From an uncultured bacterium (lineage in GTDB: Bacteria > UBP6 > UBA1177), in NCBI GenBank assembly GCA_905233945.1, contig CAJOFY010000022.1, positions 1,490 through 65,489 on the forward strand: a stretch of 64,000 nucleotides of DNA, written 5' to 3'. Below, one piece after another: positions 1 through 64,000 of the stretch (positions within the stretch are counted from its first letter, which is position 1; every line of letters starts with the position of its first letter). A model generated the notes under the pieces. That model searched no databases. It had not been told where the DNA came from and saw nothing but the letters and a program-made list of their open reading frames with translations. The translations under genes and the position numbers were made by a program.

Positions 1-103
1 CCGCTCCAAACCCATTATTTAGTTACACAAGAGTGCCATTTTTATTGAAAAAAAGTGAAAAAATTTCAAAAAAAATAAAGTTTTCGAAAAAGTATCAATA
101 AAA

Positions 104-1720
104 TCAGCCATTTTTCCCTTTAAAAAAAGTAGAGGAAAATAAGAGCACGGACATGCAGAACACAACAATATCTGCCGCAAGGAGATTTCCGGCCATAAAA
201 TTTCCGGCAATCAGAGTCCCGGTCATCAGAAATGCGGAACTCATGCGTGTTATCATTTTTGACACAAATCTCCTCTCCGAAGTATTTAAAATAACCATCA
301 TTCTGTGCTGAATGGTACCGTTTTCCAGTTTTTCAGTGATGTTCGTTATCGAATCGGGCATGGCATGAATCGTATCCACGATTTTTTCGACCGCGCTCGT
401 CGCTTCGGCAGCGATGTTTTCAGGAGTGAATTTCTGCAGCATGACCTCTTTTGCAAGTTTCCCTGCAACGGTCATCAACTCGAAATCGGGGTCAAGTTTT
501 CTGCAAAGTCCTTCAATCATTGAGAAACTTTTTATAAGCTGGGTAAGTTCATGCGGAATTTTCAGTTTGTATTTAAAGATAACGACCGAAATTTTGCTGA
601 CGAGCTCTGCAGTGTTTATCTCGGCTAAATTATCAGGCAGATCCTGAAAAATATTGCTTAAATCGCGGACAAAAAGCTCTTTGTCGGGAATTTCCTCGCC
701 TTCGTTGAGCTCAAGGCAGATTCTTGCCGTTCTTTCCCAGTCTTTAGCGACAAAAGCAATAAAAAGATCAGCCAGCTTGTTGCGCATATACTTGTCGACA
801 TATCCGCACATTCCGGTATCTATAATAGCTATCTTGTTGTTTTTCTTAAAGAAAATATTGCCTTCGTGCAAGTCTGCGTGGAAAAATCCGTCGTTGAGAA
901 TCATTTTCATCAGAACATCCGCTCCGCGTTCGGCAATAATCCTTCTGTCAAAAAGCTCTTCGTTTTCCGGAAGTATCACTTCATCCAGCTTCATTGCGAA
1001 AATTCTTTCCATTACAAGCATGGCGCCGGTACAGTACTCGCTGTACATTTTAGGGAACTGAAGCCAGCTCCACTTAGGAGAACTGAAATTTCTGATGAAT
1101 TTTTCGTTGTTCGACTTTTCTATAAGCAGATTGAGCTCTGTGTTCATTGTCTGGAAAAACTCATCGGCTATGGCTTCAAAATCTATATTCTGCGAATAGG
1201 ATGTTTTGTTTATGTAGTGCGCAATCGTCAAAATGAGCCCCATGTCGTCACGGATTGTCTCTGTGATCCCCGGTTTTCTTACCTTTACAACAACTTTTTC
1301 GCCCGTTTCCTTCAAAGTCGCGCCGTAAACCTGCGAAATCGAGGCCGAAGCAATCGGATTTTCGTCAAATTCAGAGAAAACATCCTCTATTTTTGCACAC
1401 AATTCACTTTCAATTATCGGTTTCATCAGGTCGAATCCGATAGGTTTCACGTTGTCGGTCAGCTTTTTGAACTCTTCAGCCATCGTGGCCGGAATAATAT
1501 CGCTTCTGAGCGACATCATCTGCCCTAATTTTATAAAGGTCGTGCCGAGTTCCTCGAACGCCTCGCGGATATTTTTCTCAAGCCTGCCGTCGGTTTCCTC
1601 TTCCGAAGGTTTTTTGATTCCGAACTTTTTGAAAAGTGCCTGAGGAAGATACTTGCCGAGCCCGTGCTTGTTGAGAACGGCAATGATTTCCCTGGTTCTT
1701 TTAAATTTGTTAAGATCCAT
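104..1720 (-). CDS. ABC1/UbiB-family atypical protein kinase
   Basis: 538-aa ORF with N-terminal KxGQ-type ABC1 kinase motifs (…FIKLGQMMSLRSD…, HADLHEGNIFF, DTGMCG); full-length family architecture. Confidence 0.8.
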   Translation of the reverse strand: MDLNKFKRTREIIAVLNKHGLGKYLPQALFKKFGIKKPSEEETDGRLEKNIREAFEELGTTFIKLGQMMSLRSDIIPATMAEEFKKLTDNVKPIGFDLMKPIIESELCAKIEDVFSEFDENPIASASISQVYGATLKETGEKVVVKVRKPGITETIRDDMGLILTIAHYINKTSYSQNIDFEAIADEFFQTMNTELNLLIEKSNNEKFIRNFSSPKWSWLQFPKMYSEYCTGAMLVMERIFAMKLDEVILPENEELFDRRIIAERGADVLMKMILNDGFFHADLHEGNIFFKKNNKIAIIDTGMCGYVDKYMRNKLADLFIAFVAKDWERTARICLELNEGEEIPDKELFVRDLSNIFQDLPDNLAEINTAELVSKISVVIFKYKLKIPHELTQLIKSFSMIEGLCRKLDPDFELMTVAGKLAKEVMLQKFTPENIAAEATSAVEKIVDTIHAMPDSITNITEKLENGTIQHRMMVILNTSERRFVSKMITRMSSAFLMTGTLIAGNFMAGNLLAADIVVFCMSVLLFSSTFFKGKNG

Positions 1721-1728
1721 CTTTCACC

Positions 1729-2448
1729 TTACAGATAAGTTCTGACAAATATTTTGTCACGTTTCGTGATGCGCCTCATTTCCATCGCCATTCTTTCAAG
1801 CTGCTCCGTTGAATAGCTTTCCGATGCCTTCGCCTCAGCCGAATAAGCGTTGTCACAGATAAATTTCTGTAGATAATAAACAGCGTTTTCCGGAATAAAA
1901 TCAGCCATTTTGCAAAGACGCTCGTAACTTTCCACAAGTTTCGGATACATCGTCGTGCGGTATTCGACTTTAGAATTCGTCTGCTTTTCCAGAAGCTCTT
2001 TTGTGGCAAGAAGTTTCTGCTCGACCTCTTTTTTCGGAAGTTTGCAGCCGAGTTCGCCGTAAAGGTCGGGAGTCGTTTTTATGTCGATCGCGATATACGA
2101 AAGATAAGGCAAAATTTTTTCAATAAATTCAGGCTTTAATCCGTTTGAATCGATCTTCACGTCGATACCGAAACGCTCTTTTATCTCTTTCACAAGGTCG
2201 ATAAGTTCATCGTAAAGCGAAGTCTCTCCGCCAGAAAACGAAACACCGTCGATGAATTTCAGCCTTTTCTGGATATCGGAAATTATATAATCCCTCGAAA
2301 GCCATTTTTCCTGCGGCGGAACCTCGAAAAGCGAGGAATTATGGCAGTAAGGACAGCGGAGATTACAGCCCGAAAAGAAAAAAAGAGTCGCAATTTTTTC
2401 CGGAAAATCGACTAACGAAGTCTGGACCTGACCGGTTATCGGAAGCAT
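1729..2448 (-). CDS. radical SAM activating enzyme (anaerobic RNR / PFL-activase family)
   Basis: CNLRCPYCHN CxxxCxxC cluster near N-terminus, GGE motif (SFSGGETSL), ~239 aa typical of glycyl-radical enzyme activases. Confidence 0.65.
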   Translation of the reverse strand: MLPITGQVQTSLVDFPEKIATLFFFSGCNLRCPYCHNSSLFEVPPQEKWLSRDYIISDIQKRLKFIDGVSFSGGETSLYDELIDLVKEIKERFGIDVKIDSNGLKPEFIEKILPYLSYIAIDIKTTPDLYGELGCKLPKKEVEQKLLATKELLEKQTNSKVEYRTTMYPKLVESYERLCKMADFIPENAVYYLQKFICDNAYSAEAKASESYSTEQLERMAMEMRRITKRDKIFVRTYL

Positions 2449-2663
2449 TTTTCCCTCCTGAAAAACAAAAAACGCAGGATACTACCACAAAAGAGCAAAA
2501 AGGACAATTCTTTCAATACCCGAAAGCGATACGAAGCACGGATTTCAGCAATCAATCTCAAGAGAATTAAGCGGAAGTTTTTGTTAGCAAACCTTTCGAT
2601 TTGATTCCATCGAATGGGGGCATTGGGGAAGCTCTAAGCTGTTATTCTATCAATTTTTTGTCT

Positions 2664-3356
2664 CTAATCAGCTCTTCTGACACAACGGACACTGATACCA
2701 TTATCATCCACGCGGGTCATCCCCACCGAACCGGACATGAAATCCACAAAATAATGATAGGAACTGTCAGTGAAATTATCAAGGGCAGATGAAGACCACA
2801 GAGTAGTTTCCCTCGTCTCTCCAATATCCAATTTGCTGTATTGACCAGGATTGTCGAAATCGGAAGGGCAGCCGGAGCAGGCATCATTTCTGCAGTCAGA
2901 ATAAACCAGACAGTTGTTGGTAACTCCGCATTCTCCGCCAGTCTGTGTTGCAGGACAGTTCTTGATAAGAGAACGAAGCTCGTCGATAGTCGGCAAACGC
3001 CAGTTTGAATAACCGCATGCAGTCAGATTATCGCAGCCTGAGAAGGCATCATACCAACTATGGGAGTGCCACACTTCTGACCATATTCTGCCGTTTTCCT
3101 GAATGCATGAACCAGAATCAATGTCGTCGTTGTCATTTACAGAATCATCAGAGGAATCGCCGGAAAGCGAACCCGTTTCTCCCACGGAATCGCTGCCGTT
3201 ATCGGCTGTTTTTCCGGAATTGCCGCTGCCTCCGCAGCCAAAAATAACAAGCGACACGCAAAAAAGCCCTAAAACAATGATTTTCTTCATGAAACCCTCG
3301 AAATGAAAAGTGCATAAAATCAACGCAAAGCATAAAGAAAGTATGGATTTTTTCAA
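2664..3356 (-). CDS. secreted lipoprotein with Fib_succ_major/DUF1566 (Lcl C-terminal-like) domain
   Basis: Signal peptide plus lipobox (…VIFGCGGS), Ser/Asp-rich linker, conserved YSNWRLPTIDELRSL motif characteristic of Fibrobacter major paralogous domain. Confidence 0.7.
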   Translation of the reverse strand: MKKSILSLCFALILCTFHFEGFMKKIIVLGLFCVSLVIFGCGGSGNSGKTADNGSDSVGETGSLSGDSSDDSVNDNDDIDSGSCIQENGRIWSEVWHSHSWYDAFSGCDNLTACGYSNWRLPTIDELRSLIKNCPATQTGGECGVTNNCLVYSDCRNDACSGCPSDFDNPGQYSKLDIGETRETTLWSSSALDNFTDSSYHYFVDFMSGSVGMTRVDDNGISVRCVRRAD

Positions 3357-4130
3357 TTACGCTTTTCTGTTCACCAGATGATAGTCTCTCTGCGCTGTCG
3401 GATAAATTATCATGTCTGAAACATTGACGTGCGGAGGTCTTGTGACAACATAAAGAACCGCGTCGGCGATGTCTTCTGCGTGGAGCGGCTCGTAACCTTC
3501 GTAAACTTTGTCGGAGCGGGCCTGATCACCTTCAAATCTGACCATGCTGAACTCTGTTTCGACTGCGCCGGGATCGATCGTGGTCACGCGCAGCGATGTT
3601 TTGAGAAGATCTTTTCTGAGACCGTTCGTTATCGCGTTGACGGCATGTTTTGTAGCGCAATAGACCGTGCCGCCGGGATATGTTCCGCGTCCTGCGGTCG
3701 AACCGATGTTTACGATGTGACCTTTGTCGCGTTTTACCATTCCTGGAAGGACGGCTTTCGTGACATAAAGCAGACCTTTGACGTTCGTGTCGATCATCTG
3801 CTCCCAATCGGAAATTTTGTTGTCGTAAAGCGGCGTCATGTCTTTTGCAAGGCCGGCGTTATTTACCAGAATCTCAATATTTTTAAATGCTTTTGGAAGT
3901 TTCGCGAAAAATTTTTCGACATCTTTCTGGTTTCTGACATCAAGAACTCCGCCGAAGCATTTGATTCCGTATTTTTCAGTCAGATACTCCGCGAAATCTT
4001 TGATTTTATCCTCTCTTCTCGCCGAAATTACAAGGTTGCAGCCAGCTTCCGCCAGAGCTTCGGCAGTTGCCGCGCCTATTCCCGAACTTGCACCCGTCAC
4101 ACATGCGGTTTTTCCAGAAATATCGAACAT
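3357..4130 (-). CDS. short-chain dehydrogenase/reductase (NADP-dependent, YdfG-like)
   Basis: TGASSGIGAATA Rossmann motif; NNAG; YxxxK catalytic region (YCATKHAV). Confidence 0.8.
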   Translation of the reverse strand: MFDISGKTACVTGASSGIGAATAEALAEAGCNLVISARREDKIKDFAEYLTEKYGIKCFGGVLDVRNQKDVEKFFAKLPKAFKNIEILVNNAGLAKDMTPLYDNKISDWEQMIDTNVKGLLYVTKAVLPGMVKRDKGHIVNIGSTAGRGTYPGGTVYCATKHAVNAITNGLRKDLLKTSLRVTTIDPGAVETEFSMVRFEGDQARSDKVYEGYEPLHAEDIADAVLYVVTRPPHVNVSDMIIYPTAQRDYHLVNRKA

Positions 4131-4207
4131 TTTCCACCTCGAAAAAGTTTATAAACAACAAAAACGGGGCAATTATACTCAAAATTTCAGAAATTTCGAC
4201 AGAAAAC

Positions 4208-5602
4208 TTATTTTTTATCAGATTTGAGAAGTTCTTCGTACGCACCGGTAAGATTTTTTCCGCTGCGCGATGATTCAAGGAGAAATTTTTCGAGCGGAGC
4301 ACGCCAGCTCACGGTTGTCGTAACACCTTGGGAATCTGTAAAGCGGTAGCCGTCTCCTCCTTTGTAGATAAAGTCGGTCGTAACGACCCTATAAGTTTTT
4401 TCAGCGTCGATTTTTTCAATATTTTTAAGACAGTAGGCATTTTCAGAAAGTGATATATTGTAAATCAGGTCCTCGCCTTTGATCGTTGCGGCAACGATGA
4501 AATTGTCGAAAGGAAAAATCGAAAGAATGTCGCTTTTTTTGACATCACCCGCCTTTATCGAGTCCCTGAAACCGCCGGGATTGCTGAGCGCAGCATCGTA
4601 ATCGGGAAATGATTCAAGCATCGAACAGACGAAAAGTTTCTGCAAAACCGGCGTGTCAAGCGGTTTGTCGGCAAAAATAAGTTTCGCGCCGGCTGTTTTT
4701 TCAAGCTGCACAAGATATTTGTCGAGAGTTTTTTTGACTTCGAGCGAACCTTTTGATTTCAGCGATATTTCCCTTTTCAGAGGAACGATTTCCGCTTTGA
4801 CGACTTTCGAATTTTCACCTTTTTTTTCAATCATAACCTTCGCATAGCTCTTGAGATAGCCTGCGTTCTGGACAAAAAAGACACCCTTGATCTGTTCAAC
4901 TGCCTCTTTATGGTCGTGGCCGGTAAAGACGACAAGCGGCTTTTGCCTGAGATTTTCGACCCACTTTTCCGCATCTTTGTACGATTCATGCGCAATAACG
5001 ATATTGACAGGAGCTTTTTCCTTTGCTATCGCCCGCGACACCGGAGCAGCAGGGTTTGTCAGCAGCGATTCCATGAAAACCTCAGCTGTCGTTATCCGTT
5101 TCGTCTCTTCGGTTATTGTTGCGACAAAAAGCATTTTCGTATTTCCGGCATAGTGTACAAAATACGGTTCCAGCACAGTTTTCATATCTTTTGAGACAAG
5201 GTTTGAAGATATATAGGGCATTTTTGCCAGACGGCTGTTGTCCGCCAGCGCAGTTTTGCCGAAATCAAAATCGTGGTTGCCTAAAGCTGAAACTTTGTAG
5301 CCCAAAAGTCCCATTGTTTCAGCCATTGATGCCCCTCTAAAAAATGTCGAAACGGCTGTTCCGGTATAGCTGTCTCCGCCCGAAATCTTGACAATCGAGC
5401 AGTTTTTGCAGTTTTCCGCCTCTTCCTCCCACATTTCGTAAAGAGCGACACCTTTGTACCAGCCGTCGTTTTCGTAGATGTGGCCGTGTTCGTCATTGGT
5501 GTAGAGCAGAAGAATCGTCTCAGTTTTTTCTTCGCCGAAGAAGCTGCATCCGCTCAGGAGAAAAATTAAAAAAACTATCAAAAACCGGCTGTTCATTTTC
5601 AC
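4208..5602 (-). CDS. lipoprotein 5'-nucleotidase / calcineurin-like metallophosphoesterase
   Basis: Lipobox LLSGCSFF; metallophosphatase motifs NDEHGH, GGDSYTG, GNHDFD; C-terminal 5'-nucleotidase-like domain. Confidence 0.75.
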   Translation of the reverse strand: MKMNSRFLIVFLIFLLSGCSFFGEEKTETILLLYTNDEHGHIYENDGWYKGVALYEMWEEEAENCKNCSIVKISGGDSYTGTAVSTFFRGASMAETMGLLGYKVSALGNHDFDFGKTALADNSRLAKMPYISSNLVSKDMKTVLEPYFVHYAGNTKMLFVATITEETKRITTAEVFMESLLTNPAAPVSRAIAKEKAPVNIVIAHESYKDAEKWVENLRQKPLVVFTGHDHKEAVEQIKGVFFVQNAGYLKSYAKVMIEKKGENSKVVKAEIVPLKREISLKSKGSLEVKKTLDKYLVQLEKTAGAKLIFADKPLDTPVLQKLFVCSMLESFPDYDAALSNPGGFRDSIKAGDVKKSDILSIFPFDNFIVAATIKGEDLIYNISLSENAYCLKNIEKIDAEKTYRVVTTDFIYKGGDGYRFTDSQGVTTTVSWRAPLEKFLLESSRSGKNLTGAYEELLKSDKK

Positions 5603-5614
5603 CTCAAAAATCTG

Positions 5615-8422
5615 TTAAATCCCTACATTGAAATAAAAACTGACATCGTGTGTATCGGTTAGTCCGTATCCTGTTCCGAAAATGAACATCACGGGAGCAC
5701 GGTAGACAATGTATGTCAGAAGCCTGATTTCAAAGCCTGTTGAAGCAGAAAAATGACCGTTGAAAACTGAAACATCGTCAAAAACCGTTCCTGCATCGAA
5801 GAAAACAGCTCCCTGAATGTTTCTGAACATGAGCGGAAACGCGCCAAGGTTGCTTTCAAGCGAAACGATGTGGAACTGAAGCTCATTCCTTGACAAAAAA
5901 GCGTGATGACCTTCAGCCACGGTTCCGTTGAAGCCGCGCATAAGAAGCGAATATGAATTCCGGCCGATAAAATCGTTCAAATCGGTGATTCTTCTCTCTT
6001 CTTCCGCGCCGGTCACAGAAATTTCCTCATCCGAAAGGAATTCCATATAAAACGAATTTTTTGTAACAAATCCCAGCTTTCCGCTTTTTGAAAGGAGAAA
6101 ACTCAAAGTTATCTGCGGCGCGAATGTCAGTTCCTCGTTTTTAGTGAGGAAAAGTTTTGAAAAAACAACCGGGGCTGAAAACGAGAAATTGTTCATCGGC
6201 TCGCTCAAAAAACGGCTCGACGAATTAAAATTGAGGTTGAAAGTATAATTCAAGCCGAAACTCAAAATCACGTCGTCTTCGTCTTTCGCCCTCTCCTGTT
6301 GCGGCTTTCGCGGTTCTTTGACATCCATCGTGACTCCGCCGATCCCGGCACTCCAGCCTAAAGAATGACCGACTGAAACGACGTCGGAAAGCGCGCCTGC
6401 CGCCGGATGGCTGAAAACGCCTGTAGATGCAGCGCCGAGCATAAAACGGTTCGTCAGAACGCGGGAAACATCGGGATCATCAACATTTTCAGTCTGATTT
6501 GAATAGTTGAAAAACGCGCGGAATGAAGGGAGGACCGCATCATCGTAATAGTTGAGAAGCACATAGTGACGGCCGCTCCCGCCGAAAGTTTTTGTGTAAG
6601 TTATATCGTAGGAGCGCATCTGGTCATTCGATTTTCCCATTACAGTCGCACCGACAAGCCAGACATCGAAATTGGTCGAAAACTGCGGATACCAGAGCGA
6701 TGGAAACATTCCTTCGTAAAATTTTGCTTTCGAAAGTTCGTGCTTCAGCTCATCCTTTTTCCCTTTTTCAACCGTAGTGACACTTGCCTGCAAAGTTTCC
6801 GCGCCGTTTTCATCGATCTCGCAGGAATCGGGATAGAATCCGTCGTTATCGAAAGTGAGAAAATATACTTTTTTGTCAAAAACTTTCGGAAAAATTGCTG
6901 TTTCAGACAATGTACAGAGCTGAACCGCCTCGTTTTTTTCCAAATTCAGGCGCATCGGAACTATTTTTGCCCCTTTTTCGCTTGAAAACACCAGGGTTTT
7001 GTCATTCTCGAAGTGGACGCTGTACTGCTCGCCGGGAATGTCGATTTCCTTGAGTTCGCCGCTTTCGATATCAAAAAGGAAAATGTTCTTCTCGCTTTCA
7101 AAGCGGTTTCCGCTGAAGGCCATGATTTTTCCGTCTTCCGAAAAAGTTAGGCTGTAGATCGAATCGATTTTCGGAAATTCCCATTCTTTCAGAACTTTGC
7201 CGCTGTAATCGATTTGCGTTATGCGGTTTATTCCGTCACGGAAAGATGTGAAAAATATGTCATCGTTTTTACCGAAAAAGGCTTCGAGAACGCTTCCGTT
7301 TTCGGTGAGCTGACGAATCTGCGAATTTTTTTCCTTCAAAAAGAGTTCGGATCTCGAGAACCTGCCGCCGTTCTGCACTGTCTGAGTGAAAATAGTGATT
7401 TCATCCTTTTCAGCAAACGAATCGACGCGGCTCATAAGCCCCAGCTTATTCATTTTTCTGCCGTCAAAACTAAAAAGCGCACGTTCCGACTGGTTTGCGG
7501 CAAAAAAGCGGTAATCAGTGGAGTCAAGATCGGCGTAAACTGTCGAAAAACGTTCTTCCGTCCAGGGTTTTGCGGCTTTTTTTGACTCATTCAGAACCCG
7601 TTCGCGGTTTCCACGGATAAAATCTTTGTAAAGCCCGTAGATCGACTTGTGGAAAGCCATTTTTCCGGCACGCGTCATGAGAAACGGGAAAAAGTCGTCG
7701 CTCAGTTCCTCGAAAAAGCGTTTCATCCCGTCGGCACCGACCTTTTCAACAAGATAGCTGTAGAAAAAAGTGCCGTAAAGATAAGGGAGATTGCCGCCGA
7801 GCCAGTGGTCAGTGACACCCGAAAGCTCGCCTAACTTCAACTCAGTTCCCGCCTTGAAAAATGAGTCGAGATAACTTTTGTAAAGCGGACTGTTGAGACG
7901 CCCCTTCCCTTCCGAAATGCTTTCGCTGTAAACCGCCGCACCTTCGATCATCCAGGTCGGAACCGTTCCGCCGATGAAGTAGAAATCACCGAAAATGAGG
8001 TTCATCACTCTCGGAAATCCGCGCGCCTGCCCGATCTGCGTCGAATGGGTGTATTCGTGGACATGCAGACCGAATTCCCAGTTTTTGTAACTTGAAAGCG
8101 TGGAATATCTTTCCGGAGGATAAATATAGAGAAATATTGAGTTTTTCATAAAAGCATTAGACCAGCCGTTCGCCGTGTCGGTCTCTCTGTCGTAAACCAC
8201 GGCAATCTTTTTTTTCGGAGTCCAGCCATAAAGTTCTTTTATGAACTCTTCGGAACGCTCGGCATCAGCGATGAGCCTGTCAATGACCGACGGATCAAGA
8301 TTCGATGAAAAATAAAGGATCTGGTGCTCAGTCTCATACTTTGAAAATGAGACAGCTTCTTCAGCAAAAAGGGTGAAAGAGAAAAGAAACGTTAAAAGTG
8401 AGATTAGAAGTAATTTTTTCAA
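5615..8422 (-). CDS. large secreted protein with HExxH zinc-metallopeptidase motif and beta-propeller (TolB/WD40-like) region
   Basis: Signal peptide; HEYTHS (HExxH) at ~aa 120; repeated beta-strand-rich propeller-like segments; aromatic-rich C-terminus. Confidence 0.45.
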   Translation of the reverse strand: MKKLLLISLLTFLFSFTLFAEEAVSFSKYETEHQILYFSSNLDPSVIDRLIADAERSEEFIKELYGWTPKKKIAVVYDRETDTANGWSNAFMKNSIFLYIYPPERYSTLSSYKNWEFGLHVHEYTHSTQIGQARGFPRVMNLIFGDFYFIGGTVPTWMIEGAAVYSESISEGKGRLNSPLYKSYLDSFFKAGTELKLGELSGVTDHWLGGNLPYLYGTFFYSYLVEKVGADGMKRFFEELSDDFFPFLMTRAGKMAFHKSIYGLYKDFIRGNRERVLNESKKAAKPWTEERFSTVYADLDSTDYRFFAANQSERALFSFDGRKMNKLGLMSRVDSFAEKDEITIFTQTVQNGGRFSRSELFLKEKNSQIRQLTENGSVLEAFFGKNDDIFFTSFRDGINRITQIDYSGKVLKEWEFPKIDSIYSLTFSEDGKIMAFSGNRFESEKNIFLFDIESGELKEIDIPGEQYSVHFENDKTLVFSSEKGAKIVPMRLNLEKNEAVQLCTLSETAIFPKVFDKKVYFLTFDNDGFYPDSCEIDENGAETLQASVTTVEKGKKDELKHELSKAKFYEGMFPSLWYPQFSTNFDVWLVGATVMGKSNDQMRSYDITYTKTFGGSGRHYVLLNYYDDAVLPSFRAFFNYSNQTENVDDPDVSRVLTNRFMLGAASTGVFSHPAAGALSDVVSVGHSLGWSAGIGGVTMDVKEPRKPQQERAKDEDDVILSFGLNYTFNLNFNSSSRFLSEPMNNFSFSAPVVFSKLFLTKNEELTFAPQITLSFLLSKSGKLGFVTKNSFYMEFLSDEEISVTGAEEERRITDLNDFIGRNSYSLLMRGFNGTVAEGHHAFLSRNELQFHIVSLESNLGAFPLMFRNIQGAVFFDAGTVFDDVSVFNGHFSASTGFEIRLLTYIVYRAPVMFIFGTGYGLTDTHDVSFYFNVGI

Positions 8423-8434
8423 GGGAGATAAAAT

Positions 8435-8662
8435 TTATGCAACCTTACGATAATCGATTACCGAGATTTCCTGCATTATCTTTTTTGCGGCATCCACAAG
8501 TTGTTCCAAGCGTTCCGCTGTTTCTTCGGAATAATACTTTTCACCGCACTGGCTGCATTCCTCGCACGGAACATTCTTAATGATGATCACGCAATTGTTA
8601 TAGTTGACAACATGCGTCGTGGTCGAAGCCTTTAATTCAGAATTTTTGCAATACATACACAT
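8435..8662 (-). CDS. YgiT-type zinc-finger protein (MqsA-like antitoxin N-domain, no HTH)
   Basis: 75 aa with CxxC…CxxC (YCKNSE…CEECSQCGEKYYSEE) matching the YgiT/MqsA zinc-ribbon pattern; immediately downstream of and adjoining the DUF4258 ORF. Confidence 0.5.
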   Translation of the reverse strand: MCMYCKNSELKASTTTHVVNYNNCVIIIKNVPCEECSQCGEKYYSEETAERLEQLVDAAKKIMQEISVIDYRKVA

Positions 8663-8974
8663 TTATTTTGTCCTCCGTGTCTTTAAATCGCTTTCAAATT
8701 TATCCTTATCGGGAAAATATGCGGTCACAATATGTAAAAACTGTCCGTCGGTTCCACAAACTGTATGCAGAACGCGACCTTCCACATTGTGTCCGAATAC
8801 CAATGTACTCGGAATCGGGAAATCATTCGGATATTCCTCAATTATTTCACCGTTCATTATGCAGTTTTTAACGTCAGCTATCGAAATATTCCGTTCCTGC
8901 ATCCGCTCTAACCCGTGTTTTGTCCATTTTATTTTAGATGCTGAACACAATTTTTTTAGTGTTTCGATTTCCAT
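8663..8974 (-). CDS. DUF4258-family small protein (putative toxin of a TA-like pair)
   Basis: 103-aa ORF; KWTKHGLERMQERNIS motif typical of DUF4258; stop adjoins the start codon of the Zn-finger ORF (no spacer), toxin-first order as in MqsRA. Confidence 0.5.
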   Translation of the reverse strand: MEIETLKKLCSASKIKWTKHGLERMQERNISIADVKNCIMNGEIIEEYPNDFPIPSTLVFGHNVEGRVLHTVCGTDGQFLHIVTAYFPDKDKFESDLKTRRTK

Positions 8975-9100
8975 ACGAAGCTCCTGAAAACGAGACGTGT
9001 CAGGTCACGTCTCTACCACAAAAACCGCTGTATTATACTGAATTTTCCTAAAAATGCGAGTCTTTATTTCGTTGTATTTCCGGGAATTATTGCGATTTCG

Positions 9101-9137
9101 TTCAGTTCCCGTCAGTCAAATCGATCACTTGCGGTCT
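9101..9137. repeat. 37-bp direct repeat, copy 1 (TTCAGTTCCCGTCAGTCAAATCGATCACTTGCGGTC); forms the 3' coding end of ORF 9102..9671
   Basis: 34/37 identity with copy at 12681-12717, same orientation. Confidence 0.8.
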
Positions 9138-9671
9138 ATTCATTCTTTCTTCAATGAAATTCTTTATGCATAGCAGATCTTCCTTGTCTCCTTTTAGATA
9201 GAATGTCGCGATGTTGTCTGCTCCGCTTTTTGAGATTTCATTGTAGTTTACCTGTAAAATTTCTTCCCAAAGGACTTTTTTCATTGTTATGGAATTTATA
9301 TCTTTTATTCCGATTTCCAATGCTTTCTCAGTCACTAATCCTATACGGTCATGAAAAAGCAGAACATTGCATAGGGAAACGTTGATTCTTCCTCCAAGAA
9401 CAGCTGCGCGTGCTGAATGCTCATCATTATATCCGAAAAAAATTTTGCAATATTCTAAAATTTTTACCGGCTTTTCTTTTGCCTGAAGTTCTTTAGTTTT
9501 CGTATTCTGTTTTTTACGGGACCAAATTTCAGCCACAATAACAAGTACGAAAAAAATACCAGGAATAATTGTCCGAAATATGAGATCTGATGTCGAATGG
9601 GGTCTCGATTCAGCTTTTCCGAAAACGCTGAAACAAAAAAGAAAAATTGTTGAAAATATTATGCTTTTCAT
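9102..9671 (-). CDS. hypothetical membrane-anchored protein (possible bacterial PH-like domain)
   Basis: N-terminal signal/TM segments; C-terminal 37 nt are duplicated at 12681-12717. Confidence 0.4.
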   Translation of the reverse strand: MKSIIFSTIFLFCFSVFGKAESRPHSTSDLIFRTIIPGIFFVLVIVAEIWSRKKQNTKTKELQAKEKPVKILEYCKIFFGYNDEHSARAAVLGGRINVSLCNVLLFHDRIGLVTEKALEIGIKDINSITMKKVLWEEILQVNYNEISKSGADNIATFYLKGDKEDLLCIKNFIEERMNRPQVIDLTDGN

Positions 9672-9768
9672 TCGTATTTGTCGTTTGGTTCACAAACTTG
9701 TTCGTAAATTATTTTACAATTAAGTTTGTCATACATCACATATTCTCTGTATTTTTCGTTCATAAAAC

Positions 9769-10479
9769 CTACGATGAAATTAATCCCAACCAGTACTTCA
9801 TCTCCAAGTCACCGTTGCTTTTAAGCTCATAAACTACCAAATCGGAACTTGCACACAATACGCCGCAATACATAAACTTATAAACAAAAACAAGATTCGT
9901 TGCTGGATCCAAAACAGGAACGGAGAAAGAGATTTCTGTGTTTCCGCATTTTCCGCTTTTTTTAACCAATTGTCCGTCAATTTGTTTCACACACTCAGCA
10001 TCACTAATAAAACCATCTTTTTCGCAGGAAGATTTTTCCAATCCCCGGATATCCATAGACTCAATGTTTTCTGCGAAAAACCGTTTGGTAACCTCTTCAG
10101 TTCGACCGTTCTTGCTTATTTCAGGTATAGACCCTATACACTGTTTCACATACTCGATAATAGAAAAACCTTCCTCTTCCTCATCTTCTTCCGGAGAATC
10201 TGTTTCACTGCTTTTATTTGTCATTTCCTGCCGTATCTCATCTCGGAAAGATTCTGTCTTAATTTTTACCATCGGGCATTTATCAGTATAATATTTACTG
10301 GTCATATCACGGATGATTTTCAGCAGAAGTTCTTGTTTTTTCTCTTCATCTTCTTTTGTTCTTCCGATTTCGCTGCTCTTTTTGATCACTTTTTCAGGAG
10401 TTTCATCGTTCCTTACAGTGCAGGAAACCAAAAACGACATTAAAATTATTGAAATTATTAGGTTTTTAAAAAAACTCAT
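9769..10479 (-). CDS. hypothetical acidic lipoprotein
   Basis: Signal peptide plus lipobox (FLVSCTV); no recognisable catalytic motif. Confidence 0.4.
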   Translation of the reverse strand: MSFFKNLIISIILMSFLVSCTVRNDETPEKVIKKSSEIGRTKEDEEKKQELLLKIIRDMTSKYYTDKCPMVKIKTESFRDEIRQEMTNKSSETDSPEEDEEEEGFSIIEYVKQCIGSIPEISKNGRTEEVTKRFFAENIESMDIRGLEKSSCEKDGFISDAECVKQIDGQLVKKSGKCGNTEISFSVPVLDPATNLVFVYKFMYCGVLCASSDLVVYELKSNGDLEMKYWLGLISS

Positions 10480-11153
10480 ATCATATTTTCCGTATTCACA
10501 ACTTTCTCAATCTCTTTTATTGCATTGCTCAGGTTAATAACTTCAAAAATAAGAAAAGCGATAGTCATTCCAAGAAAAAGAAAGCCTCTTAAAACAGAAT
10601 TTATAACAACAATCAGTGCCCACGGGACAATAAACATAGGCCAGCTTCTTAAAAAAAAGTTTTTCTGATAATGCTTGAATTTGAACTTTGTCGCATCAAA
10701 ATCAGGATAAAATGAAAGTTTTTTCAGATTTTCTATCACAATCATCTGTTTTTTCGTGCGCCATCTTCTGAAAACATCATTCACAATCAGCAAAACAACA
10801 TAAATAAACACAATCACTTGCCAGTGTTCTTTAAAAATATAGAGCATAAACGCCGATTGAATGAAGAGATACCAGTTTCTGTCAAAAAAAGACTCCGGAT
10901 AGAAAGAAAAAAAGCGGGAGAGTTTAAATTCCGAAAATAACAGATCAATCATCGCTGCCAGAAAAACAAAATACGGAAGCATTTCATAGTAATTCGCCAC
11001 AATCCTAAACAGGACAAGTTGATAGCCGTCGATATAATTTTTGCCTATTACTTCCACAAGAAAAAATATGCATATCGAACACATAAACCAGCCGAAACGA
11101 TTCAAGGCATTCATAACAAACTTTATTCTCTCTTTCAAGCACAAAAAACTCAA
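10476..11153 (-). CDS. hypothetical integral membrane protein
   Basis: Multiple hydrophobic segments; 4-bp overlap with the downstream ORF suggests translational coupling. Confidence 0.4.
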   Translation of the reverse strand: MSFLCLKERIKFVMNALNRFGWFMCSICIFFLVEVIGKNYIDGYQLVLFRIVANYYEMLPYFVFLAAMIDLLFSEFKLSRFFSFYPESFFDRNWYLFIQSAFMLYIFKEHWQVIVFIYVVLLIVNDVFRRWRTKKQMIVIENLKKLSFYPDFDATKFKFKHYQKNFFLRSWPMFIVPWALIVVINSVLRGFLFLGMTIAFLIFEVINLSNAIKEIEKVVNTENMI

Positions 11154-11185
11154 TTATTGTAGGGATTTCGGCTTAAATGGCAAGG

Positions 11186-11302
11186 AAAGCGGATTTTTGC
11201 GCCGCATCAGCACAAATTTTGCGGATTTCCGCAGATTTGAACAAAAAAATTTTGCGGATTTCCGCGGATTTGATCAAAAAAATTTTGCGATTTTCCGCAA
11301 AC
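11186..11302. repeat. 2.6 tandem copies of a 33-34-bp unit (AAATTTTGCGGATTTCCGCRGATTTGAWCAAAAA), each with a GCGG-ATTT-CCGC mini-hairpin
   Basis: Read directly from the divergent intergenic region between the 10476..11153 (-) and 11350..12675 (+) genes. Confidence 0.8.
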
Positions 11303-11349
11303 ATGTTATAAGATGCTGTTTTTGTTAGAAATTTAAAAACGAGGTTTTC

Positions 11350-12675
11350 ATGATTTTTAAAAGGAAACTTTACGACAAAATGCTCAGGTGGAAAGAGGAA
11401 CGGAAAGGCACTTCCGCACTGTTGCTGAAAGGGGCAAGACGTGTCGGAAAATCCACGCTTGTCGAGCAGTTCGCAAAAAATGAGTATAAATCCTATATTC
11501 TTATTGATTTCGCTCATGTTCCCAAAAAAATCAATGCACTCTTTGACGATATGAGTGATCTGAATTTCTTCTTTATGCACCTTCAGATTGAAACCGGCAT
11601 CACTCTCTACGAACGCGACTCTGCAATCATTTTCGACGAGGTGCAGCTTCAGCCGCTGGCACGGCAGGCGATAAAATATCTGGTAAAAGACGGCAGATAC
11701 GACTACATCGAAACGGGCTCGCTGCTCTCGATCAAAAAGAATGTTCGTGACATCGTAATTCCTTCTGAAGAAACCAGAATGACACTTTATCCTATGGATT
11801 TTGAGGAATTTTACCGGGCTTTAGGGAACGAGAGCACTTTTGAAATTCTACGAAAGTTCTGGGATATGAAGAAACCGCTCGAAAGTTCACACCGCAAACT
11901 GATGCGCGATCTGCGCCTTTATATGCTTGTCGGAGGTATGCCGCAGGCTGTTGACACATACCTTCAAACCAACAATTTGCAGGCTGTGGATGAAAAAAAA
12001 CGCGAAATAATCGAACTTTACAAGGATGATTTCAACAAAATAGACGGAAGCGGCAGGGCTTCGCAGCTTTTCGATGCAATTCCTTCACAGCTGACAGGCA
12101 ATGCCGGACGCTATCAGATTTCAAGCGTGCTGCCGAATCAGGATGCCATGCGTGTCGCAGAAATTGTGGCTGACATGGCTGACAGCATGACAGTTTCTCT
12201 GGCATATCATGTCAACGACCCTGTCATTGGAATGCCGATGACAAAAAACATCTACCGTTACAAAATGTTTGTCGCGGACACCGGGCTTTTTGTGACCCTT
12301 GCCTTCCGTGACAAGTCTTTTACCGAAAACACGATTTACAGCAGACTGCTAAGCGATAAACTTGAAGCTAATTTAGGCTATATCTATGAAAATTTAGTCG
12401 CTCAGATGCTGCGAAGCGGCGGAAACGAGCTTTTTTACTACACTTTCCCGACCGAGAGCAACCACAATTACGAAATAGATTTTCTGCTTTCCAGAGGCAA
12501 TAAGCTCTGTCCGATAGAAGTCAAGTCATCAGGATACAAAACACACAAATCACTTGATGCTTTCTGCGAAAAGTTTTCGTCGCGTGTCGGTGAAAGATAC
12601 CTGATTTACACAAAAGATTTCCACAAAGATGGCGAAACTACCTGCCTTCCGGCATATATGACACCATTTTTATAG
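11350..12675 (+). CDS. AAA+ ATPase of the AAA_14/DUF4143 family
   Basis: Walker A GARRVGKST; DxxxxIFDEVQ Walker B; C-terminal DUF4143-like region. Confidence 0.75.
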   Translation: MIFKRKLYDKMLRWKEERKGTSALLLKGARRVGKSTLVEQFAKNEYKSYILIDFAHVPKKINALFDDMSDLNFFFMHLQIETGITLYERDSAIIFDEVQLQPLARQAIKYLVKDGRYDYIETGSLLSIKKNVRDIVIPSEETRMTLYPMDFEEFYRALGNESTFEILRKFWDMKKPLESSHRKLMRDLRLYMLVGGMPQAVDTYLQTNNLQAVDEKKREIIELYKDDFNKIDGSGRASQLFDAIPSQLTGNAGRYQISSVLPNQDAMRVAEIVADMADSMTVSLAYHVNDPVIGMPMTKNIYRYKMFVADTGLFVTLAFRDKSFTENTIYSRLLSDKLEANLGYIYENLVAQMLRSGGNELFYYTFPTESNHNYEIDFLLSRGNKLCPIEVKSSGYKTHKSLDAFCEKFSSRVGERYLIYTKDFHKDGETTCLPAYMTPFL

Positions 12676-12680
12676 TCTCT

Positions 12681-12717
12681 TTCAGTTCCCGTCAGTCAAA
12701 TCAATTATTTGCGGTCG
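12681..12717. repeat. 37-bp direct repeat, copy 2; on the minus strand encodes …FRPQIIDLTDGN*, a 3' remnant of a paralog of ORF 9102..9671
   Basis: Minus-strand translation of the copy gives an intact C-terminal peptide plus stop but no upstream ORF body. Confidence 0.75.
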
Positions 12718-12792
12718 AAATGGCAAGAAAACTTTATCAACTCCATCCATACAAATTCGGAGTTTTCATATGACTTTTGCAAGTGCTTCGGT

Positions 12793-13370
12793 TTATATCG
12801 CTTCAAGCAGGAAGTAGTGGATTTCCCAGCAGTCGGCGATCTGTTTTTTTTCCCACTTGGTTTTTATGGGTCTGTCGTCGCCGCCGTAAGGAAGACGCTT
12901 GAAAAACGCGCCGGTGAGTGCGATTTCTTTTTCCATAAATTCGGCGTATTCGGGATGGTCGGTCGCGATAAAGAGTTTTCCCCCTTTTTTGAGGCGGTTC
13001 CTGAGCATGATGAGGTTTTCGAAGCGGACCGTCCTGAATTTGTGGTGTTTTTTCTTGGGCCACGGATCGGGAAAGTAGATATGGATCGCGTCAAGCGATG
13101 CGAACGGGACAAGTTCGCGCATCACGGCGATCGCTTCGAAACAGACGATGCGGACGTTATCCTGATTGAGTCTTCTTTTCAGATTCTTTTCTCCGCGCAG
13201 AAAGAATTTGCGGCTGTATTCAATTCCTAAAAAGCCGGTATCGGGCTTTGAATTTGCGTATTCGCTTAAAAAGTGACCGCTGCAGAAACCGATTTCAGCT
13301 TCAACACGCTCTTTGCCGAAAAGTTCAAGGCAAACTTCTCAAGCGGAATCTCTATTTCGGAGCTAATCAT
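12793..13370 (-). CDS. trmB: tRNA (guanine46-N7)-methyltransferase TrmB, apparently frameshifted near 13330-13340
   Basis: Catalytic frame encodes LELFGKERVEAEIGFCSG…YFPDPWPKKKHHKFR. The ATG at 13370 is 2 nt after the hpt stop and opens a different frame (MISSEIEIPLEKFA…) that stops after 34 codons. A 1-nt indel in a T-run (aagTTTgcc) reconciles the two frames. Confidence 0.6.
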
Positions 13371-13887
13371 TTTTGTCGCTCTCTTCGTAGATTTCGATGT
13401 CGGGAAGGTTTCTGTATTTCTGATCAAGATCAAGTCCGTAGCCGACAATGAATTCGTTTCTTATGTCAAAACCGAGGTAATCGACCTTGACTCTGCCTTT
13501 ATTCACCTCTTTTTTCTCAAAAAGAGAGCAGATCTTCACCGATTCAGGATGAACTTTTTCAAGTTCCTTGAGGAAAAACGAAAGAGTCGTTCCAGTATCG
13601 ACGATGTCTTCAACGATGAGCAGGTTTCTTCCTTCGAAACGTTTGAGCTCGCCCTGATCCATCGAGACGCTCCCGGTGCTTTTCGTCCCGTGATAGCTTG
13701 AAAGCCTGATGCAGTCGAGCTCGACGCGGTGAGACTTTATCTCTCTGAAAAGATCGGCACCGAAAAGAGTGCTCCCTTTCAGAATGATGAGAAATGTAAA
13801 ATCCTTTCCTGCATAATCTTCGGTAATCTGTTTTCCGAGTTCCTGGACTCTTTTCTTGAGTTCTTCCGCACTGATAAGCGTTCTCAT
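13363..13887 (-). CDS. hpt: hypoxanthine phosphoribosyltransferase
   Basis: 174 aa; PRPP-binding LIVEDIVDTGTTL motif; typical Hpt length. Confidence 0.85.
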   Translation of the reverse strand: MRTLISAEELKKRVQELGKQITEDYAGKDFTFLIILKGSTLFGADLFREIKSHRVELDCIRLSSYHGTKSTGSVSMDQGELKRFEGRNLLIVEDIVDTGTTLSFFLKELEKVHPESVKICSLFEKKEVNKGRVKVDYLGFDIRNEFIVGYGLDLDQKYRNLPDIEIYEESDKND

Positions 13888-15044
13888 ATCAAACCCCGAT
13901 AGTAAATGAATATTATAATTGCGGCTGCTATTGCAAGAAGCAGTACAAAAAGTACGATTTTGCCCGATTTTTTCGGAGCAGGTTCCTCAAAAGAAATTTC
14001 TTCTGCCGGTTCAGTCTTTTCCTTGGTTTTGTCTATGTTTTTTTCTGTATTTTCAACAGTTTCGATGCTGTTTTCCGGTGATTTTTTTTCATTTGTGTTT
14101 TTTAAAGTTACTACGGAAAGATTGAAAAGCTGTTTCAGATAAGCCGCTGTTTTCTTTCTGTCCCCGCCGCATGAATCAATTATTTCACTTATTCTGTTTC
14201 CCGATTCGGAAATATTTCTGATGACAGCATCAATATCGTCTGGCAGTTTGTTCAGATTTTCTACAAATTCGTTGAAATCAAGGTGTATCATCGTGTCTGC
14301 CGGCGGCAGCGAGCGCAGCAGAGCCGAATATTCCTTAAACCATTCCACCGCTCTTTCAATTATTTTCTTCTGCGGCAGACAAATATTCCTCTCGACCTCT
14401 ATATCACCGTAATTCACCGAAAAAGTTCCGTCAGACCATGAAAGAATCTTGTAGAGTTCCTCCATTCCGTCCTTGTTGTCGCCATCATTAGTCTCTGCGC
14501 GGACGACATTTCCTTCATCGCAGAAAATCGCCCCTTTTTTATCTGATGAAGAAGAAAATTCGACCTCTCCCGATGACTTGTTTTCAAGAAGAATACTCAG
14601 AATATTCAGCACTGAAATATCGGAAATATCACCTTCAGGCATGGTTTCAGCAGCTTCCGAGCCACTTTTAAGCTCGTATTCGCCAAGAATTTCCTTAATG
14701 TTTTTCAACAAATCGTTAATAAAAAGAGGTTTGGCAAAAACAGCTACTGCTCCCATGTCGAGAGCCAGGATCTTGTTTTCGACATCGCGCGACGACGAAA
14801 GAAAAACGAACGGGATATGCATCGTTCCGGGGTTCATTTTGACCCTTTTCATAAAGTCGATACCACTCATTTTCGGCAGGATCATCTCTGAAACAATGAG
14901 ATCAGGCTTGAAATCCGGAATAATTCTGAGTGCATCGGCTGAAGTCCCGGCAGACTCTGCCTCAAAACCATCCTGTTTCAGCTTCAAAGTAAGAATTGAA
15001 GCGACTTGTTCATCCGAATCGACAACGAGAATCCTTTTCACCAA
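13884..15044 (-). CDS. response regulator receiver protein with DUF4388-like domain and C-terminal TM anchor
   Basis: CheY-like receiver (VVDSDE…phospho-acceptor D in LIVSEM…K); central DUF4388-like segment; hydrophobic C-terminus. Confidence 0.6.
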   Translation of the reverse strand: MVKRILVVDSDEQVASILTLKLKQDGFEAESAGTSADALRIIPDFKPDLIVSEMILPKMSGIDFMKRVKMNPGTMHIPFVFLSSSRDVENKILALDMGAVAVFAKPLFINDLLKNIKEILGEYELKSGSEAAETMPEGDISDISVLNILSILLENKSSGEVEFSSSSDKKGAIFCDEGNVVRAETNDGDNKDGMEELYKILSWSDGTFSVNYGDIEVERNICLPQKKIIERAVEWFKEYSALLRSLPPADTMIHLDFNEFVENLNKLPDDIDAVIRNISESGNRISEIIDSCGGDRKKTAAYLKQLFNLSVVTLKNTNEKKSPENSIETVENTEKNIDKTKEKTEPAEEISFEEPAPKKSGKIVLFVLLLAIAAAIIIFIYYRGLI

Positions 15045-15173
15045 TGCCCCCGGGAAGCAAAAATCCGTACTATTTTAATTGTAGAAAACACTTTGTCAAA
15101 AGAAGTGAAAATATTGCCTCAAAACACAAAAAATGTAAGATTCCGCGTTTTTTTGATTTTTAAGGAGCGGAAA

Positions 15174-16889
15174 ATGGAACTTTTGAGAATCAGGCTCGAA
15201 AAACTTTTAAAAGAAGCTGTAAAAACAATAGAACCAGACTTTGAAGACTGGGGACGGCTCGTTCTTCAGCCTGCGACCGATGAAAAATTCGGCGATTACC
15301 AGACTAATTTCGCGATGACGGCTTCAAAAATATTCAGGCAACCGCCTAAAATAATTGCAGAAAGCATAATTACGGCAATTCCTGCGAACGATATTCTGGA
15401 AAAAGCTGAAGTTGCCGGGCCGGGTTTCATAAACTTCTTTCTGAAAAACAGTTTTGTCGCAGAAACGGTCAGAAAAACATTCAGTGAAAAGTGGGATTTT
15501 TCGCACATAAATACCGAAGGAACTGTTGTTATCGACTACTCTTCGCCCAATATCGCAAAACCGATGCACGTCGGACACCTGCGTACAACAATTATCGGCG
15601 ATAGCATAAAAAGAATAATGAAATTCATTGGTTACAATGTAATTGCCGACAACCATTTAGGCGACTGGGGAACTCAGTTCGGAAAACTTATCGTGGCTTA
15701 CAACAGATGGCTTGATAAAGAAAATTTCGAAAAAGATCCGATCTCGGAACTTGAAAGGCTCTACATAAAATTCGGTGACGAAGCCGAAAAAGACCCTGAC
15801 CTTGACGAACTTGCGAGAGCGGAACTCAAAAAAGTTCAGGACGGCGACGAGGCAAATCTCGCTCTCTGGAAAAAATTTGTCGAGATAACGCTTAGTGAAT
15901 GCAAAAAGATTTACGAATATTTGGGAATAAAATTCGATACTTACTATGGAGAATCGTTCTATCACAAACTTATGCCCAAAGTCATTGACGAGCTTGTCGA
16001 AAAAGGGCTTGCAGTTGAAAGCGAAGGGGCTTTAGTCGTATTTTTTGACGAGAAAGAAAACCTCCATCCATGCATCGTAAGGAAGAAAGACGGCGCGTTT
16101 TTATATGCCACGAGCGATCTCGCCACGATAAAATTCAAATACGAAAACTACAAAATGAACAAGGCGCTCTATGTTACCGACGATCGGCAGGCGGTTCATT
16201 TCAAGCAGATATTCAACATCGCAGAGCGCGCCGGCTGGAAAATGGAATTCGTCCACATCCCGTTCGGAGTCCTCTCCTTCAACGGTGAGATCCTGAAGAC
16301 ACGCGCCGGAAACACGATAAAACTTGCAGACCTTTTCAAAGAGGCTGAAAGCAAGGGTGAGAGCGTCGTTGAAGAGAAAAATCCCGAACTTCCCGAAGAC
16401 GAAAAGAAAAAAATCGCCAAGGCTGTCGGCATCGGAGCTCTCAAATACTCCGACCTTTCCCAGAACAGAACGAGCAACATCGACTTTTCGTGGGAAAAAG
16501 CACTCAGTTTCGACGGTAACACCGCGCCATATCTTCAGTACTCTTACGCAAGGGTCCAGTCGATCAAGCGCAAAGCCGCGGAAAAGGGTATAACTCTTGA
16601 TTTTAATTCGGAAATCAAAATTGAAAGCGATATCGAAAGAAGTATCGCGGCAAGTATCGCGAAATTCCCGGAATGTGTCGAAAAAGCGGCGGAACTCTAC
16701 AAACCCAACTTCATCGCCGATCACATTTTTGATCTGGTTCAGAAATTCGGCACTTTCTACAACTCGACTCCGATCCTCAAAGCGGAACCTGAACAAATGC
16801 AGTCGCGCATTCTTCTTGCCGAAGCAGTTGCACAGACTGTCAGAACCGGCTTGGATCTGCTTGGAATTGAAACGCCGGAGAAAATGTAG
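15174..16889 (+). CDS. argS: arginyl-tRNA synthetase
   Basis: Class I HIGH (PMHVGHLR) and KMSK-like motifs; AGGAG RBS 7 nt upstream of ATG 15174; the longer ORF from 15006 is unlikely. Confidence 0.9.
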   Translation: MELLRIRLEKLLKEAVKTIEPDFEDWGRLVLQPATDEKFGDYQTNFAMTASKIFRQPPKIIAESIITAIPANDILEKAEVAGPGFINFFLKNSFVAETVRKTFSEKWDFSHINTEGTVVIDYSSPNIAKPMHVGHLRTTIIGDSIKRIMKFIGYNVIADNHLGDWGTQFGKLIVAYNRWLDKENFEKDPISELERLYIKFGDEAEKDPDLDELARAELKKVQDGDEANLALWKKFVEITLSECKKIYEYLGIKFDTYYGESFYHKLMPKVIDELVEKGLAVESEGALVVFFDEKENLHPCIVRKKDGAFLYATSDLATIKFKYENYKMNKALYVTDDRQAVHFKQIFNIAERAGWKMEFVHIPFGVLSFNGEILKTRAGNTIKLADLFKEAESKGESVVEEKNPELPEDEKKKIAKAVGIGALKYSDLSQNRTSNIDFSWEKALSFDGNTAPYLQYSYARVQSIKRKAAEKGITLDFNSEIKIESDIERSIAASIAKFPECVEKAAELYKPNFIADHIFDLVQKFGTFYNSTPILKAEPEQMQSRILLAEAVAQTVRTGLDLLGIETPEKM

Positions 16890-16978
16890 TAATTTCAGCA
16901 ATTTGCACATGCAAATCGCTGAAATTAAACAAAAAACTTGATTTTTCAAAAAATATTCGTAGTATGCGTCCGCCTTTC

Positions 16979-17056
<78 letters not shown>

Positions 17057-17088
17057 GCAGTTCTTTGGCTGCCGGATGCTTTGAGTGT

Positions 17089-17165
<77 letters not shown>

Positions 17166-17197
17166 TTTTTGATGTTCTTTTTAATTTGAAGATACGT

Positions 17198-17273
17198 GGT
17201 GGGTGTAGTTCAATGGTAGAGCACCGGATTGTGGATCCGGGCGTTGTGGGTTCGAGCCCCACCTCCCACCCCA
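17198..17273 (+). tRNA. tRNA-His (anticodon GTG) with G-1
   Basis: Extra 5' G pairing with discriminator C; anticodon loop TTGTGGA; GGTTCGAGCCC T-arm. Confidence 0.75.
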
Positions 17274-17286
17274 TTACGCAGAATGT

Positions 17287-17362
17287 GGGCCCTTAGCTCA
17301 GCTGGTAGAGCAACTGACTCTTAATCAGTGGGTCGAAGGTTCGAATCCTTTAGGGCCTACCA
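17287..17362 (+). tRNA. tRNA-Lys (anticodon CTT)
   Basis: GGGCCCTTAGCTCAGCTGGTAGAGC…; anticodon loop CTCTTAA. Confidence 0.8.
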
Positions 17363-17431
17363 TCTTTTTTCTACTTTGAACATCCTCACACAGTTTTTAA
17401 GACTTTTAAAAAAGGATAAAATTCTATCCTT

Positions 17432-17514
17432 GCGAAAGTGGCGGAATTGGCAGACGCACCAGACTTAGGATCTGGCGGGAAACCGTGGGGGTTCGAGTCC
17501 CCCCCTTCGCACCA
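17432..17514 (+). tRNA. tRNA-Leu (anticodon TAG), type II with long variable arm
   Basis: GCGAAAGTGGCGGAATTGGCAGACGC…; anticodon loop CTTAGGA; long extra arm CGGGAAACCGTG. Confidence 0.75.
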
Positions 17515-17569
17515 AGTTGCTATTAAGACTGGGTTTTTAATATAAACAAGTTTTAAACGGAGAAAAAAC

Positions 17570-18871
17570 ATGGATTACAAAATCAATCATCTCAGCACAG
17601 TGGAAAAAGAGATCGAAGTCAGCTTTTCTGCTGAAGAGGTTCAGGCTCAGTTCAAACAGGAATACTCACAGCTTTCACACTCGGTAAACATCAAAGGTTT
17701 CAGGCCGGGCAAAGCTCCGCTCAACGTTCTGAAACAGTTCTACGGCAAAAACGTAAAAGCTGATGTAGAGCATCACTTCATTTCCGAAGGTATGCAGGAA
17801 GCAGTTCTCAAGGAAAAACTCAGACTTGCAACAAATCCCGAGATTTTTGACGAAACTGAACTTACCGAAACCGGCGCTTTCACTTTCAAACTCAAAGCTG
17901 AAGTTTTCCCCGAAATCGACATCGAACTCAAACCTTTCGAGCACGATTTCACTCCGATAAAATACGACGATACCATGCTTGAGAACGAACTTGAAGCAAT
18001 CAAGGCGAAGTTCATAGAATACAAAGAGAGCGAAGACGCGCTTTCGGCTGAAAAAGACAGACTCGTTATCTCCTTCGTCGGAAAAATCGACGGCAAAGAA
18101 GTCGAGAACACAGCTGGAAAAGACGTAACAGTCATTGTCGGTGATGGCAAATTCGTTCCCGATTTTGAGAAAGCGCTTTACGGCCACAAGAAAGGTGATT
18201 CCTTCACTGCCGACGTCAAATTCCCCGAAGATTACAGGTCAAAAGAACTTGCAGGAAAGACAGTTCAGTTCACAATTGACGTGACAAAAGTCGAAAAATG
18301 CGAGAACGCTCCTGAACTTACCGACGAATTCCTTGCAGGAAAAGAAGGTTATCCGGACACTGTTGCAGAACTGAAAGAGCAGATTAAGAAAAATATTGAG
18401 AACTATCTTAACGACATTTCGATGCAGGGCAAAAAGAGCATCGCTATCGAAACTTACGTCAAAGAATACGAGTTCGAAGTTCCGCCGTCATTCATGCTGA
18501 ACGAGAAAAACGCAAGAATCGATGACTACAAAAGAGAGTTTAAGGCTGAAGAAGTTCCTGCTGAAGAGCTTGCAAAGATCGAAGACGACGCAAAATTTGC
18601 AATCAAGAGATACATCATCCTCAACACTCTCGCCGACAAACTTGACATCACCGTAACCGATAAAGATGTTGACATAGCATTTGCACAGGAAGCTATGCAG
18701 TACGGCCTTCCGGCTGAATTTGCGAACAAACTCCGCGAATATGCGGGCGAAGAGAGAATCAATGCAAAGAAATATGAAATAAAAGAGCAGAAAGTTCTCG
18801 ACAAAATGGTTGAAAAGATGATTTTCACCGAAAAAGCTCCTGAAAAAGCTGACGATAAGAAAGCTGAATAA
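17570..18871 (+). CDS. tig: trigger factor
   Basis: 433 aa; N-terminal ribosome-binding GFRPGKAP signature; central PPIase-like and C-terminal domains. Confidence 0.9.
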   Translation: MDYKINHLSTVEKEIEVSFSAEEVQAQFKQEYSQLSHSVNIKGFRPGKAPLNVLKQFYGKNVKADVEHHFISEGMQEAVLKEKLRLATNPEIFDETELTETGAFTFKLKAEVFPEIDIELKPFEHDFTPIKYDDTMLENELEAIKAKFIEYKESEDALSAEKDRLVISFVGKIDGKEVENTAGKDVTVIVGDGKFVPDFEKALYGHKKGDSFTADVKFPEDYRSKELAGKTVQFTIDVTKVEKCENAPELTDEFLAGKEGYPDTVAELKEQIKKNIENYLNDISMQGKKSIAIETYVKEYEFEVPPSFMLNEKNARIDDYKREFKAEEVPAEELAKIEDDAKFAIKRYIILNTLADKLDITVTDKDVDIAFAQEAMQYGLPAEFANKLREYAGEERINAKKYEIKEQKVLDKMVEKMIFTEKAPEKADDKKAE

Positions 18872-18880
18872 TCCAATTAT

Positions 18881-19387
18881 ATGAAAAAAATCCCCTTTCT
18901 ATTTCTTTTAATTCCTTTGTTTCTCTGCGTCTCGTGCTTTGACGAATGGTCTGATGCCGCGCCCGATCCAATGACCTGGGATGAAGCGGTGAAATACTGC
19001 GAAGAGCTTGAGAACAAAGGCTACGACGACTGGTATCTGCCGACAATAGACGAGCTCAGGAGTCGGATCACAAACTGTCCGGCGACCGAGCCGGGCGGCT
19101 CCTGCCCTGTTTCAAGGGTCAACCAGCATCTTACATGGGACGACCTAAAAGAAGAGTTCGGCTGCGGAGGCTGCGATGACGGCGAAAATCACAGCCCTGA
19201 CGGCAAAGATTCAGGCTGGTACTGGTCATCCTCGACACGTTCGAAACACGCAATCGTCGCATTCCGCGTAAATTTCGACACAGGTGCAGTCGGCAACTAC
19301 AACAAAGACCACAAATTCAATGTCCGCTGTTTCAGAGACAACTCCCATGATCTGGATTGGGGTTGGGACGACAACGACGACGAGTAA
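18881..19387 (+). CDS. lipoprotein with Fib_succ_major/DUF1566 domain
   Basis: Lipobox LCVSCF; DDWYLPTIDELRSRITNC motif; paralog of 2664..3356. Confidence 0.7.
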   Translation: MKKIPFLFLLIPLFLCVSCFDEWSDAAPDPMTWDEAVKYCEELENKGYDDWYLPTIDELRSRITNCPATEPGGSCPVSRVNQHLTWDDLKEEFGCGGCDDGENHSPDGKDSGWYWSSSTRSKHAIVAFRVNFDTGAVGNYNKDHKFNVRCFRDNSHDLDWGWDDNDDE

Positions 19388-19396
19388 ATCTAAGAA

Positions 19397-20287
19397 CTAT
19401 CCTTTTACACCGCCGGCAGTAAGACCGCCGATGAGACTTTTCTGGAGAATGAAAAAAAGAATCATAACGGGAAGTGAAACGATTATCGCGCCTGCTGCAA
19501 AGTGTCCCCACTCTGTCGAATAGCTTCCGACATAGTGCTGGAGCGTGACGGGAAGCGTGAAAGCCCTTTCGTCGCCCAGGAAAGTTGCAGCTAAAATGAA
19601 TTCGTTCCAAGCAGTCATGAAACTGAAAAGTGCCGTGACGACTATCGCCGGCTTCGCCAAAGGCATTACAATTTTTATAAAAATAGTCCACTGCGAAGCG
19701 CCGTCCATGATCGCGGCTTCCTCAAGATCCTTAGGGATCGTGTCAAAATAACCTTTCAGCATCCAGACGCAGAAGGGGATAGCAGTTGTCGAATAAACGA
19801 GAACGAGCCCTGCCATGCTGTTGAGAAGTCCCAGCTTGTCAAGCAGGATGTAAAGCGGAATCGCCATGACGACACCCGGAAACATCTGGCTTACGAGAAA
19901 CATTTTCATTCCGAAATTCTTGCCCGGGAATTCAAAACGCGAAAACGCGTAACCCGCCGTAGTTGCAAGGGTTATGCCGAGAAGTGTCGTCGCCGCAGAA
20001 ATTACGACGCTGTTTAAAAACTGCCTTCCGAAAAGCCAGCTTCCGTTTGAATCTGTCGTAAAAATGACGTCTTTGAAGTTGCTCAAAGTAAACTCTGTCG
20101 GAATCGGATTTGCAGAAAGCGAGAAACCCTGGCCGCTGGAAAGAGCCATTTTTATGACCCACAGCACTGGATAAATCACTATTGCGCATATCAGAATCAA
20201 CGAAAGATGCATTAAAATCATCTTTCCGGTACTGACCTCTTTTTTTGCCATGAAACACCTCCAAAACAAACGCGGTATTTTACTCAA
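19397..20287 (-). CDS. carbohydrate ABC-transporter permease (MalG/AraQ-like); start possibly at the internal Met (MAKKEV…)
   Basis: Six TM segments; EAAxxDGA signature loop (EEAAIMDGAS); no cognate ATPase, second permease or binding protein adjacent. Confidence 0.7.
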   Translation of the reverse strand: MSKIPRLFWRCFMAKKEVSTGKMILMHLSLILICAIVIYPVLWVIKMALSSGQGFSLSANPIPTEFTLSNFKDVIFTTDSNGSWLFGRQFLNSVVISAATTLLGITLATTAGYAFSRFEFPGKNFGMKMFLVSQMFPGVVMAIPLYILLDKLGLLNSMAGLVLVYSTTAIPFCVWMLKGYFDTIPKDLEEAAIMDGASQWTIFIKIVMPLAKPAIVVTALFSFMTAWNEFILAATFLGDERAFTLPVTLQHYVGSYSTEWGHFAAGAIIVSLPVMILFFILQKSLIGGLTAGGVKG

Positions 20288-20469
20288 AAAATAAAAAATA
20301 GACAGATTTCAGCCGAAAAAAACGGCTCTCCGGCAGAACGCAGCGCAATTTATCCAATAAAATCAATAAATTATAAAATAAAACCTGTAAAAGTTTGACA
20401 TATTTAGAGTTTTCACTATTATACCGCCGTTTTTCTGGTTCGTTACAGAAACGATTTCTTGAGTTGAAT

Positions 20470-20545
20470 GGGTCGGTAGCTCAGATGGAAGAGCATCTGA
20501 CTTTTAATCAGGGGGTCGCGGGTCCGAGTCCCGCCCGACCCACCA
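20470..20545 (+). tRNA. tRNA-Lys (anticodon TTT)
   Basis: GGGTCGGTAGCTCAGATGG…; anticodon loop CTTTTAA; CCA encoded. Confidence 0.8.
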
Positions 20546-20565
20546 TTCGCTCTCACTTTTTTGGT

Positions 20566-20640
20566 GACCTTTTCGTCTAGTGGTTAGGACATCGGCCTTT
20601 CACGCCGGTAACGGGGGTTCGAGTCCCCCAAAGGTCGCCA
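20566..20640 (+). tRNA. tRNA-Glu (anticodon TTC)
   Basis: GACCTTTTCGTCTAGTGGTTAGGAC…; anticodon loop CTTTCAC; architecture parallels E. coli tRNA-Glu. Confidence 0.75.
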
Positions 20641-20784
20641 TTTTTTTTGCCCTGAAACGGCGCTTTTCAGTCAAAAAACTTCTGCAAAATTAAAAATAAA
20701 GGTCGAATTTTTTTTAATATTTGTTATAATGCCCCGCTTTTTTGGTTTGTGTTGCAGATTTTAACCGATAAATCGGAGGCAAAA

Positions 20785-22035
20785 ATGTCAAAGGCACTTG
20801 TAATGATTCTCGCAGGCGGTCAGGGAAAAAGGCTTGCTCCGCTTACTTCCGACAGGGCGAAACCAGCGGTTCCGTTCGGCGGTTCCTACCGCATCATCGA
20901 CTTTGTTCTGAGTAATTTCGTCAATTCCGGCTTTATGCAGATCAAGGTTCTGACGCAGTTTATGAGCGACTCCTTAATCCAGCACATTTCGAGAAACTGG
21001 GGACTTTCGCCGCGTTTCAACCAGTATGTTGACTCAGTTCCTGCTCAGATGCGTACCGGCGACAACTGGTATCTTGGCAGTGCCGACGCGATTTATCAGA
21101 ATCTGAATCTTATCAGGGACGAGTCTCCGAAGAATGTTTTTGTTTTCAGCGGCGATCATATCTATAAAATGGATATTTCGCAGATGTACACATACCACAA
21201 CATCAAAAACGCCGACATGACGATTGCGGCTCTGCCCGTTCCGATCAAAGAGGCGAGCGCTTTCGGCGTTATCGAGATAGATGAGGATTACCGTATGATC
21301 GGATTTGAGGAAAAACCGAAAAATCCGAAACCAATTCCTGGGAAACCTGATTACGCGCTTGTCAGTATGGGAAACTATCTTTTCTCGCGGGAAGTTCTTG
21401 TAAATGCGGTTACGAATGATGCTAAAGATCCGATGAGTGAACACGATTTCGGCAAAAATGTCATTCCTGCGCTTTATCCCTACAAACGGGTCTACGTTTA
21501 CGATTTCCTCAAAAACACGATTTATATGCCGGACGAAAACGAGTACGAAAAACCTTACTGGCGCGATGTCGGAACGATAAAAAGCTACTTTGAGGCACAC
21601 ATGGATCTTGTTTCGGTCTCACCGGCAATCAACCTCTACAACCGCCACTGGCCGATTTTCGGTTTTCCGGAAGTTAATATGCCGCCGGCGAAATTCGTTT
21701 TTGCCGACAAGGAGCACAAAAGGCTCGGAATCGCGACCGATTCGCTTGTTTCGGAAGGGTGTATCATAAGCGGCGGCAGCGTAAACCGCTCAGTCCTTTC
21801 GCCCGGAGTCAGGGTAAACAGTTACAGCCAGCTTGACCAGTGCGTAATTCTGAACAATGTTAAAATTGGGCGTTATTGCAAGCTCAAAAACGTCATCGTC
21901 GATAAAAATGTCGTCATTCCTCCCGACACGACAATCGGTTACGACCTCAAGAAAGACGCTGAGCGCGGTTTCACCGTAACAGAAGAGGGGATCGTTGTTG
22001 TTCCGAAAGGTTACAACTTTCAGGAGGACAGATAG
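20785..22035 (+). CDS. glgC: glucose-1-phosphate adenylyltransferase
   Basis: ILAGGQGKRL nucleotide-binding motif; GGAGG RBS before ATG 20785; C-terminal left-handed beta-helix hexapeptide repeats. Confidence 0.9.
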   Translation: MSKALVMILAGGQGKRLAPLTSDRAKPAVPFGGSYRIIDFVLSNFVNSGFMQIKVLTQFMSDSLIQHISRNWGLSPRFNQYVDSVPAQMRTGDNWYLGSADAIYQNLNLIRDESPKNVFVFSGDHIYKMDISQMYTYHNIKNADMTIAALPVPIKEASAFGVIEIDEDYRMIGFEEKPKNPKPIPGKPDYALVSMGNYLFSREVLVNAVTNDAKDPMSEHDFGKNVIPALYPYKRVYVYDFLKNTIYMPDENEYEKPYWRDVGTIKSYFEAHMDLVSVSPAINLYNRHWPIFGFPEVNMPPAKFVFADKEHKRLGIATDSLVSEGCIISGGSVNRSVLSPGVRVNSYSQLDQCVILNNVKIGRYCKLKNVIVDKNVVIPPDTTIGYDLKKDAERGFTVTEEGIVVVPKGYNFQEDR

Positions 22036-22038
22036 TCC

Positions 22039-24210
22039 ATGACCGAACTCGTTTTTCTGTGGCATATGCACCAGCCTTTTTACAAAGACTGCATCAGAAA
22101 CAAATATCTGATGCCGTGGGTCAGGCTTCATGCGCTGAAAGGCTACTACGATCTTCCCCTCGCGATGGAAAAATACGGTGTCCGCGGAGTCGTCAACGTT
22201 GTTCCGTCACTTATTGAGCAGCTCAAAGACTACGCCGAGAACAGCGTTTCTGATGCATGGCTCGAGCATACTCTTCTTGATCCCGCCGAAATGAAAGAGG
22301 AACAGAAAGCGTTTGTCGTAAAAAACTTTTTCATGCTGAACTGGGACAGATTGGTCAGAACTTCACCGCGTTACAACGAGCTCTTGGGCAAAAGGCTCCG
22401 TTACGAAAAAAAGCTTGACTGGGTAGAAACTGCGAAACTTTTTTCGGATGAAGAAATTCTTGATCTTCAGGTGCTTTTCAACCTGAAATGGTTCGGTTTC
22501 ATGGCAAGAGAGAAGTTCGAAAAACTTGTCGAACTTGACAGAAAAGACTGCGGTTTCACGAAGAACGACAAAGAGGATCTGCTTGAAATCCAGCGGAAAG
22601 TCCTGCGCGAGATAATTCCGCTTTACAGGCGTCTTGCCGAAGAAAAAGTGATTGAAATTTCCTTCACCCCTTTCTATCACCCGATTTTTCCGCTCGTTTA
22701 CGATACCGACATCGCGAAAAGATGCATGGATTCTCCGCTTCCTGCAAAATATTCTTATCCCGAGGATGCAAAATGGCACCTTGAAGAGGGAAAACGTTAC
22801 AGCGAGGAAACATGGGGAAAAAATATCGATGGAATGTGGCCGGCTGAAGGTTCCGTATCGCCTGAAATAATCGAAGCCGCTGCAAATGCAGGGGTAAAAT
22901 GGCTCGCGACTGACGAAACGATACTTATGAAATCGCTCGGAAATTCCGACAAGGCAAAAGTGCTTTACACGCCTTATCTTCTGAAATCGGAGAAAAATCA
23001 GAGCGTTGCCGCTTTTTTCCGTGACAAATATCTTTCCGATCTGCTGGGATTCTCGTTTTCGCAGATGAAGCCGGAACAGGCTGCCGATATTTTTGTAAAC
23101 TATGTGAAAAACGCGGCGGCGAATTTTCACGGCAGCAGAGAAGCTGTCGTTTCAGTCATTATGGACGGCGAGAACGCATGGGAATCTTATCCTGACAACG
23201 GCGAGCATTTCTTAAAAGAGCTCTTTACAAGACTGAAAAACGATTCAGAAATAAAAACGACAACTTTCGGTGATATAGTTTCGCGGGGAACGGACAAATT
23301 TCCTATTGTTGACAATTTATATTCCGGTTCGTGGATCAACGGAAACTACGAAATTTGGATCGGAAACGAAGAGGACAATTCGGCATGGGGTTATCTCAAG
23401 CGTGTCCGCGATTTCTATACGAAATACAGCCTTAACCACGTTGTCGAGCCGCAGATTCACAATGAAGTCATGCGATGCTTCTACCGTGCTGAGGGAAGCG
23501 ACTGGTTCTGGTGGTACGGTCCGCAGTTTTCAACTGAAAACGACTGGCTTTTCGACCGTCTTTTCAGGCGGCACCTGCGCAGAGTCTACAATCTGCTCGG
23601 GATGAACTACCCGACATTCCTTGATATTCCTATTTCGTCAAATTCGGAAACAAGCCTTTTTGTAGATCCGACGACCGAGATAAACCCGATAATTTCGGGC
23701 AGAAATAACGGCTATTACGAATGGGCCGGAGCGGGATTTTTCGAAAATTCGCGGAAAGCGGGCGGCGCGATGTACAATTCGATAAAACTTGTTGACAAAA
23801 TTCTTTACGGATTCAACCGCGAAAAACTGTTTTTCAGAATCCAGCTTACGAATCCGATGCATTTCTACGAACACAAAAAATACTTTATCAAAGGATTTTT
23901 GATGGATCACCAGAACATCGATTTTGCCCTTCCGATGGTCCGTATCGAAAAAACGCCTTTCCTTATCCACTGCAGCAACGAATCCGGCAGAGTCGCGGAT
24001 ATGGTCGGTGCAGGCGAGGCCGCTTTCGACGAAGTGATGGAATTTTCGCTTTATTCCAAAAAAATCGGTCTCAAAGCGGGCGAAAAAGCGAAAGTCTACT
24101 TCAAAATCCTCTCAAACGAAGGAATCGAACTCGAAAGAATCCCCGGAAACGGTTCTATTGAAGTAACTGTTCCCGATGATGCAGCCCTTTTCAAACTCTG
24201 GGACGTGTAG
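22039..24210 (+). CDS. glycoside hydrolase family 57 alpha-glucan enzyme (amylase/branching/glucanotransferase type)
   Basis: N-terminal WHMHQPFY GH57 signature; 723 aa; RBS overlaps the glgC stop. Confidence 0.75.
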   Translation: MTELVFLWHMHQPFYKDCIRNKYLMPWVRLHALKGYYDLPLAMEKYGVRGVVNVVPSLIEQLKDYAENSVSDAWLEHTLLDPAEMKEEQKAFVVKNFFMLNWDRLVRTSPRYNELLGKRLRYEKKLDWVETAKLFSDEEILDLQVLFNLKWFGFMAREKFEKLVELDRKDCGFTKNDKEDLLEIQRKVLREIIPLYRRLAEEKVIEISFTPFYHPIFPLVYDTDIAKRCMDSPLPAKYSYPEDAKWHLEEGKRYSEETWGKNIDGMWPAEGSVSPEIIEAAANAGVKWLATDETILMKSLGNSDKAKVLYTPYLLKSEKNQSVAAFFRDKYLSDLLGFSFSQMKPEQAADIFVNYVKNAAANFHGSREAVVSVIMDGENAWESYPDNGEHFLKELFTRLKNDSEIKTTTFGDIVSRGTDKFPIVDNLYSGSWINGNYEIWIGNEEDNSAWGYLKRVRDFYTKYSLNHVVEPQIHNEVMRCFYRAEGSDWFWWYGPQFSTENDWLFDRLFRRHLRRVYNLLGMNYPTFLDIPISSNSETSLFVDPTTEINPIISGRNNGYYEWAGAGFFENSRKAGGAMYNSIKLVDKILYGFNREKLFFRIQLTNPMHFYEHKKYFIKGFLMDHQNIDFALPMVRIEKTPFLIHCSNESGRVADMVGAGEAAFDEVMEFSLYSKKIGLKAGEKAKVYFKILSNEGIELERIPGNGSIEVTVPDDAALFKLWDV

Positions 24211-24217
24211 GAGAGAT

Positions 24218-25390
24218 ATGGAACTTAGAAACAAACTTGAAAAGAATTTTCTGAAATTCCCTTTTGAGCTTTTTGATGCGATTTTTTCGCAGAAAAGTTT
24301 CATCGACATAGAAAGGCTTAATGTCCACGACAGGGAATCTGGGCTTCTTTTCATAAAAAATTACGGCTACGACATAACTGATCCTGAGATTGCGGAGACG
24401 GTTTCATCGATTCTTAGCGAGGCCAAAACTTTTATTCAGAGCTATCTTTCGGAAGATCCAGAGGGAAAAACGGAAACTTTGATAATTCCGCCCGATATTC
24501 TGTGCGACGACGATATAGTGAGTCTTCTGATAAAGGCTTCGGAAAAGGAAAAAACGCTTGAGCAGGCCTGGGCATGCGCTGTTCTCCGGGTTGCCCACAC
24601 GATAACGCATGTCGAAAACGACCTCGCGAAAAGTTTTATGCCGGGGATCAGAAACCAGATTTACAAACGGTTCAGCTCGCACTTGAACGGCAACGCTGCG
24701 GGAGGATATTTTCTCGGAACCGGTGATGACGCAATAAAACTTAAACTTTTCGAGATAAAGAACGACAAGTCGCGTGACAGCCTGATTCTGAAACTTCTCC
24801 ACAAAAAGGAGAATGTCACTGCCGACATTTTCGACCGCGTCGGAGTCAGGATCGTAACCTATACAAAACTCGACATCATCCTTGTCCTCAGGTATTTCGC
24901 GACGAACCATGTCATTTCGTTCGCCAACATCAAGCCGAGCAGGACGAAAAACAACGTCGTCAACATTCCGCGTTTCATCGAAGGCGTCGAAGAACTGAAA
25001 TCGCACGACCTTTCGTCGTGGTCACAGGAAGACGTTGCCGAATTTCTTGAAAAATATCTCGAGATTCCGCCCGAGGAAAAGGAGGAAATTACAAAAAGAA
25101 ACATTGAGGAGACAAACCTCTATTCTTCGACTTCATACTCTTCGATCCAGCTTACGAGCCGACTTCTCATAACTATGGAAGATCCGATAAATCCTGCAAA
25201 ACCGACTTACCGCTTTTTCTTCCCTTTCGAAGTACAGATTCTGGACGAGGAGAGTTTTATCGAAAGCCGCTCGGGACGCGCAAACCATGAAGAATACAAG
25301 AAAAATCAGCTCGTAGCCGCGAGAAAGCGCGTTTTGACAAATGTTCTACGCTATCAGAGACAGCATCCATGGGAAACGGAAATAAAATAA
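24218..25390 (+). CDS. RelA/SpoT-domain nucleotidyltransferase-like protein with ~200-aa N-terminal extension
   Basis: Motifs resembling the (p)ppGpp synthetase fold: DIFDRVGVRIV (cf. DhxGxRhh), SYSSIQLT (cf. GYRSLH), FEVQILDEE (cf. EVQIRT); AGGAGAG RBS before ATG 24218. Confidence 0.45.
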   Translation: MELRNKLEKNFLKFPFELFDAIFSQKSFIDIERLNVHDRESGLLFIKNYGYDITDPEIAETVSSILSEAKTFIQSYLSEDPEGKTETLIIPPDILCDDDIVSLLIKASEKEKTLEQAWACAVLRVAHTITHVENDLAKSFMPGIRNQIYKRFSSHLNGNAAGGYFLGTGDDAIKLKLFEIKNDKSRDSLILKLLHKKENVTADIFDRVGVRIVTYTKLDIILVLRYFATNHVISFANIKPSRTKNNVVNIPRFIEGVEELKSHDLSSWSQEDVAEFLEKYLEIPPEEKEEITKRNIEETNLYSSTSYSSIQLTSRLLITMEDPINPAKPTYRFFFPFEVQILDEESFIESRSGRANHEEYKKNQLVAARKRVLTNVLRYQRQHPWETEIK

Positions 25391-25404
25391 TTTTGGAGGT
25401 TATT

Positions 25405-25941
25405 ATGAAGAAATTTTTCATGTTTTTTGCAATTTTGCTTGTTTCGTCGCTGGTTTTCGCACAGAATGCGACGATAACTCTCAAAAACGGCAAAACAATT
25501 TCGGGAAAAATCGTAAAAATCGAGGCAGCTCAGCTCAGCAACACCAAGTCGCTTGCCGAAACGACAACTGTTATGGCGGCTCAGGGTGTGAACGAGCTCA
25601 TGCTCAAATTCGCCGACATCAAAGAGATCGATTTCAAAAGCAGTGACGATGTTTCCTGCTTTGAGGACGGCAGATTCGTTCCTGTGAGAAAATTCTGCTC
25701 AATGAAGTCGCTCTACCAGATTGTTCCGAAAGTCAAAGGCGAAAGCAAGGAAGCTATCGAAATCGAGGACGACAAGGTTTTCTTTTTCCACATCGAGGGT
25801 GAAAAATTGCCGGTTGCCGCGTTTTTCTACAAAATTCAAGTCAGCAACGAAGGAAACGAGAGCAAAAAAGACTATCCCGACCTTGAAAGGGAAGTCCTTT
25901 CACTCAGCAAAAACGGCGTTAAGAAAATAGTTTTCAATTAG
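25405..25941 (+). CDS. hypothetical secreted protein
   Basis: Signal peptide MKKFFMFFAILLVSSLVFA; no recognisable catalytic motif. Confidence 0.4.
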   Translation: MKKFFMFFAILLVSSLVFAQNATITLKNGKTISGKIVKIEAAQLSNTKSLAETTTVMAAQGVNELMLKFADIKEIDFKSSDDVSCFEDGRFVPVRKFCSMKSLYQIVPKVKGESKEAIEIEDDKVFFFHIEGEKLPVAAFFYKIQVSNEGNESKKDYPDLEREVLSLSKNGVKKIVFN

Positions 25942-25949
25942 GAGGAACA

Positions 25950-26273
25950 ATGCTTATCCACGCAAACGAAGAGACTTTCCAGGCTGAAGTTATCGATTTC
26001 AAAGGTGTCGCAATCGTCGATTTCTGGGCGCAGTGGTGCGGACCGTGCAAAATGCTGGGACCAATTTTTGAAGAGCTTTCAAACGACTACGCAGACAATG
26101 CGAATGTCAAATTTGTAAAGGTCGATACGGACGAAAACATGGAACTTTCGTTCAAATACAGAATCCGCGGAATTCCCTGCATCAAAGTTTTCAAAAACGG
26201 CGAAGAAGTTGAAACTTCGGTTGGTCTTGTTCCGAAAGAGGAACTGGAAGATTTAGTTAAAAGGAATCTGTGA
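25950..26273 (+). CDS. trxA: thioredoxin
   Basis: 107 aa; WCGPC active site. Confidence 0.9.
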   Translation: MLIHANEETFQAEVIDFKGVAIVDFWAQWCGPCKMLGPIFEELSNDYADNANVKFVKVDTDENMELSFKYRIRGIPCIKVFKNGEEVETSVGLVPKEELEDLVKRNL

Positions 26274-26277
26274 AGAT

Positions 26278-26420
26278 CGTTATTATCGAAAAGACGAAAA
26301 TAACGATTCGCGCCATGTCGTTTTTGTCGACGCCGCCAACATTTTGTCGTTATAACGTTATTCCGGTATAACGGGATACCGACACAGGGCGGCGAATCGA
26401 TAATAACGAAAAGAACGAAT
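26278..26420. repeat. ~143-bp palindromic intergenic element, copy A (paired inverted arms CGTTATTATCG…ACGATTCGCGCC / GGCGGCGAATCGATAATAACG; terminal TCGAWAAGAACG direct repeats)
   Basis: Homologous element at 50664-50783; lies between convergent trxA and beta-lactamase-family gene ends. Confidence 0.7.
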
Positions 26421-28271
26421 TTAATCGTTGTCCGGGATTTCATCATCGTCACCGGTTTCTTCCTGTTCTTCAGACTCTTCTTTCGGTGGATATTCGTCTT
26501 TTTCGGTGCATTCACGTTCCGCTCCGACAGTTCCATTTTGTCCTTTTTTGTGGCAGTGGCAGCCGGTGAGGTTCACGCTCGCATCCATCTTTGCGGTACC
26601 CCAGAGATGGTAGAATTCGGTTTTTGAGGGATTGGTGTCTTTTGCTATCCTGATGGATTTGTCGGTTCCGGTATCTTCAAGGTAATAGCAGAATTTATAG
26701 ACATATTCGTTCTCAAGATCGTAGAAATAGTCGTATTTTGTTACTACAAATTCTGTTATCGGCTGTCCGGTTCTTACCGCTTTGCGGAAATCGTCAAGAT
26801 AAATATCAATATCCGTGCGCTGCACCTTAAAAGGGCCGACATAATATTCTTTCGGCTCGATACATTCCTGTGCGATCTTTATAACGGTTCCTTCTGTTGT
26901 TGTCGGATATCTGAAGATATACTGGTTGCAGTAATAGTTGATATACGTATCTTCCGGATACGCAAAGTAGCCGATACCGTAATCCAGATTGTACACCGGC
27001 CAGTCGGTCATTATCGAATAAAGGGCAAAAATCTGGGTTTTGTCGCCGTCGTCAACAAGTTCGTTCCATGCAGGAAAATCGCTTTTCTTTTCTGCGGCAA
27101 TTCCGTCCATGAGAACATATTCCATTTCATCATTCAGGACATACATATCCTTGCTGTCGTTGAAATTGTTGAGGATTATATGGATTTCACCCGTTTCAGG
27201 ATAGTAGTAAAGCATTGAGTGTGAGGAAAAAACGTCGCCGCCGTGACCGTAGAATTTGCTGTGGGAACCCTGCCCCAGCTGTGTTCCGAGTCCGTAAACC
27301 GGCTCGCCTAAAAGTTCTGCCATATCAAGCATCTGGTTCATGCTGTCTTCGGAAAGAATCTCGCCGTTGAAAAGCGCGTGACCGTATTTGAAAAGGTCTT
27401 CGACATTGGAAATAAGAGAACCTGCAGTCCATGCTTTGTGCGGATATTTGTAAGGAACAAGATTTCCATAAGCATCATAGGCATGACCGTCAGCTTTTGC
27501 CGCTTCAGGACGGTCTTCCTCAAAACCTCCCATATAAGTATTTGTCAGCCCGAGCGGATTTATGATTTTCTCGCGGATGACTTCGTGCGCCGGCTTTCCG
27601 GCAACTTCACTCATGATAAGTCCGGCAAGAACATAGTTCGCGTTGATGTAAGTCCATGAGGTTCCCGGTTCGAAATCGAATCTGCCGTTGACATCTTCGA
27701 CGACATCCTCAGGATTCATGATATCCGACATCTCCATAATGCCCGAAGTGTGGTTGAGAAGCATTCTTACGGTGATAATCTCTCCTTTTTCAAAATCCGG
27801 GAACCATTTGTCTATTGTCTGGTCAAGGTCGATTTTCCCCTCTTCCTGCAAAAGAAGCATCGTGACAGCCGTGAAATTCTTGGTTATGCTGCCGACTTCA
27901 AAAAGATCGTCGGGCTGAAGCGGATCTTTCGTCTCGCTGTTGCGCACACCCAAAGCGAAAGAGGTGAGTTCGTCTGTTCCATATCCTACAACGGCACCTG
28001 TTCCGTGGGCAAAATTAAGATATTCTTCTGCCAGATTTCTGATGCTTTCGAGTTTTTCTTCTTCGGTGAGAGGCCGGTTTTCATTGCCTGAGTCACTGTC
28101 ATCTTCCGGTTCCTCTTCGTCGGTTTCCTCGGCATCGTTTCCTTCACTGTCCTGATCTTCCGAAACTTCGCCGGAATCAGGCTGTTCTTCGTTGTTCTTT
28201 GAGGAATTTCCGCAGCTTACACTGAAAAAAAACATCAAAAAAACGATGAACGCTGTCAGCAGTTTTTTCAT
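26421..28271 (-). CDS. beta-lactamase-family serine hydrolase lipoprotein with acidic N-terminal linker
   Basis: Lipobox SVSCG; D/E-rich linker; SxxK (GSITK) active-site motif; start set at the Met preceded by an AGGAG RBS (28271). Confidence 0.7.
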   Translation of the reverse strand: MKKLLTAFIVFLMFFFSVSCGNSSKNNEEQPDSGEVSEDQDSEGNDAEETDEEEPEDDSDSGNENRPLTEEEKLESIRNLAEEYLNFAHGTGAVVGYGTDELTSFALGVRNSETKDPLQPDDLFEVGSITKNFTAVTMLLLQEEGKIDLDQTIDKWFPDFEKGEIITVRMLLNHTSGIMEMSDIMNPEDVVEDVNGRFDFEPGTSWTYINANYVLAGLIMSEVAGKPAHEVIREKIINPLGLTNTYMGGFEEDRPEAAKADGHAYDAYGNLVPYKYPHKAWTAGSLISNVEDLFKYGHALFNGEILSEDSMNQMLDMAELLGEPVYGLGTQLGQGSHSKFYGHGGDVFSSHSMLYYYPETGEIHIILNNFNDSKDMYVLNDEMEYVLMDGIAAEKKSDFPAWNELVDDGDKTQIFALYSIMTDWPVYNLDYGIGYFAYPEDTYINYYCNQYIFRYPTTTEGTVIKIAQECIEPKEYYVGPFKVQRTDIDIYLDDFRKAVRTGQPITEFVVTKYDYFYDLENEYVYKFCYYLEDTGTDKSIRIAKDTNPSKTEFYHLWGTAKMDASVNLTGCHCHKKGQNGTVGAERECTEKDEYPPKEESEEQEETGDDDEIPDND

Positions 28272-28290
28272 GTCACTCTCCTGAATCTTT

Positions 28291-30039
28291 TTATAATAAT
28301 GTCGGGAAATTCGGAACAATACTTTCATTTTCCGTGGTTTCACCGTCTTCTTCACATTCGGTTTCCGTTCCGTCCTCGTTGTAGCACTCGCAGCCGGTCG
28401 CTCTTCTGCTTTCAGCCATTTTCGATCTGCCCCATACGCTGTAATACTCAGTTCCGGAAGGATGCTGACCGCCTGAAATCATCATATATTTGTCGGGATC
28501 GCTTTCTTCAAGATAGTAGCATACTTTGGAGAGGAAATCTGTCTCGATATCGTAATAATAATCATATTTCGTGATGTAAAAATTCTTCGTGGGTTCACCC
28601 GATTTGGCCGATGCTTCAAAACTGCCGGCATACATATCGATGTCCGTTCTTCCGACTTTTATAACGCCTTCGTAATATCTCTCTGGTTCTATGCACTGCT
28701 GCATGATTTTCACATACCCCTGGGATTTGAACACATAATGCGAGCAGTAAAAGTCGGGAATGTAGTCTTCAGGATAAATGAAGTATCCTATAGATTCGTT
28801 CAGCTCTTCGGACTCGTAATCCGTGAGAGGTGCGTAAACGGAAAAAATCTGAGTGTCGTCCTCGTTGTCGATAAGTTCTTCCCAATCAGGGAAAACCGTA
28901 CCTTTTTCTGCCTGAATACCGTCCGTAAGAACATACTCCATCCAGTCGTTGAGAATGCTGAGCGTGCTGGAACTGCCGCCGAAGTTGTTGAACAGCACAT
29001 GTATTTCGCCGGTTTCAGGGTAGAAAGCAATCAGAGCTGAAGTTACAATAACGTCGCCGCCGTGGTAGTAAAATTTACCGTGATGTCCGTTTCCGTACAT
29101 CATTCCGAGTCCGTAAACCGGTATTCCGGAAACTTTAACAAAATCAAGCATCTCCTTCATGCTTTCTTCGGAAAGAAGCTCTCCGTTGAAAAGTGCGTGA
29201 GCGTATCTGAACATATCTTCGGCATTTGAAACGATCCCGCCGGCAGTCCAGAAACGTTCGTTGAGTTCATAAGGAACAATGTTTCCGTACTCGTCGAAAG
29301 TGTGTCCGTGAGCTTTGTCATCCAACGGATACTCTTCAAAATTTTTCATAAAAGTGTGAGTCATTCCGAGCGGATCAAGTATTTTTTCGCGGATAACTTC
29401 AACCGCATCCTTTCCGGCAATTTTGTTTATGATAAGCCCTGCCAGAATAAAGTTTGTGTTGCTGTACGACCAGTCGCTTCCCGGCTCGAAGTTGAATTTT
29501 CCGTTGACCTTTTCAACGATAGCTTCCAGATCATCGTATTCGTTCCACTCAAGAATGCCCGAAGTGTGGTTGAGAAGCATTCTGACAGTGATTCTGTCAC
29601 CTTTTTCAAAATCGGGAAACCACTTGTCTATCGTCTGGTCGAGATCGACTTTGCCTTCTTCCTGCAAAAGCAGCATCGTAACGGCGGTGAAGTTTTTGGT
29701 GATGCTTCCGATGTCAAAAAGATCGTCTGTCGAAAGCGGTTCCTGCGTTTCGCTGTTGCGCACGCCGTAAGCAATGGAAGTGAGTTCATCCTTTCCGTAA
29801 CCTATCACGACACCTGTTCCGTGAGCGGAATTGACGTATTCTTCTGCAAGATTCCTGATGCTTTCCAGTTTTGCCTCATCATCTGCGGAGATTTCGTCCG
29901 TATCGGGCACTTCACCGTCGGTTTCTTCGGAAACAGTGTCCTCGTCCGGTGTCACCGTTTCATTTTTTGAGGAACTGCCGCAGCCTGAACCGAAAAAAAG
30001 CATCGAAAAAACGATTAACGCTGTCAGCAGTTTTTTCAT
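28291..30039 (-). CDS. beta-lactamase-family serine hydrolase lipoprotein (tandem paralog)
   Basis: Clear paralog of the upstream gene across the SITK-containing N-domain (e.g. LFDIGSITKNFTAVTMLLLQEEGKVDLDQTIDKWFPDFEKG vs LFEVGSITKNFTAVTMLLLQEEGKIDLDQTIDKWFPDFEKG). Confidence 0.7.
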   Translation of the reverse strand: MKKLLTALIVFSMLFFGSGCGSSSKNETVTPDEDTVSEETDGEVPDTDEISADDEAKLESIRNLAEEYVNSAHGTGVVIGYGKDELTSIAYGVRNSETQEPLSTDDLFDIGSITKNFTAVTMLLLQEEGKVDLDQTIDKWFPDFEKGDRITVRMLLNHTSGILEWNEYDDLEAIVEKVNGKFNFEPGSDWSYSNTNFILAGLIINKIAGKDAVEVIREKILDPLGMTHTFMKNFEEYPLDDKAHGHTFDEYGNIVPYELNERFWTAGGIVSNAEDMFRYAHALFNGELLSEESMKEMLDFVKVSGIPVYGLGMMYGNGHHGKFYYHGGDVIVTSALIAFYPETGEIHVLFNNFGGSSSTLSILNDWMEYVLTDGIQAEKGTVFPDWEELIDNEDDTQIFSVYAPLTDYESEELNESIGYFIYPEDYIPDFYCSHYVFKSQGYVKIMQQCIEPERYYEGVIKVGRTDIDMYAGSFEASAKSGEPTKNFYITKYDYYYDIETDFLSKVCYYLEESDPDKYMMISGGQHPSGTEYYSVWGRSKMAESRRATGCECYNEDGTETECEEDGETTENESIVPNFPTLL

Positions 30040-30054
30040 CTTCGCCTCCGGAAA

Positions 30055-31653
30055 TTAAAAAATTTCAGCCGGTGTCAGAACAGTGTCTTTCGCCTCATCG
30101 AGCATTTTTGGATAGTCGATGTTGAAGTGGAGGCCGCGGCTTTCCTTGCGTTTCATTGCGCTTTTGATGATGAGTTCAGCGACGAGAGTAAGGTTCCTGA
30201 GTTCGAGAAGGTCTCTCGACACCTTGAAATTCCAGTAGTATTCGTTGATTTCGTGTTTCATAAGTTCCAGTCTCGCCAGAGCGCGTTCCAGACGCTTGTT
30301 GCTGCGGACAATACCGACATAGTTCCACATGATGCGGCGGACCTCGTCCCAGTTCTGTTTGATAATGATTTTTTCGTCCTCGTCTTCGGCATCACCCGGA
30401 TTCCATGCGGGCGGTTCGGGGCATTCTCCGGTGTACCCCGCGATGTAGGAAACAATTTCCTTGGCGACATATTTGCCCATGACGGCAGCTTCGAGAAGCG
30501 AGTTCGAAGCAAGTCTGTTAGCGCCGTGAAGCCCTGTGTGTGCAACTTCGCCGCTGACAAAAAGCCCCGGAATAGAAGTCTTTCCCGTCGGTTCGCTCTG
30601 AAGGCCGCCGCATGAATAGTGGGCTGCCGGAACGACAGGGATCGGCATTGTCCGCATATCGATTCCTGCATCGAGACAGATTCTGAAAATATTCGGGAAC
30701 CTCTGCTGAAGGAAGTGTCCGTCGAGCTTTGTCATGTCGAGGAAAACGCAGTCGTCGCCGCTCATTTTCATTTCGTGGTCGATTGCACGGGCAACGATGT
30801 CACGCGGAGCCAGAGATTTGAGCGGATGATATTTTTCCATAAAGGTTTCGCCTTTTTTGTTGATGAGGACGCCGCCTTCACCGCGCAGAGCCTCCGAAAT
30901 AAGCATCGACTTGATTTTTTCGTGGTAAAGAATCGTCGGATGGAACTGGATCATCTCCATATTTACAACCGGAACACCCGCACGGAATCCGATTGCAACG
31001 CCGTCACCGGTCGTAACGTCGGGATTTGACGTGTAGAGATAAACTTTCCCGCATCCGCCAGTCGCAAGAAGTACTGTTTTCGCCGTAATCGTGAGAATTT
31101 CGCCGTTTCTGCCGAGAACGTAGGCGCCGATAATCCTGTTGCTTTCGCTGCTCATGAACTTTGACTCAGTTATGACATCAATTGCAGTGTGGTTTTCCAG
31201 AACAGTGATGTTAGAGTGCAGCAGAACTGCCTTTTTAACGACTTTTATGAGCTCGAAACCTGTTATGTCACCTGCGTGGACGACTCTGCGCTCGGAGTGA
31301 CCGCCTTCCCTGCCGAGATCGAGTTTGCCTTCTTCGTTTTCGGTGAAGTGGCAGCCCAGTTTTTCAAAATATTTGATTGCATCGGGGCCGTTTTCGACAA
31401 AAAAGCGGACTGCCTTTTCGTTGTTGAGTCCGACACCTGCCGTGATCGTGTCCTTGATGTGTTTTTCGAACGAATCGACGTTGAAATCGGTAACGGTCGC
31501 GATTCCGCCCTGGGCGTTTGCGCTGTTCGAAACATCGATCGCCTCTTTCGTTACAACAACGGTTTTAAGCCCTTTTTCGGCCAGGCTCAAAGCGGTCGAA
31601 AGCCCTGAAAGTCCGCTTCCTATAATGAGTACATCTGCATAAATACGTTCCAT
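30055..31653 (-). CDS. nadB: L-aspartate oxidase
   Basis: FAD GxGxxG (IGSGLSGL); 532 aa, fumarate reductase/succinate dehydrogenase flavoprotein-like without extra C-terminal domain. Confidence 0.75.
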   Translation of the reverse strand: MERIYADVLIIGSGLSGLSTALSLAEKGLKTVVVTKEAIDVSNSANAQGGIATVTDFNVDSFEKHIKDTITAGVGLNNEKAVRFFVENGPDAIKYFEKLGCHFTENEEGKLDLGREGGHSERRVVHAGDITGFELIKVVKKAVLLHSNITVLENHTAIDVITESKFMSSESNRIIGAYVLGRNGEILTITAKTVLLATGGCGKVYLYTSNPDVTTGDGVAIGFRAGVPVVNMEMIQFHPTILYHEKIKSMLISEALRGEGGVLINKKGETFMEKYHPLKSLAPRDIVARAIDHEMKMSGDDCVFLDMTKLDGHFLQQRFPNIFRICLDAGIDMRTMPIPVVPAAHYSCGGLQSEPTGKTSIPGLFVSGEVAHTGLHGANRLASNSLLEAAVMGKYVAKEIVSYIAGYTGECPEPPAWNPGDAEDEDEKIIIKQNWDEVRRIMWNYVGIVRSNKRLERALARLELMKHEINEYYWNFKVSRDLLELRNLTLVAELIIKSAMKRKESRGLHFNIDYPKMLDEAKDTVLTPAEIF

Positions 31654-31675
31654 TTTTCAACCTGTTAGCTGTATA

Positions 31676-32092
31676 CTAAAATACTTCGTCTTTAAGTTCT
31701 TTCATCGCTTTCGTGATGACTTTTTTATCTGTTTCCGACATGTTCACAAATTTAGTGCTGAGTCCGATCATCGGCTCTTCCGGCGTGCATTTGAGAACTT
31801 CGGCACCGCATTTGATGATATAGTCGGTTCCTGGAACCTGAAATTCGATATCAATAAGCGTTCCGGTCGAATACGGGTTCGGAGAAAGAATATACATCCC
31901 GTCCGCACTCAAGTTGCCGGTCTGCTGGAAATAGTCGGCGTCGCCCTCGATATTGCGCACCCACATTTTTACCGGAATACGTTCCTGGGCACGTCTGTCC
32001 CCGAGTCTTCTGTCGCTGTTGCTGCGCTCGTCATCAGCGATTTTGAACTGCAAATCGTCTCTACGGTCCTTGTTTTGTCTCCTGTCTTCCAT
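31676..32092 (-). CDS. PilZ-domain protein (putative c-di-GMP receptor)
   Basis: RxxxR (RRAQER) and DxSxxG (NLSADG) PilZ signatures; GGAGAG RBS before the internal Met at 32092. Confidence 0.6.
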   Translation of the reverse strand: MEDRRQNKDRRDDLQFKIADDERSNSDRRLGDRRAQERIPVKMWVRNIEGDADYFQQTGNLSADGMYILSPNPYSTGTLIDIEFQVPGTDYIIKCGAEVLKCTPEEPMIGLSTKFVNMSETDKKVITKAMKELKDEVF

Positions 32093-32247
32093 TTTTCTCT
32101 CCTGAAAAAACACAAAAGCAAACAACAGAATATAATTCAGCTGAATTTAAAGTCCACTAAATGATTCAGAGGCTTGATTATCTTTCAATTTTTGACTTAG
32201 CACATCTTTGTGCTATATTCGCGCGCTAATTTTTTTGGGAGGCCAAA

Positions 32248-33105
32248 ATGAAAGGACTTACCTTTCAGGAAATGATCGTTCGACTTGAAAAATTCTGGAT
32301 GGAACGCGGCTGCATACTGGTTCAGCCGTGGGATTTGGAAATGGGTGCCGGAACATTCCACCCGGCGACGTTTTTTTACGCGCTGAATCCGGCGAATATA
32401 AGCTCTGTCTATGTCCAGCCGTCGCGCAGACCGACTGACGGCAGATACGGCGAAAGCCCGAACAGAATGCAGAGGTTCTACCAGCTTCAGGTTCTCATAA
32501 AACCGAGCCCGAAAGACGCTCAGCAGCTTTATCTCGAAAGCCTCAAAGTCATAGGGATCGACCCGGCGGAGCACGATATCCGCTTTGTCGAGGACGACTG
32601 GGAAAGCCCGACTCTGGGAGCATGGGGTCTCGGATGGGAAGTATGGCTTGACGGAATGGAGATCAGCCAGTTCACATACTTCCAGCAGGTAGGCGGAATC
32701 GACCTCAAACCGGTTCCAGTAGAACTTACCTACGGCCTGGAAAGGATCTGCATGTACCTGCAGGGAGTCGAAAACGTTTACGACCTGCAGTGGAACGACA
32801 AAGTCAAATACGGCACAGTCCACAAGGCTGACGAAGTCGAATTTTCGACTTTCAACTTCAAAGAGGCGCCTGTTGAAGATTTCTTCGCGTTTTTCGACAA
32901 ATACGAGAAAATTTCGAAAGAACTTATCGAAAAATCGCTTCCTCGCCCCGCTTATGAATTCTGCATCAAGGCAAGCCACGCGTTCAATATTCTCGATGCC
33001 CGTGGCGCGATCTCGGTCACCGAAAGGCAGAGATACATCATGCGCATCAGAGACCTTGCCTGCGCCGCTGCAAAAAAATACGCTGAAAGTTTTAAGGAGG
33101 AATAA
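32248..33105 (+). CDS. glyQ: glycyl-tRNA synthetase alpha subunit
   Basis: Highly conserved GlyQ N-terminus (TFQEMI…LEKFW…GC). Confidence 0.9.
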
Positions 33106-35151
33106 ATGTCGGATTTTATTTTTGAAATCGGTTATGAAGAATTCCCAGCAAGTTTTATTCTTCCTTTTGTTTCGCAGCTTAAGGAAAAAATACTTTCCGA
33201 GCTTGAAAAACAGCGCGTAACTGTCGGAAACTGCAAGGAATTCTCGACTTGTTCGAGAACTGCTCTCATCTGCACGGGACTTCCCGAAAAACAGCCCGAC
33301 ATCCGCGAAAAAGTCACAGGCGCGCCGAAAAAAGTCGCGCTGAATGCTGACGGGACCCTTTCAAAAGCTGGCGAAGCGTTCCTTGCAAAGAACAAAATCA
33401 CCGAATATTTTTTTGAAAACAGCGAAAAAGGCGAAGTGATCGCCGGCTTTGTCGAAGAAAAGGGAAAAACTCTTGAAGAAGTCATCGCTCCTGTCGTAAA
33501 AGCTGCTCTCCACGCAGCAAACTTCAAAAAAAGCATGCGCTGGGCGGAGAACACTTTTGCGTTTGCAAGACCGATCAGATGGATCCTTCTTTCGATCGAC
33601 GGAAAACCGGTAGAAGACGATTTTGAAGGAATAAAATTCGCGAAAACTTCTTTCGGACACCGCTTCCTTTCAAACGGAGCACTTGATATAAACGCTTCGA
33701 ATTACTACGAAATTCTTACGGCTCACTATATCATGGTCGATAGAGCTGAAAGAAAGGAATTCATCCGTTCCGAAGTCGCGAAAAAGGCCGAAGAACTCGG
33801 ACTTATCGCAAATATCGACGAAAATCTTCTCGATGAAGTCACAGACATGGTCGAATATCCGCATGTCGTCATCGGAAATATTCCCGAAAAATACAAAAAC
33901 CTGCCGGTAGAACTCGTTGTTAAAGTCCTCAAAAAAGACCAGAGATACTTTACTCTGAGCGACAAAAATTCGCAGGTCATCAAGTTTGCAAGCGTTCTCA
34001 ACAACATTCCTCGCAACGATTCGCTTGTAATCGAAGGAAATGAGAAAGTTGTCGCAGCACGTCTTTCCGATGCGGCCTTCTACTTCAACGACGACCTTGC
34101 AAAGGACTTCGCAGCCCTTTACGAAAGGCTCAAAGGTGTCCTTTTCCAGAAGGATCTCGGAACTTACAGCGAAAAAGTCGAAAGAATCTGCAAAATCGCC
34201 GCTTTCATCGCCGAAAAATACTTCACGCTTGACGATGCGGCGAAAAAACGCCTCCAGACCGCGGGCGAAATGATCAAAAACGACCTCGTAACGGGTGTAG
34301 TTTTCGAATTTCCCGATCTGCAGGGGATCATGGGCCGTTACTACGCGCTTCACGCAGGATTCGAGAAAGATATCTGCGAAGCGATGTACGAGCACTATCT
34401 CCCGATAAACGCAGGCGATGCGCTTCCAGCGACCGAGATCGGAACGATCCTCAGCATGTCCGATAAGATCGACACGATCGTAGGCGGATTCATGGCAGGA
34501 ATGAAGCCCTCTGGCTCCAAAGACAAGTTCGCGATCCGCAGAAACGCGATCGGTTTCCTCACAGTCGCGCAGAATTACAGCCTCGACATCAAGGAAGTCG
34601 TCGAATTCGCATGGAACCTCATCGTTCCGCGCATCAAAAACGCGAAAGATGAGATGAAGCAGGAAATAATCGACTTCATAGTCGCAAGATACAACGGCGT
34701 TTTGAGCTTCGACACCCCTGTAATCCAGGCTGCGACGGCACGCGACGCCGAATTTCCGAAAGTCGTCGCAAAACGGGCTGAAACGATTTCTCGCCTTCTC
34801 AAAGAAAGCGGGATCTCCGAGTTGGTACAGCTTTACAAACGCGGCTGCAACATCCTGAAAAAGCAGGAATTTACGGTTGGAACAATCAACGAAGCGCTTT
34901 TCGAGCAGGATGAAGAGAAGAATCTTTTCACTGAAGTTGTCAAAGTCGAAAACGAAATCAAAACAATGCATGACAACTTCGAGATCGCGATGAAGATCCT
35001 CTCGCTCAAACCAGCACTTGACGCGTTCTTCGACGCTGTTTTCGTAATGCACGACAACGCCGGAATCAGAACGAACAGAATGAACCTCATCGGTAAAGTT
35101 ACCAGCTTGGTAGCGGAAAATATCGGTGAAATCAGTTTCTTGAATATTTAA
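33106..35151 (+). CDS. glyS: glycyl-tRNA synthetase beta subunit
   Basis: 681 aa; starts 1 nt after the glyQ stop; characteristic FEIGxEExP N-terminus. Confidence 0.9.
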   Translation: MSDFIFEIGYEEFPASFILPFVSQLKEKILSELEKQRVTVGNCKEFSTCSRTALICTGLPEKQPDIREKVTGAPKKVALNADGTLSKAGEAFLAKNKITEYFFENSEKGEVIAGFVEEKGKTLEEVIAPVVKAALHAANFKKSMRWAENTFAFARPIRWILLSIDGKPVEDDFEGIKFAKTSFGHRFLSNGALDINASNYYEILTAHYIMVDRAERKEFIRSEVAKKAEELGLIANIDENLLDEVTDMVEYPHVVIGNIPEKYKNLPVELVVKVLKKDQRYFTLSDKNSQVIKFASVLNNIPRNDSLVIEGNEKVVAARLSDAAFYFNDDLAKDFAALYERLKGVLFQKDLGTYSEKVERICKIAAFIAEKYFTLDDAAKKRLQTAGEMIKNDLVTGVVFEFPDLQGIMGRYYALHAGFEKDICEAMYEHYLPINAGDALPATEIGTILSMSDKIDTIVGGFMAGMKPSGSKDKFAIRRNAIGFLTVAQNYSLDIKEVVEFAWNLIVPRIKNAKDEMKQEIIDFIVARYNGVLSFDTPVIQAATARDAEFPKVVAKRAETISRLLKESGISELVQLYKRGCNILKKQEFTVGTINEALFEQDEEKNLFTEVVKVENEIKTMHDNFEIAMKILSLKPALDAFFDAVFVMHDNAGIRTNRMNLIGKVTSLVAENIGEISFLNI

Positions 35152-36695
35152 TGGAGAAAAAAATGGCTGAAAACAAAGCTCAGGAACCAAAAACCGTTCC
35201 GCAGATGGACGAAAACGAGATTATCGCCCGCAAAAAAGAGAAAGTTAAAATGCTGCGCGAAGAGGGGATCCACCCTTACGCAAATAGTTTCGCTCCCGAT
35301 TCGACGGTAGAAAAGGTCGTTGAATACTGCAAGACCCAGACGAAGGAAGAACTTGAACAGACGGGGAAACCGCTTGAATTCGCAGTTGCAGGCAGGATCA
35401 TGTTCCTCCGCATCATGGGAAAACTCGCTTTCGCAAACCTCAAGGACGAGACGGGTTCGATCCAGATCCTTTTCGCAAAAGACTTCCTCGGCGAAGATTT
35501 CGCGAAGTTCAAAAAGGCTTTTGATGTCGGCGATATAGTATGGGTAAAAGGCGAAGTTTTCGTTACGAGAACCGGCGAATACTCAATCCTTGCTCACAAA
35601 ACCGAGCTTCTCACCAAAAACATCCGTCCGCTTCCCGAAAAATTCCACGGACTTACCGACAAAGAGCTTCGTTACAGACAGCGTTACCTCGACCTCATCA
35701 TGAACGATGACGTCAGAGAGACTTTCAAAAAGAGAGTAAAGATCATAAATTTCATCAGAAACTACATGAACAATGCAGGTTTCATGGAAGTCGAGACTCC
35801 GATGATGCACCCGCTCGTCAGCGGCGCAGCTGCGAAACCTTTCATCACGCACCACAACGCGCTCGACATTCCGCTTTACATGAGGATCGCGCCCGAGTGC
35901 TACCTCAAAAGGCTTCTCGTCGGCGGACTCGGCAAAGTTTACGAGATCAACCGCAGCTTCAGAAACGAGGGCATGGACCTCAAACACAACCCCGAATTCA
36001 CAATGATGGAATTCTACTGGCCGTATGCGACCTACGAAGACCAGATCCGCTTCACGCAGGAGATGATCAGCAAGCTCTGCATCGAGATCAACGGAACGAC
36101 CGAAGTCGAATACGACGGAATGAAGATCGATTTCAAAGCTCCGTGGAACAGAATGACGGTCGAAGAAAGTATAGTAAAATCAGGCGTATGCACCGAAGAA
36201 GACCTCGAAGACAGAGAAAAACTCATTGAGATCGGTGTTAAAAACGGTCTCGACAAGGCAACGCTTGAAGGAATGTCCCGCTACAAGATCATCATGGAAT
36301 TCTTTGACAACTTTGTCGAAGAACACCTGATCCAGCCGACATTCATCACAAAATATCCGACCGAAGTGAGCCCGCTCGCACGCAGAAACGACGAAAACCC
36401 AGAATATACAGACAGATTTGAGCTTTTTGTCGCAGGAAGAGAGCTTTCCAACGCGTTTAGCGAACTCAATGACCCGAAACAGCAGTATGATTCTTTCGCG
36501 GCTCAGGTCGAAGCTAAAAAAGCAGGCGATGACGAAACGATCGACATGGACAGCGACTACATCCGCGCCCTTGAATACGGAATGCCGCCGGCAGCAGGAC
36601 AGGGAATCGGCATCGACAGACTTGTCATGCTCATGACCAATTCACCCAGCATCCGCGATGTAATACTTTTCCCCACGATGAAACCGGAAAAGTAA
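35151..36695 (+). CDS. lysS: lysyl-tRNA synthetase (class II)
   Basis: Class II motifs (FRNEG motif 2, GxGxGxDR motif 3: GIGIDRLVM); start overlaps the glyS stop. Confidence 0.9.
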   Translation: MEKKMAENKAQEPKTVPQMDENEIIARKKEKVKMLREEGIHPYANSFAPDSTVEKVVEYCKTQTKEELEQTGKPLEFAVAGRIMFLRIMGKLAFANLKDETGSIQILFAKDFLGEDFAKFKKAFDVGDIVWVKGEVFVTRTGEYSILAHKTELLTKNIRPLPEKFHGLTDKELRYRQRYLDLIMNDDVRETFKKRVKIINFIRNYMNNAGFMEVETPMMHPLVSGAAAKPFITHHNALDIPLYMRIAPECYLKRLLVGGLGKVYEINRSFRNEGMDLKHNPEFTMMEFYWPYATYEDQIRFTQEMISKLCIEINGTTEVEYDGMKIDFKAPWNRMTVEESIVKSGVCTEEDLEDREKLIEIGVKNGLDKATLEGMSRYKIIMEFFDNFVEEHLIQPTFITKYPTEVSPLARRNDENPEYTDRFELFVAGRELSNAFSELNDPKQQYDSFAAQVEAKKAGDDETIDMDSDYIRALEYGMPPAAGQGIGIDRLVMLMTNSPSIRDVILFPTMKPEK

Positions 36696-36778
36696 CGCGT
36701 AAAAACTTCTGAAGTAACAAAAAAATCGGAAACAATTTTTTTTCTGCTAAAATATGCCGCTTTTTAAAGGAGGATCTC

Positions 36779-37624
36779 ATGGTTAAATTCATCGGCGCCC
36801 ACATTTCGGCGGCGGGCGGAGTCGAAAACGCTCCGAAAAACGCGGCTGAAATCAACGCTACGGCTTTCGCTCTCTTCACGAAAAATCAGAAACAGTGGTT
36901 CGCTCCGGCGCTTTCCGCTGCTTCAATCGAGGCTTTCAAAGAAAAATGTGCTGAACTTCATTTTGCCGCACATGCGATCCTTCCGCATGACAGCTATCTC
37001 ATAAATCTCGGGCATCCGGCTGATGAAGGGCTTCAGAAATCACGGAATTCCTTTACTGACGAGATGAAACGCTGCGAAATTTTAGGGCTCGACAGGCTCA
37101 ACTTTCACCCCGGAAGCCATCTTCGTGAAATCACCGAAAGCGAGTGCCTTTCAAAAATCGCAGAATCGATAAATATCGCGCTCGATAAGACAAAAGGGGT
37201 CACCGCAGTCATCGAAAACACGGCGGGACAAGGCTCAAATGTAGGATACAGATTTGAACATCTTGCCGAAATTATTGACAAAATTGAAGATAAATCGCGA
37301 GTCGGGATCTGCATCGACACCTGCCACGCCTTTGCCGCGGGATACGACCTTACGACACCTGTTGCCTGTGAAAAAACTTTCAGCGAACTCGATAAAACTG
37401 TGGGACTCAAATATCTTCGCGGAATGCACTTCAACGATGCGAAAAAAATGCTCGGAAGCAAGGTCGACAGGCATGAAACTCTCGGTAACGGCGCGATCGG
37501 AATAGAGTGCTTCAAATGGCTCGTTGAACAGCCTTTCACCGACAATATTCCGTTGATTTTAGAGACTCCGGAGCCCGAAAAGTGGCCGAAGGAAATAGAA
37601 CTGCTCAAAAGTTTTGTAAAATAG
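36779..37624 (+). CDS. nfo: endonuclease IV (AP endonuclease)
   Basis: [12 protein letters not shown]-terminus; TIM-barrel AP endonuclease 2 metal-ligand pattern. Confidence 0.85.
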
Positions 37625-37632
37625 GAGGCCAA

Positions 37633-39231
37633 ATGAAACTTCTTGTAACGATCCTTTCGCGTCAGACAGTCGTTCAGGCGTCGCTTATCCGCGAAGCTGC
37701 TCCCGATGTCATAATTTTTGTCTCGACCGTGATGGCGCAGGAGAACGACTGGCACAAAAACATTCCGGTTTTAGTAAAGCGCGCTGACGGCGAAGACATT
37801 AAGTATATTAATGTTTTTATTGAAAAAAATATGAATCTGGGTGAAATCATCGAGATGCTCAAAAGGCGTGTCAGAAGCGTTTTCGATGAATACGGGATCA
37901 CCGAGATCTACTGCGACGCCTCCTGCGGAAAAGGGATCCACAGGATCGTTTTCGCCGAGTATCTCAAGCGTTTTTCCGAAAAGCAGGACCTCGGTTTTTT
38001 CCTCGTCTATTTCGATCTCGATACGCGTCAGATCAATAAAATCGCGATAAAGGAGCAGTCTTTCCACGAATACAAATCCTCGGTTTCGATCGACTGGCAC
38101 TTGAAGGAGCGTCTTACCCTTTACGGAGCTGAACTTACTGATTTTCTTACGATTTATGACGGAAAAACGAATTATTTCGCAGAAAACGGAGAGCAGTTTG
38201 AGGAACTTTACACAAACCTCTGCAACTCCATGAATCTGCGGGCTTTTTTCTCGTCCTACGACAACATGAAAACGATCATCGACCTCAAAGGGGAACTTCA
38301 CGATTTCATGGTGAAAAACTTCCGCGACGAGCAGATCGACAAGTTTTTGCAGAGGATTTTCGGCGTAATGCCGCACCTTCGCCCCGAAATAAACGAAGCT
38401 AAAAACGAAATCAGGGTAAAACTTACCGATTTCTTTAACGAAATGAGCCACAGAAGAGAACTTCAGACTTTTTCTGATTCTTTTGATTTCAGGACGACTC
38501 TCGCAAGCTGTCAGAAAAAGTTCAACGCCGAAATGCCGGATGCAGTCATAAGAAAGATCCTTCCGCTCGCCGGAGAAGTCGACAAAGCCGACCTCAGAAG
38601 CGATGTCCAGCACTTTTTAGATGTTCTTTTTTCCAAAATTTCGGAAAAAACGAACTCTCTCGCCGATGTCAAAAGCATAGATGTCACTGCGGCCGTTTTC
38701 AACCGCTTCAAACAGAAATATGTGAAAGAAATCGAGCGCGAAAGCACCCTCAACACACGCTCGCAAATATCTGTGATCTTTGAAAAAATCATAAGTTACG
38801 CCGTGTGCCGCGCAATGGAGAAGTATCCGCTTCTGAAAGAGTCGATCGCATCGGTTTTCCAGAACGTGAAACTGAGCGGAAAAGCAAGTTCGCTCATTGA
38901 AATCGACACGCTCGTCGTCTTCAAAAACGGATACCTCCACATCCTTGAGGCAAAAAGCTCGCATGTTTCCAACAAAGACCTCAATTCGCGGATCTTAGTC
39001 ATGAAAAAATATCTCGGAGAAAGCGTAGGAATGGATATCGTCTTCCCCTTCACGGCGCACGACATCCGGATGTTCATGGAAAAAAACGATCCCTTTATCC
39101 GCAAATTCTACAGCAAAGGCTTGAAATCGGCGGCAGGCTGGGGCACATTCTTCGCTACAACTGACAAAACAGTCACCCCGATCGACAGGATCGCCGAAAG
39201 GCTCCGCGACCTCGCGATGATGTACAGCTGA
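37633..39231 (+). CDS. Card1/Can2-like protein: N-terminal CARF-like Rossmann domain fused to a C-terminal PD-(D/E)xK (restriction-endonuclease-like) nuclease domain
   Basis: N-terminus LLVTILSRQT… (beta1 plus S/Q loop) and DASCGKG motif at ~aa 110, consistent with CARF. C-terminus …IEID-x14-LEAK… (D…ExK), the same Asp-to-Glu spacing I recall for Card1's catalytic D/E/K. AGGAGG RBS 4 nt before ATG; 8 nt after the nfo stop. Confidence 0.5.
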   Translation: MKLLVTILSRQTVVQASLIREAAPDVIIFVSTVMAQENDWHKNIPVLVKRADGEDIKYINVFIEKNMNLGEIIEMLKRRVRSVFDEYGITEIYCDASCGKGIHRIVFAEYLKRFSEKQDLGFFLVYFDLDTRQINKIAIKEQSFHEYKSSVSIDWHLKERLTLYGAELTDFLTIYDGKTNYFAENGEQFEELYTNLCNSMNLRAFFSSYDNMKTIIDLKGELHDFMVKNFRDEQIDKFLQRIFGVMPHLRPEINEAKNEIRVKLTDFFNEMSHRRELQTFSDSFDFRTTLASCQKKFNAEMPDAVIRKILPLAGEVDKADLRSDVQHFLDVLFSKISEKTNSLADVKSIDVTAAVFNRFKQKYVKEIERESTLNTRSQISVIFEKIISYAVCRAMEKYPLLKESIASVFQNVKLSGKASSLIEIDTLVVFKNGYLHILEAKSSHVSNKDLNSRILVMKKYLGESVGMDIVFPFTAHDIRMFMEKNDPFIRKFYSKGLKSAAGWGTFFATTDKTVTPIDRIAERLRDLAMMYS

Positions 39232-39235
39232 TTTT

Positions 39236-41692
39236 TTAGTCCAGAATCCCGGTTTCTTTCAGCAGATTTTCCGTGTCGTATTCCGCAAGTTCTTTGCGGT
39301 AGCCGTTTTTGATTATGTGGTATTCGCCGGTGAAGGCGTCGAATTTCTTCATTACGCTTCCGAGTTCTGTGTAATGGCGGATCGTCATTTCAAGAGTTTT
39401 GTCATTAAAATCAACGACTTCCAGGATCTCTGTTGCTGAATCGTAGTCTGATTTTTCGAAAAATTTCACGCGGTATGTGCTTGAAGGAAGGGTGCGGAGG
39501 ATCTTTTCCGCTTTTTTGATCTTTTCGCGGTCGCAGAAGGCAAAAGTGAGGAATTTTATTCCGGAATTTTCAAGAATCGAGTTGAGCTTCTCCAGAGTTT
39601 CAGCTTCGTTGACTTCCTCGGTGAGCCATACCGTGCCGAATTCCTCGTCGACTTCGACTCCGACCGGTGCGGGAAACGCCAGATTGAAGCGCGGCATGGG
39701 GTGAAAACCGTCGGAATAGAGGATCTTGAGGTCGCTCAGAGTGAGAGCTTTGAAGAGAAATGAAACAAGGTCAAGGTGTCCTACACTTATCGAATTTCCG
39801 TGTTTCGAAAGCGAGAAAATGTATGGAAAAGAGTTGTTTTTATTGCTTTTTTCGGGAATTTCAAAAGTCTCGTTCTCGTCAAGCGCCTTTCCGGTGAACT
39901 TCAGCGGCCTGATCTCCTTGAAGTCGCACGCGCCACACTTGTTGCAGATACCCGTTTTCGCGCAGTCGGGCGTTTCCTGAAAATTGAACGCTTTTTCGCG
40001 CTCTTTCAGAAGAAATCTGCGATCGATCCTGAGATCTATATGCTCGTAGGGAAGAGGCTTATCCAGCGGTTTTTCAAGGTAAGTGCTTTCCGGGTCTATC
40101 CCTGCATAAGCCAAACCTTCGTCCCAGAGAGCAGGATCAAAACTTTCGTCTTCCGTCTGGAGGCCTTTCATATTTTTCGCAACAAATTCAATGACTTTGC
40201 CGTATTCACGTCCTGCACGGCTGAGGTATCCTTCGACTGTGCTGATCTCCTGATCGTGCCATGCGAGTTTCAGATTTCTTATGCCGCGGAGGTTTTCGAT
40301 TATGATTTTCTGCTTTGCCTTGATTTCGGCAGGGCTCGACATCTTTTCCCACTGGAAAGGGGTGAAAGGCTGCGGCACAAAAGTCGAGAAACTTGCACTA
40401 AGCATAGCCTTTTTACCGAATCTTTTCACGTAGTTGCACATCTTTTTGACGAGTTCTACCGTCTCAAAAAGATCCTCCTCCTCTTCATGCGGAAGGCCGA
40501 GCATAAAGTAGAGTTTGACCGCCTGCCAGCCGTTTGAAAATATCGTGTTGAGAGCGTTCAGCAGGTCTTCGACGCTGTTGCCCTTGTTTATCATTTTGCG
40601 AAGCCTGTCGCTTCCAGATTCGACCGCGAGAGTGAAACCGACTTTGCGCCCTTTTCTTATCGCGTGGGTGATTTTCGGTGTGATCGTCTCAGTCCTGAGG
40701 CTCGGAAGCGAAACCGAGATCCGGCGGCTGTAACGGCTGTATGAGCGGACCAAAATATCCTCGATCTCGCTGTGGTCGGCAGCCGAAAGCGAGAGAAAAC
40801 CCGCCTCGTCGTAGCCCGAAGTTCTGACTACTCTGTCAAGAATTTCGCAAATATTTTCAGCACTTTTCTCTCTGTGCGGGCGGTAGAACATACCCGCCAT
40901 GCAAAATCTGCACCCTCTCGTGCAGCCGCGCATTATTTCAATCGTGAAGCGGTCGTGGATCGTCCTCATCGCAAATATCGGAGCGTCAAAAAGCGAGTCG
41001 GGATCGTAGTTGAGATCCTTTAGGACCGCTCTTCTCGCTTCAAAACCCGAAAGCGAGCCGTCGGGATTGATTTTGACAGAGTTTTCATCGTGCTTCGACG
41101 GAATATAGATTGCCGGAATTTTGGAAAAAGCCTCGATCCTCTTCTGTTTTTCTTTAATATTTTCAAGAATATCCATAAATTCTTCGGCGTAAGGCTCAAA
41201 CTCGCCGATCGAAACCATATCAATGAAATCAGCCATCGGCTCAGGATTGCACATGACAGGCCCGCCAGACCAGATTATCGGATAATCACTTGAATTTATT
41301 CTATCTTTTGAATGGATCGGAATGCCTGCGATATCCATGATCTTAAGAAAATCAGGATATTGCAGCTGATACTGGAAAGAAACTGCAATGATATCGAAAT
41401 CACGGTAATTCACCCCGTGCATCATCGAAGTGAGCCCGCCGCTCGCCTTTGCCTCCTCAAACACATCCTTCTGCGGCGAAAAACCGAAATCTACCAGAAA
41501 TCCTCGGCGGTTAAAGAGCGAATAGAGTATCTTCACCCCCGTGTGGCTTTGCGCCATCTCGAAAAGATCAGGAAAAAGTATCAGTATTTTCGGCTTATTA
41601 GGATCAGTTTTCACCTTTACAGGCTCGATAAACGGAGCAAAATAACGCCCGGGCTTTTCGATCCTGCGCAGAAAAGAAGTTATGAGTTTCAA
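39236..41692 (-). CDS. B12-binding-domain radical SAM protein fused to DUF2344-like C-terminal region
   Basis: 818 aa; N-terminal B12-binding-like region, CTRGCRFCMAG rSAM cluster, long C-terminal extension; widespread conserved protein of unknown function. Confidence 0.7.
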   Translation of the reverse strand: MKLITSFLRRIEKPGRYFAPFIEPVKVKTDPNKPKILILFPDLFEMAQSHTGVKILYSLFNRRGFLVDFGFSPQKDVFEEAKASGGLTSMMHGVNYRDFDIIAVSFQYQLQYPDFLKIMDIAGIPIHSKDRINSSDYPIIWSGGPVMCNPEPMADFIDMVSIGEFEPYAEEFMDILENIKEKQKRIEAFSKIPAIYIPSKHDENSVKINPDGSLSGFEARRAVLKDLNYDPDSLFDAPIFAMRTIHDRFTIEIMRGCTRGCRFCMAGMFYRPHREKSAENICEILDRVVRTSGYDEAGFLSLSAADHSEIEDILVRSYSRYSRRISVSLPSLRTETITPKITHAIRKGRKVGFTLAVESGSDRLRKMINKGNSVEDLLNALNTIFSNGWQAVKLYFMLGLPHEEEEDLFETVELVKKMCNYVKRFGKKAMLSASFSTFVPQPFTPFQWEKMSSPAEIKAKQKIIIENLRGIRNLKLAWHDQEISTVEGYLSRAGREYGKVIEFVAKNMKGLQTEDESFDPALWDEGLAYAGIDPESTYLEKPLDKPLPYEHIDLRIDRRFLLKEREKAFNFQETPDCAKTGICNKCGACDFKEIRPLKFTGKALDENETFEIPEKSNKNNSFPYIFSLSKHGNSISVGHLDLVSFLFKALTLSDLKILYSDGFHPMPRFNLAFPAPVGVEVDEEFGTVWLTEEVNEAETLEKLNSILENSGIKFLTFAFCDREKIKKAEKILRTLPSSTYRVKFFEKSDYDSATEILEVVDFNDKTLEMTIRHYTELGSVMKKFDAFTGEYHIIKNGYRKELAEYDTENLLKETGILD

Positions 41693-41897
41693 AATATTCT
41701 CCTAAAACATGAATGTTTTCAGCAATTTACTCAATTTATTCAATTAAAAGAACTCTTGTCAAAAAACGGCAACACTTTAAGGGAAATTGCAGAAAATGCA
41801 AGAGTTTGCGGGCGAGCAGGCCACATTCAGCTCAACGAATACGAACACTCATTTTGCGGTCAAAAATTTTGACCGTAGAAAAGCGCGTTATTCAGCA

Positions 41898-41944
41898 GTT
41901 AAAACGGCAAATTTTGTAATTTTGTAAAAAGTTTACGGTTTAAC
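41898..41944. repeat. islet boundary repeat, copy a (GTTAAAACGGCAAATTTTGTAATTTTGTAAAAAGTTTACGGTTTAAC)
   Basis: Two further copies at 43116-43162 and 45716-45753 (consensus TTAAAGCGGTARATTTTGTGATTTTGTAAAAAGTCTACGGTTTAAC). Confidence 0.8.
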
Positions 41945-41970
41945 TTGAGAACAACGGATAATTTTTGGTT

Positions 41971-42118
41971 TACCACGGAACCGAGATAAGTCCGGAAAAA
42001 CCCATGAATGCAAGTGAGAGAAGACATGCTGTGACGAGCGCAGTCGCCTTGCCTCAAAACCATTCCCCGGAAATCCCGTTGCAGGCTTTTTTCAAGAGTT
42101 CAATGCCGGATTTTTACT
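41971..42118 (-). pseudogene. diverged duplicate of the rnfA 3' end (encodes …ALVTACLLSLAFMGFSGLISVPW* on the minus strand) plus shared downstream sequence
   Basis: Minus-strand translation matches the RnfA C-terminus (…[25 protein letters not shown]) with an in-frame stop just upstream; ~85% nt identity to the authentic 46502-46580. Confidence 0.75.
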
Positions 42119-42719
42119 GTTTTTTCCCGATCTCGCGGACTTTCCCAATGATTTCATTGATTTTGTCAAGCGTCATATCCGCGATACTGTTTTCTTCCGC
42201 GGTTTTCCTCATGTTTTCAACTGCGGAAACTACATTGTCATATTGAATGTATATTTTTTCCAGCAATTTTATATCACAGCATCTTTGTTTTATTCTGATT
42301 TCGTAATCTGCGAGTTCGCTGTCATCAGAAAACAGCAATTCCCTAAGTAAATTAGCAGTTTTTTGTATTTGAATCGTGTCGCTGCGGATAGCTTTGTATT
42401 GATTCTGCAAAAGACGACGGTATTTGTCATCGCCGATTTTCTCTATTTCAATAAGGATTAAAGCCGAATCTGTTACCGGAATCATATTGCTAAAATTGAT
42501 CGCTCCATACAAACCGGCAGATATTTTCCTGAAATCAATAGTATTTTTCATAGTTTTGTGCTTTGGCTTGGGTGAAGAGAACGGCGCATAATATTTAACA
42601 GAACCTATTTCAAGAACGATTCCGACATAAGGTCTTGTTTCGTGCTTGTTGTCGGCGACTTTAGCGTCATATTTCCTAAGAAAGTCTATGTAATCGTCTT
42701 TCACATGATAGAATCTCAT
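42114..42719 (-). CDS. ToxN/AbiQ-family endoribonuclease toxin (type III toxin-antitoxin)
   Basis: 201 aa; N-terminus MRFYHVKDDYIDFLRKYDAKV…YVGIVLEIGSVKYYAPFSSPKPKH closely parallels ToxN (MKFYTISSKYIEYLKEFDDKV…FIGIVLEIQGHKYLAPLTSPK). Confidence 0.8.
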   Translation of the reverse strand: MRFYHVKDDYIDFLRKYDAKVADNKHETRPYVGIVLEIGSVKYYAPFSSPKPKHKTMKNTIDFRKISAGLYGAINFSNMIPVTDSALILIEIEKIGDDKYRRLLQNQYKAIRSDTIQIQKTANLLRELLFSDDSELADYEIRIKQRCCDIKLLEKIYIQYDNVVSAVENMRKTAEENSIADMTLDKINEIIGKVREIGKKQ

Positions 42720-42730
42720 TTTTCCCCCTA

Positions 42731-42764
42731 AAAAAACAAAGGGCGGATAAACCGCCCTTTTTTA
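42731..42764 (-). terminator. intrinsic terminator between the toxI-like repeats and toxN (GGGCGG-UUUAU-CCGCCC plus U-run on the minus-strand transcript)
   Basis: 6-bp GC stem followed by UUUGUUUUUUU; same position as the attenuating terminator of characterised ToxIN loci. Confidence 0.65.
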
Positions 42765-42765
42765 A

Positions 42766-42900
42766 GTCCTCTGTTGTGGTCGAGGCTCACCGCTTTTTTA
42801 AGATTTCACTTAATGGTAGAAACTCACCGCTTTTTTCGGTTTCCAATTAAGGTCGGAACTTACCTGCGTCAAAAACTTTAGTCACTTTTTATTTAAAGTC
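42766..42900 (-). ncRNA. candidate ToxI-like antitoxin RNA: ~2.5 tandem 37-nt repeats (plus-strand units CTCACCGCTTTTTT-N23 at 42786-42822 and 42823-42859, partial unit 42766-42785)
   Basis: Direct tandem repeats immediately upstream (minus strand) of toxN and separated from it by a terminator; canonical type III TA arrangement. Confidence 0.65.
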
Positions 42901-42956
42901 AATAGATTTTTACAATAAATTAGAAATTTCTAAAGAATCTGTGAAGATTTTTAGTC

Positions 42957-43100
42957 TACCACGGAACCGTGATAAGTCCGGTGAAACCCATGAACGCAAG
43001 TGAAAGAAGGCCGGCGGTGACAAGCGCGATCGGCTAGCCTCAAAACCATTCCCCGGAAATCCCGATGCAGGCTTTTTTCAAGAGTTCAATGCCGGATTTT
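42957..43100 (-). pseudogene. second diverged duplicate of the rnfA 3' end (encodes [25 protein letters not shown])
   Basis: 26 codons identical or conservative to the RnfA C-terminus with many synonymous nt changes; upstream in-frame stop marks the crossover point. Confidence 0.75.
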
Positions 43101-43115
43101 CGACAGATCATGCCG

Positions 43116-43162
43116 CTTAAAGCGGTAAATTTTGTGATTTTGTAAAAAGTCTACGGTTTAAC
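43116..43162. repeat. islet boundary repeat, copy b
   Basis: See copy a. Confidence 0.8.
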
Positions 43163-43192
43163 CTAAAATTTTTGGATATTACAAAAACTAGG

Positions 43193-43621
43193 TTAAATGA
43201 AGACCTTCTCTATTTCTTCGAAGTTTTCATGTTTATATTTTTCAAACTCTTTCCTAAGACGGCTCTCTTTGGAAATATACAAATATTGGTTATTACTCTG
43301 TTTCCTCTTTCTGTAAACTGTTTGTTTCTGAGCTTTCAGCTGCCGTTCGACATCCCGCTTTGTTAAAAACAAATAAGCGGGTTCACTATCTTTTGTTTCA
43401 AGCACCTCTATCACAAAAAAATCGTTCTTGTCTTTAATCACTATAGAATTGTTTATGCTACGATTATCCATAGTTACAATATTTACTTGGATCCTTTTCA
43501 GTTTGTTTTCAGGCATAATCACAAGAATTTCGCGTTCTTTTCTGGTGGTACACGCAGAATAAAAAACTTCTCCACAACTGCTTAAGCCCTTAAGTATCAA
43601 TTTATAATTATTTTTTGACAT
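43193..43621 (-). CDS. hypothetical basic protein (142 aa) encoded downstream of the rSAM maturase
   Basis: GGAGAA RBS before ATG 43621; Lys/Arg-rich C-terminal half; no confident family assignment (weak, unconvincing GIY-YIG-like spacing). Confidence 0.4.
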   Translation of the reverse strand: MSKNNYKLILKGLSSCGEVFYSACTTRKEREILVIMPENKLKRIQVNIVTMDNRSINNSIVIKDKNDFFVIEVLETKDSEPAYLFLTKRDVERQLKAQKQTVYRKRKQSNNQYLYISKESRLRKEFEKYKHENFEEIEKVFI

Positions 43622-43651
43622 ATTTTTCTCCACTACAATTGATAAGAATTT

Positions 43652-44923
43652 TCAAACTGAGAGATTGGCTCTCTCTTCCAACTCACGAAGAGCCATTTCT
43701 TTTGTAAAATTACACAATTCAGCAAAATCTTTATCCGAGTAGGCAAGCTTATTACTGCAGCATTGGCTGTTGCAGTGATACTTCATAAAACAAGTTTCGC
43801 ATTCCTTAACCCTTTTTCTCTCATATAAATCACTAATACTTTTCATTTTATTTTCATCTACTAGCACAGCGTCGTTGCTTACGACACCATATTTCAACTG
43901 TTCAAATGCCAGAGCTCTGTTGTTGGAATTCCTGTGGCATGCGACAATGTCTCCTGACGGAGTAACACAAAATTCTCCACCACAAAAACGATTCCTGATA
44001 GATTGCAATGAATTTATTACGGAATTTCTCAAATAAATATTTTTGGTTTTTGCAACAGCCTTGGCTTTAAAAAAATAATTCATAAAATCATGATAATAAT
44101 TTTCCCATGTCAATCCTGGCATAGACACAAGTTCTAAATGAATTTTTCTGATTTTCGGATAATTTTCCGATACATACTCAACCATTTCCGGCATTTTTTC
44201 TACAGCTGTCTGCGTAATTGTAGTTCTAAAACCGAAATCAACTCCATTTTCAGCTAATAAGTCTATTGAATTTTTCACATCAACAAAACTTCCTTTTCCG
44301 GAAGGATAAGGGCGTTGTATGTTTTGAATTTCAGGGAGAATGTCGAAAGAACATCCAATATGAACCTGATTTTTCACAAGCCACTGTATTCGTTCAGCAT
44401 TCAGCAAAGTCGTGTTGGTCGTCAAACTTATACTTACTTTTTGATCTTTCTGCAGTTTTCTTATGTATTCAACAGCCCAAACAAACAACTCCCATTTTAC
44501 ACAAGGTTCTCCGCCGCCGATAAAAGAAAAATGCTTGCCTTTTGTTCTGCTGCTAAAAATAAAATCTATCGTGTTTTTCAGTTTATCTTTTGTCAGAGTC
44601 TCTGCAGAATGTTGTTCATGCGCATAACAATAAGTGCAAGCAAGATTACAAGCCTCCGTCAATATAAATACCGTATGTCTTTTCTTCATGCCGAATCCGT
44701 AATATTTATGGACTGTTGCATCTTGAGTTGACATAAGATCTGAAATTCTCTCATCCAAATCTGTATCGCAGCATCCACCATTTTTGAAAGATTTTTCTAT
44801 TTCGACAGCCTCGACATCTTTTGTGTAAAAAAGCCGCCTTTTCAACGGAGCATAAACTATATGCGTATTTTTTAAATGAGACTCCAACAAAAAAATTTCA
44901 TCCCCAAGACTCAGATATTTCAT
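43652..44923 (-). CDS. radical SAM / SPASM-domain peptide maturase with probable N-terminal RRE-like region
   Basis: CNLACTYCYA CxxxCxxC; GGGEP; C-terminal auxiliary-cluster cysteines (CGGEFCVTPSGDIVAC…CETCFMKYHCNSQCC) typical of SPASM/twitch RiPP maturases. Confidence 0.75.
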   Translation of the reverse strand: MKYLSLGDEIFLLESHLKNTHIVYAPLKRRLFYTKDVEAVEIEKSFKNGGCCDTDLDERISDLMSTQDATVHKYYGFGMKKRHTVFILTEACNLACTYCYAHEQHSAETLTKDKLKNTIDFIFSSRTKGKHFSFIGGGEPCVKWELFVWAVEYIRKLQKDQKVSISLTTNTTLLNAERIQWLVKNQVHIGCSFDILPEIQNIQRPYPSGKGSFVDVKNSIDLLAENGVDFGFRTTITQTAVEKMPEMVEYVSENYPKIRKIHLELVSMPGLTWENYYHDFMNYFFKAKAVAKTKNIYLRNSVINSLQSIRNRFCGGEFCVTPSGDIVACHRNSNNRALAFEQLKYGVVSNDAVLVDENKMKSISDLYERKRVKECETCFMKYHCNSQCCSNKLAYSDKDFAELCNFTKEMALRELEERANLSV

Positions 44924-44949
44924 CTGAAATTTTTCCTCACCCTAAATCA

Positions 44950-45129
44950 TTAATCAAAGCAATCATTATCATTGCAGTGATAATCCATACCGCAACCATT
45001 ATCATCACAGTCAAACGAACAAACATCGCATTTGTCATCACACATACAATCACACCAATCAACATTGCAAAAGTTGGAATTTTTGCTTGCACTCGCTTCT
45101 TCCAAACTGATCAAATCTGAAATAATCAT
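44950..45129 (-). CDS. candidate RiPP precursor peptide: 20-aa leader plus 39-aa core with 10 Cys and 13 Asp (CNVDWCDCMCDDKCDVCSFDCDDNGCGMDYHCNDNDCFD)
   Basis: GGAGAG RBS 6 nt before ATG 45129; 26 nt upstream of the rSAM-SPASM gene; recurring Cys-x(1-3)-Asp spacing as in freyrasin-type ranthipeptides. Confidence 0.6.
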   Translation of the reverse strand: MIISDLISLEEASASKNSNFCNVDWCDCMCDDKCDVCSFDCDDNGCGMDYHCNDNDCFD

Positions 45130-45352
45130 TTTTCTCTCCACGAAAAAATTAATAAAAAATACTATCTGAAACGGGACTCCCGAAACAGTCTTTTTTGAAA
45201 AATCATAATAACTTACCCCCCTCCCGACTACGGAAACGCAGGATTCCGGCAATATTTTAACGTTTTATTTACTATTAGTCAACACAATATTTACCAATAG
45301 TCAAAAAATATTTTCTGTATGTGCTATATTGAAAAAAGGAGGTGGTTTGAGT

Positions 45353-45664
45353 ATGGATGGCAAAACACTTGGCAAGCGGGTGAAAGCATTAAGGCGTAAA
45401 GCCGGAATAACGCAGCTTGATCTCGCGTGCCGGGTAAATATCAGCGAAAGCTACATCGCGTTGATAGAAGCCGACAAACGAAAACCTGGAATGGATATAA
45501 TCTCTACTTTGGCAAACGAATTTCATGTCTCTGTTGACTATCTTTTAAGCGGCAAAATATCAGAAGAAGACAACCTCATGCTCAAAGAATGGACATCTCT
45601 TATAAAGGAAAGACCTCTTAAAATCGTCCGCACTTTTTTTGAATGTGTGGACAGCAAAAAATAA
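45353..45664 (+). CDS. XRE-family helix-turn-helix transcriptional regulator
   Basis: HTH_3 signature (ITQLDLACRVNISESYIALIE); divergent from the precursor peptide gene; AGGAGG RBS. Confidence 0.75.
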   Translation: MDGKTLGKRVKALRRKAGITQLDLACRVNISESYIALIEADKRKPGMDIISTLANEFHVSVDYLLSGKISEEDNLMLKEWTSLIKERPLKIVRTFFECVDSKK

Positions 45665-45715
45665 TTTTCATTTTTGCGATCGGATTTTCGACCGCAGAAA
45701 CTCGCGTTTTTTGCC

Positions 45716-45753
45716 GTTTAAAGCGGTAGATTTTGTGATTTTGTAAAAAGTCT
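45716..45753. repeat. islet boundary repeat, copy d (truncated)
   Basis: GTTTAAAGCGGTAGATTTTGTGATTTTGTAAAAAGTCT; abuts the 3' end of the PIN gene. Confidence 0.75.
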
Positions 45754-45760
45754 GGAGATA

Positions 45761-46174
45761 TCAAAGTTTTTTCAGTGCTTCATCAACGCTGATTGCCGGA
45801 ATTTTAGAGTTTTTGAAATCTTTGAGATTTTCGGTAACGATGTAATCAAGATCGGCGTTCTCGGCACATTTCATCTGTAATCCGTCTTCGAGATCGAAAA
45901 AATCAGGATCGTTAAGAACTTCAAAAAAATCTTCCTGATATTCAGCAATTACTTGAAAGTTTGAAACTATCAAAAGTAAAAACTCTCTTCTGTCTGCAAC
46001 CGAAAAAAACTTTCTCGTGATATAAAAAATATCTGTCAGCGAGTGTGCGGAAACAAAACCGTTAAGTTTTTTGGCAAGACACTTTTTTACAAGCAGCGAA
46101 GCTTTCTCGTGAAACGGATTATTCGGCGTGAGATAATAAAGAATAATATTCGTATCAACAAAGATATTCTTCAT
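45761..46174 (-). CDS. PIN-domain (VapC-like) toxin
   Basis: 137 aa; N-terminal IFVDTNI with conserved acidic PIN residues; 4-bp overlap with upstream antitoxin gene. Confidence 0.7.
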   Translation of the reverse strand: MKNIFVDTNIILYYLTPNNPFHEKASLLVKKCLAKKLNGFVSAHSLTDIFYITRKFFSVADRREFLLLIVSNFQVIAEYQEDFFEVLNDPDFFDLEDGLQMKCAENADLDYIVTENLKDFKNSKIPAISVDEALKKL

Positions 46175-46413
46175 ACCCCATACCTCTCGTCAAGGTATTC
46201 AAGATATTCCTGCCGTGCATCGATCTGTTTGTCACTTTTGATGCAACCATTGAATTTTTCGAACAATCTCATTGTTTCTTCCTTAGACATTCCGCCTTTT
46301 TCTTCATGCTTTTTTTCATTCATGTTTCCGAGCGAAACGACTAAATTGTAGATTATCGTCTGCTGCTCAGTTGTAAGTGCGCTCAACGCTTTTTCGAAAA
46401 CTTCGAAGCTCAT
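46171..46413 (-). CDS. small antitoxin-like protein of the PIN TA pair
   Basis: 80 aa, precedes and overlaps the PIN gene; GGAGG RBS before ATG 46413. Confidence 0.55.
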   Translation of the reverse strand: MSFEVFEKALSALTTEQQTIIYNLVVSLGNMNEKKHEEKGGMSKEETMRLFEKFNGCIKSDKQIDARQEYLEYLDERYGV

Positions 46414-46501
46414 TTTAACCTCCATTCCGCAAAAACTCTTCTATTATACTCAATTTTTTTAGAAATGCGAGAGGAAATTATCAGGAATCAATGATGTGAA
46501 T

Positions 46502-47089
46502 CTACCACGGCACGGCGATGAGTCCTGTGAAACCCATGAACGCAAGTGCGAGAAGACCTGCGGTGACAAGTGCGATCGGTGCGCCTTTCATAGCTTCGGG
46601 GATTTCGTAAAGCTCAAGGCGTTCCCTGATTCCTGCAAAAATTACGAGTGCCAAGAAGAAGCCGAGAGCGGTCGCGATCGTGTAAACTACGCTCTGGAGA
46701 AGTTCGTAGTTTTTCTGCGTTACGAGTATCGCAACACCGAGAACGGCGCAGTTCGTCGTGATGAGCGGAAGGAATACGCCGAGAGCCTGATAAAGCGGCC
46801 GTGACACTTTTTTCAGAATGATTTCAACCATTTGTACAAGTGCAGCGATGACAAGGATGTATGCGACCGTCTGCATAAATTCGATGTGAAGCTTTGTCAG
46901 AACAGCCTTGTAGAGAATGTGCGTAACTGTCGTAGCCAAGGTCATGACGAAAAGGACAGCCGCGCCCATTCCGACCGAAGTCGAAACTTTGTTCGAAACA
47001 CCGAGGAAGGGGCAGATTCCCAAAAACTGCGCGAAAACGATGTTGTTTACGAGGATCGCGCTGATGAAAACAAGAATATATCCGGTCAT
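46502..47089 (-). CDS. rnfA: Rnf electron-transport complex subunit A
   Basis: 195-aa polytopic membrane protein; conserved RnfA/NqrE-family sequence. Confidence 0.85.
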
Positions 47090-47098
47090 TTTCCCCTC

Positions 47099-47695
47099 CT
47101 ACGCTGCTTTTCTGTTTTTGATGTGGTTTACGAGTGCTATCAGGAAACCGAGGGCGATGAAAGCTCCGGGCGGCATGATGAAAAGAAGGACTTTATCAAT
47201 GTTTTCAGGGATAAACTGGAATCCGAAAACAGAGCCGTTGCCGAGGATCTCTCTTACCGAGCCCAGGATCGTGAGCGACATCGTGAAACCGAGACCGATC
47301 CCGAGGCCATCCGCAATCGAAAGGAGAACGCCGTTTTTCGAAGCAAAAGCCTCGGCGCGACCCAGAATGATGCAGTTTACGACGATAAGCGGGATGAAAA
47401 GTCCCAGTGTTTCATACAGATCGGGGAGATATGCCTGCATCGAAAGGTCTACGACCGTAACGAAACTTGCGATTACAACGATGAATCCCGGAATTCTGAC
47501 TTTGTCGGGAATGACGTTTTTCAGCAGTGAAATTACGGCGTTGGAGCAGATGAGTACGACTGTCGCCGCGAGACCCATGCTCATTCCGTTGATCGCGCTC
47601 GTCGTCGTTCCCAAAGTCGGGCACATACCGAGAAGAAGGACAAAAGTGGGGTTTTCTTTGATGAAACCTTTTATAAATTCATTCCATACTCTCAT
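47099..47695 (-). CDS. rnfE: Rnf complex subunit E
   Basis: LLLGMCPTLG motif; RnfE/NqrD family. Confidence 0.85.
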   Translation of the reverse strand: MRVWNEFIKGFIKENPTFVLLLGMCPTLGTTTSAINGMSMGLAATVVLICSNAVISLLKNVIPDKVRIPGFIVVIASFVTVVDLSMQAYLPDLYETLGLFIPLIVVNCIILGRAEAFASKNGVLLSIADGLGIGLGFTMSLTILGSVREILGNGSVFGFQFIPENIDKVLLFIMPPGAFIALGFLIALVNHIKNRKAA

Positions 47696-47704
47696 TTCCG
47701 CCTC

Positions 47705-48268
47705 CTAATTGCTGCCTTTTTTGTAGGCTTCGACCGCTTTGCCGACCGCATCAAGAAAAGCTCTTGAGGAGATCGTCGCCGCAGTTATCGCATCGACATC
47801 GCCGCCGTCCTTTTTGACGGAAAGCTTGAATTCAGCCGGATCTTTGCCGTTTACCTGGTCTTTGAACTTCGGATTTGTCATGTTGCTGCCGAGTCCGGGA
47901 GTTTCTTTGATCGAAAGGACCGCAGTATTGTGGATCTTTCCTTCGGCATCAAAACCGACAAGAAGCTGGACGTCGCCGCCGAAACCTTTGTGCGAAACGG
48001 TCTCAACCGCTGTTCCGGCAACTTCTTCGCCTTTGTACGCGGTGTAGAGAACACATTCATCGACTTCTTTTTTCTCGCCGAGTTTGTCGAATTCCGGAAC
48101 GACCTGCTTTATAGCTTTTTCGAAATTCTCTTGCTTGATCGCGTCAGCCGCCGGCTTCGTTTTTGTATAGGTAAAACCTATCGCAAGCGCGCTGACAAGC
48201 GAGATTGCGAGCAGCACGACGAACATGTTGAGGAAGGTGCTTTCGAGTTTTTTCTTCTTATCCGACAT
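47705..48268 (-). CDS. rnfG: Rnf complex subunit G (FMN-binding)
   Basis: Single N-terminal TM plus FMN-binding domain (SHKGFGGDVQLLVG…). Confidence 0.8.
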   Translation of the reverse strand: MSDKKKKLESTFLNMFVVLLAISLVSALAIGFTYTKTKPAADAIKQENFEKAIKQVVPEFDKLGEKKEVDECVLYTAYKGEEVAGTAVETVSHKGFGGDVQLLVGFDAEGKIHNTAVLSIKETPGLGSNMTNPKFKDQVNGKDPAEFKLSVKKDGGDVDAITAATISSRAFLDAVGKAVEAYKKGSN

Positions 48269-49235
48269 AGTTCACCTCCTTTCCGAATCTCTTCGGCTTG
48301 ATGTATTTGTCGATGAGAGGAACGAACGCGTTCATAATGAGGATCGAGAACATGCAGCCTTCGGGATATGCGCCGAAAAGCCTGATGCACGAGCAGATGA
48401 CACCTGCACCGACCGCGAAAACGATCTGGCCTTTCGGATTCATCGGGCTTGTGACCATATCAGTCAGCATGAAGAACGCTCCAAGCATTACGCCGCCGCC
48501 CAGAATGTGATAAAGCGGATTTACGAACTGCTCGGGGTCGATAAACCATGCGATCCCTGTGAAAACAAAGATCGTAGCAAGGAAAAATACCGGAATATGC
48601 CATGAAATGATCTTTTTATACATCAGAAAGAGTCCGCCCAGAAGGATCGCAAGAGCGCTTGTCTCGCCGAGCGAACCGCCGACCGTTCCGATGAAAAGAT
48701 CCCAGTAGTCGGGAAGTTTCTCGAAAGCGTGAAGCTTGATGTTGCCGAGCGGAGTCGCGGCAGTCATCGCATCGATATTCCATACGAATCTTGTTGCGCC
48801 CGGGACCGGCCAGGTCGTCATCGTGACAGGGAAGCTGATGAGAAGGAAAGCCCTGCCGACAAGCGCCGGATTGAACGGGTTTTTGCCAAGTCCGCCGAAA
48901 GCCATTTTCGCGATGCCGATAGCGACCAGAGCACCGATGAAAAGCTGCCAGAGCGGGATCGAACTCGGCATGTTGAAGGCGAGAAGAAGCCCTGTTACCG
49001 CGGCTGAACCGTCGCAGACAGTGACTTTTGTTTTCAGAACGAACTTCTGAATCAGGTATTCAAGTCCGACACAGAAAACAAGCGACGCAACGACAACGAC
49101 CAGAGCTCTTATTCCGAAGTTGAAAAGAGCCGAAACGAGGGCCGGCAGCATAGCCGCGCAGACCAGCCACATGACTTTGTTCGTTGTAAGCCGCCCTTTC
49201 TCGTGCGGGGAAAGCGAAACTTTTAAATTATCCAT
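48258..49235 (-). CDS. rnfD: Rnf complex subunit D
   Basis: NqrB/RnfD family polytopic protein; conserved covalent-FMN Thr region (…GGVMLGAFFMLTDMVTSP…). Confidence 0.85.
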   Translation of the reverse strand: MDNLKVSLSPHEKGRLTTNKVMWLVCAAMLPALVSALFNFGIRALVVVVASLVFCVGLEYLIQKFVLKTKVTVCDGSAAVTGLLLAFNMPSSIPLWQLFIGALVAIGIAKMAFGGLGKNPFNPALVGRAFLLISFPVTMTTWPVPGATRFVWNIDAMTAATPLGNIKLHAFEKLPDYWDLFIGTVGGSLGETSALAILLGGLFLMYKKIISWHIPVFFLATIFVFTGIAWFIDPEQFVNPLYHILGGGVMLGAFFMLTDMVTSPMNPKGQIVFAVGAGVICSCIRLFGAYPEGCMFSILIMNAFVPLIDKYIKPKRFGKEVNYVG

Positions 49236-49244
49236 TTTTCACTC

Positions 49245-50603
49245 CTATTTTTTAGCAGCTCTTTCTCTTCTGATTCTTCCGACATTTGCCTTTGCGAGCC
49301 TGATGTAGTCGAGCAGCGGACGCGCACTCGGGCATGTGTAGCTGCAGCAGCCGCATTCGATGCAGTCGGTTACGTTGAGGACATCGAGATCGTCCCATCT
49401 TCCTTTCTCTGCCAGTTTTTCGTAGAGGAAAGGCTCAAGTCCCATCGGACATGCCGCGACACATTTAGCGCAGCGGATGCAGTTCTGAACTTCGTGCCTT
49501 TTTGCCTCGCTTTCGTCAAGCAGAAGAACGCCGCTCGTCCCTTTCGTGACCGGGAATTCGGCTGAAACGGCTGCTTTTCCCATCATCGGACCGCCGGATA
49601 TGATTTTTGCGGTCCCTTCAGGTATCCCGCCCGATTTTTCTATGAGAACGCTCGCCGGAATGCCTATTCTGACAAGGTAGTTCGCAGGTTTCGCGAGTTT
49701 TTTGCCCGTGACGGTGACAACTCTTTCGAAAAGCGGTTTGTGTTTCTGGACTGCCTCGTAGATTGCGAGAGCCGTTCCGACGTTGTCGACTACGCAGCCG
49801 ACATCGAGCGGAAGTTTGCCGGATGGAACTTCGCGGTTGCGGATAGCTTTGATAAGCTGTTTTTCTGCGCCCTGCGGATATTTCAGAAGGAGCGGCTGAA
49901 CTGTCGTTCCCGGGAAATTTGCAGCAGCTTTCGTCATTTTTTCGATCGCGTCGGGTTTGTTTGCCTCGATTCCGATGACGGCAGTGTCGATCTTGAGCGC
50001 TTTTTTCATAACTTCGACGCCGACAAAGATCTCTTCCGTCCTTTCGAGCATGACTCTGTGGTCAGCCGTGAGGTAAGGCTCGCACTCGACCGCGTTGATG
50101 ATGAGCGTGTCAGCTTTTTTGCCTTCCGGGATCGTGTATTTGACGTGGGTCGGGAAACACGCGCCGCCCATTCCGACGATGCCCGCCGACTTCATCGTAG
50201 CGACAATTTCCTCAGGTGTAGCCGTGATCTCGCGGATAAGTTCGGGAGTTCTGATGATGCTTTCCTCCCACTCGTCAGCCTCGTCAACATCGATGATGAC
50301 CGCTTTGACAGCGAATCCTGCTGGATCTTTGATCGTGTCGATCGCCGCAACGGTTCCACTTACCGAAGAATGGATGTTTACCGAAACAAAACCGCCTGCC
50401 TCGCCGATAAGCGTGCCGACTTTGACCTTGTCGCCTTTCTGCACAACGGGCACTGCCGGCGCGCCGATGTGCTGCGAAAGCGGGATCATCACCCGTTTCG
50501 GAAGCTCGACAGCCTCGATGGGTGTTCCCGCGCTTATTTTGTTCTCAGGCGGATGAACGCCGCCGATTTTAAACGTCTTAAAATTCAAACTTGCCTCCCC
50601 CAA
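49245..50603 (-). CDS. rnfC: Rnf complex subunit C
   Basis: Two CxxCxxCxxxCP ferredoxin motifs (CIRCAKCVAACP, CIECGCCSYTCP); NADH-binding-like domain. Confidence 0.85.
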   Translation of the reverse strand: MGEASLNFKTFKIGGVHPPENKISAGTPIEAVELPKRVMIPLSQHIGAPAVPVVQKGDKVKVGTLIGEAGGFVSVNIHSSVSGTVAAIDTIKDPAGFAVKAVIIDVDEADEWEESIIRTPELIREITATPEEIVATMKSAGIVGMGGACFPTHVKYTIPEGKKADTLIINAVECEPYLTADHRVMLERTEEIFVGVEVMKKALKIDTAVIGIEANKPDAIEKMTKAAANFPGTTVQPLLLKYPQGAEKQLIKAIRNREVPSGKLPLDVGCVVDNVGTALAIYEAVQKHKPLFERVVTVTGKKLAKPANYLVRIGIPASVLIEKSGGIPEGTAKIISGGPMMGKAAVSAEFPVTKGTSGVLLLDESEAKRHEVQNCIRCAKCVAACPMGLEPFLYEKLAEKGRWDDLDVLNVTDCIECGCCSYTCPSARPLLDYIRLAKANVGRIRRERAAKK

Positions 50604-50663
50604 AAATTGTCAACATGACTTAAAGCCGGATTTTTTTATTCTTTTCTTAATTTAATGCAAGAA

Positions 50664-50783
50664 AATCGATAAGAACGTTATTATCGTTATTACGATTCGC
50701 GCCGTCAGAATAACGTTATAACGGTATCACGTGATAACGATCCTGACTTTCGGCGCGTCGATCCTAATCGAAAAGAACGATCG
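50664..50783. repeat. palindromic intergenic element, copy B (homolog of 26278-26420) in the rnfC upstream leader region
   Basis: Shares CGTTATTATCG, ACGATTCGCGCC, AACGTTATAACGGTAT and terminal TCGAAAAGAACGA blocks in the same order and orientation as copy A. Confidence 0.7.
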
Positions 50784-50871
50784 ATCGGCCCGTCACGCAA
50801 TATTCCTCTTTACTTTATTTTGTTTCCGCCTAAAATATTACGGTTTTTAGTTGTTTAATATGAGGTGCGCA

Positions 50872-52734
50872 ATGAAAAAACTCTTTTTCTTATCTTTTTT
50901 TCTGTTTATTTCCTTTTTCTGCATAAGTTGCGGCGGCTCGGAAAAAAAGCCGGTCAGACCGGCAGAACCGTCTGATACAGAAGCAGTTGACACAGACACA
51001 GTTCCAGACACTGATCAGACTGACCCTGATTCAACTTCCAATTGCGGCAATAAAGAGATTGAAGAAGGTGAAATATGCGACGGCACTGCAATGGAATGCA
51101 GCGAAATCAATCCCGAATACTCTGGCGGAATCGCTTTGTGCAAAGCTGACTGCACAGGCTGGGACGAAAGCACATGCAAGACTGCCGATCCTGATGATCC
51201 GGGCGATGATATCGACACCAGCTCAGTTTTTTCCTTCGGTCCTTATCAGGTGAACCCAATTGATGTTAAATCCGGCGATGGCAGCGCGCCGAGAGATTTT
51301 AAAATCTACGAGCCGACAGGCGCTGAAGGAAACATTCCCGTCGTTCACTTTCTTCACGGTTTCATGTATAAAATCGCCTACTACGATGATTTCCTGACTC
51401 AGCTTGCCTCTCACGGATTCGTCGTTGTTTCAAGCCAGTCAGACCATGCGATGATAAACGGTGACACGACAATTGTCGAAGCTGAGAAACTCGCAACATT
51501 CCTTAATTGGCTCAAACAGAATCTTCAGTCGAAAGTTTCCGTAACAGTCGATGTCGAACATTTCGGCATTTCGGGACACAGCCGCGGCGGAAAAGTTACA
51601 AACCGCCTTCTCAACAGCGATCCATCAATGGCAACCAGTTTCTTCGGTGTCGACCCCGTTGACTCCGCTCCGCCCTTCAGCGGTTTTGTAGGCGCTTCAG
51701 ATCCCGAGAGCCTTTCGGATATGGTTCAGTTCAAAGGCGAATCAATGTTTTTGGGCACAGAATTCGGTCCTCAGAAAAAATTAGGAACTTCTTGTGCTCC
51801 GGACGGAGACAACAGCGCCCATTTCTATTCAAGCTATCCGGCTCCGAGCCGCCACATCATTGCTGCCGGCGTGGGTCATGCCGACATGGTCGATCCTGCC
51901 GACGTAAACTCTTGCGGCATGTACTGCTCAAGTTGCGCAAGCAGCGGCAATACAGAGCTCAACCAGCAGTTTATCGCCTATATCGGCGGACTTATGACCG
52001 CTTTCTTCAACGCGACTCTCAAAGGTCAGACGCAGTATGAAGCGCTTCTTGACGATGTTTCAAAACATCCTTTCCAAACAACTCTTGCAGACCACAAAAG
52101 CTACGAAGAGGCCATAGAAATAGGCGATCCGCTTGGCGAAGTCACTGTTTCCGACAAACCGAGCGGATTTGACGGGATCTTTTTCGACGGTCCCGGTGAA
52201 GATGAAGCAATAATTTTCTATCCCGGTGCAAGCATTGAACCTGCGGCCTACTCTTCAATCATGACAATGCTCGCCGAAAGGGGAATTGACGGATTCATCA
52301 TCAAAATGCCGGTGGATATGGCTGTTCTGGGGCAGAGCAAAGCCGACGACATCTACAAAAAATATCCTTCCTACAAAAAATATTACTTGTCCGGCCACTC
52401 GATGGGAGGTGCGATGATCGCGAACTACGCAGCAAAAACTTCCAACAAGGTGAACGGTCTTTTCATGCTGGCTGCATATCCGACAGAAAATCTCACTGCT
52501 GCCGATTATCCGATACTTTTCATATACGGAAGCGAAGACGGCGTCCTCAACAGAGACAAGCTCGCAACCGGACTAACACTTACCCCGGCAAGCGCTGTAA
52601 ACTACGAAATTCCCGGCGGAAACCACGCGTATTTCGGCAATTACGGCGAGCAGGACGGTGACGGGAAGGCGACAATTTCCCCAATAACCCAGCAGAAAAT
52701 CACCGTTCGTGAAATTCTTAATCTCATAAGATAA
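50872..52734 (+). CDS. secreted lipoprotein with Cys-rich module and two alpha/beta-hydrolase domains (N-terminal chlorophyllase-like)
   Basis: Lipobox FCISCGG; Cys-rich CGNKEIEEGEICDG…CKADCTGWDESTC; chlorophyllase-like HGF…ASHGFVVV…GHSRGG; second GxSxG (SGHSMGG). Confidence 0.65.
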   Translation: MKKLFFLSFFLFISFFCISCGGSEKKPVRPAEPSDTEAVDTDTVPDTDQTDPDSTSNCGNKEIEEGEICDGTAMECSEINPEYSGGIALCKADCTGWDESTCKTADPDDPGDDIDTSSVFSFGPYQVNPIDVKSGDGSAPRDFKIYEPTGAEGNIPVVHFLHGFMYKIAYYDDFLTQLASHGFVVVSSQSDHAMINGDTTIVEAEKLATFLNWLKQNLQSKVSVTVDVEHFGISGHSRGGKVTNRLLNSDPSMATSFFGVDPVDSAPPFSGFVGASDPESLSDMVQFKGESMFLGTEFGPQKKLGTSCAPDGDNSAHFYSSYPAPSRHIIAAGVGHADMVDPADVNSCGMYCSSCASSGNTELNQQFIAYIGGLMTAFFNATLKGQTQYEALLDDVSKHPFQTTLADHKSYEEAIEIGDPLGEVTVSDKPSGFDGIFFDGPGEDEAIIFYPGASIEPAAYSSIMTMLAERGIDGFIIKMPVDMAVLGQSKADDIYKKYPSYKKYYLSGHSMGGAMIANYAAKTSNKVNGLFMLAAYPTENLTAADYPILFIYGSEDGVLNRDKLATGLTLTPASAVNYEIPGGNHAYFGNYGEQDGDGKATISPITQQKITVREILNLIR

Positions 52735-52745
52735 GGGGATTAAAA

Positions 52746-54329
52746 ATGAAAAAATTCCTTCTGATTCTGTTTCTGGCACTGATTTTTCTGCTTGCCGGCT
52801 GCAGCGGCAAAAAAGCTTCGGACCTGACTGATTCTCCCGACACTGATTCGTCCGACACCGGAATTACTGAGCAGGACGATTCAACCGATACCCTTGACAA
52901 CGATCCCGCCGACAATGAAACTCCGGACAATAGTGAAACACAGGACTCAGAAAAACCTGGCACAGAGACTCCCGACACGGAAGCAACGGATACCGAAACT
53001 CAGGACAACGAAGTTTCCGATACTGACACTCTGGACAATGGTCCGTCCGATGACAACAATTCAGACAGCGGCGCAACCGATAACGACGCCTCGGATCCGG
53101 ACACTCAGAATGACGATTCTGCCGATAATGACGCACCTGACGGTGACACCTCAGATTCCGACAATGATGACATTGCTGATGCCGATATTCCAGACAATGA
53201 AAATCAGGATAGTGAGGCTTCGGATCCCGATACATCAGATGATGATATTCAGGATAACGATACTGCCGGCAACGATTCAGACGACGAAACTCCGGATGCC
53301 GATGTTCCGGCAACTGAAGATTTAGCCGATGTTTTTAATCTTGGTCCTTACGAAGTAAAAATAACCGATATCGCTTCCGGAACTGACGGCGCTCCGAGAG
53401 ATTTCAGAATCTATGAACCGAAAAATGCTTCTGGCAACATTCCGGTCGTTCACTTCCAGCACGATTTCCTTTATAAAAAAGATTATTACGACGGCATGCT
53501 CACGCACCTTGCATCACACGGTTTCATCGTAGTTTCAGGGCAGTCGGACCACGCGAAAATCAACGGAGAATCTTCGATAAAGGAAGCCGGAAAAGTCGTC
53601 ACTTTCATTTCATGGCTCAAGGAAAATATCCAGTCAAAAGTTTCGGTCACTGCAGACATTGAACACTTCGGCGTTGCCGGGCACGGACGCGGAGGAAAAG
53701 TCACAAGCCGCGTTACAAATTACGATGAAATGATGATGCTGAAAGGTTTCTTCGGCGTTGATCCTGTCGATGCGCAGTCATTATCCGATCCCGGCACAGT
53801 AGCCGAGATCACGACCGGAGCGATTTCAAAAAAAGAACAGTGTCTGGCTCTCGGCGGAACATGGTCATTGGCTTCATGCAAAAATGTAACGATAGATTCT
53901 CAGGAAGAATGCGAGATTTTGGGCGGCCACTACTTCAACGGCAGCAAATGCTACAACAACCGCGCGACACTTCCTTCCATGTTTCTGGGAACCGAAAAAG
54001 GACGCAGCGGCTCGTCAGCATGCGCTCCGGCAGGCGAAAACAGCACCGATTTCTACGCAAGCTATCCGTCACCGAGTCACCACATCATCGCAGCAGGCGT
54101 AGGTCATGCCGACATGGTTGACCCTGAAGATCTTTCGTCCTGCGGCAGTACCTGCTCGGGATGCACCGGCAGCGGCAACACAGAGTTGAACCAGAAGTTC
54201 GTTGCCTACACCGGCGGACTTATGGTTGCTTTCTTCAATACAACACTCAAAGACAAAACTCAGTATGAAGCACTTCTTAATGACGTTTCTACTCATCCGT
54301 TCCTGACAACTGCTGCTGAGCACAAATAA
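52746..54329 (+). CDS. secreted lipoprotein: long Asp/Thr/Ser-rich acidic repeat linker plus chlorophyllase-like alpha/beta hydrolase
   Basis: Lipobox LLAGCSG; ~190 aa of D/T/S/N low-complexity repeats; hydrolase domain paralogous to the previous gene (VVHFQHDF…ASHGFIVV…GHGRGG). Confidence 0.65.
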   Translation: MKKFLLILFLALIFLLAGCSGKKASDLTDSPDTDSSDTGITEQDDSTDTLDNDPADNETPDNSETQDSEKPGTETPDTEATDTETQDNEVSDTDTLDNGPSDDNNSDSGATDNDASDPDTQNDDSADNDAPDGDTSDSDNDDIADADIPDNENQDSEASDPDTSDDDIQDNDTAGNDSDDETPDADVPATEDLADVFNLGPYEVKITDIASGTDGAPRDFRIYEPKNASGNIPVVHFQHDFLYKKDYYDGMLTHLASHGFIVVSGQSDHAKINGESSIKEAGKVVTFISWLKENIQSKVSVTADIEHFGVAGHGRGGKVTSRVTNYDEMMMLKGFFGVDPVDAQSLSDPGTVAEITTGAISKKEQCLALGGTWSLASCKNVTIDSQEECEILGGHYFNGSKCYNNRATLPSMFLGTEKGRSGSSACAPAGENSTDFYASYPSPSHHIIAAGVGHADMVDPEDLSSCGSTCSGCTGSGNTELNQKFVAYTGGLMVAFFNTTLKDKTQYEALLNDVSTHPFLTTAAEHK

Positions 54330-54463
54330 CCATCTCATAAGATTTTTTCAAAAAAACATTTTGATTTTTTACTTGCTTTTACTTTTTCACCCTTTACAAT
54401 CGCCGCGACTTGTTTGTTTTTGATACCAATGTGTTTTTTTGTCTTTCATTTTGGAGGTTTAAA

Positions 54464-56074
54464 ATGAAAAAAACTTTCTGGACTGTGCCGCTCCTGGTGC
54501 TGGCACTCTTGTTTCTGGTAAGCTGCGGAGATTCAAAGGATGAAACTCCTTCAGAAACTGACACTACCGACAACGAACCGACGGAAGAAACCGACAAGGA
54601 TTCAACAGAACCGGCAGAGACAAATGCCGACTGCGGCAACGGCATGATTGATGAAGGTGAAAGCTGCGACGGCAATGCTCAGGACTGCAGCGCAATCGAC
54701 CCCAATTACACCGGCGGAATAGCAGTATGCAAAAATGACTGCACATGGGACACAACAAACTGCCAGGGAGCACAGCAGCCTGATCCGGCTGATACTGATT
54801 CAAACGACACGGCTCCTGATAACGACCCGGATACAGGCGACACAACTCCCGGTCCTGTCAGCAGTATTGAATTTGAAAGATTCGTTGCCGACGACAATCC
54901 CAACAAACCGGCATTCGTAACAGTTGACGACCTTGACGAAGACGGTCACCTTGACATGATCGTCGCTCAGTACGGCCCAATGTTGTCAGGAAACTATGAT
55001 ATTTACTGGGGAACCGGAAAACTTGACCAGTGGACAAAAGAGACTCTGAATATCGGCGGCGACAACGGAATCAGCTTCCCTCACCCCGTAAAAGTTCTTG
55101 ATGTCAACGGCGACGGCATAAAGGACATCGTTTCTCCAAGCGGATTCCTTGCATGTCTGACAAACTGCGGGAACATTTTCTGGCTTGAAGGAACAGGCGA
55201 AAGAAACAAATGGACAAAACACGAAATCATAAAGAACAACGATCATTTCTTCTTCGACGTTTCACTTGTTGATGTCGACGGCGATGGAATTGACGACATC
55301 CTTACAAACGCAAGCCAGAAGAAAACCCTTGGCGGACAGGACGAACGCCTCATGTGGTTAAAAGGCAACGACACTGATGACAGATTTGAAAAAACTGCAA
55401 GAGTTATCTCAAGCGGAAACGGCGGACCTTTCCCGAGATTTATAGACCTCAACGGCGACGGCAAAAAAGACATTGCGCTCGCACAGTTTTTCAATTCTGA
55501 CATCTCGAAAAACGGCAGCTTCATTTGGTTCGAGCAGATTGATACCGAAAACTGGACAAAACACATTATCGACAACGAATCAGGCGAAAGCTTCATGCTT
55601 GAAATCATCGACAATCTTTACGGCGACGGCGTAAGAAGAGCAGTCGGCGTAAACCATGTCAACTCCGCGAGCAAACCCAACGGGCCGAAAGAAGGCGTCT
55701 TCATTTTCGATATTCCCGAAGATCCGACCCAGAAATGGCCCAAGAAAAACATTGCGACCGATATCCAGTCGAGGAACCTGTCAAATCAGGCTGCACCCGG
55801 TCTCTTCGGCTACGGCGACATAACAGGCAACGGCCTTATTGACCTCGTTGTCAGCGGCGACGGCGATTCCCGCGTATTCTGGTTTGAGCAGAACCCTGCA
55901 GGAACTTTCACCCAGCACACGCTTGACGGTGTTGCTGGAGCATCGATGGGAGCAGGTTCTTTCGGTCAGGCAGGCGGAATGCAGATCGTTGACCTTGACG
56001 GCGACGGAGCAAACGAAATCATCGTAACTCTTTACGAAGACAACAAAATCTATATCTACAAAGTCAAAAAATAA
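54464..56074 (+). CDS. secreted lipoprotein with the same Cys-rich module plus FG-GAP/VCBS beta-propeller repeats
   Basis: Lipobox FLVSCGD; CGNGMIDEGESCDG…CKNDCTWDTTNC; five DxDGDGxxD calcium-binding-type repeats (VDDLDEDGHLD, LDVNGDGIKD, VDVDGDGIDD, IDLNGDGKKD, VDLDGDGANE). Confidence 0.65.
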   Translation: MKKTFWTVPLLVLALLFLVSCGDSKDETPSETDTTDNEPTEETDKDSTEPAETNADCGNGMIDEGESCDGNAQDCSAIDPNYTGGIAVCKNDCTWDTTNCQGAQQPDPADTDSNDTAPDNDPDTGDTTPGPVSSIEFERFVADDNPNKPAFVTVDDLDEDGHLDMIVAQYGPMLSGNYDIYWGTGKLDQWTKETLNIGGDNGISFPHPVKVLDVNGDGIKDIVSPSGFLACLTNCGNIFWLEGTGERNKWTKHEIIKNNDHFFFDVSLVDVDGDGIDDILTNASQKKTLGGQDERLMWLKGNDTDDRFEKTARVISSGNGGPFPRFIDLNGDGKKDIALAQFFNSDISKNGSFIWFEQIDTENWTKHIIDNESGESFMLEIIDNLYGDGVRRAVGVNHVNSASKPNGPKEGVFIFDIPEDPTQKWPKKNIATDIQSRNLSNQAAPGLFGYGDITGNGLIDLVVSGDGDSRVFWFEQNPAGTFTQHTLDGVAGASMGAGSFGQAGGMQIVDLDGDGANEIIVTLYEDNKIYIYKVKK

Positions 56075-56088
56075 GTTTTATCGACTGA

Positions 56089-57363
56089 TTATTTTCCTTC
56101 ACGCATATCAAGCGTGCCAGACACCAAGTATGTGACGGTAAAAGTCAATGTGCAGCTCAGTATGACCAGCATGAAAAATCCGCCGTATCCGCATATTTCC
56201 TGAAGATAACCGGCGACTGATCCCGGCAGTATGGCCGAAAGCGCCATAAATCCGGTACATACGGCATAATGCGACGTTTTAAGCGGACCATCGGCAAATC
56301 TCATCATGTAGGCAATGTATGCAGTGAAACCGAAACCGTAGCCGAACTGATCCAATGCGATGCAGGAACCTACTATCCAGAGTGATTCAGGGTGAATAAA
56401 GGCCAGGAAAGGATATACTATGCACGGCAGTGTCAGACTCAAAGCCATCACAGGAAGGGAGCGCCTCAATCCATGCCTTGAAATGTAGATTCCGCCGAAA
56501 ATTCCGCCCGTAAGGAGTGCTGCAACTCCGGCTGAACCGCATATCAGACCGTAAGCCTCCTTGCCGAGCCCCAGTCCGCCGGAAGATGACGGATCGCTGA
56601 AAAAAGGATAGAGCATCTTCATCAGCAGCGCCTCGGGGAAACGGTAGAAAAGCATGAAAAGTACGGCGGCAAAGCATCCTTTCTTTGTGAAAAACGAGGC
56701 GAAAGCCTTTACAAAATTCTTTAACAATCCGCCGCTTCCGCCTGTTTCTGCATCCGGTTTTGACTCAGCCTGCGGCAGAACCGAAGAGTGATAGAAAGTG
56801 AGTGCAGCAAGCACAAATGCGGTAAAAATAAGAGTGATTCGCCATGCCGAAGCAGAGTTTTCAGTATATTTTTCAACCGCTCCGGCAAGAAACACAAGCA
56901 CACCCTGCCCGAAAATCATAGCGATGCGGTAAAACGTGTTTCTGATGCCGATAAAAGCCGACTGACGCCTTTCGTCAAGAGCTATCATGTAGAATCCGTC
57001 AGTCGAAATATCATGCGTGGCAGACGCGAACGCAGTAATAGCAAAGAGAAAAATGGTAACAAAAAGAGATAAACCTGAGAGCGTGAGCGCTATAAAAGCA
57101 ACTGACAAAGCGATTGTCAGCTGAGTCGCGATTATCCACCACCGCTTGCTTTTTATTGTATCCACGAACGGGCTCCACAGCGGCTTGAAAAGCCATGGCA
57201 GAGAAAGGAAACTTGTCAGTGCGGCCAGCCGCCCGTTGCTTGTTCCGAGATCTTTAAGCATCACCAGAGATACGGTGTTCACAATGAAATACGGCAGACC
57301 TTCTGTAAAATAGAGTGTCGGAACCCAGAACCAAGGTGATTTGCTCAATTTTTTCCGGAACAA
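56089..57363 (-). CDS. MFS transporter, AmpG/muropeptide-permease-like
   Basis: 12 predicted TM segments; AmpG-like N-terminus (PWFWVPTLYFTEGLPYFIVNTVS…). Confidence 0.65.
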   Translation of the reverse strand: MFRKKLSKSPWFWVPTLYFTEGLPYFIVNTVSLVMLKDLGTSNGRLAALTSFLSLPWLFKPLWSPFVDTIKSKRWWIIATQLTIALSVAFIALTLSGLSLFVTIFLFAITAFASATHDISTDGFYMIALDERRQSAFIGIRNTFYRIAMIFGQGVLVFLAGAVEKYTENSASAWRITLIFTAFVLAALTFYHSSVLPQAESKPDAETGGSGGLLKNFVKAFASFFTKKGCFAAVLFMLFYRFPEALLMKMLYPFFSDPSSSGGLGLGKEAYGLICGSAGVAALLTGGIFGGIYISRHGLRRSLPVMALSLTLPCIVYPFLAFIHPESLWIVGSCIALDQFGYGFGFTAYIAYMMRFADGPLKTSHYAVCTGFMALSAILPGSVAGYLQEICGYGGFFMLVILSCTLTFTVTYLVSGTLDMREGK

Positions 57364-57365
57364 TC

Positions 57366-59234
57366 TTAGAAAACCACTCCTAAATAAACATTCAGATAGT
57401 GGAAAAGTGATGTGTCGTGCTCGTCTGTGTCAAGCCCCGAGAACGGAACGCCGATCTGATACCTGAGTCCTGTGCGCATTCCGCTTTTGTTCGAGTAATC
57501 AATTCCGATGAAAGGTTCAATTGCATTCGGAAGCCCTTTGCCGCCGAGTGAATTGTTTTCTTTGAGAGCCATCGAATATGTTGTACCGACATAGCCTTTC
57601 AAATCATCAAGAAAGAAATATGTCAAGGTCAAACTTGCGTAGTAGCCGGCTGTAAAGCGGCCAAGGAACTGATTCCACAAAGCAGAGTTGAAGTTGTAAT
57701 CCTTGTTGAAACGGAAGTTCTCGACTGTGCGGTCACCCTTTGTCGAAGAGTTGTTGACCGAATTTCCCGGAGTGTTCCACGAATCACCCTGAACGTAGTC
57801 CGCGTCATCCGGCGAAGCGATACCGGTGAGAAGACCGATGTGGAATTTCTTAGGAATTACGCGGAATCCCAGATCTGCCGCCCATCCTACCATCTGCGTT
57901 TTGACCGATTTGTCCCTGCCGTCTTCGAGGCGGATCTTTCCGAGGCTTCCTGTAAGGAAAGCGAGTTCGGTTTTGAAAGCAAAGAACTTGTAGTAAAGAT
58001 TGAGCCATGCATCGAGTTTCCAGAGTTTTGCGCTCTGTCCGGTGTAGGCATAGACTTTGTCAGGATCAACAAAATGGTCTCCTGTCGGCTCGACTGTGCC
58101 GTCCTTTTCGTCCGATTTAACCCATTCGCCGGAGGTGTCGCCTTTCCACGAGAACATAACCATCGCACCTACTTCGACAACTGTCTTTTCATTCAGAATC
58201 TTGTTTTCAAGAACCGCCGGATCGTCCTCCTGCATCGTGAACATGAGGCTGACATTGAAGCCGTCGTCCTTCTGCGAAGCGTCAATAAAGTAGTCGTGGT
58301 ATTTGTCGAGAAGTCCCGTCGAAGCGAGATCGAAAGCGGGGATGATCTTGAATCCCATGATCGGAATCGTGAGCTGAAGCCTGTCAAGATAGTTGCCGCT
58401 CGAAAGAGTGTTGAACTTGTTTCCGTCGTTGTAAAGGATTCCAAGGCCCCAGTTGAACGGCATTCTTCCGACTTTGAGCTGACCGATAGGAGTATCGAAA
58501 ACGCCCCACAGACCTTCAAAAACTATGCTTGCCGAATTTGAAAGCTGAGCATCGCGCAAAAGTCCATTTTCCTTCTTGTCGAACTCGTAGTTGTCGGCCC
58601 CCATCGCGGTGTTGCCGAAAATCGAAAGTTTCGTGTGGATTTCCATGGTTTCGGCAATATTGATGACCGGTTCCAGATGAAGTTTCATCCACGCCCAGTT
58701 GAGAACGTGCTCGTTGGTCTTGCTCGTGACCCTTTCACCGGTCGTCGAGTCGTTGGAAACATTGTTTATGGTGTTTCTCGAAGCCATATACGGGTTGTTG
58801 CCGCTCAGTTTCATGTTGTAGGAAAAAGTGTTCGCAACATTGAAATATCCGTAAAGTTCGAAATATTTCACTGGTTTACCCTGCTGGATCTTGACAAGCG
58901 GAGCATCTGTAAGCGGTTCTTCGTCAGCAACAAACTCCTGCCCGTCCTGCAGTTCTTCATCTTTTTCAGTGGTTTCAGCGTTTTCAGCAGGTGTTTCCGG
59001 AGTCTCGTTCTGCTCAGGCTCAGGCTCCGGCTCAGCCGGTTCTTCCGCCTTTTCAGTTTCTGCCGGCACCTGTTCTTCCGCTGGAGCTTCCTCTACTTTT
59101 TTATCCTCTGCCGACGGTTCTGAAGCCGGTTCTTCCGACGCTTTGTTGGGTTCTGCACCTTCCGCCGGCGCTTCCTGCGGCAGAAGCGGGAAACTGAAAA
59201 CGAAAATCATTAGAAACAAAAATATTTTAGGCAT
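57366..59234 (-). CDS. outer-membrane beta-barrel protein with Ala/Glu/Pro-rich N-terminal extension
   Basis: Signal peptide; ~90-aa acidic PAE-rich low-complexity region; alternating amphipathic strands; C-terminal …YLGVVF ending in Phe. Confidence 0.55.
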   Translation of the reverse strand: MPKIFLFLMIFVFSFPLLPQEAPAEGAEPNKASEEPASEPSAEDKKVEEAPAEEQVPAETEKAEEPAEPEPEPEQNETPETPAENAETTEKDEELQDGQEFVADEEPLTDAPLVKIQQGKPVKYFELYGYFNVANTFSYNMKLSGNNPYMASRNTINNVSNDSTTGERVTSKTNEHVLNWAWMKLHLEPVINIAETMEIHTKLSIFGNTAMGADNYEFDKKENGLLRDAQLSNSASIVFEGLWGVFDTPIGQLKVGRMPFNWGLGILYNDGNKFNTLSSGNYLDRLQLTIPIMGFKIIPAFDLASTGLLDKYHDYFIDASQKDDGFNVSLMFTMQEDDPAVLENKILNEKTVVEVGAMVMFSWKGDTSGEWVKSDEKDGTVEPTGDHFVDPDKVYAYTGQSAKLWKLDAWLNLYYKFFAFKTELAFLTGSLGKIRLEDGRDKSVKTQMVGWAADLGFRVIPKKFHIGLLTGIASPDDADYVQGDSWNTPGNSVNNSSTKGDRTVENFRFNKDYNFNSALWNQFLGRFTAGYYASLTLTYFFLDDLKGYVGTTYSMALKENNSLGGKGLPNAIEPFIGIDYSNKSGMRTGLRYQIGVPFSGLDTDEHDTSLFHYLNVYLGVVF

Positions 59235-59243
59235 AAAACCCTC

Positions 59244-59669
59244 CTATTTATCAAGATCCTCAAGGGTTACGATTTTTATTTTGTTCTTGAGAAGAATATC
59301 TTCCGTTGCAGTCATATCCCAGGTTTTTATCGCAATCAGAGCAGTCTTTTTTCCCGATGCCAGCGTGTAGATATAGTCAATATTTATGTTGTTTTCACTC
59401 AGCAGGCGCGCAATTTCCAGAAGTTTTCCGGGTTTATCCTCAATATCCACAACAATAATCTTCACGACATTGTGCGACAGATCCATTTTTTTAAGGATTT
59501 CGCGGGTTTTTTTCGTGTCGCTGACTACAAGTCTAAGCTCGCCCAAAGCCGCCGTTTCGTTGATGGTAAGCCCTATAATATTGATGTTGCCGTCACTTAT
59601 CGATTCAAGGATTTTCTTCAAGACACCGGGTTCGTTTCTTAAAAGCACCGAAATCTGCTCAACTCTCAT
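59244..59669 (-). CDS. tandem ACT-domain protein
   Basis: Two ACT-like beta-alpha-beta-beta-alpha-beta modules; GGAGGT RBS before ATG 59669. Confidence 0.6.
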   Translation of the reverse strand: MRVEQISVLLRNEPGVLKKILESISDGNINIIGLTINETAALGELRLVVSDTKKTREILKKMDLSHNVVKIIVVDIEDKPGKLLEIARLLSENNINIDYIYTLASGKKTALIAIKTWDMTATEDILLKNKIKIVTLEDLDK

Positions 59670-59813
59670 TTTTACCTCCAAACATAAAAAAACCTGAAAA
59701 ACATATCATCTAAAAATCATCGATGTCAAAATATATTGCAGTAAGAGTAAGATTTTTTTGCCGAAAGCGCATTTTTTCCTAAAATACGGCGTTTTTTTGT
59801 TGGAGAAGTAGAA

Positions 59814-60209
59814 ATGGAAGTCAGTTTCAGTGAAAAATGTTTTGTCTGCGGAAAAAACAATCCCGACGGTCTTCATCTCGACATACACCGCGACAACGAA
59901 AAAAAAGCGGCGTGGGCTGAGATCTCGGTTCCCGATAAATTCTGCGGATGGGAAGGAATAATCCACGGCGGAATAATCTCGACTCTGCTTGATGAAATCA
60001 TGGCATATTCGGCTTTCACTCACGACGAGAAAGGTGTCACGGGCGAAATCAGCGTCCGCTTCAGAAAACCGATGCCGTCGAATAAAACGGTGAGAGTCGA
60101 AGGCTGCGTCGAATCCGAGAAAGGGCGAGTCCTCTGCACTACCGGAAAAATCACGCTCGGTGAAGTGCTGATTGCCGAAGCGACAGCAAAGATGGTCAGA
60201 CTGGATTAG
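59814..60209 (+). CDS. PaaI-family hotdog-fold thioesterase
   Basis: 131 aa; HGG (IIHGGII) motif of PaaI/YbgC thioesterases; N-terminal Zn-ribbon-like CxxC. Confidence 0.7.
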
Positions 60210-60219
60210 AGAGAAAATC

Positions 60220-61158
60220 ATGGTAAAGAAAACTGTTTTAGTCACAGGCGGAGCCGGTTTCGTAGGTTCCCACCTCTGCAAAGCGCTGCTTGACCGGGGA
60301 AATCACGTTGTCTGCATCGACAACTTCATCAGCGGAAGACTTACAAACATCGAGCCGCTCAAAAAAAATCCCGAATTCGACCTTCTGATACACGATGTGA
60401 CCGAGCCTTACAATTTTTACGTTGACGAAATTTTCAACTTAGCCTGTCCGGCAAGTCCGATTTTCTATCAGCGCGATCCCATAGCGACTTATAAAACGAC
60501 GGTTCTCGGCGCGATAAACGCTCTCGATCTCGCTCTCAGATGGAACGCGAAGATTTTTCAGGCTTCCACGAGCGAAGTTTACGGCGACGCTCTGGTTCAT
60601 CCTCAGCCCGAAAGTTACTGGGGAAACGTCAATCCGCACGGCGTCAGAAGCTGCTACGACGAGGGAAAGCGCGGGGCGGAATCTCTCTTTTTCGATTACT
60701 TCCGCAAGCACCATATGCGCATTAAAGTCGCAAGAATATTCAACACTTACGGCCCAAACATGAATGTCGATGACGGCAGAGTCGTAAGCAATTTCATCAT
60801 CCAGGCTCTCCAGAACCGCGACATCACGGTTTACGGCGACGGAAAGCAGACCCGCAGTTTCTGCTACGTCGACGACCTTATCCGCGGAATGCTCGCGCTC
60901 ATGGATTCCGATGATTCGGTCACAGGACCTGTAAACCTCGGAAATCCCGGCGAATTTACGATGCTTGAACTTGCAGACAAAGTCCTTGCGCAGACAGGAA
61001 GCAAATCAAAACTTGTGTTCATGCCGCTTCCCGGCGACGATCCGCGTGTCCGCAGACCCGACATAACCCTTGCCGGAAAACTTCTCGGCTGGAAACCGGA
61101 AATACCTCTCGACGAAGGTCTGAGAAGAACTATCGAATATTTCAAGGGAATACTCTGA
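60220..61158 (+). CDS. UDP-glucuronate decarboxylase (UDP-xylose synthase) / NAD-dependent epimerase-dehydratase family
   Basis: [12 protein letters not shown] Rossmann motif; YDEGKR catalytic YxxxK; strong similarity pattern to UXS/ArnA decarboxylase domain. Confidence 0.8.
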
Positions 61159-61170
61159 TTAAACACAAAT

Positions 61171-61205
61171 AAAAAAGGCCGGACGAATCCGGCCGAATTT
61201 TCTTG
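61171..61205. terminator. bidirectional intrinsic terminator (GGCCGGA-CGAA-TCCGGCC flanked by A-run and T-run)
   Basis: Between convergent 60220..61158 (+) and 61222..61497 (-). Confidence 0.65.
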
Positions 61206-61221
61206 GCAAAGATGAAAAAGA

Positions 61222-61497
61222 TTACTTTTTGCTTTTTTTGCCGGTTTTTTCCTTCTTTTCCTGGGAGCATACTTTACAGAATTTGTAACCGTTTTCCAAC
61301 GCTTCCTCTTCCGAAGCGAAAACTTTCGTGCAGCCTTTGCAGTTGTAGTAGCGGCAGTCGGACTTGTGGCATGTTTTTGTGTCAGGATTACAATGAATTT
61401 CGCCTGCAAAAACAAAAGCGAAAGAAAACAATACTGCTGCAAAAACAAAAACCTTCAAAAAATTTCTTTTCATAAAATCACCTCTCAAAACAAACAA
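61222..61497 (-). CDS. small secreted Cys-rich, Lys-rich protein
   Basis: Signal peptide then 8 Cys in ~55 aa (CNPDTKTCHKSDCRYYNCKGC…CKVC); no family recognised. Confidence 0.4.
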   Translation of the reverse strand: MFVLRGDFMKRNFLKVFVFAAVLFSFAFVFAGEIHCNPDTKTCHKSDCRYYNCKGCTKVFASEEEALENGYKFCKVCSQEKKEKTGKKSKK

Positions 61498-61685
61498 TAA
61501 AATAACACCTGTTTATTTAATTATAATTTCTATTTTGTCAATAAATTTTTAACAAAAATTAGAAAAATTTCTTTAAATATCAGAAAATATTAGAAATAAA
61601 AAGTTGAAAATTTGTTGAGGAAAGCGTTTTGGATTTAATTGAATATTTAGATTTTCTGCTAAAAAATTACGATTTTTGCAGCAAG

Positions 61686-63039
61686 TTATTTGTTAAATTC
61701 GTTAAGTTTGTCTTCTAGAAGTTTTTTGATCTCGGCCATTCTTTCAGGTGTTTCGGCTTCGACTCTCATGACGATGACATTCTGCGTGTTGCTCGGTCTC
61801 ATAAGTCCCCAGCCGTCTTTGAAAGTGACTCTGACACCATCGATGTCGTTGACTTCGTAACCACCGTTTTTGAAGAAATTGACAACGTTTTCAACTATCT
61901 GGAACTTTTTCGTCTCGTCGACTTCGATCCTGAGTTCGGGTGTCGAGAATGTTTCGGGGATCCCTTCAAGAAGTTTGTCGAAATCTGCTCCGTGTTTTCC
62001 GATTATCTCAAGCATTCTGAAAGCGGAATAGATCGCGCAGTCATATCCGAAGAAGCGCTGTTTGAAGAAAACGTGTCCGCTCATTTCGCCGCCGAAAGCA
62101 GCTCCTATCTCTTTCATTTTCGCTTTTATCAGCGAATGTCCCGCCTTCCACATTACAGGTTTGCCGCCGTGAGCCGCGATGTCGTCGTAAAGAGTCTTGC
62201 TGCACTTTACATCGCCGACGATCGCCGCGCCGGGAACTTCTTCGAGGACACTTCTTGCAAAAATATTGAGGATCTTGTCGCCCCAGATGATCTTTCCGTT
62301 TCTGTCAACGATTCCTATTCTGTCCGCGTCGCCGTCAAAACCGATGCCAAGATCGGCTTTGTTCTCTTTTACCGCCGCGATCATCTTCTGGATATAAGCC
62401 TCGACCGTCGGATCGGGGTGATGGTTCGGGAACCTGCCGTCCGGCTCTTCGAAAATGCTGATGACGTTGAGTCCCATTTTGCGCATGATCGGAACCGCAA
62501 CAAAGCCGCCGACGCCGTTTCCTGCATCGACAACGAGCTTGATTTTTTCTGGATGTTCGATGTGTATCGTCTTGAAAATGAACTTTTCGAAGTCAGGAAT
62601 TATGTTGTATGTGCTGTTTGTTCCCTTTTTCTCCGGGTTGAGGAAGTCATCAGCCTCCGATCCCGTCACCGTAAACCGGCAGATCGATGAGGTTGACCTT
62701 GAAGCCGTTGTATTCAGGCGGATTGTGGCTTCCGGTAATCATGACCGCGCCCTGAACATCGATGTTGAACATCGAAAAATAGCAGAGTCCCGTCGGGATC
62801 ATGCCGAGAAAAATCGTGTCGATTCCGCTGTCGTTGAAACCTTTTATCATAGCCTGTGCAAATGACGGCGAACTCAGTCTCGCGTCGTGACCGATCGAAA
62901 CTGTCTTGAAAGAAGGAAGTTTTTTCTTGTAGAAACTTGCGCACCCCCGTGCCAGATTGTAGGCGAAATCGTCAGTTAAATCGACATTTACATAGCCTCT
63001 GACATCGTACTGCCTGAAAATTGTTCTGTTGATTTTCAT
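61686..63039 (-). pseudogene. phosphomannomutase/phosphoglucomutase-family gene split by an apparent frameshift at ~62650-62670
   Basis: N-terminal ORF (62650..63039) carries the TGSHNPPEYNGFK active-site loop and stops after …VYGDGIGG*. The C-terminal ORF (61686..62669) continues in the -1 frame with canonical domains II-IV (GFDGDADR metal loop). A 1-nt indel in GGAGG joins them. Confidence 0.6.
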
Positions 63040-63183
63040 CTTTTTCTCCGCAAAAAGTCTTTAAAAAAACCGCAGTATTTTAGCAGAAATTATTTTTTTG
63101 TAAAAAAGACATTACACAATTTTTCTTGATTTAACTCGCTCCGGCAGCATAATTAGATGTTTTTTGATGTTTAAAGGTGTGAT

Positions 63184-64000
63184 TTGGCTGAAAATTTCAA
63201 AAATATTCTTGTTTTCGACGCTTCTTCCTCAAACATTTTTTTCGGCGGCGGGTGCGGCGGCAAAACTGTTTTCATGGCGGAAAATTTCGAGAAATCGAAA
63301 CTCAGCCGCTACCTTCCGGAAAAATTTGAAAAAACTGCAGAAACACTTGATTTTACGGAACTTCCGCGCGTCATCATCGGCAACGGGCCCGGCGCTTTCA
63401 CGGGGATAAAAACGGGAACGGCGTTTTTTCTCGCATATATCTATTCAATCGGAATAAAAACTGTCGAAACAGTCAGTTCGTTCTCTTTCATTTCGGCTCT
63501 TTCCGGCGAGTGTGCCGCTGAAATCAGAATCGTTCTGATTCCTTTCAACAAAGGCGAATATTTTGCGGCGGTTCTCGACAAGAACAATAAAATTCTGCTC
63601 GGCGATATTTTCATAAAACCGCCTTACGACAATATTTCTTCTTTTTTCAGCGGTTTTGCCGGCAGAAAAGCGGAAATTGTCGCTCCTCTAGAGTGCGGAA
63701 ACGAAATTCTTCCCGAACTTGAGAAGATTTTTTCAGTCAGAAATGTCCGTTTTGACGGTTTTTCTTTTGACAGAGACATTTTCAATGCGATTCCGGATAC
63801 AAAAAAAATTGATGTAACGGCGGAACCTTACATAGTCAACCACGTGATAATGCCTGCAAATCTCAATAGCAACGGCAATTTCTATGTTGAAACCCCGCTT
63901 CAGGAGGCCAAAATGACTCAGGACAGTTTTTCGCGCGAGGAAATTCTCGAAAAGTTGAAACAACTCAAGGAAGAACATTCAAAACTGAACGAAAAAACAA
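63184..64000 (+). CDS. tsaB: tRNA threonylcarbamoyladenosine biosynthesis protein TsaB (YeaZ); TTG start; no stop before window end
   Basis: ILVFDASS…; GNGPGAFTGIKTG signature. In-frame sequence runs without a stop into an AGGAGG-preceded ATG (MTQDSFSRE… at ~63913) that may be a separate downstream gene. Confidence 0.6.
   Translation, partial: MAENFKNILVFDASSSNIFFGGGCGGKTVFMAENFEKSKLSRYLPEKFEKTAETLDFTELPRVIIGNGPGAFTGIKTGTAFFLAYIYSIGIKTVETVSSFSFISALSGECAAEIRIVLIPFNKGEYFAAVLDKNNKILLGDIFIKPPYDNISSFFSGFAGRKAEIVAPLECGNEILPELEKIFSVRNVRFDGFSFDRDIFNAIPDTKKIDVTAEPYIVNHVIMPANLNSNGNFYVETPLQEAKMTQDSFSREEILEKLKQLKEEHSKLNEKT

Follow-up and report, generated by a model that had tools for sequence, protein, structure and literature searches.

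The locus examined here raises the question of whether a short gene crowded with Cys and Asp codons and a neighbouring gene for a radical SAM (rSAM) enzyme together produce a RiPP and, if they do, by which chemistry. It lies in a window of 64,000 nucleotides (the whole stretch of DNA that was analysed) from an uncultured bacterium. We regard it as rather probable that these genes form a small RiPP cassette of the ranthipeptide kind, complete in itself, whose maturase makes Cys-to-Asp thioethers.

The four genes and their linkage across relatives

The four genes of the original prediction were all found at the coordinates it gave and in the order that it described, with the regulator divergent from a precursor gene that is followed by the genes for the maturase and for a small protein. 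The regulator belongs to the XRE family according to Pfam and PADLOC (45329..45664, plus strand; 111 aa when counted from TTG), and the other three genes are read from the minus strand, these being the precursor peptide (59 aa, 44950..45129), the rSAM/SPASM peptide maturase (423 aa, 43652..44923) and a basic protein of 142 aa and pI 9.5 (43193..43621), which has its own GGAGAA site and would be co-transcribed with the maturase. The strong ribosome-binding site attributed to the 59-aa ORF is GGAGAG, 5 nt ahead of its ATG, and the gap from the precursor stop to the rSAM ATG at 44923 measures the 26 nt that had been proposed.

The precursor (MIISDLISLEEASASKNSNFCNVDWCDCMCDDKCDVCSFDCDDNGCGMDYHCNDNDCFD) consists of a leader of about 20 aa carrying the motif I-S-D-L-I-S-L and a core of 39 aa that ends in Asp, with a predicted charge of the peptide of about -13.5. 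The core contains the 10 Cys first counted in it but 12 rather than 13 Asp, the latter number being that of the whole peptide. The precursor has one database homologue (P0121, 79% identity), and no NCBIfam (E up to 0.1), Pfam or PHROG model matches it; neither did any NCBIfam model match eight related precursors at E up to 10. In the precursors of close relatives all 10 of the 10 Cys are kept, the sole indel is one of four codons and in frame, and substitutions number 5/5/13 at codon positions 1/2/3 of the Cys/Asp frame, which, judged from these alignments, is the frame under selection. Public gene callers often miss or mis-frame precursors of this family.

We compared this arrangement with a neighbourhood sample of 181 loci (1.48 Mb). 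Small ORFs with such Cys and acid richness stand beside the rSAM gene in essentially every locus of the family and are rare elsewhere in the sample. Homologous enzymes (32-88% identity) from Bacteroidales, Spirochaetia and gut or rumen MAGs are nearly always flanked by one to five of these ORFs, upstream or downstream of the enzyme (L085, L086, L089-091, L172-181, L092, L005, L006 and L008 besides the window), and the linkage extends to relatives at 24-28% identity (L014, L100). With an E-value limit of 1e-5 the enzyme family numbers 448 protein clusters, and the best 120 of them, those listed, are all near-full-length proteins of about 420 aa. Conservation of the small ORF, which had been put forward as a check, was thus found in homologous loci of several phyla, the leader being common to the loci and the core variable: the motif [IV]S[DE][LI]x-x-[LF] is present in the precursors of the window, L085, L086, L089, L174 and L006, and most family precursors have their first Cys at residue 17-24, beyond which the cores are hypervariable and among the densest Cys/Asp sequences seen. 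Because homologous enzymes stand beside Cys/acid-rich ORFs that share a leader, we take the locus to be a genuine RiPP locus, and the enzyme most likely cross-links the adjacent Cys/Asp peptide.

The maturase and its likely chemistry

The maturase carries the radical SAM motif C92-x3-C96-x2-C99, invariant in 28 homologues, and matches the Radical_SAM domain PF04055 at 63.5 bits (gathering score 29.5). The SPASM-type array that had been noticed at its C-terminus is complete (C314-x9-G324-x4-C329 ... C375-x2-C378-x5-C384-x3-C388 ... C404) and likewise invariant in the 28 sequences; the region aligns with the SPASM regions of CteB and anSME, and the Pfam SPASM model PF13186 was not reported for the protein. 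Seven of these Cys map onto those of AC1 and AC2 in CteB and PapB (PMC10177961), including the three of AC1 (C314, C329 and C388), and an eighth invariant one, C319, lies five residues past C314 and opposite Ala/Leu in CteB. In CteB, Tte1186 and PapB, AC1 has no more than three Cys ligands, and the substrate Cys can bind at the site left free (PMC10177961); C319 could fill that site, which would imply a different mechanism. Two residues past C329, R331 is invariant in all 28 homologues, in the register of PapB C370/R372 as read from published residue positions (PMC10177961, PMC9413430), and mutation of R372 abolishes Cys-Asp cross-linking by PapB (PMC9413430, PMC10177961). The corresponding triplet is C-H-R in a true QhpD (L027, 653 bits), C-H-Q in CteB and C-D-F in anSME.

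The comparison with rSAM-SPASM subfamily models that the original prediction had proposed gave PapB (NF047865) as the top NCBIfam model, ahead of QhpD, SCIFF and anSME, for each of the 28 family members tested as well as for the window enzyme, with no clustering among the sulfatase maturases. None of the curated NCBIfam cutoffs was reached. The window enzyme scored 137.4 bits against the PapB cutoff of 340 (the best relative, at E 1e-42, is still far under it), 92.5 against 349 for anSME (TIGR03942), 86.9 against 425 for the SCIFF maturase (TIGR03974), 75.5 against 453 for QhpD (TIGR03906) and 96.2 against 500 for the CcpM and Clo7bot Cys-rich peptide maturases (TIGR04068, TIGR04334). We consequently rejected membership in the CcpM and Clo7bot families on score, in the PapB/freyrasin equivalog on score and on the lack of CX3D repetition, and in SCIFF on score and on the precursor having no NCBIfam match. 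A sulfatase maturase was rejected on the lower anSME score (92 bits against 137 for PapB), the extra N-terminal domain and the lack of a sulfatase gene in the cassette. One relative, P0093, is labelled 'CcpM' at its source, yet it belongs to the maturase family at 38% identity.

Within the PDB, CteB is the best match by sequence (8.7e-22; 8.7e-35 with a profile) and by fold (Foldseek E 2.5e-17, TM 0.69 over 454 aligned columns), the fold alignment taking in the N-terminal domain of the maturase. In the AF2 model (pLDDT 91), residues 3-65 form four beta-strands and two helices, and residues 1-70 are predicted to be an RRE-like beta/alpha domain; no PqqD/RRE model of NCBIfam or Pfam matched the maturase.

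The cores bear on the chemistry as well. In 22 precursors, a set partly of kin to one another and internally repetitive, the distance from a Cys to the next acidic residue was 0 in 69 cases (46.5 in shuffles) and 2 in 52 (22 in shuffles), and only 2 Cys had no acidic residue downstream when 15.7 were expected. The motif C-x-C-D occurred 29 times against 8.1 +/- 2.7, a count equalled in none of 2000 shuffles, whereas a nearest-acidic spacing of 3, the CX3D of freyrasin, was depleted (5 against 15.2 expected). Nearly every Cys is followed by an acidic residue at 0-2 positions, and the recurrent motif is C-x-C-D, not CX3D. Of the freyrasin-like pattern that had been suggested, the placing of Cys N-terminal to the acidic residue was borne out; the CX3D spacing was not, nor does the enzyme reach the PapB equivalog cutoff. 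The polarity from Cys to acid, with short spacings, matches the substrate needs of PapB, for which the Cys must precede the Asp and CXnD may have n = 0-6 (PMC9413430).

It is possible, if unlikely, that the peptide is a genuine RiPP modified by other means, such as sactipeptide alpha-thioethers, an anSME-like oxidation that turns Cys into formylglycine or a thioaldehyde, the formation of thiooxazoles, or C-C or C-O cross-links. The scores fall far short of all the curated thioether families, the number of conserved SPASM Cys is eight, like that of a fully ligated anSME, and not seven as in CteB, PapB and QhpD (PMC10352776, PMC10177961), and sequence is a poor guide to what SPASM enzymes do (PMC10288494). 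Against this, the top sequence, profile and fold matches are all enzymes making non-alpha thioethers, the invariant Arg is the acceptor-binding one of PapB and QhpD, and the joint enrichment of Cys followed by Asp or Glu in all cores fits an enzyme linking Cys to acids and would be needless otherwise.

Under the preferred reading, that of a Cys-to-Asp thioether maturase, we infer both the chemistry and its regiochemistry, as follows. The RRE-like N-terminal domain would bind the leader motif I-S-D-L-I-S-L as a strand; the rSAM cluster would generate a 5'-deoxyadenosyl radical that abstracts hydrogen from the beta-carbon of an Asp, with R331 placing the acceptor carboxylate; and the first auxiliary cluster would hold the Cys thiolate, a Cys-S-C(beta)-Asp thioether being the result. 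Up to ten such rounds may proceed along the core, where Cys and Asp are separated by 0-2 residues and C-x-C-D recurs, to give a small peptide that would be strongly anionic and dense in bridges. The cassette holds no protease, exporter or immunity gene of a known type, a point that counts against this reading.

Regulation, the 142-aa protein and the mobile cassette

Of the sigma-70-like sequences in the region, the best scoring (10/12) is TTGACT-17 nt-TAAAAT on the minus strand, from 45282 to 45254, and a 22-nt tandem repeat of 2.2 copies (45266-45313, TRF score 68) overlaps its -35 element. The -35 and -10 elements and a stretch of the 5'UTR (45156-45198) are conserved with L085 and L086. We take the segment 45254..45313 (minus strand) as the putative promoter of the precursor operon with the 22-nt repeat as a candidate operator. 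From this promoter the three genes for precursor, maturase and 142-aa protein would be transcribed as one operon, and the divergent XRE protein would probably repress it by binding the repeats. The regulator matches Pfam HTH_19 (1.8e-11) and HTH_3 (2.8e-11), and it more likely starts at the ATG at 45353, behind GGAGG, than at the TTG. Together with the 142-aa gene, an XRE gene is kept solely in close relatives (at least 85% DNA identity) and is absent from rSAM relatives at 63-67% identity; the close relatives have a different XRE protein (32% identity) at the equivalent position, of a type that also adjoins an unrelated rSAM peptide cassette in L182.

Relatives of the 142-aa protein are few, a search of 5.8 billion proteins giving only five clusters (72% identity or more) and a full HMMER run over 1.8 billion representatives adding three further proteins. 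One of the relatives, P0165, approaches PDDEXK_5 (PF11645; 8.5e-5, 23.0 bits, under the gathering score of 26.1), a Pfam model that the window protein does not match, and hhalign gave a probability of 97.5%. In the alignment, the window clade has E/N/K in place of the Asp of 'WDIVV' and Asn in place of the Lys of 'IQVKT'. The AF2 model of the protein failed (pLDDT 36). The protein is probably, by these profile comparisons, a lineage-restricted and degenerate PD-(D/E)xK-like protein in which the catalytic Asp and Lys have been substituted.

The cassette is horizontally acquired and mobile. It is AT-rich and bounded by a repeat R found among the direct-repeat families D3/D4, with an upstream copy at 45718..45763 (in a wider match at 45686-45763) and a downstream copy at 43117..43162, after which comes a duplicate of the rnfA 3' end (42955-43040); the 24-nt core of R occurs three times in the window, with none expected by chance, and R also stands at the 3' ends of the cassettes in L086, L179 and L089. 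L176, L179 and L089 share with the window a block of 85% DNA identity (45140 to about 43023) that takes in the precursor, the rSAM gene, the 142-aa gene and R. The site lies downstream of rnfA in a hotspot of toxin-antitoxin and defence genes, where the array in the window also holds genes for ToxN/AbiQ and a PIN toxin and the equivalent hotspot of relatives holds RelB/ParE, YoeB, HepT/MNT, Abi_2 and YhcG, in agreement with the mobile array among toxin-antitoxin systems that had been envisaged. Integron-like or hotspot arrays of toxin-antitoxin and defence cassettes resemble this one in their short units, with or without a promoter, each ending in a conserved repeat, in being AT-rich relative to the chromosome and in having strain-variable content at one fixed site. 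They differ in that integron-like arrays have canonical attC hairpins, whereas the boundaries here duplicate the rnfA 3' end and the sequence downstream of it, and in that a RiPP operon is unusual cargo. None of the window ORFs tested proved to be an integron integrase.

This setting invites the thought that rSAM operons are trafficked as integrase-less cassettes (XRE, precursor, maturase and a degenerate PD-(D/E)xK partner) at the rnfA 3' hotspot, that peptide and nuclease-like protein form a conflict module (toxin and immunity, addiction or anti-phage) instead of a secreted product, and that the maturase might also build an undescribed thioether topology of adjacent or interlocked two- to four-residue rings; we hold this composite view to be speculative and quite unlikely. 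Nor do we find it at all probable that the locus is in essence a selfish, defence or competition module, its modified peptide serving as a toxin inside the cell or on contact, as a signal or in the manner of an antitoxin and the 142-aa protein an immunity partner or effector under XRE control. The array and hotspot just described would suit such a module, as would the likeness of the XRE protein to defence-associated regulators (HTH_VI and capH of PADLOC), the recurrence of the 142-aa family in L182, there beside another rSAM peptide cassette and an XRE gene of the same type, and the absence of a protease or exporter. However, PADLOC gave the rSAM protein just a generic similarity of its core to viperin (pVip, 7e-17) and the 142-aa protein nothing, the nuclease catalytic residues are not kept in the latter, the more distant family loci L085, L086, L173, L174 and those of Bacteroidales are without the XRE and 142-aa genes and in some cases outside such hotspots, and sharing an island says little about what a gene does.

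Known systems and significance

A peptide this rich in Cys might instead be an unmodified, metallothionein-like metal binder or an Fe-S scaffold whose adjacency to the rSAM gene is regulatory or incidental. Metallothioneins typically show C-x-C and CC motifs and a comparable wealth of Cys, and the negative charge would agree with such a role. We consider this very improbable, as the adjacency to one maturase family persists across phyla and rearrangements, with the small ORFs in single or multiple copies, and the conserved leader-like N-terminus, typical of RRE-dependent RiPPs, would be left unexplained. The idea that the 59-aa ORF is not a gene, the product being an overlapping hydrophobic ORF in the +1 frame or nothing at all, can be set aside for practical purposes: on several related contigs the gene callers did report the +1 frame, as a V/I/M-rich ORF of 57-58 aa, but this frame is open because TGY-GAY repeats read in it as GTG/ATG/ATT and is broken by stops at its 5' end in relatives, whereas the third-position bias, the ribosome-binding site and the ATG belong to the Cys/Asp frame, whose leader motif is kept in distant loci that show no DNA similarity.

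Among the known systems closest to this enzyme and precursor are PapB and PapA, which make the Cys-S-C(beta)-Asp ranthipeptide freyrasin in Paenibacillus polymyxa. Both enzymes join an rSAM domain to a SPASM domain with the AC1/AC2 Cys pattern and have an Arg two residues past the second AC1 Cys (R372 and R331), both cores hold multiple Cys and Asp with Cys N-terminal to the acidic residue, and PapB accepts the n = 0-2 spacings found in the window family (PMC9413430). The systems differ in that CX3D is replaced here by C-x-C-D, in a leader of about 20 aa with another motif, in the extra C319, and in a setting of Gram-negative or uncultured gut hosts and a mobile cassette with XRE and PD-(D/E)xK-like ORFs. 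CteB, the thermocellin enzyme, is the closest solved structure, alike over its full length including the N-terminal domain, and CteB/CteA and SCIFF share the minimal two-gene layout without a dedicated protease or exporter; yet CteB has about 20% identity to the maturase, seven SPASM Cys instead of eight, and a Gln where the maturase family has Arg, and it links Cys to the C(gamma) of Thr. QhpD forms Cys-Asp/Glu thioethers and shares C-H-R, but its substrate is an enzyme subunit, QhpC, and not a leader-bearing peptide, and the qhp genes are absent here. anSME shares the rSAM/SPASM fold and the eight Cys of the SPASM region; it lacks the N-terminal peptide-binding domain and the Arg, and its extra Cys, C255, lies upstream of the first AC1 Cys, C319 lying downstream.

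Most known ranthipeptides come from Firmicutes, and the usual mining relies on the SCIFF precursor model (PMC13289728). As the precursor has no match to TIGR03973, the antiSMASH ranthipeptide rule (PMC13289728) would not fire on this locus. The family is an uncharacterised branch of the ranthipeptide kind that lies outside every curated model. If the inferred chemistry is true, it would extend Cys-Asp thioethers to very short rings and to Gram-negative gut bacteria, and would offer compact pairs of leader and enzyme for peptide engineering. The RiPP operon here also behaves as toxin-antitoxin cassettes do, at a hotspot that varies between strains, and this bears on how such peptides spread and what purpose they serve.

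A Cys/Asp-rich reading frame and its relatives

Three genes are closely packed on the minus strand of the window between positions 43193 and 45129, each preceded by a Shine-Dalgarno sequence: a 59-aa ORF (44950-45129), the gene of a 423-aa radical SAM (rSAM) protein (43652-44923), which lies 26 nt downstream of it, and that of a 142-aa basic protein (43193-43621), whose start is 30 nt past the rSAM gene. An XRE-family HTH gene (45329-45664) is divergent from the three. The 59-aa ORF, which reads MIISDLISLEEASASKNSNF followed by CNVDWCDCMCDDKCDVCSFDCDDNGCGMDYHCNDNDCFD, contains 10 Cys and 13 Asp residues and has a predicted charge of about -13.5. The original prediction had described this peptide accurately, except that it assigned all 13 Asp, the number for the whole peptide, to the C-terminal 39 aa, which hold 12. 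Comparison of the Cys/Asp frame with 79%-identical homologues in related contigs yielded 5, 5 and 13 differences at codon positions 1, 2 and 3, respectively; in the precursor homologues of related contigs all 10 Cys are kept, and the sole indel comprises four codons and is in frame. The overlapping +1 frame, chosen by several public gene calls, is broken by stops upstream and is hydrophobic only because the TGY-GAY repeats are there read as GTG/ATG/ATT. Such hydrophobic ORFs of 51-58 aa have been called publicly instead of the precursor in the window itself (44937-45092, minus strand) and in the comparison loci L089 (5114-5290), L176 (4378-4551) and L181 (4548-4724). Due to this error the Cys/Asp-rich peptide family would be hidden from protein databases; a protein-database search with the precursor returned one homologue only, and no model in NCBIfam, Pfam or PHROGs matched it.

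The N-terminus of the precursor is conserved among loci that have no DNA similarity, and an unrelated Cys/Asp/Glu-rich core then follows in each. The leaders are MTISEIIELE... in L085 (three tandem copies), MKISEIIELD... in L086, ...VSELLYL, ...VSELVFL, ...VSELIMM and MEISELIFL in the four copies of L174, and ...VSEIVFV in L006. We surveyed 1.48 Mb of sequence from 181 loci for small ORFs in which Cys and acidic residues together make up 45% or more of a 20-aa stretch. Such ORFs adjoin the rSAM gene in nearly all loci with an enzyme at least 32% identical to that of the window. They were only sporadic in the roughly 150 more distant rSAM loci, two of which (L014 and L100) again present Cys/Asp-rich peptides directly upstream of the enzyme. 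Conservation of the small ORF in homologous loci, on which the original prediction had staked its reading, was thus observed in the form of a shared N-terminus, a variable core and a position adjoining the rSAM gene. A second, shorter core type, C-x-D-P-x-T-G-x3-C-x-C-E-D-x, occurs with the same enzyme family in five loci (L092, L172, L173, L174 and L008). Taking the substitution pattern, the conserved N-terminus and the specific rSAM association together, the 59-aa Cys/Asp ORF is real.

In some related loci each maturase is accompanied by three to five Cys/acid-rich precursors in tandem (L085, 7295-7919; L173, 1076-3931; L174, 5272-5991), with as many as 16 Cys and 19 Asp in a peptide of 89 aa in some cases, and often by a second or third rSAM gene. 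In L174 the sequence MCRNSGYKDPM is repeated five times within an 81-aa ORF (6061-6306) that precedes a second rSAM gene. Relatives of the maturase from enterobacteria (the Erwinia locus L009 and the plasmid matches H1 and H2 in Edwardsiella and Salmonella) show 31-34% identity, and the L009 protein scores 118 bits against the PapB model; no Cys/acid-rich small ORF was found within 1.5 kb of the maturase in L009, the sole enterobacterial locus inspected. Viral and plasmid searches gave almost nothing related. Scans of genome and metagenome contigs with the family alignment relied on generic rSAM patterns, and the matches listed were mostly QhpD- or anSME-like enzymes (22-28% identity); of the loci so obtained, L005-L009 and L092-L094 alone proved useful, and the others served as negative controls.

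The maturase and its predicted chemistry

Pfam matched only the radical SAM core of the enzyme. Alignment of 28 homologues showed the radical SAM cluster motif (C92-x3-C96-x2-C99) to be invariant, as are the complete SPASM pattern (C314-x9-G-x4-C329...C375-x2-C378-x5-C384-x3-C388...C404), the triad C329-H-R331 and an eighth Cys, C319. The NCBIfam search upheld the proposed ranthipeptide-like identity of the enzyme, since the model of PapB, the freyrasin (ranthipeptide) maturase, ranked first (137 bits), followed by nif11-type, CcpM, DynA, anSME (92), SCIFF (87) and QhpD (75), no curated NCBIfam cutoff being approached by the window protein. All 28 family members matched PapB, which was the model with the lowest E-value for the remaining 27 too. 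Among PDB entries the best match was CteB, the thermocellin/SCIFF ranthipeptide synthase, both by sequence (8.7e-22; 8.7e-35 with the family profile) and by fold (Foldseek E = 2.5e-17, TM = 0.69 over 454 columns, for an AF2 model with pLDDT 91), anSME, ChlB and TigE coming after it. With PapB and CteB as the top matches, the maturase did not cluster with the sulfatase maturases (anSME); such clustering would have refuted the original prediction. In the AF2 model four strands and two helices make up the N-terminal ~65 residues, which would constitute an RRE-like fold, with no match to an RRE HMM.

The first auxiliary cluster (AC1) is ligated by C344/C362/C413 in CteB and by C352/C370/C421 in PapB, and has been shown to bind a substrate Cys or Sec; the R372A mutant of PapB is inactive, and a role in binding the carboxylate of Asp has been put forward for this Arg (PMC10177961, PMC9413430). 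When the motifs are set in register with these published positions, C314, C329 and C388 are the predicted AC1 ligands of the window maturase, and R331 (C329 + 2) would correspond to PapB R372. At the position of R331, CteB, whose acceptor is Thr, has instead Gln, and anSME has Phe. We considered R331 as a marker specific to the family and rejected it, as C-H-R is found in most of the more distant loci too. Those sampled are bona fide QhpD (L027, 653 bits) or QhpD/PapB-like enzymes, and the QhpD family is defined by the formation of Cys-to-Asp/Glu thioethers (PMC11002830). The Arg therefore tracks acid-acceptor thioether enzymes rather than being unique to the family of the window. C319, invariant in this family, is absent from CteB; should it complete AC1, the mode of substrate binding must differ.

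Examination of 22 non-redundant precursors against shuffles showed a strong bias towards intervals of 0 and 2 between a Cys and the next acidic residue (69 and 52 cases, compared with 46.5 and 22 in shuffles), a depletion of spacing 3 (5 observed, 15.2 expected) and only 2 Cys with no downstream acidic residue where 15.7 were expected. The motif C-x-C-D occurs 29 times (8.1 +/- 2.7 in shuffles), a number attained in none of 2000 shuffles, and differs from the CX3D motif of freyrasin. PapB requires the Cys to precede the Asp and can act on CXnD motifs with n = 0-6 (PMC9413430), so that the Cys-acid polarity and spacings of the precursors are compatible with a PapB-like reaction. We hold it to be very probable that the 59-aa peptide is the precursor of a RiPP and is modified by the neighbouring rSAM enzyme, and somewhat favour a Cys-S-C(beta)-Asp thioether as the specific outcome.

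Accessory protein, regulation and cassette array

Only five clusters among 5.8 billion proteins are homologous to the 142-aa protein (at least 72% identity), and wherever their context could be seen the gene stands behind the same rSAM gene. Three further, distant relatives came from an exhaustive HMMER search of 1.8 billion representatives. One of these, P0165 (E = 8e-10; hhalign probability 97.5%), is encoded between a Cys-containing precursor and an rSAM enzyme that both differ from those of the window, the latter having a classical PqqD-like RRE, and is adjoined by a 91-aa XRE. On this distribution the 142-aa protein is a putative lineage-specific accessory of rSAM peptide cassettes; its gene is absent from L085 and L086 (63-67% identity) and from all distant relatives, and the peptide chemistry can therefore do without it. 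The endonuclease family PDDEXK_5 (PD-(D/E)xK) weakly matches P0165 (8.5e-5) and the homologous protein P0167 (0.022), both under the gathering score, and in the window clade the putative catalytic Asp is replaced by E/N/K and the Lys by N, with an N-x-S-x-N-N-S motif being kept. The protein is thus probably a degenerate nuclease fold, as judged from the alignment; its AF2 model has a pLDDT of 36. DUF4143 also weakly matches P0165. A second kind of rSAM peptide cassette occurs in the same sample series (L182, 1638-3841), in the order 91-aa XRE (divergent), 55-aa precursor (leader MPYQKPVFYAQ, 4 Cys), 147-aa homologue of the 142-aa protein and rSAM with classical PqqD-like RRE; a precursor of the same leader type (MTYQKPVIYVQ...) lies ahead of the second rSAM/SPASM gene of L085 (7946-8077).

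The best sigma-70-like site of the region, TTGACT-17-TAAAAT (45282 to 45254, minus strand), is aimed at the precursor, and its -35/-10 elements and a 43-nt stretch of the 5'UTR (45156-45198) are conserved with L085 and L086. This stretch, a possible conserved element of regulation or processing, shares 89% identity with the sequence directly upstream of the L086 rSAM gene and is similar in L085, despite the precursors of both loci lying downstream of the enzyme; Rfam gave no match in the cassette, this stretch included. Tandem repeats of a 22-nt unit (2.2 copies, 45266-45313) overlap with the -35, and XRE would repress the precursor operon through these repeats. In close relatives the same divergent position is taken by a different XRE (91 aa, 32% identical), and a nearly identical copy of this second XRE lies beside the unrelated rSAM peptide cassette of L182. 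An XRE gene beside the precursor promoter is hence a recurrent design, kept by non-orthologous replacement.

The four genes (GC 35.5%; window 45%) form one unit bounded by copies of a repeat R at 43117-43162 and 45718-45763 (wider match 45686-45763). R, of 46-66 nt, is present three times in the window (41867-41944, 43117-43162 and 45686-45763), where none is expected. The unit belongs to an AT-rich array (41860-46500; GC 0.34-0.40, flanks 0.45-0.53) that has rnfA (46502-47089) on one side and the gene of an 818-aa Radical_SAM_N2/DUF2344 protein (39236-41692) on the other. The 3' end of rnfA is found at 46501-46586 (genuine), 42955-43040 and 41969-42054. Other cargo comprises a 201-aa ToxN/AbiQ-family toxin (42114-42850, minus strand; PADLOC AbiQ, 6.6e-41), which lies between 154-nt direct repeats (41961-42114 and 42947-43100) and has two tandem 37-nt repeats upstream (42777-42850) that make it look like a type III toxin-antitoxin RNA array, and a 137-aa PIN-domain toxin with an overlapping 84-aa upstream partner (45761-46425, minus strand), directly downstream of rnfA, which is probably a VapBC-type pair that forms the array's first cassette. 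In related strains the flanking genes are the same and the cargo differs (RelB/ParE, YoeB, HepT/MNT, Abi_2, YhcG, ATPases), R being the 3' end of each unit, and in relatives the precursor-rSAM-142aa-R block is 85% identical and stands in a different place within the array. A possible integron was also considered; the boundary repeats are rnfA-tail duplications with no clear attC sites, and none of ten window ORFs tested is an integrase. An AAA_14/DUF4143 ATPase gene lies elsewhere in the window (11350-12675, plus strand); the rnfA hotspot of L179 includes a related ATPase_2/AAA_14/DUF4143 gene as one of its cassettes. Two tRNA clusters, of five and two genes (16978-17511 and 20470-20637, plus strand), and a trigger factor gene (17570-18871) represent ordinary housekeeping context, so that the window is chromosomal, the source being an uncultured gut or rumen bacterium.

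Standing of the family

In look the locus resembles CteB, and it would work like a PapB/QhpD-type thioether system. Enzyme and precursor both fall outside every curated family, and the antiSMASH ranthipeptide rule, which is keyed to TIGR03973 (PMC13289728), would miss the locus. No description of this maturase family was found in the literature searched. The pairing of enzyme and precursor would be expected by a specialist, who would find the core density, the taxonomic range and the association with the hotspot and with PD-(D/E)xK moderately surprising; the mobile-cassette packaging is unusual and is seen in the lineage of the window. With 448 clusters at E up to 1e-5, these maturases are an uncharacterised and fairly large subfamily with its own leader motif, its own C-x-C-D core motif and an extra conserved Cys.
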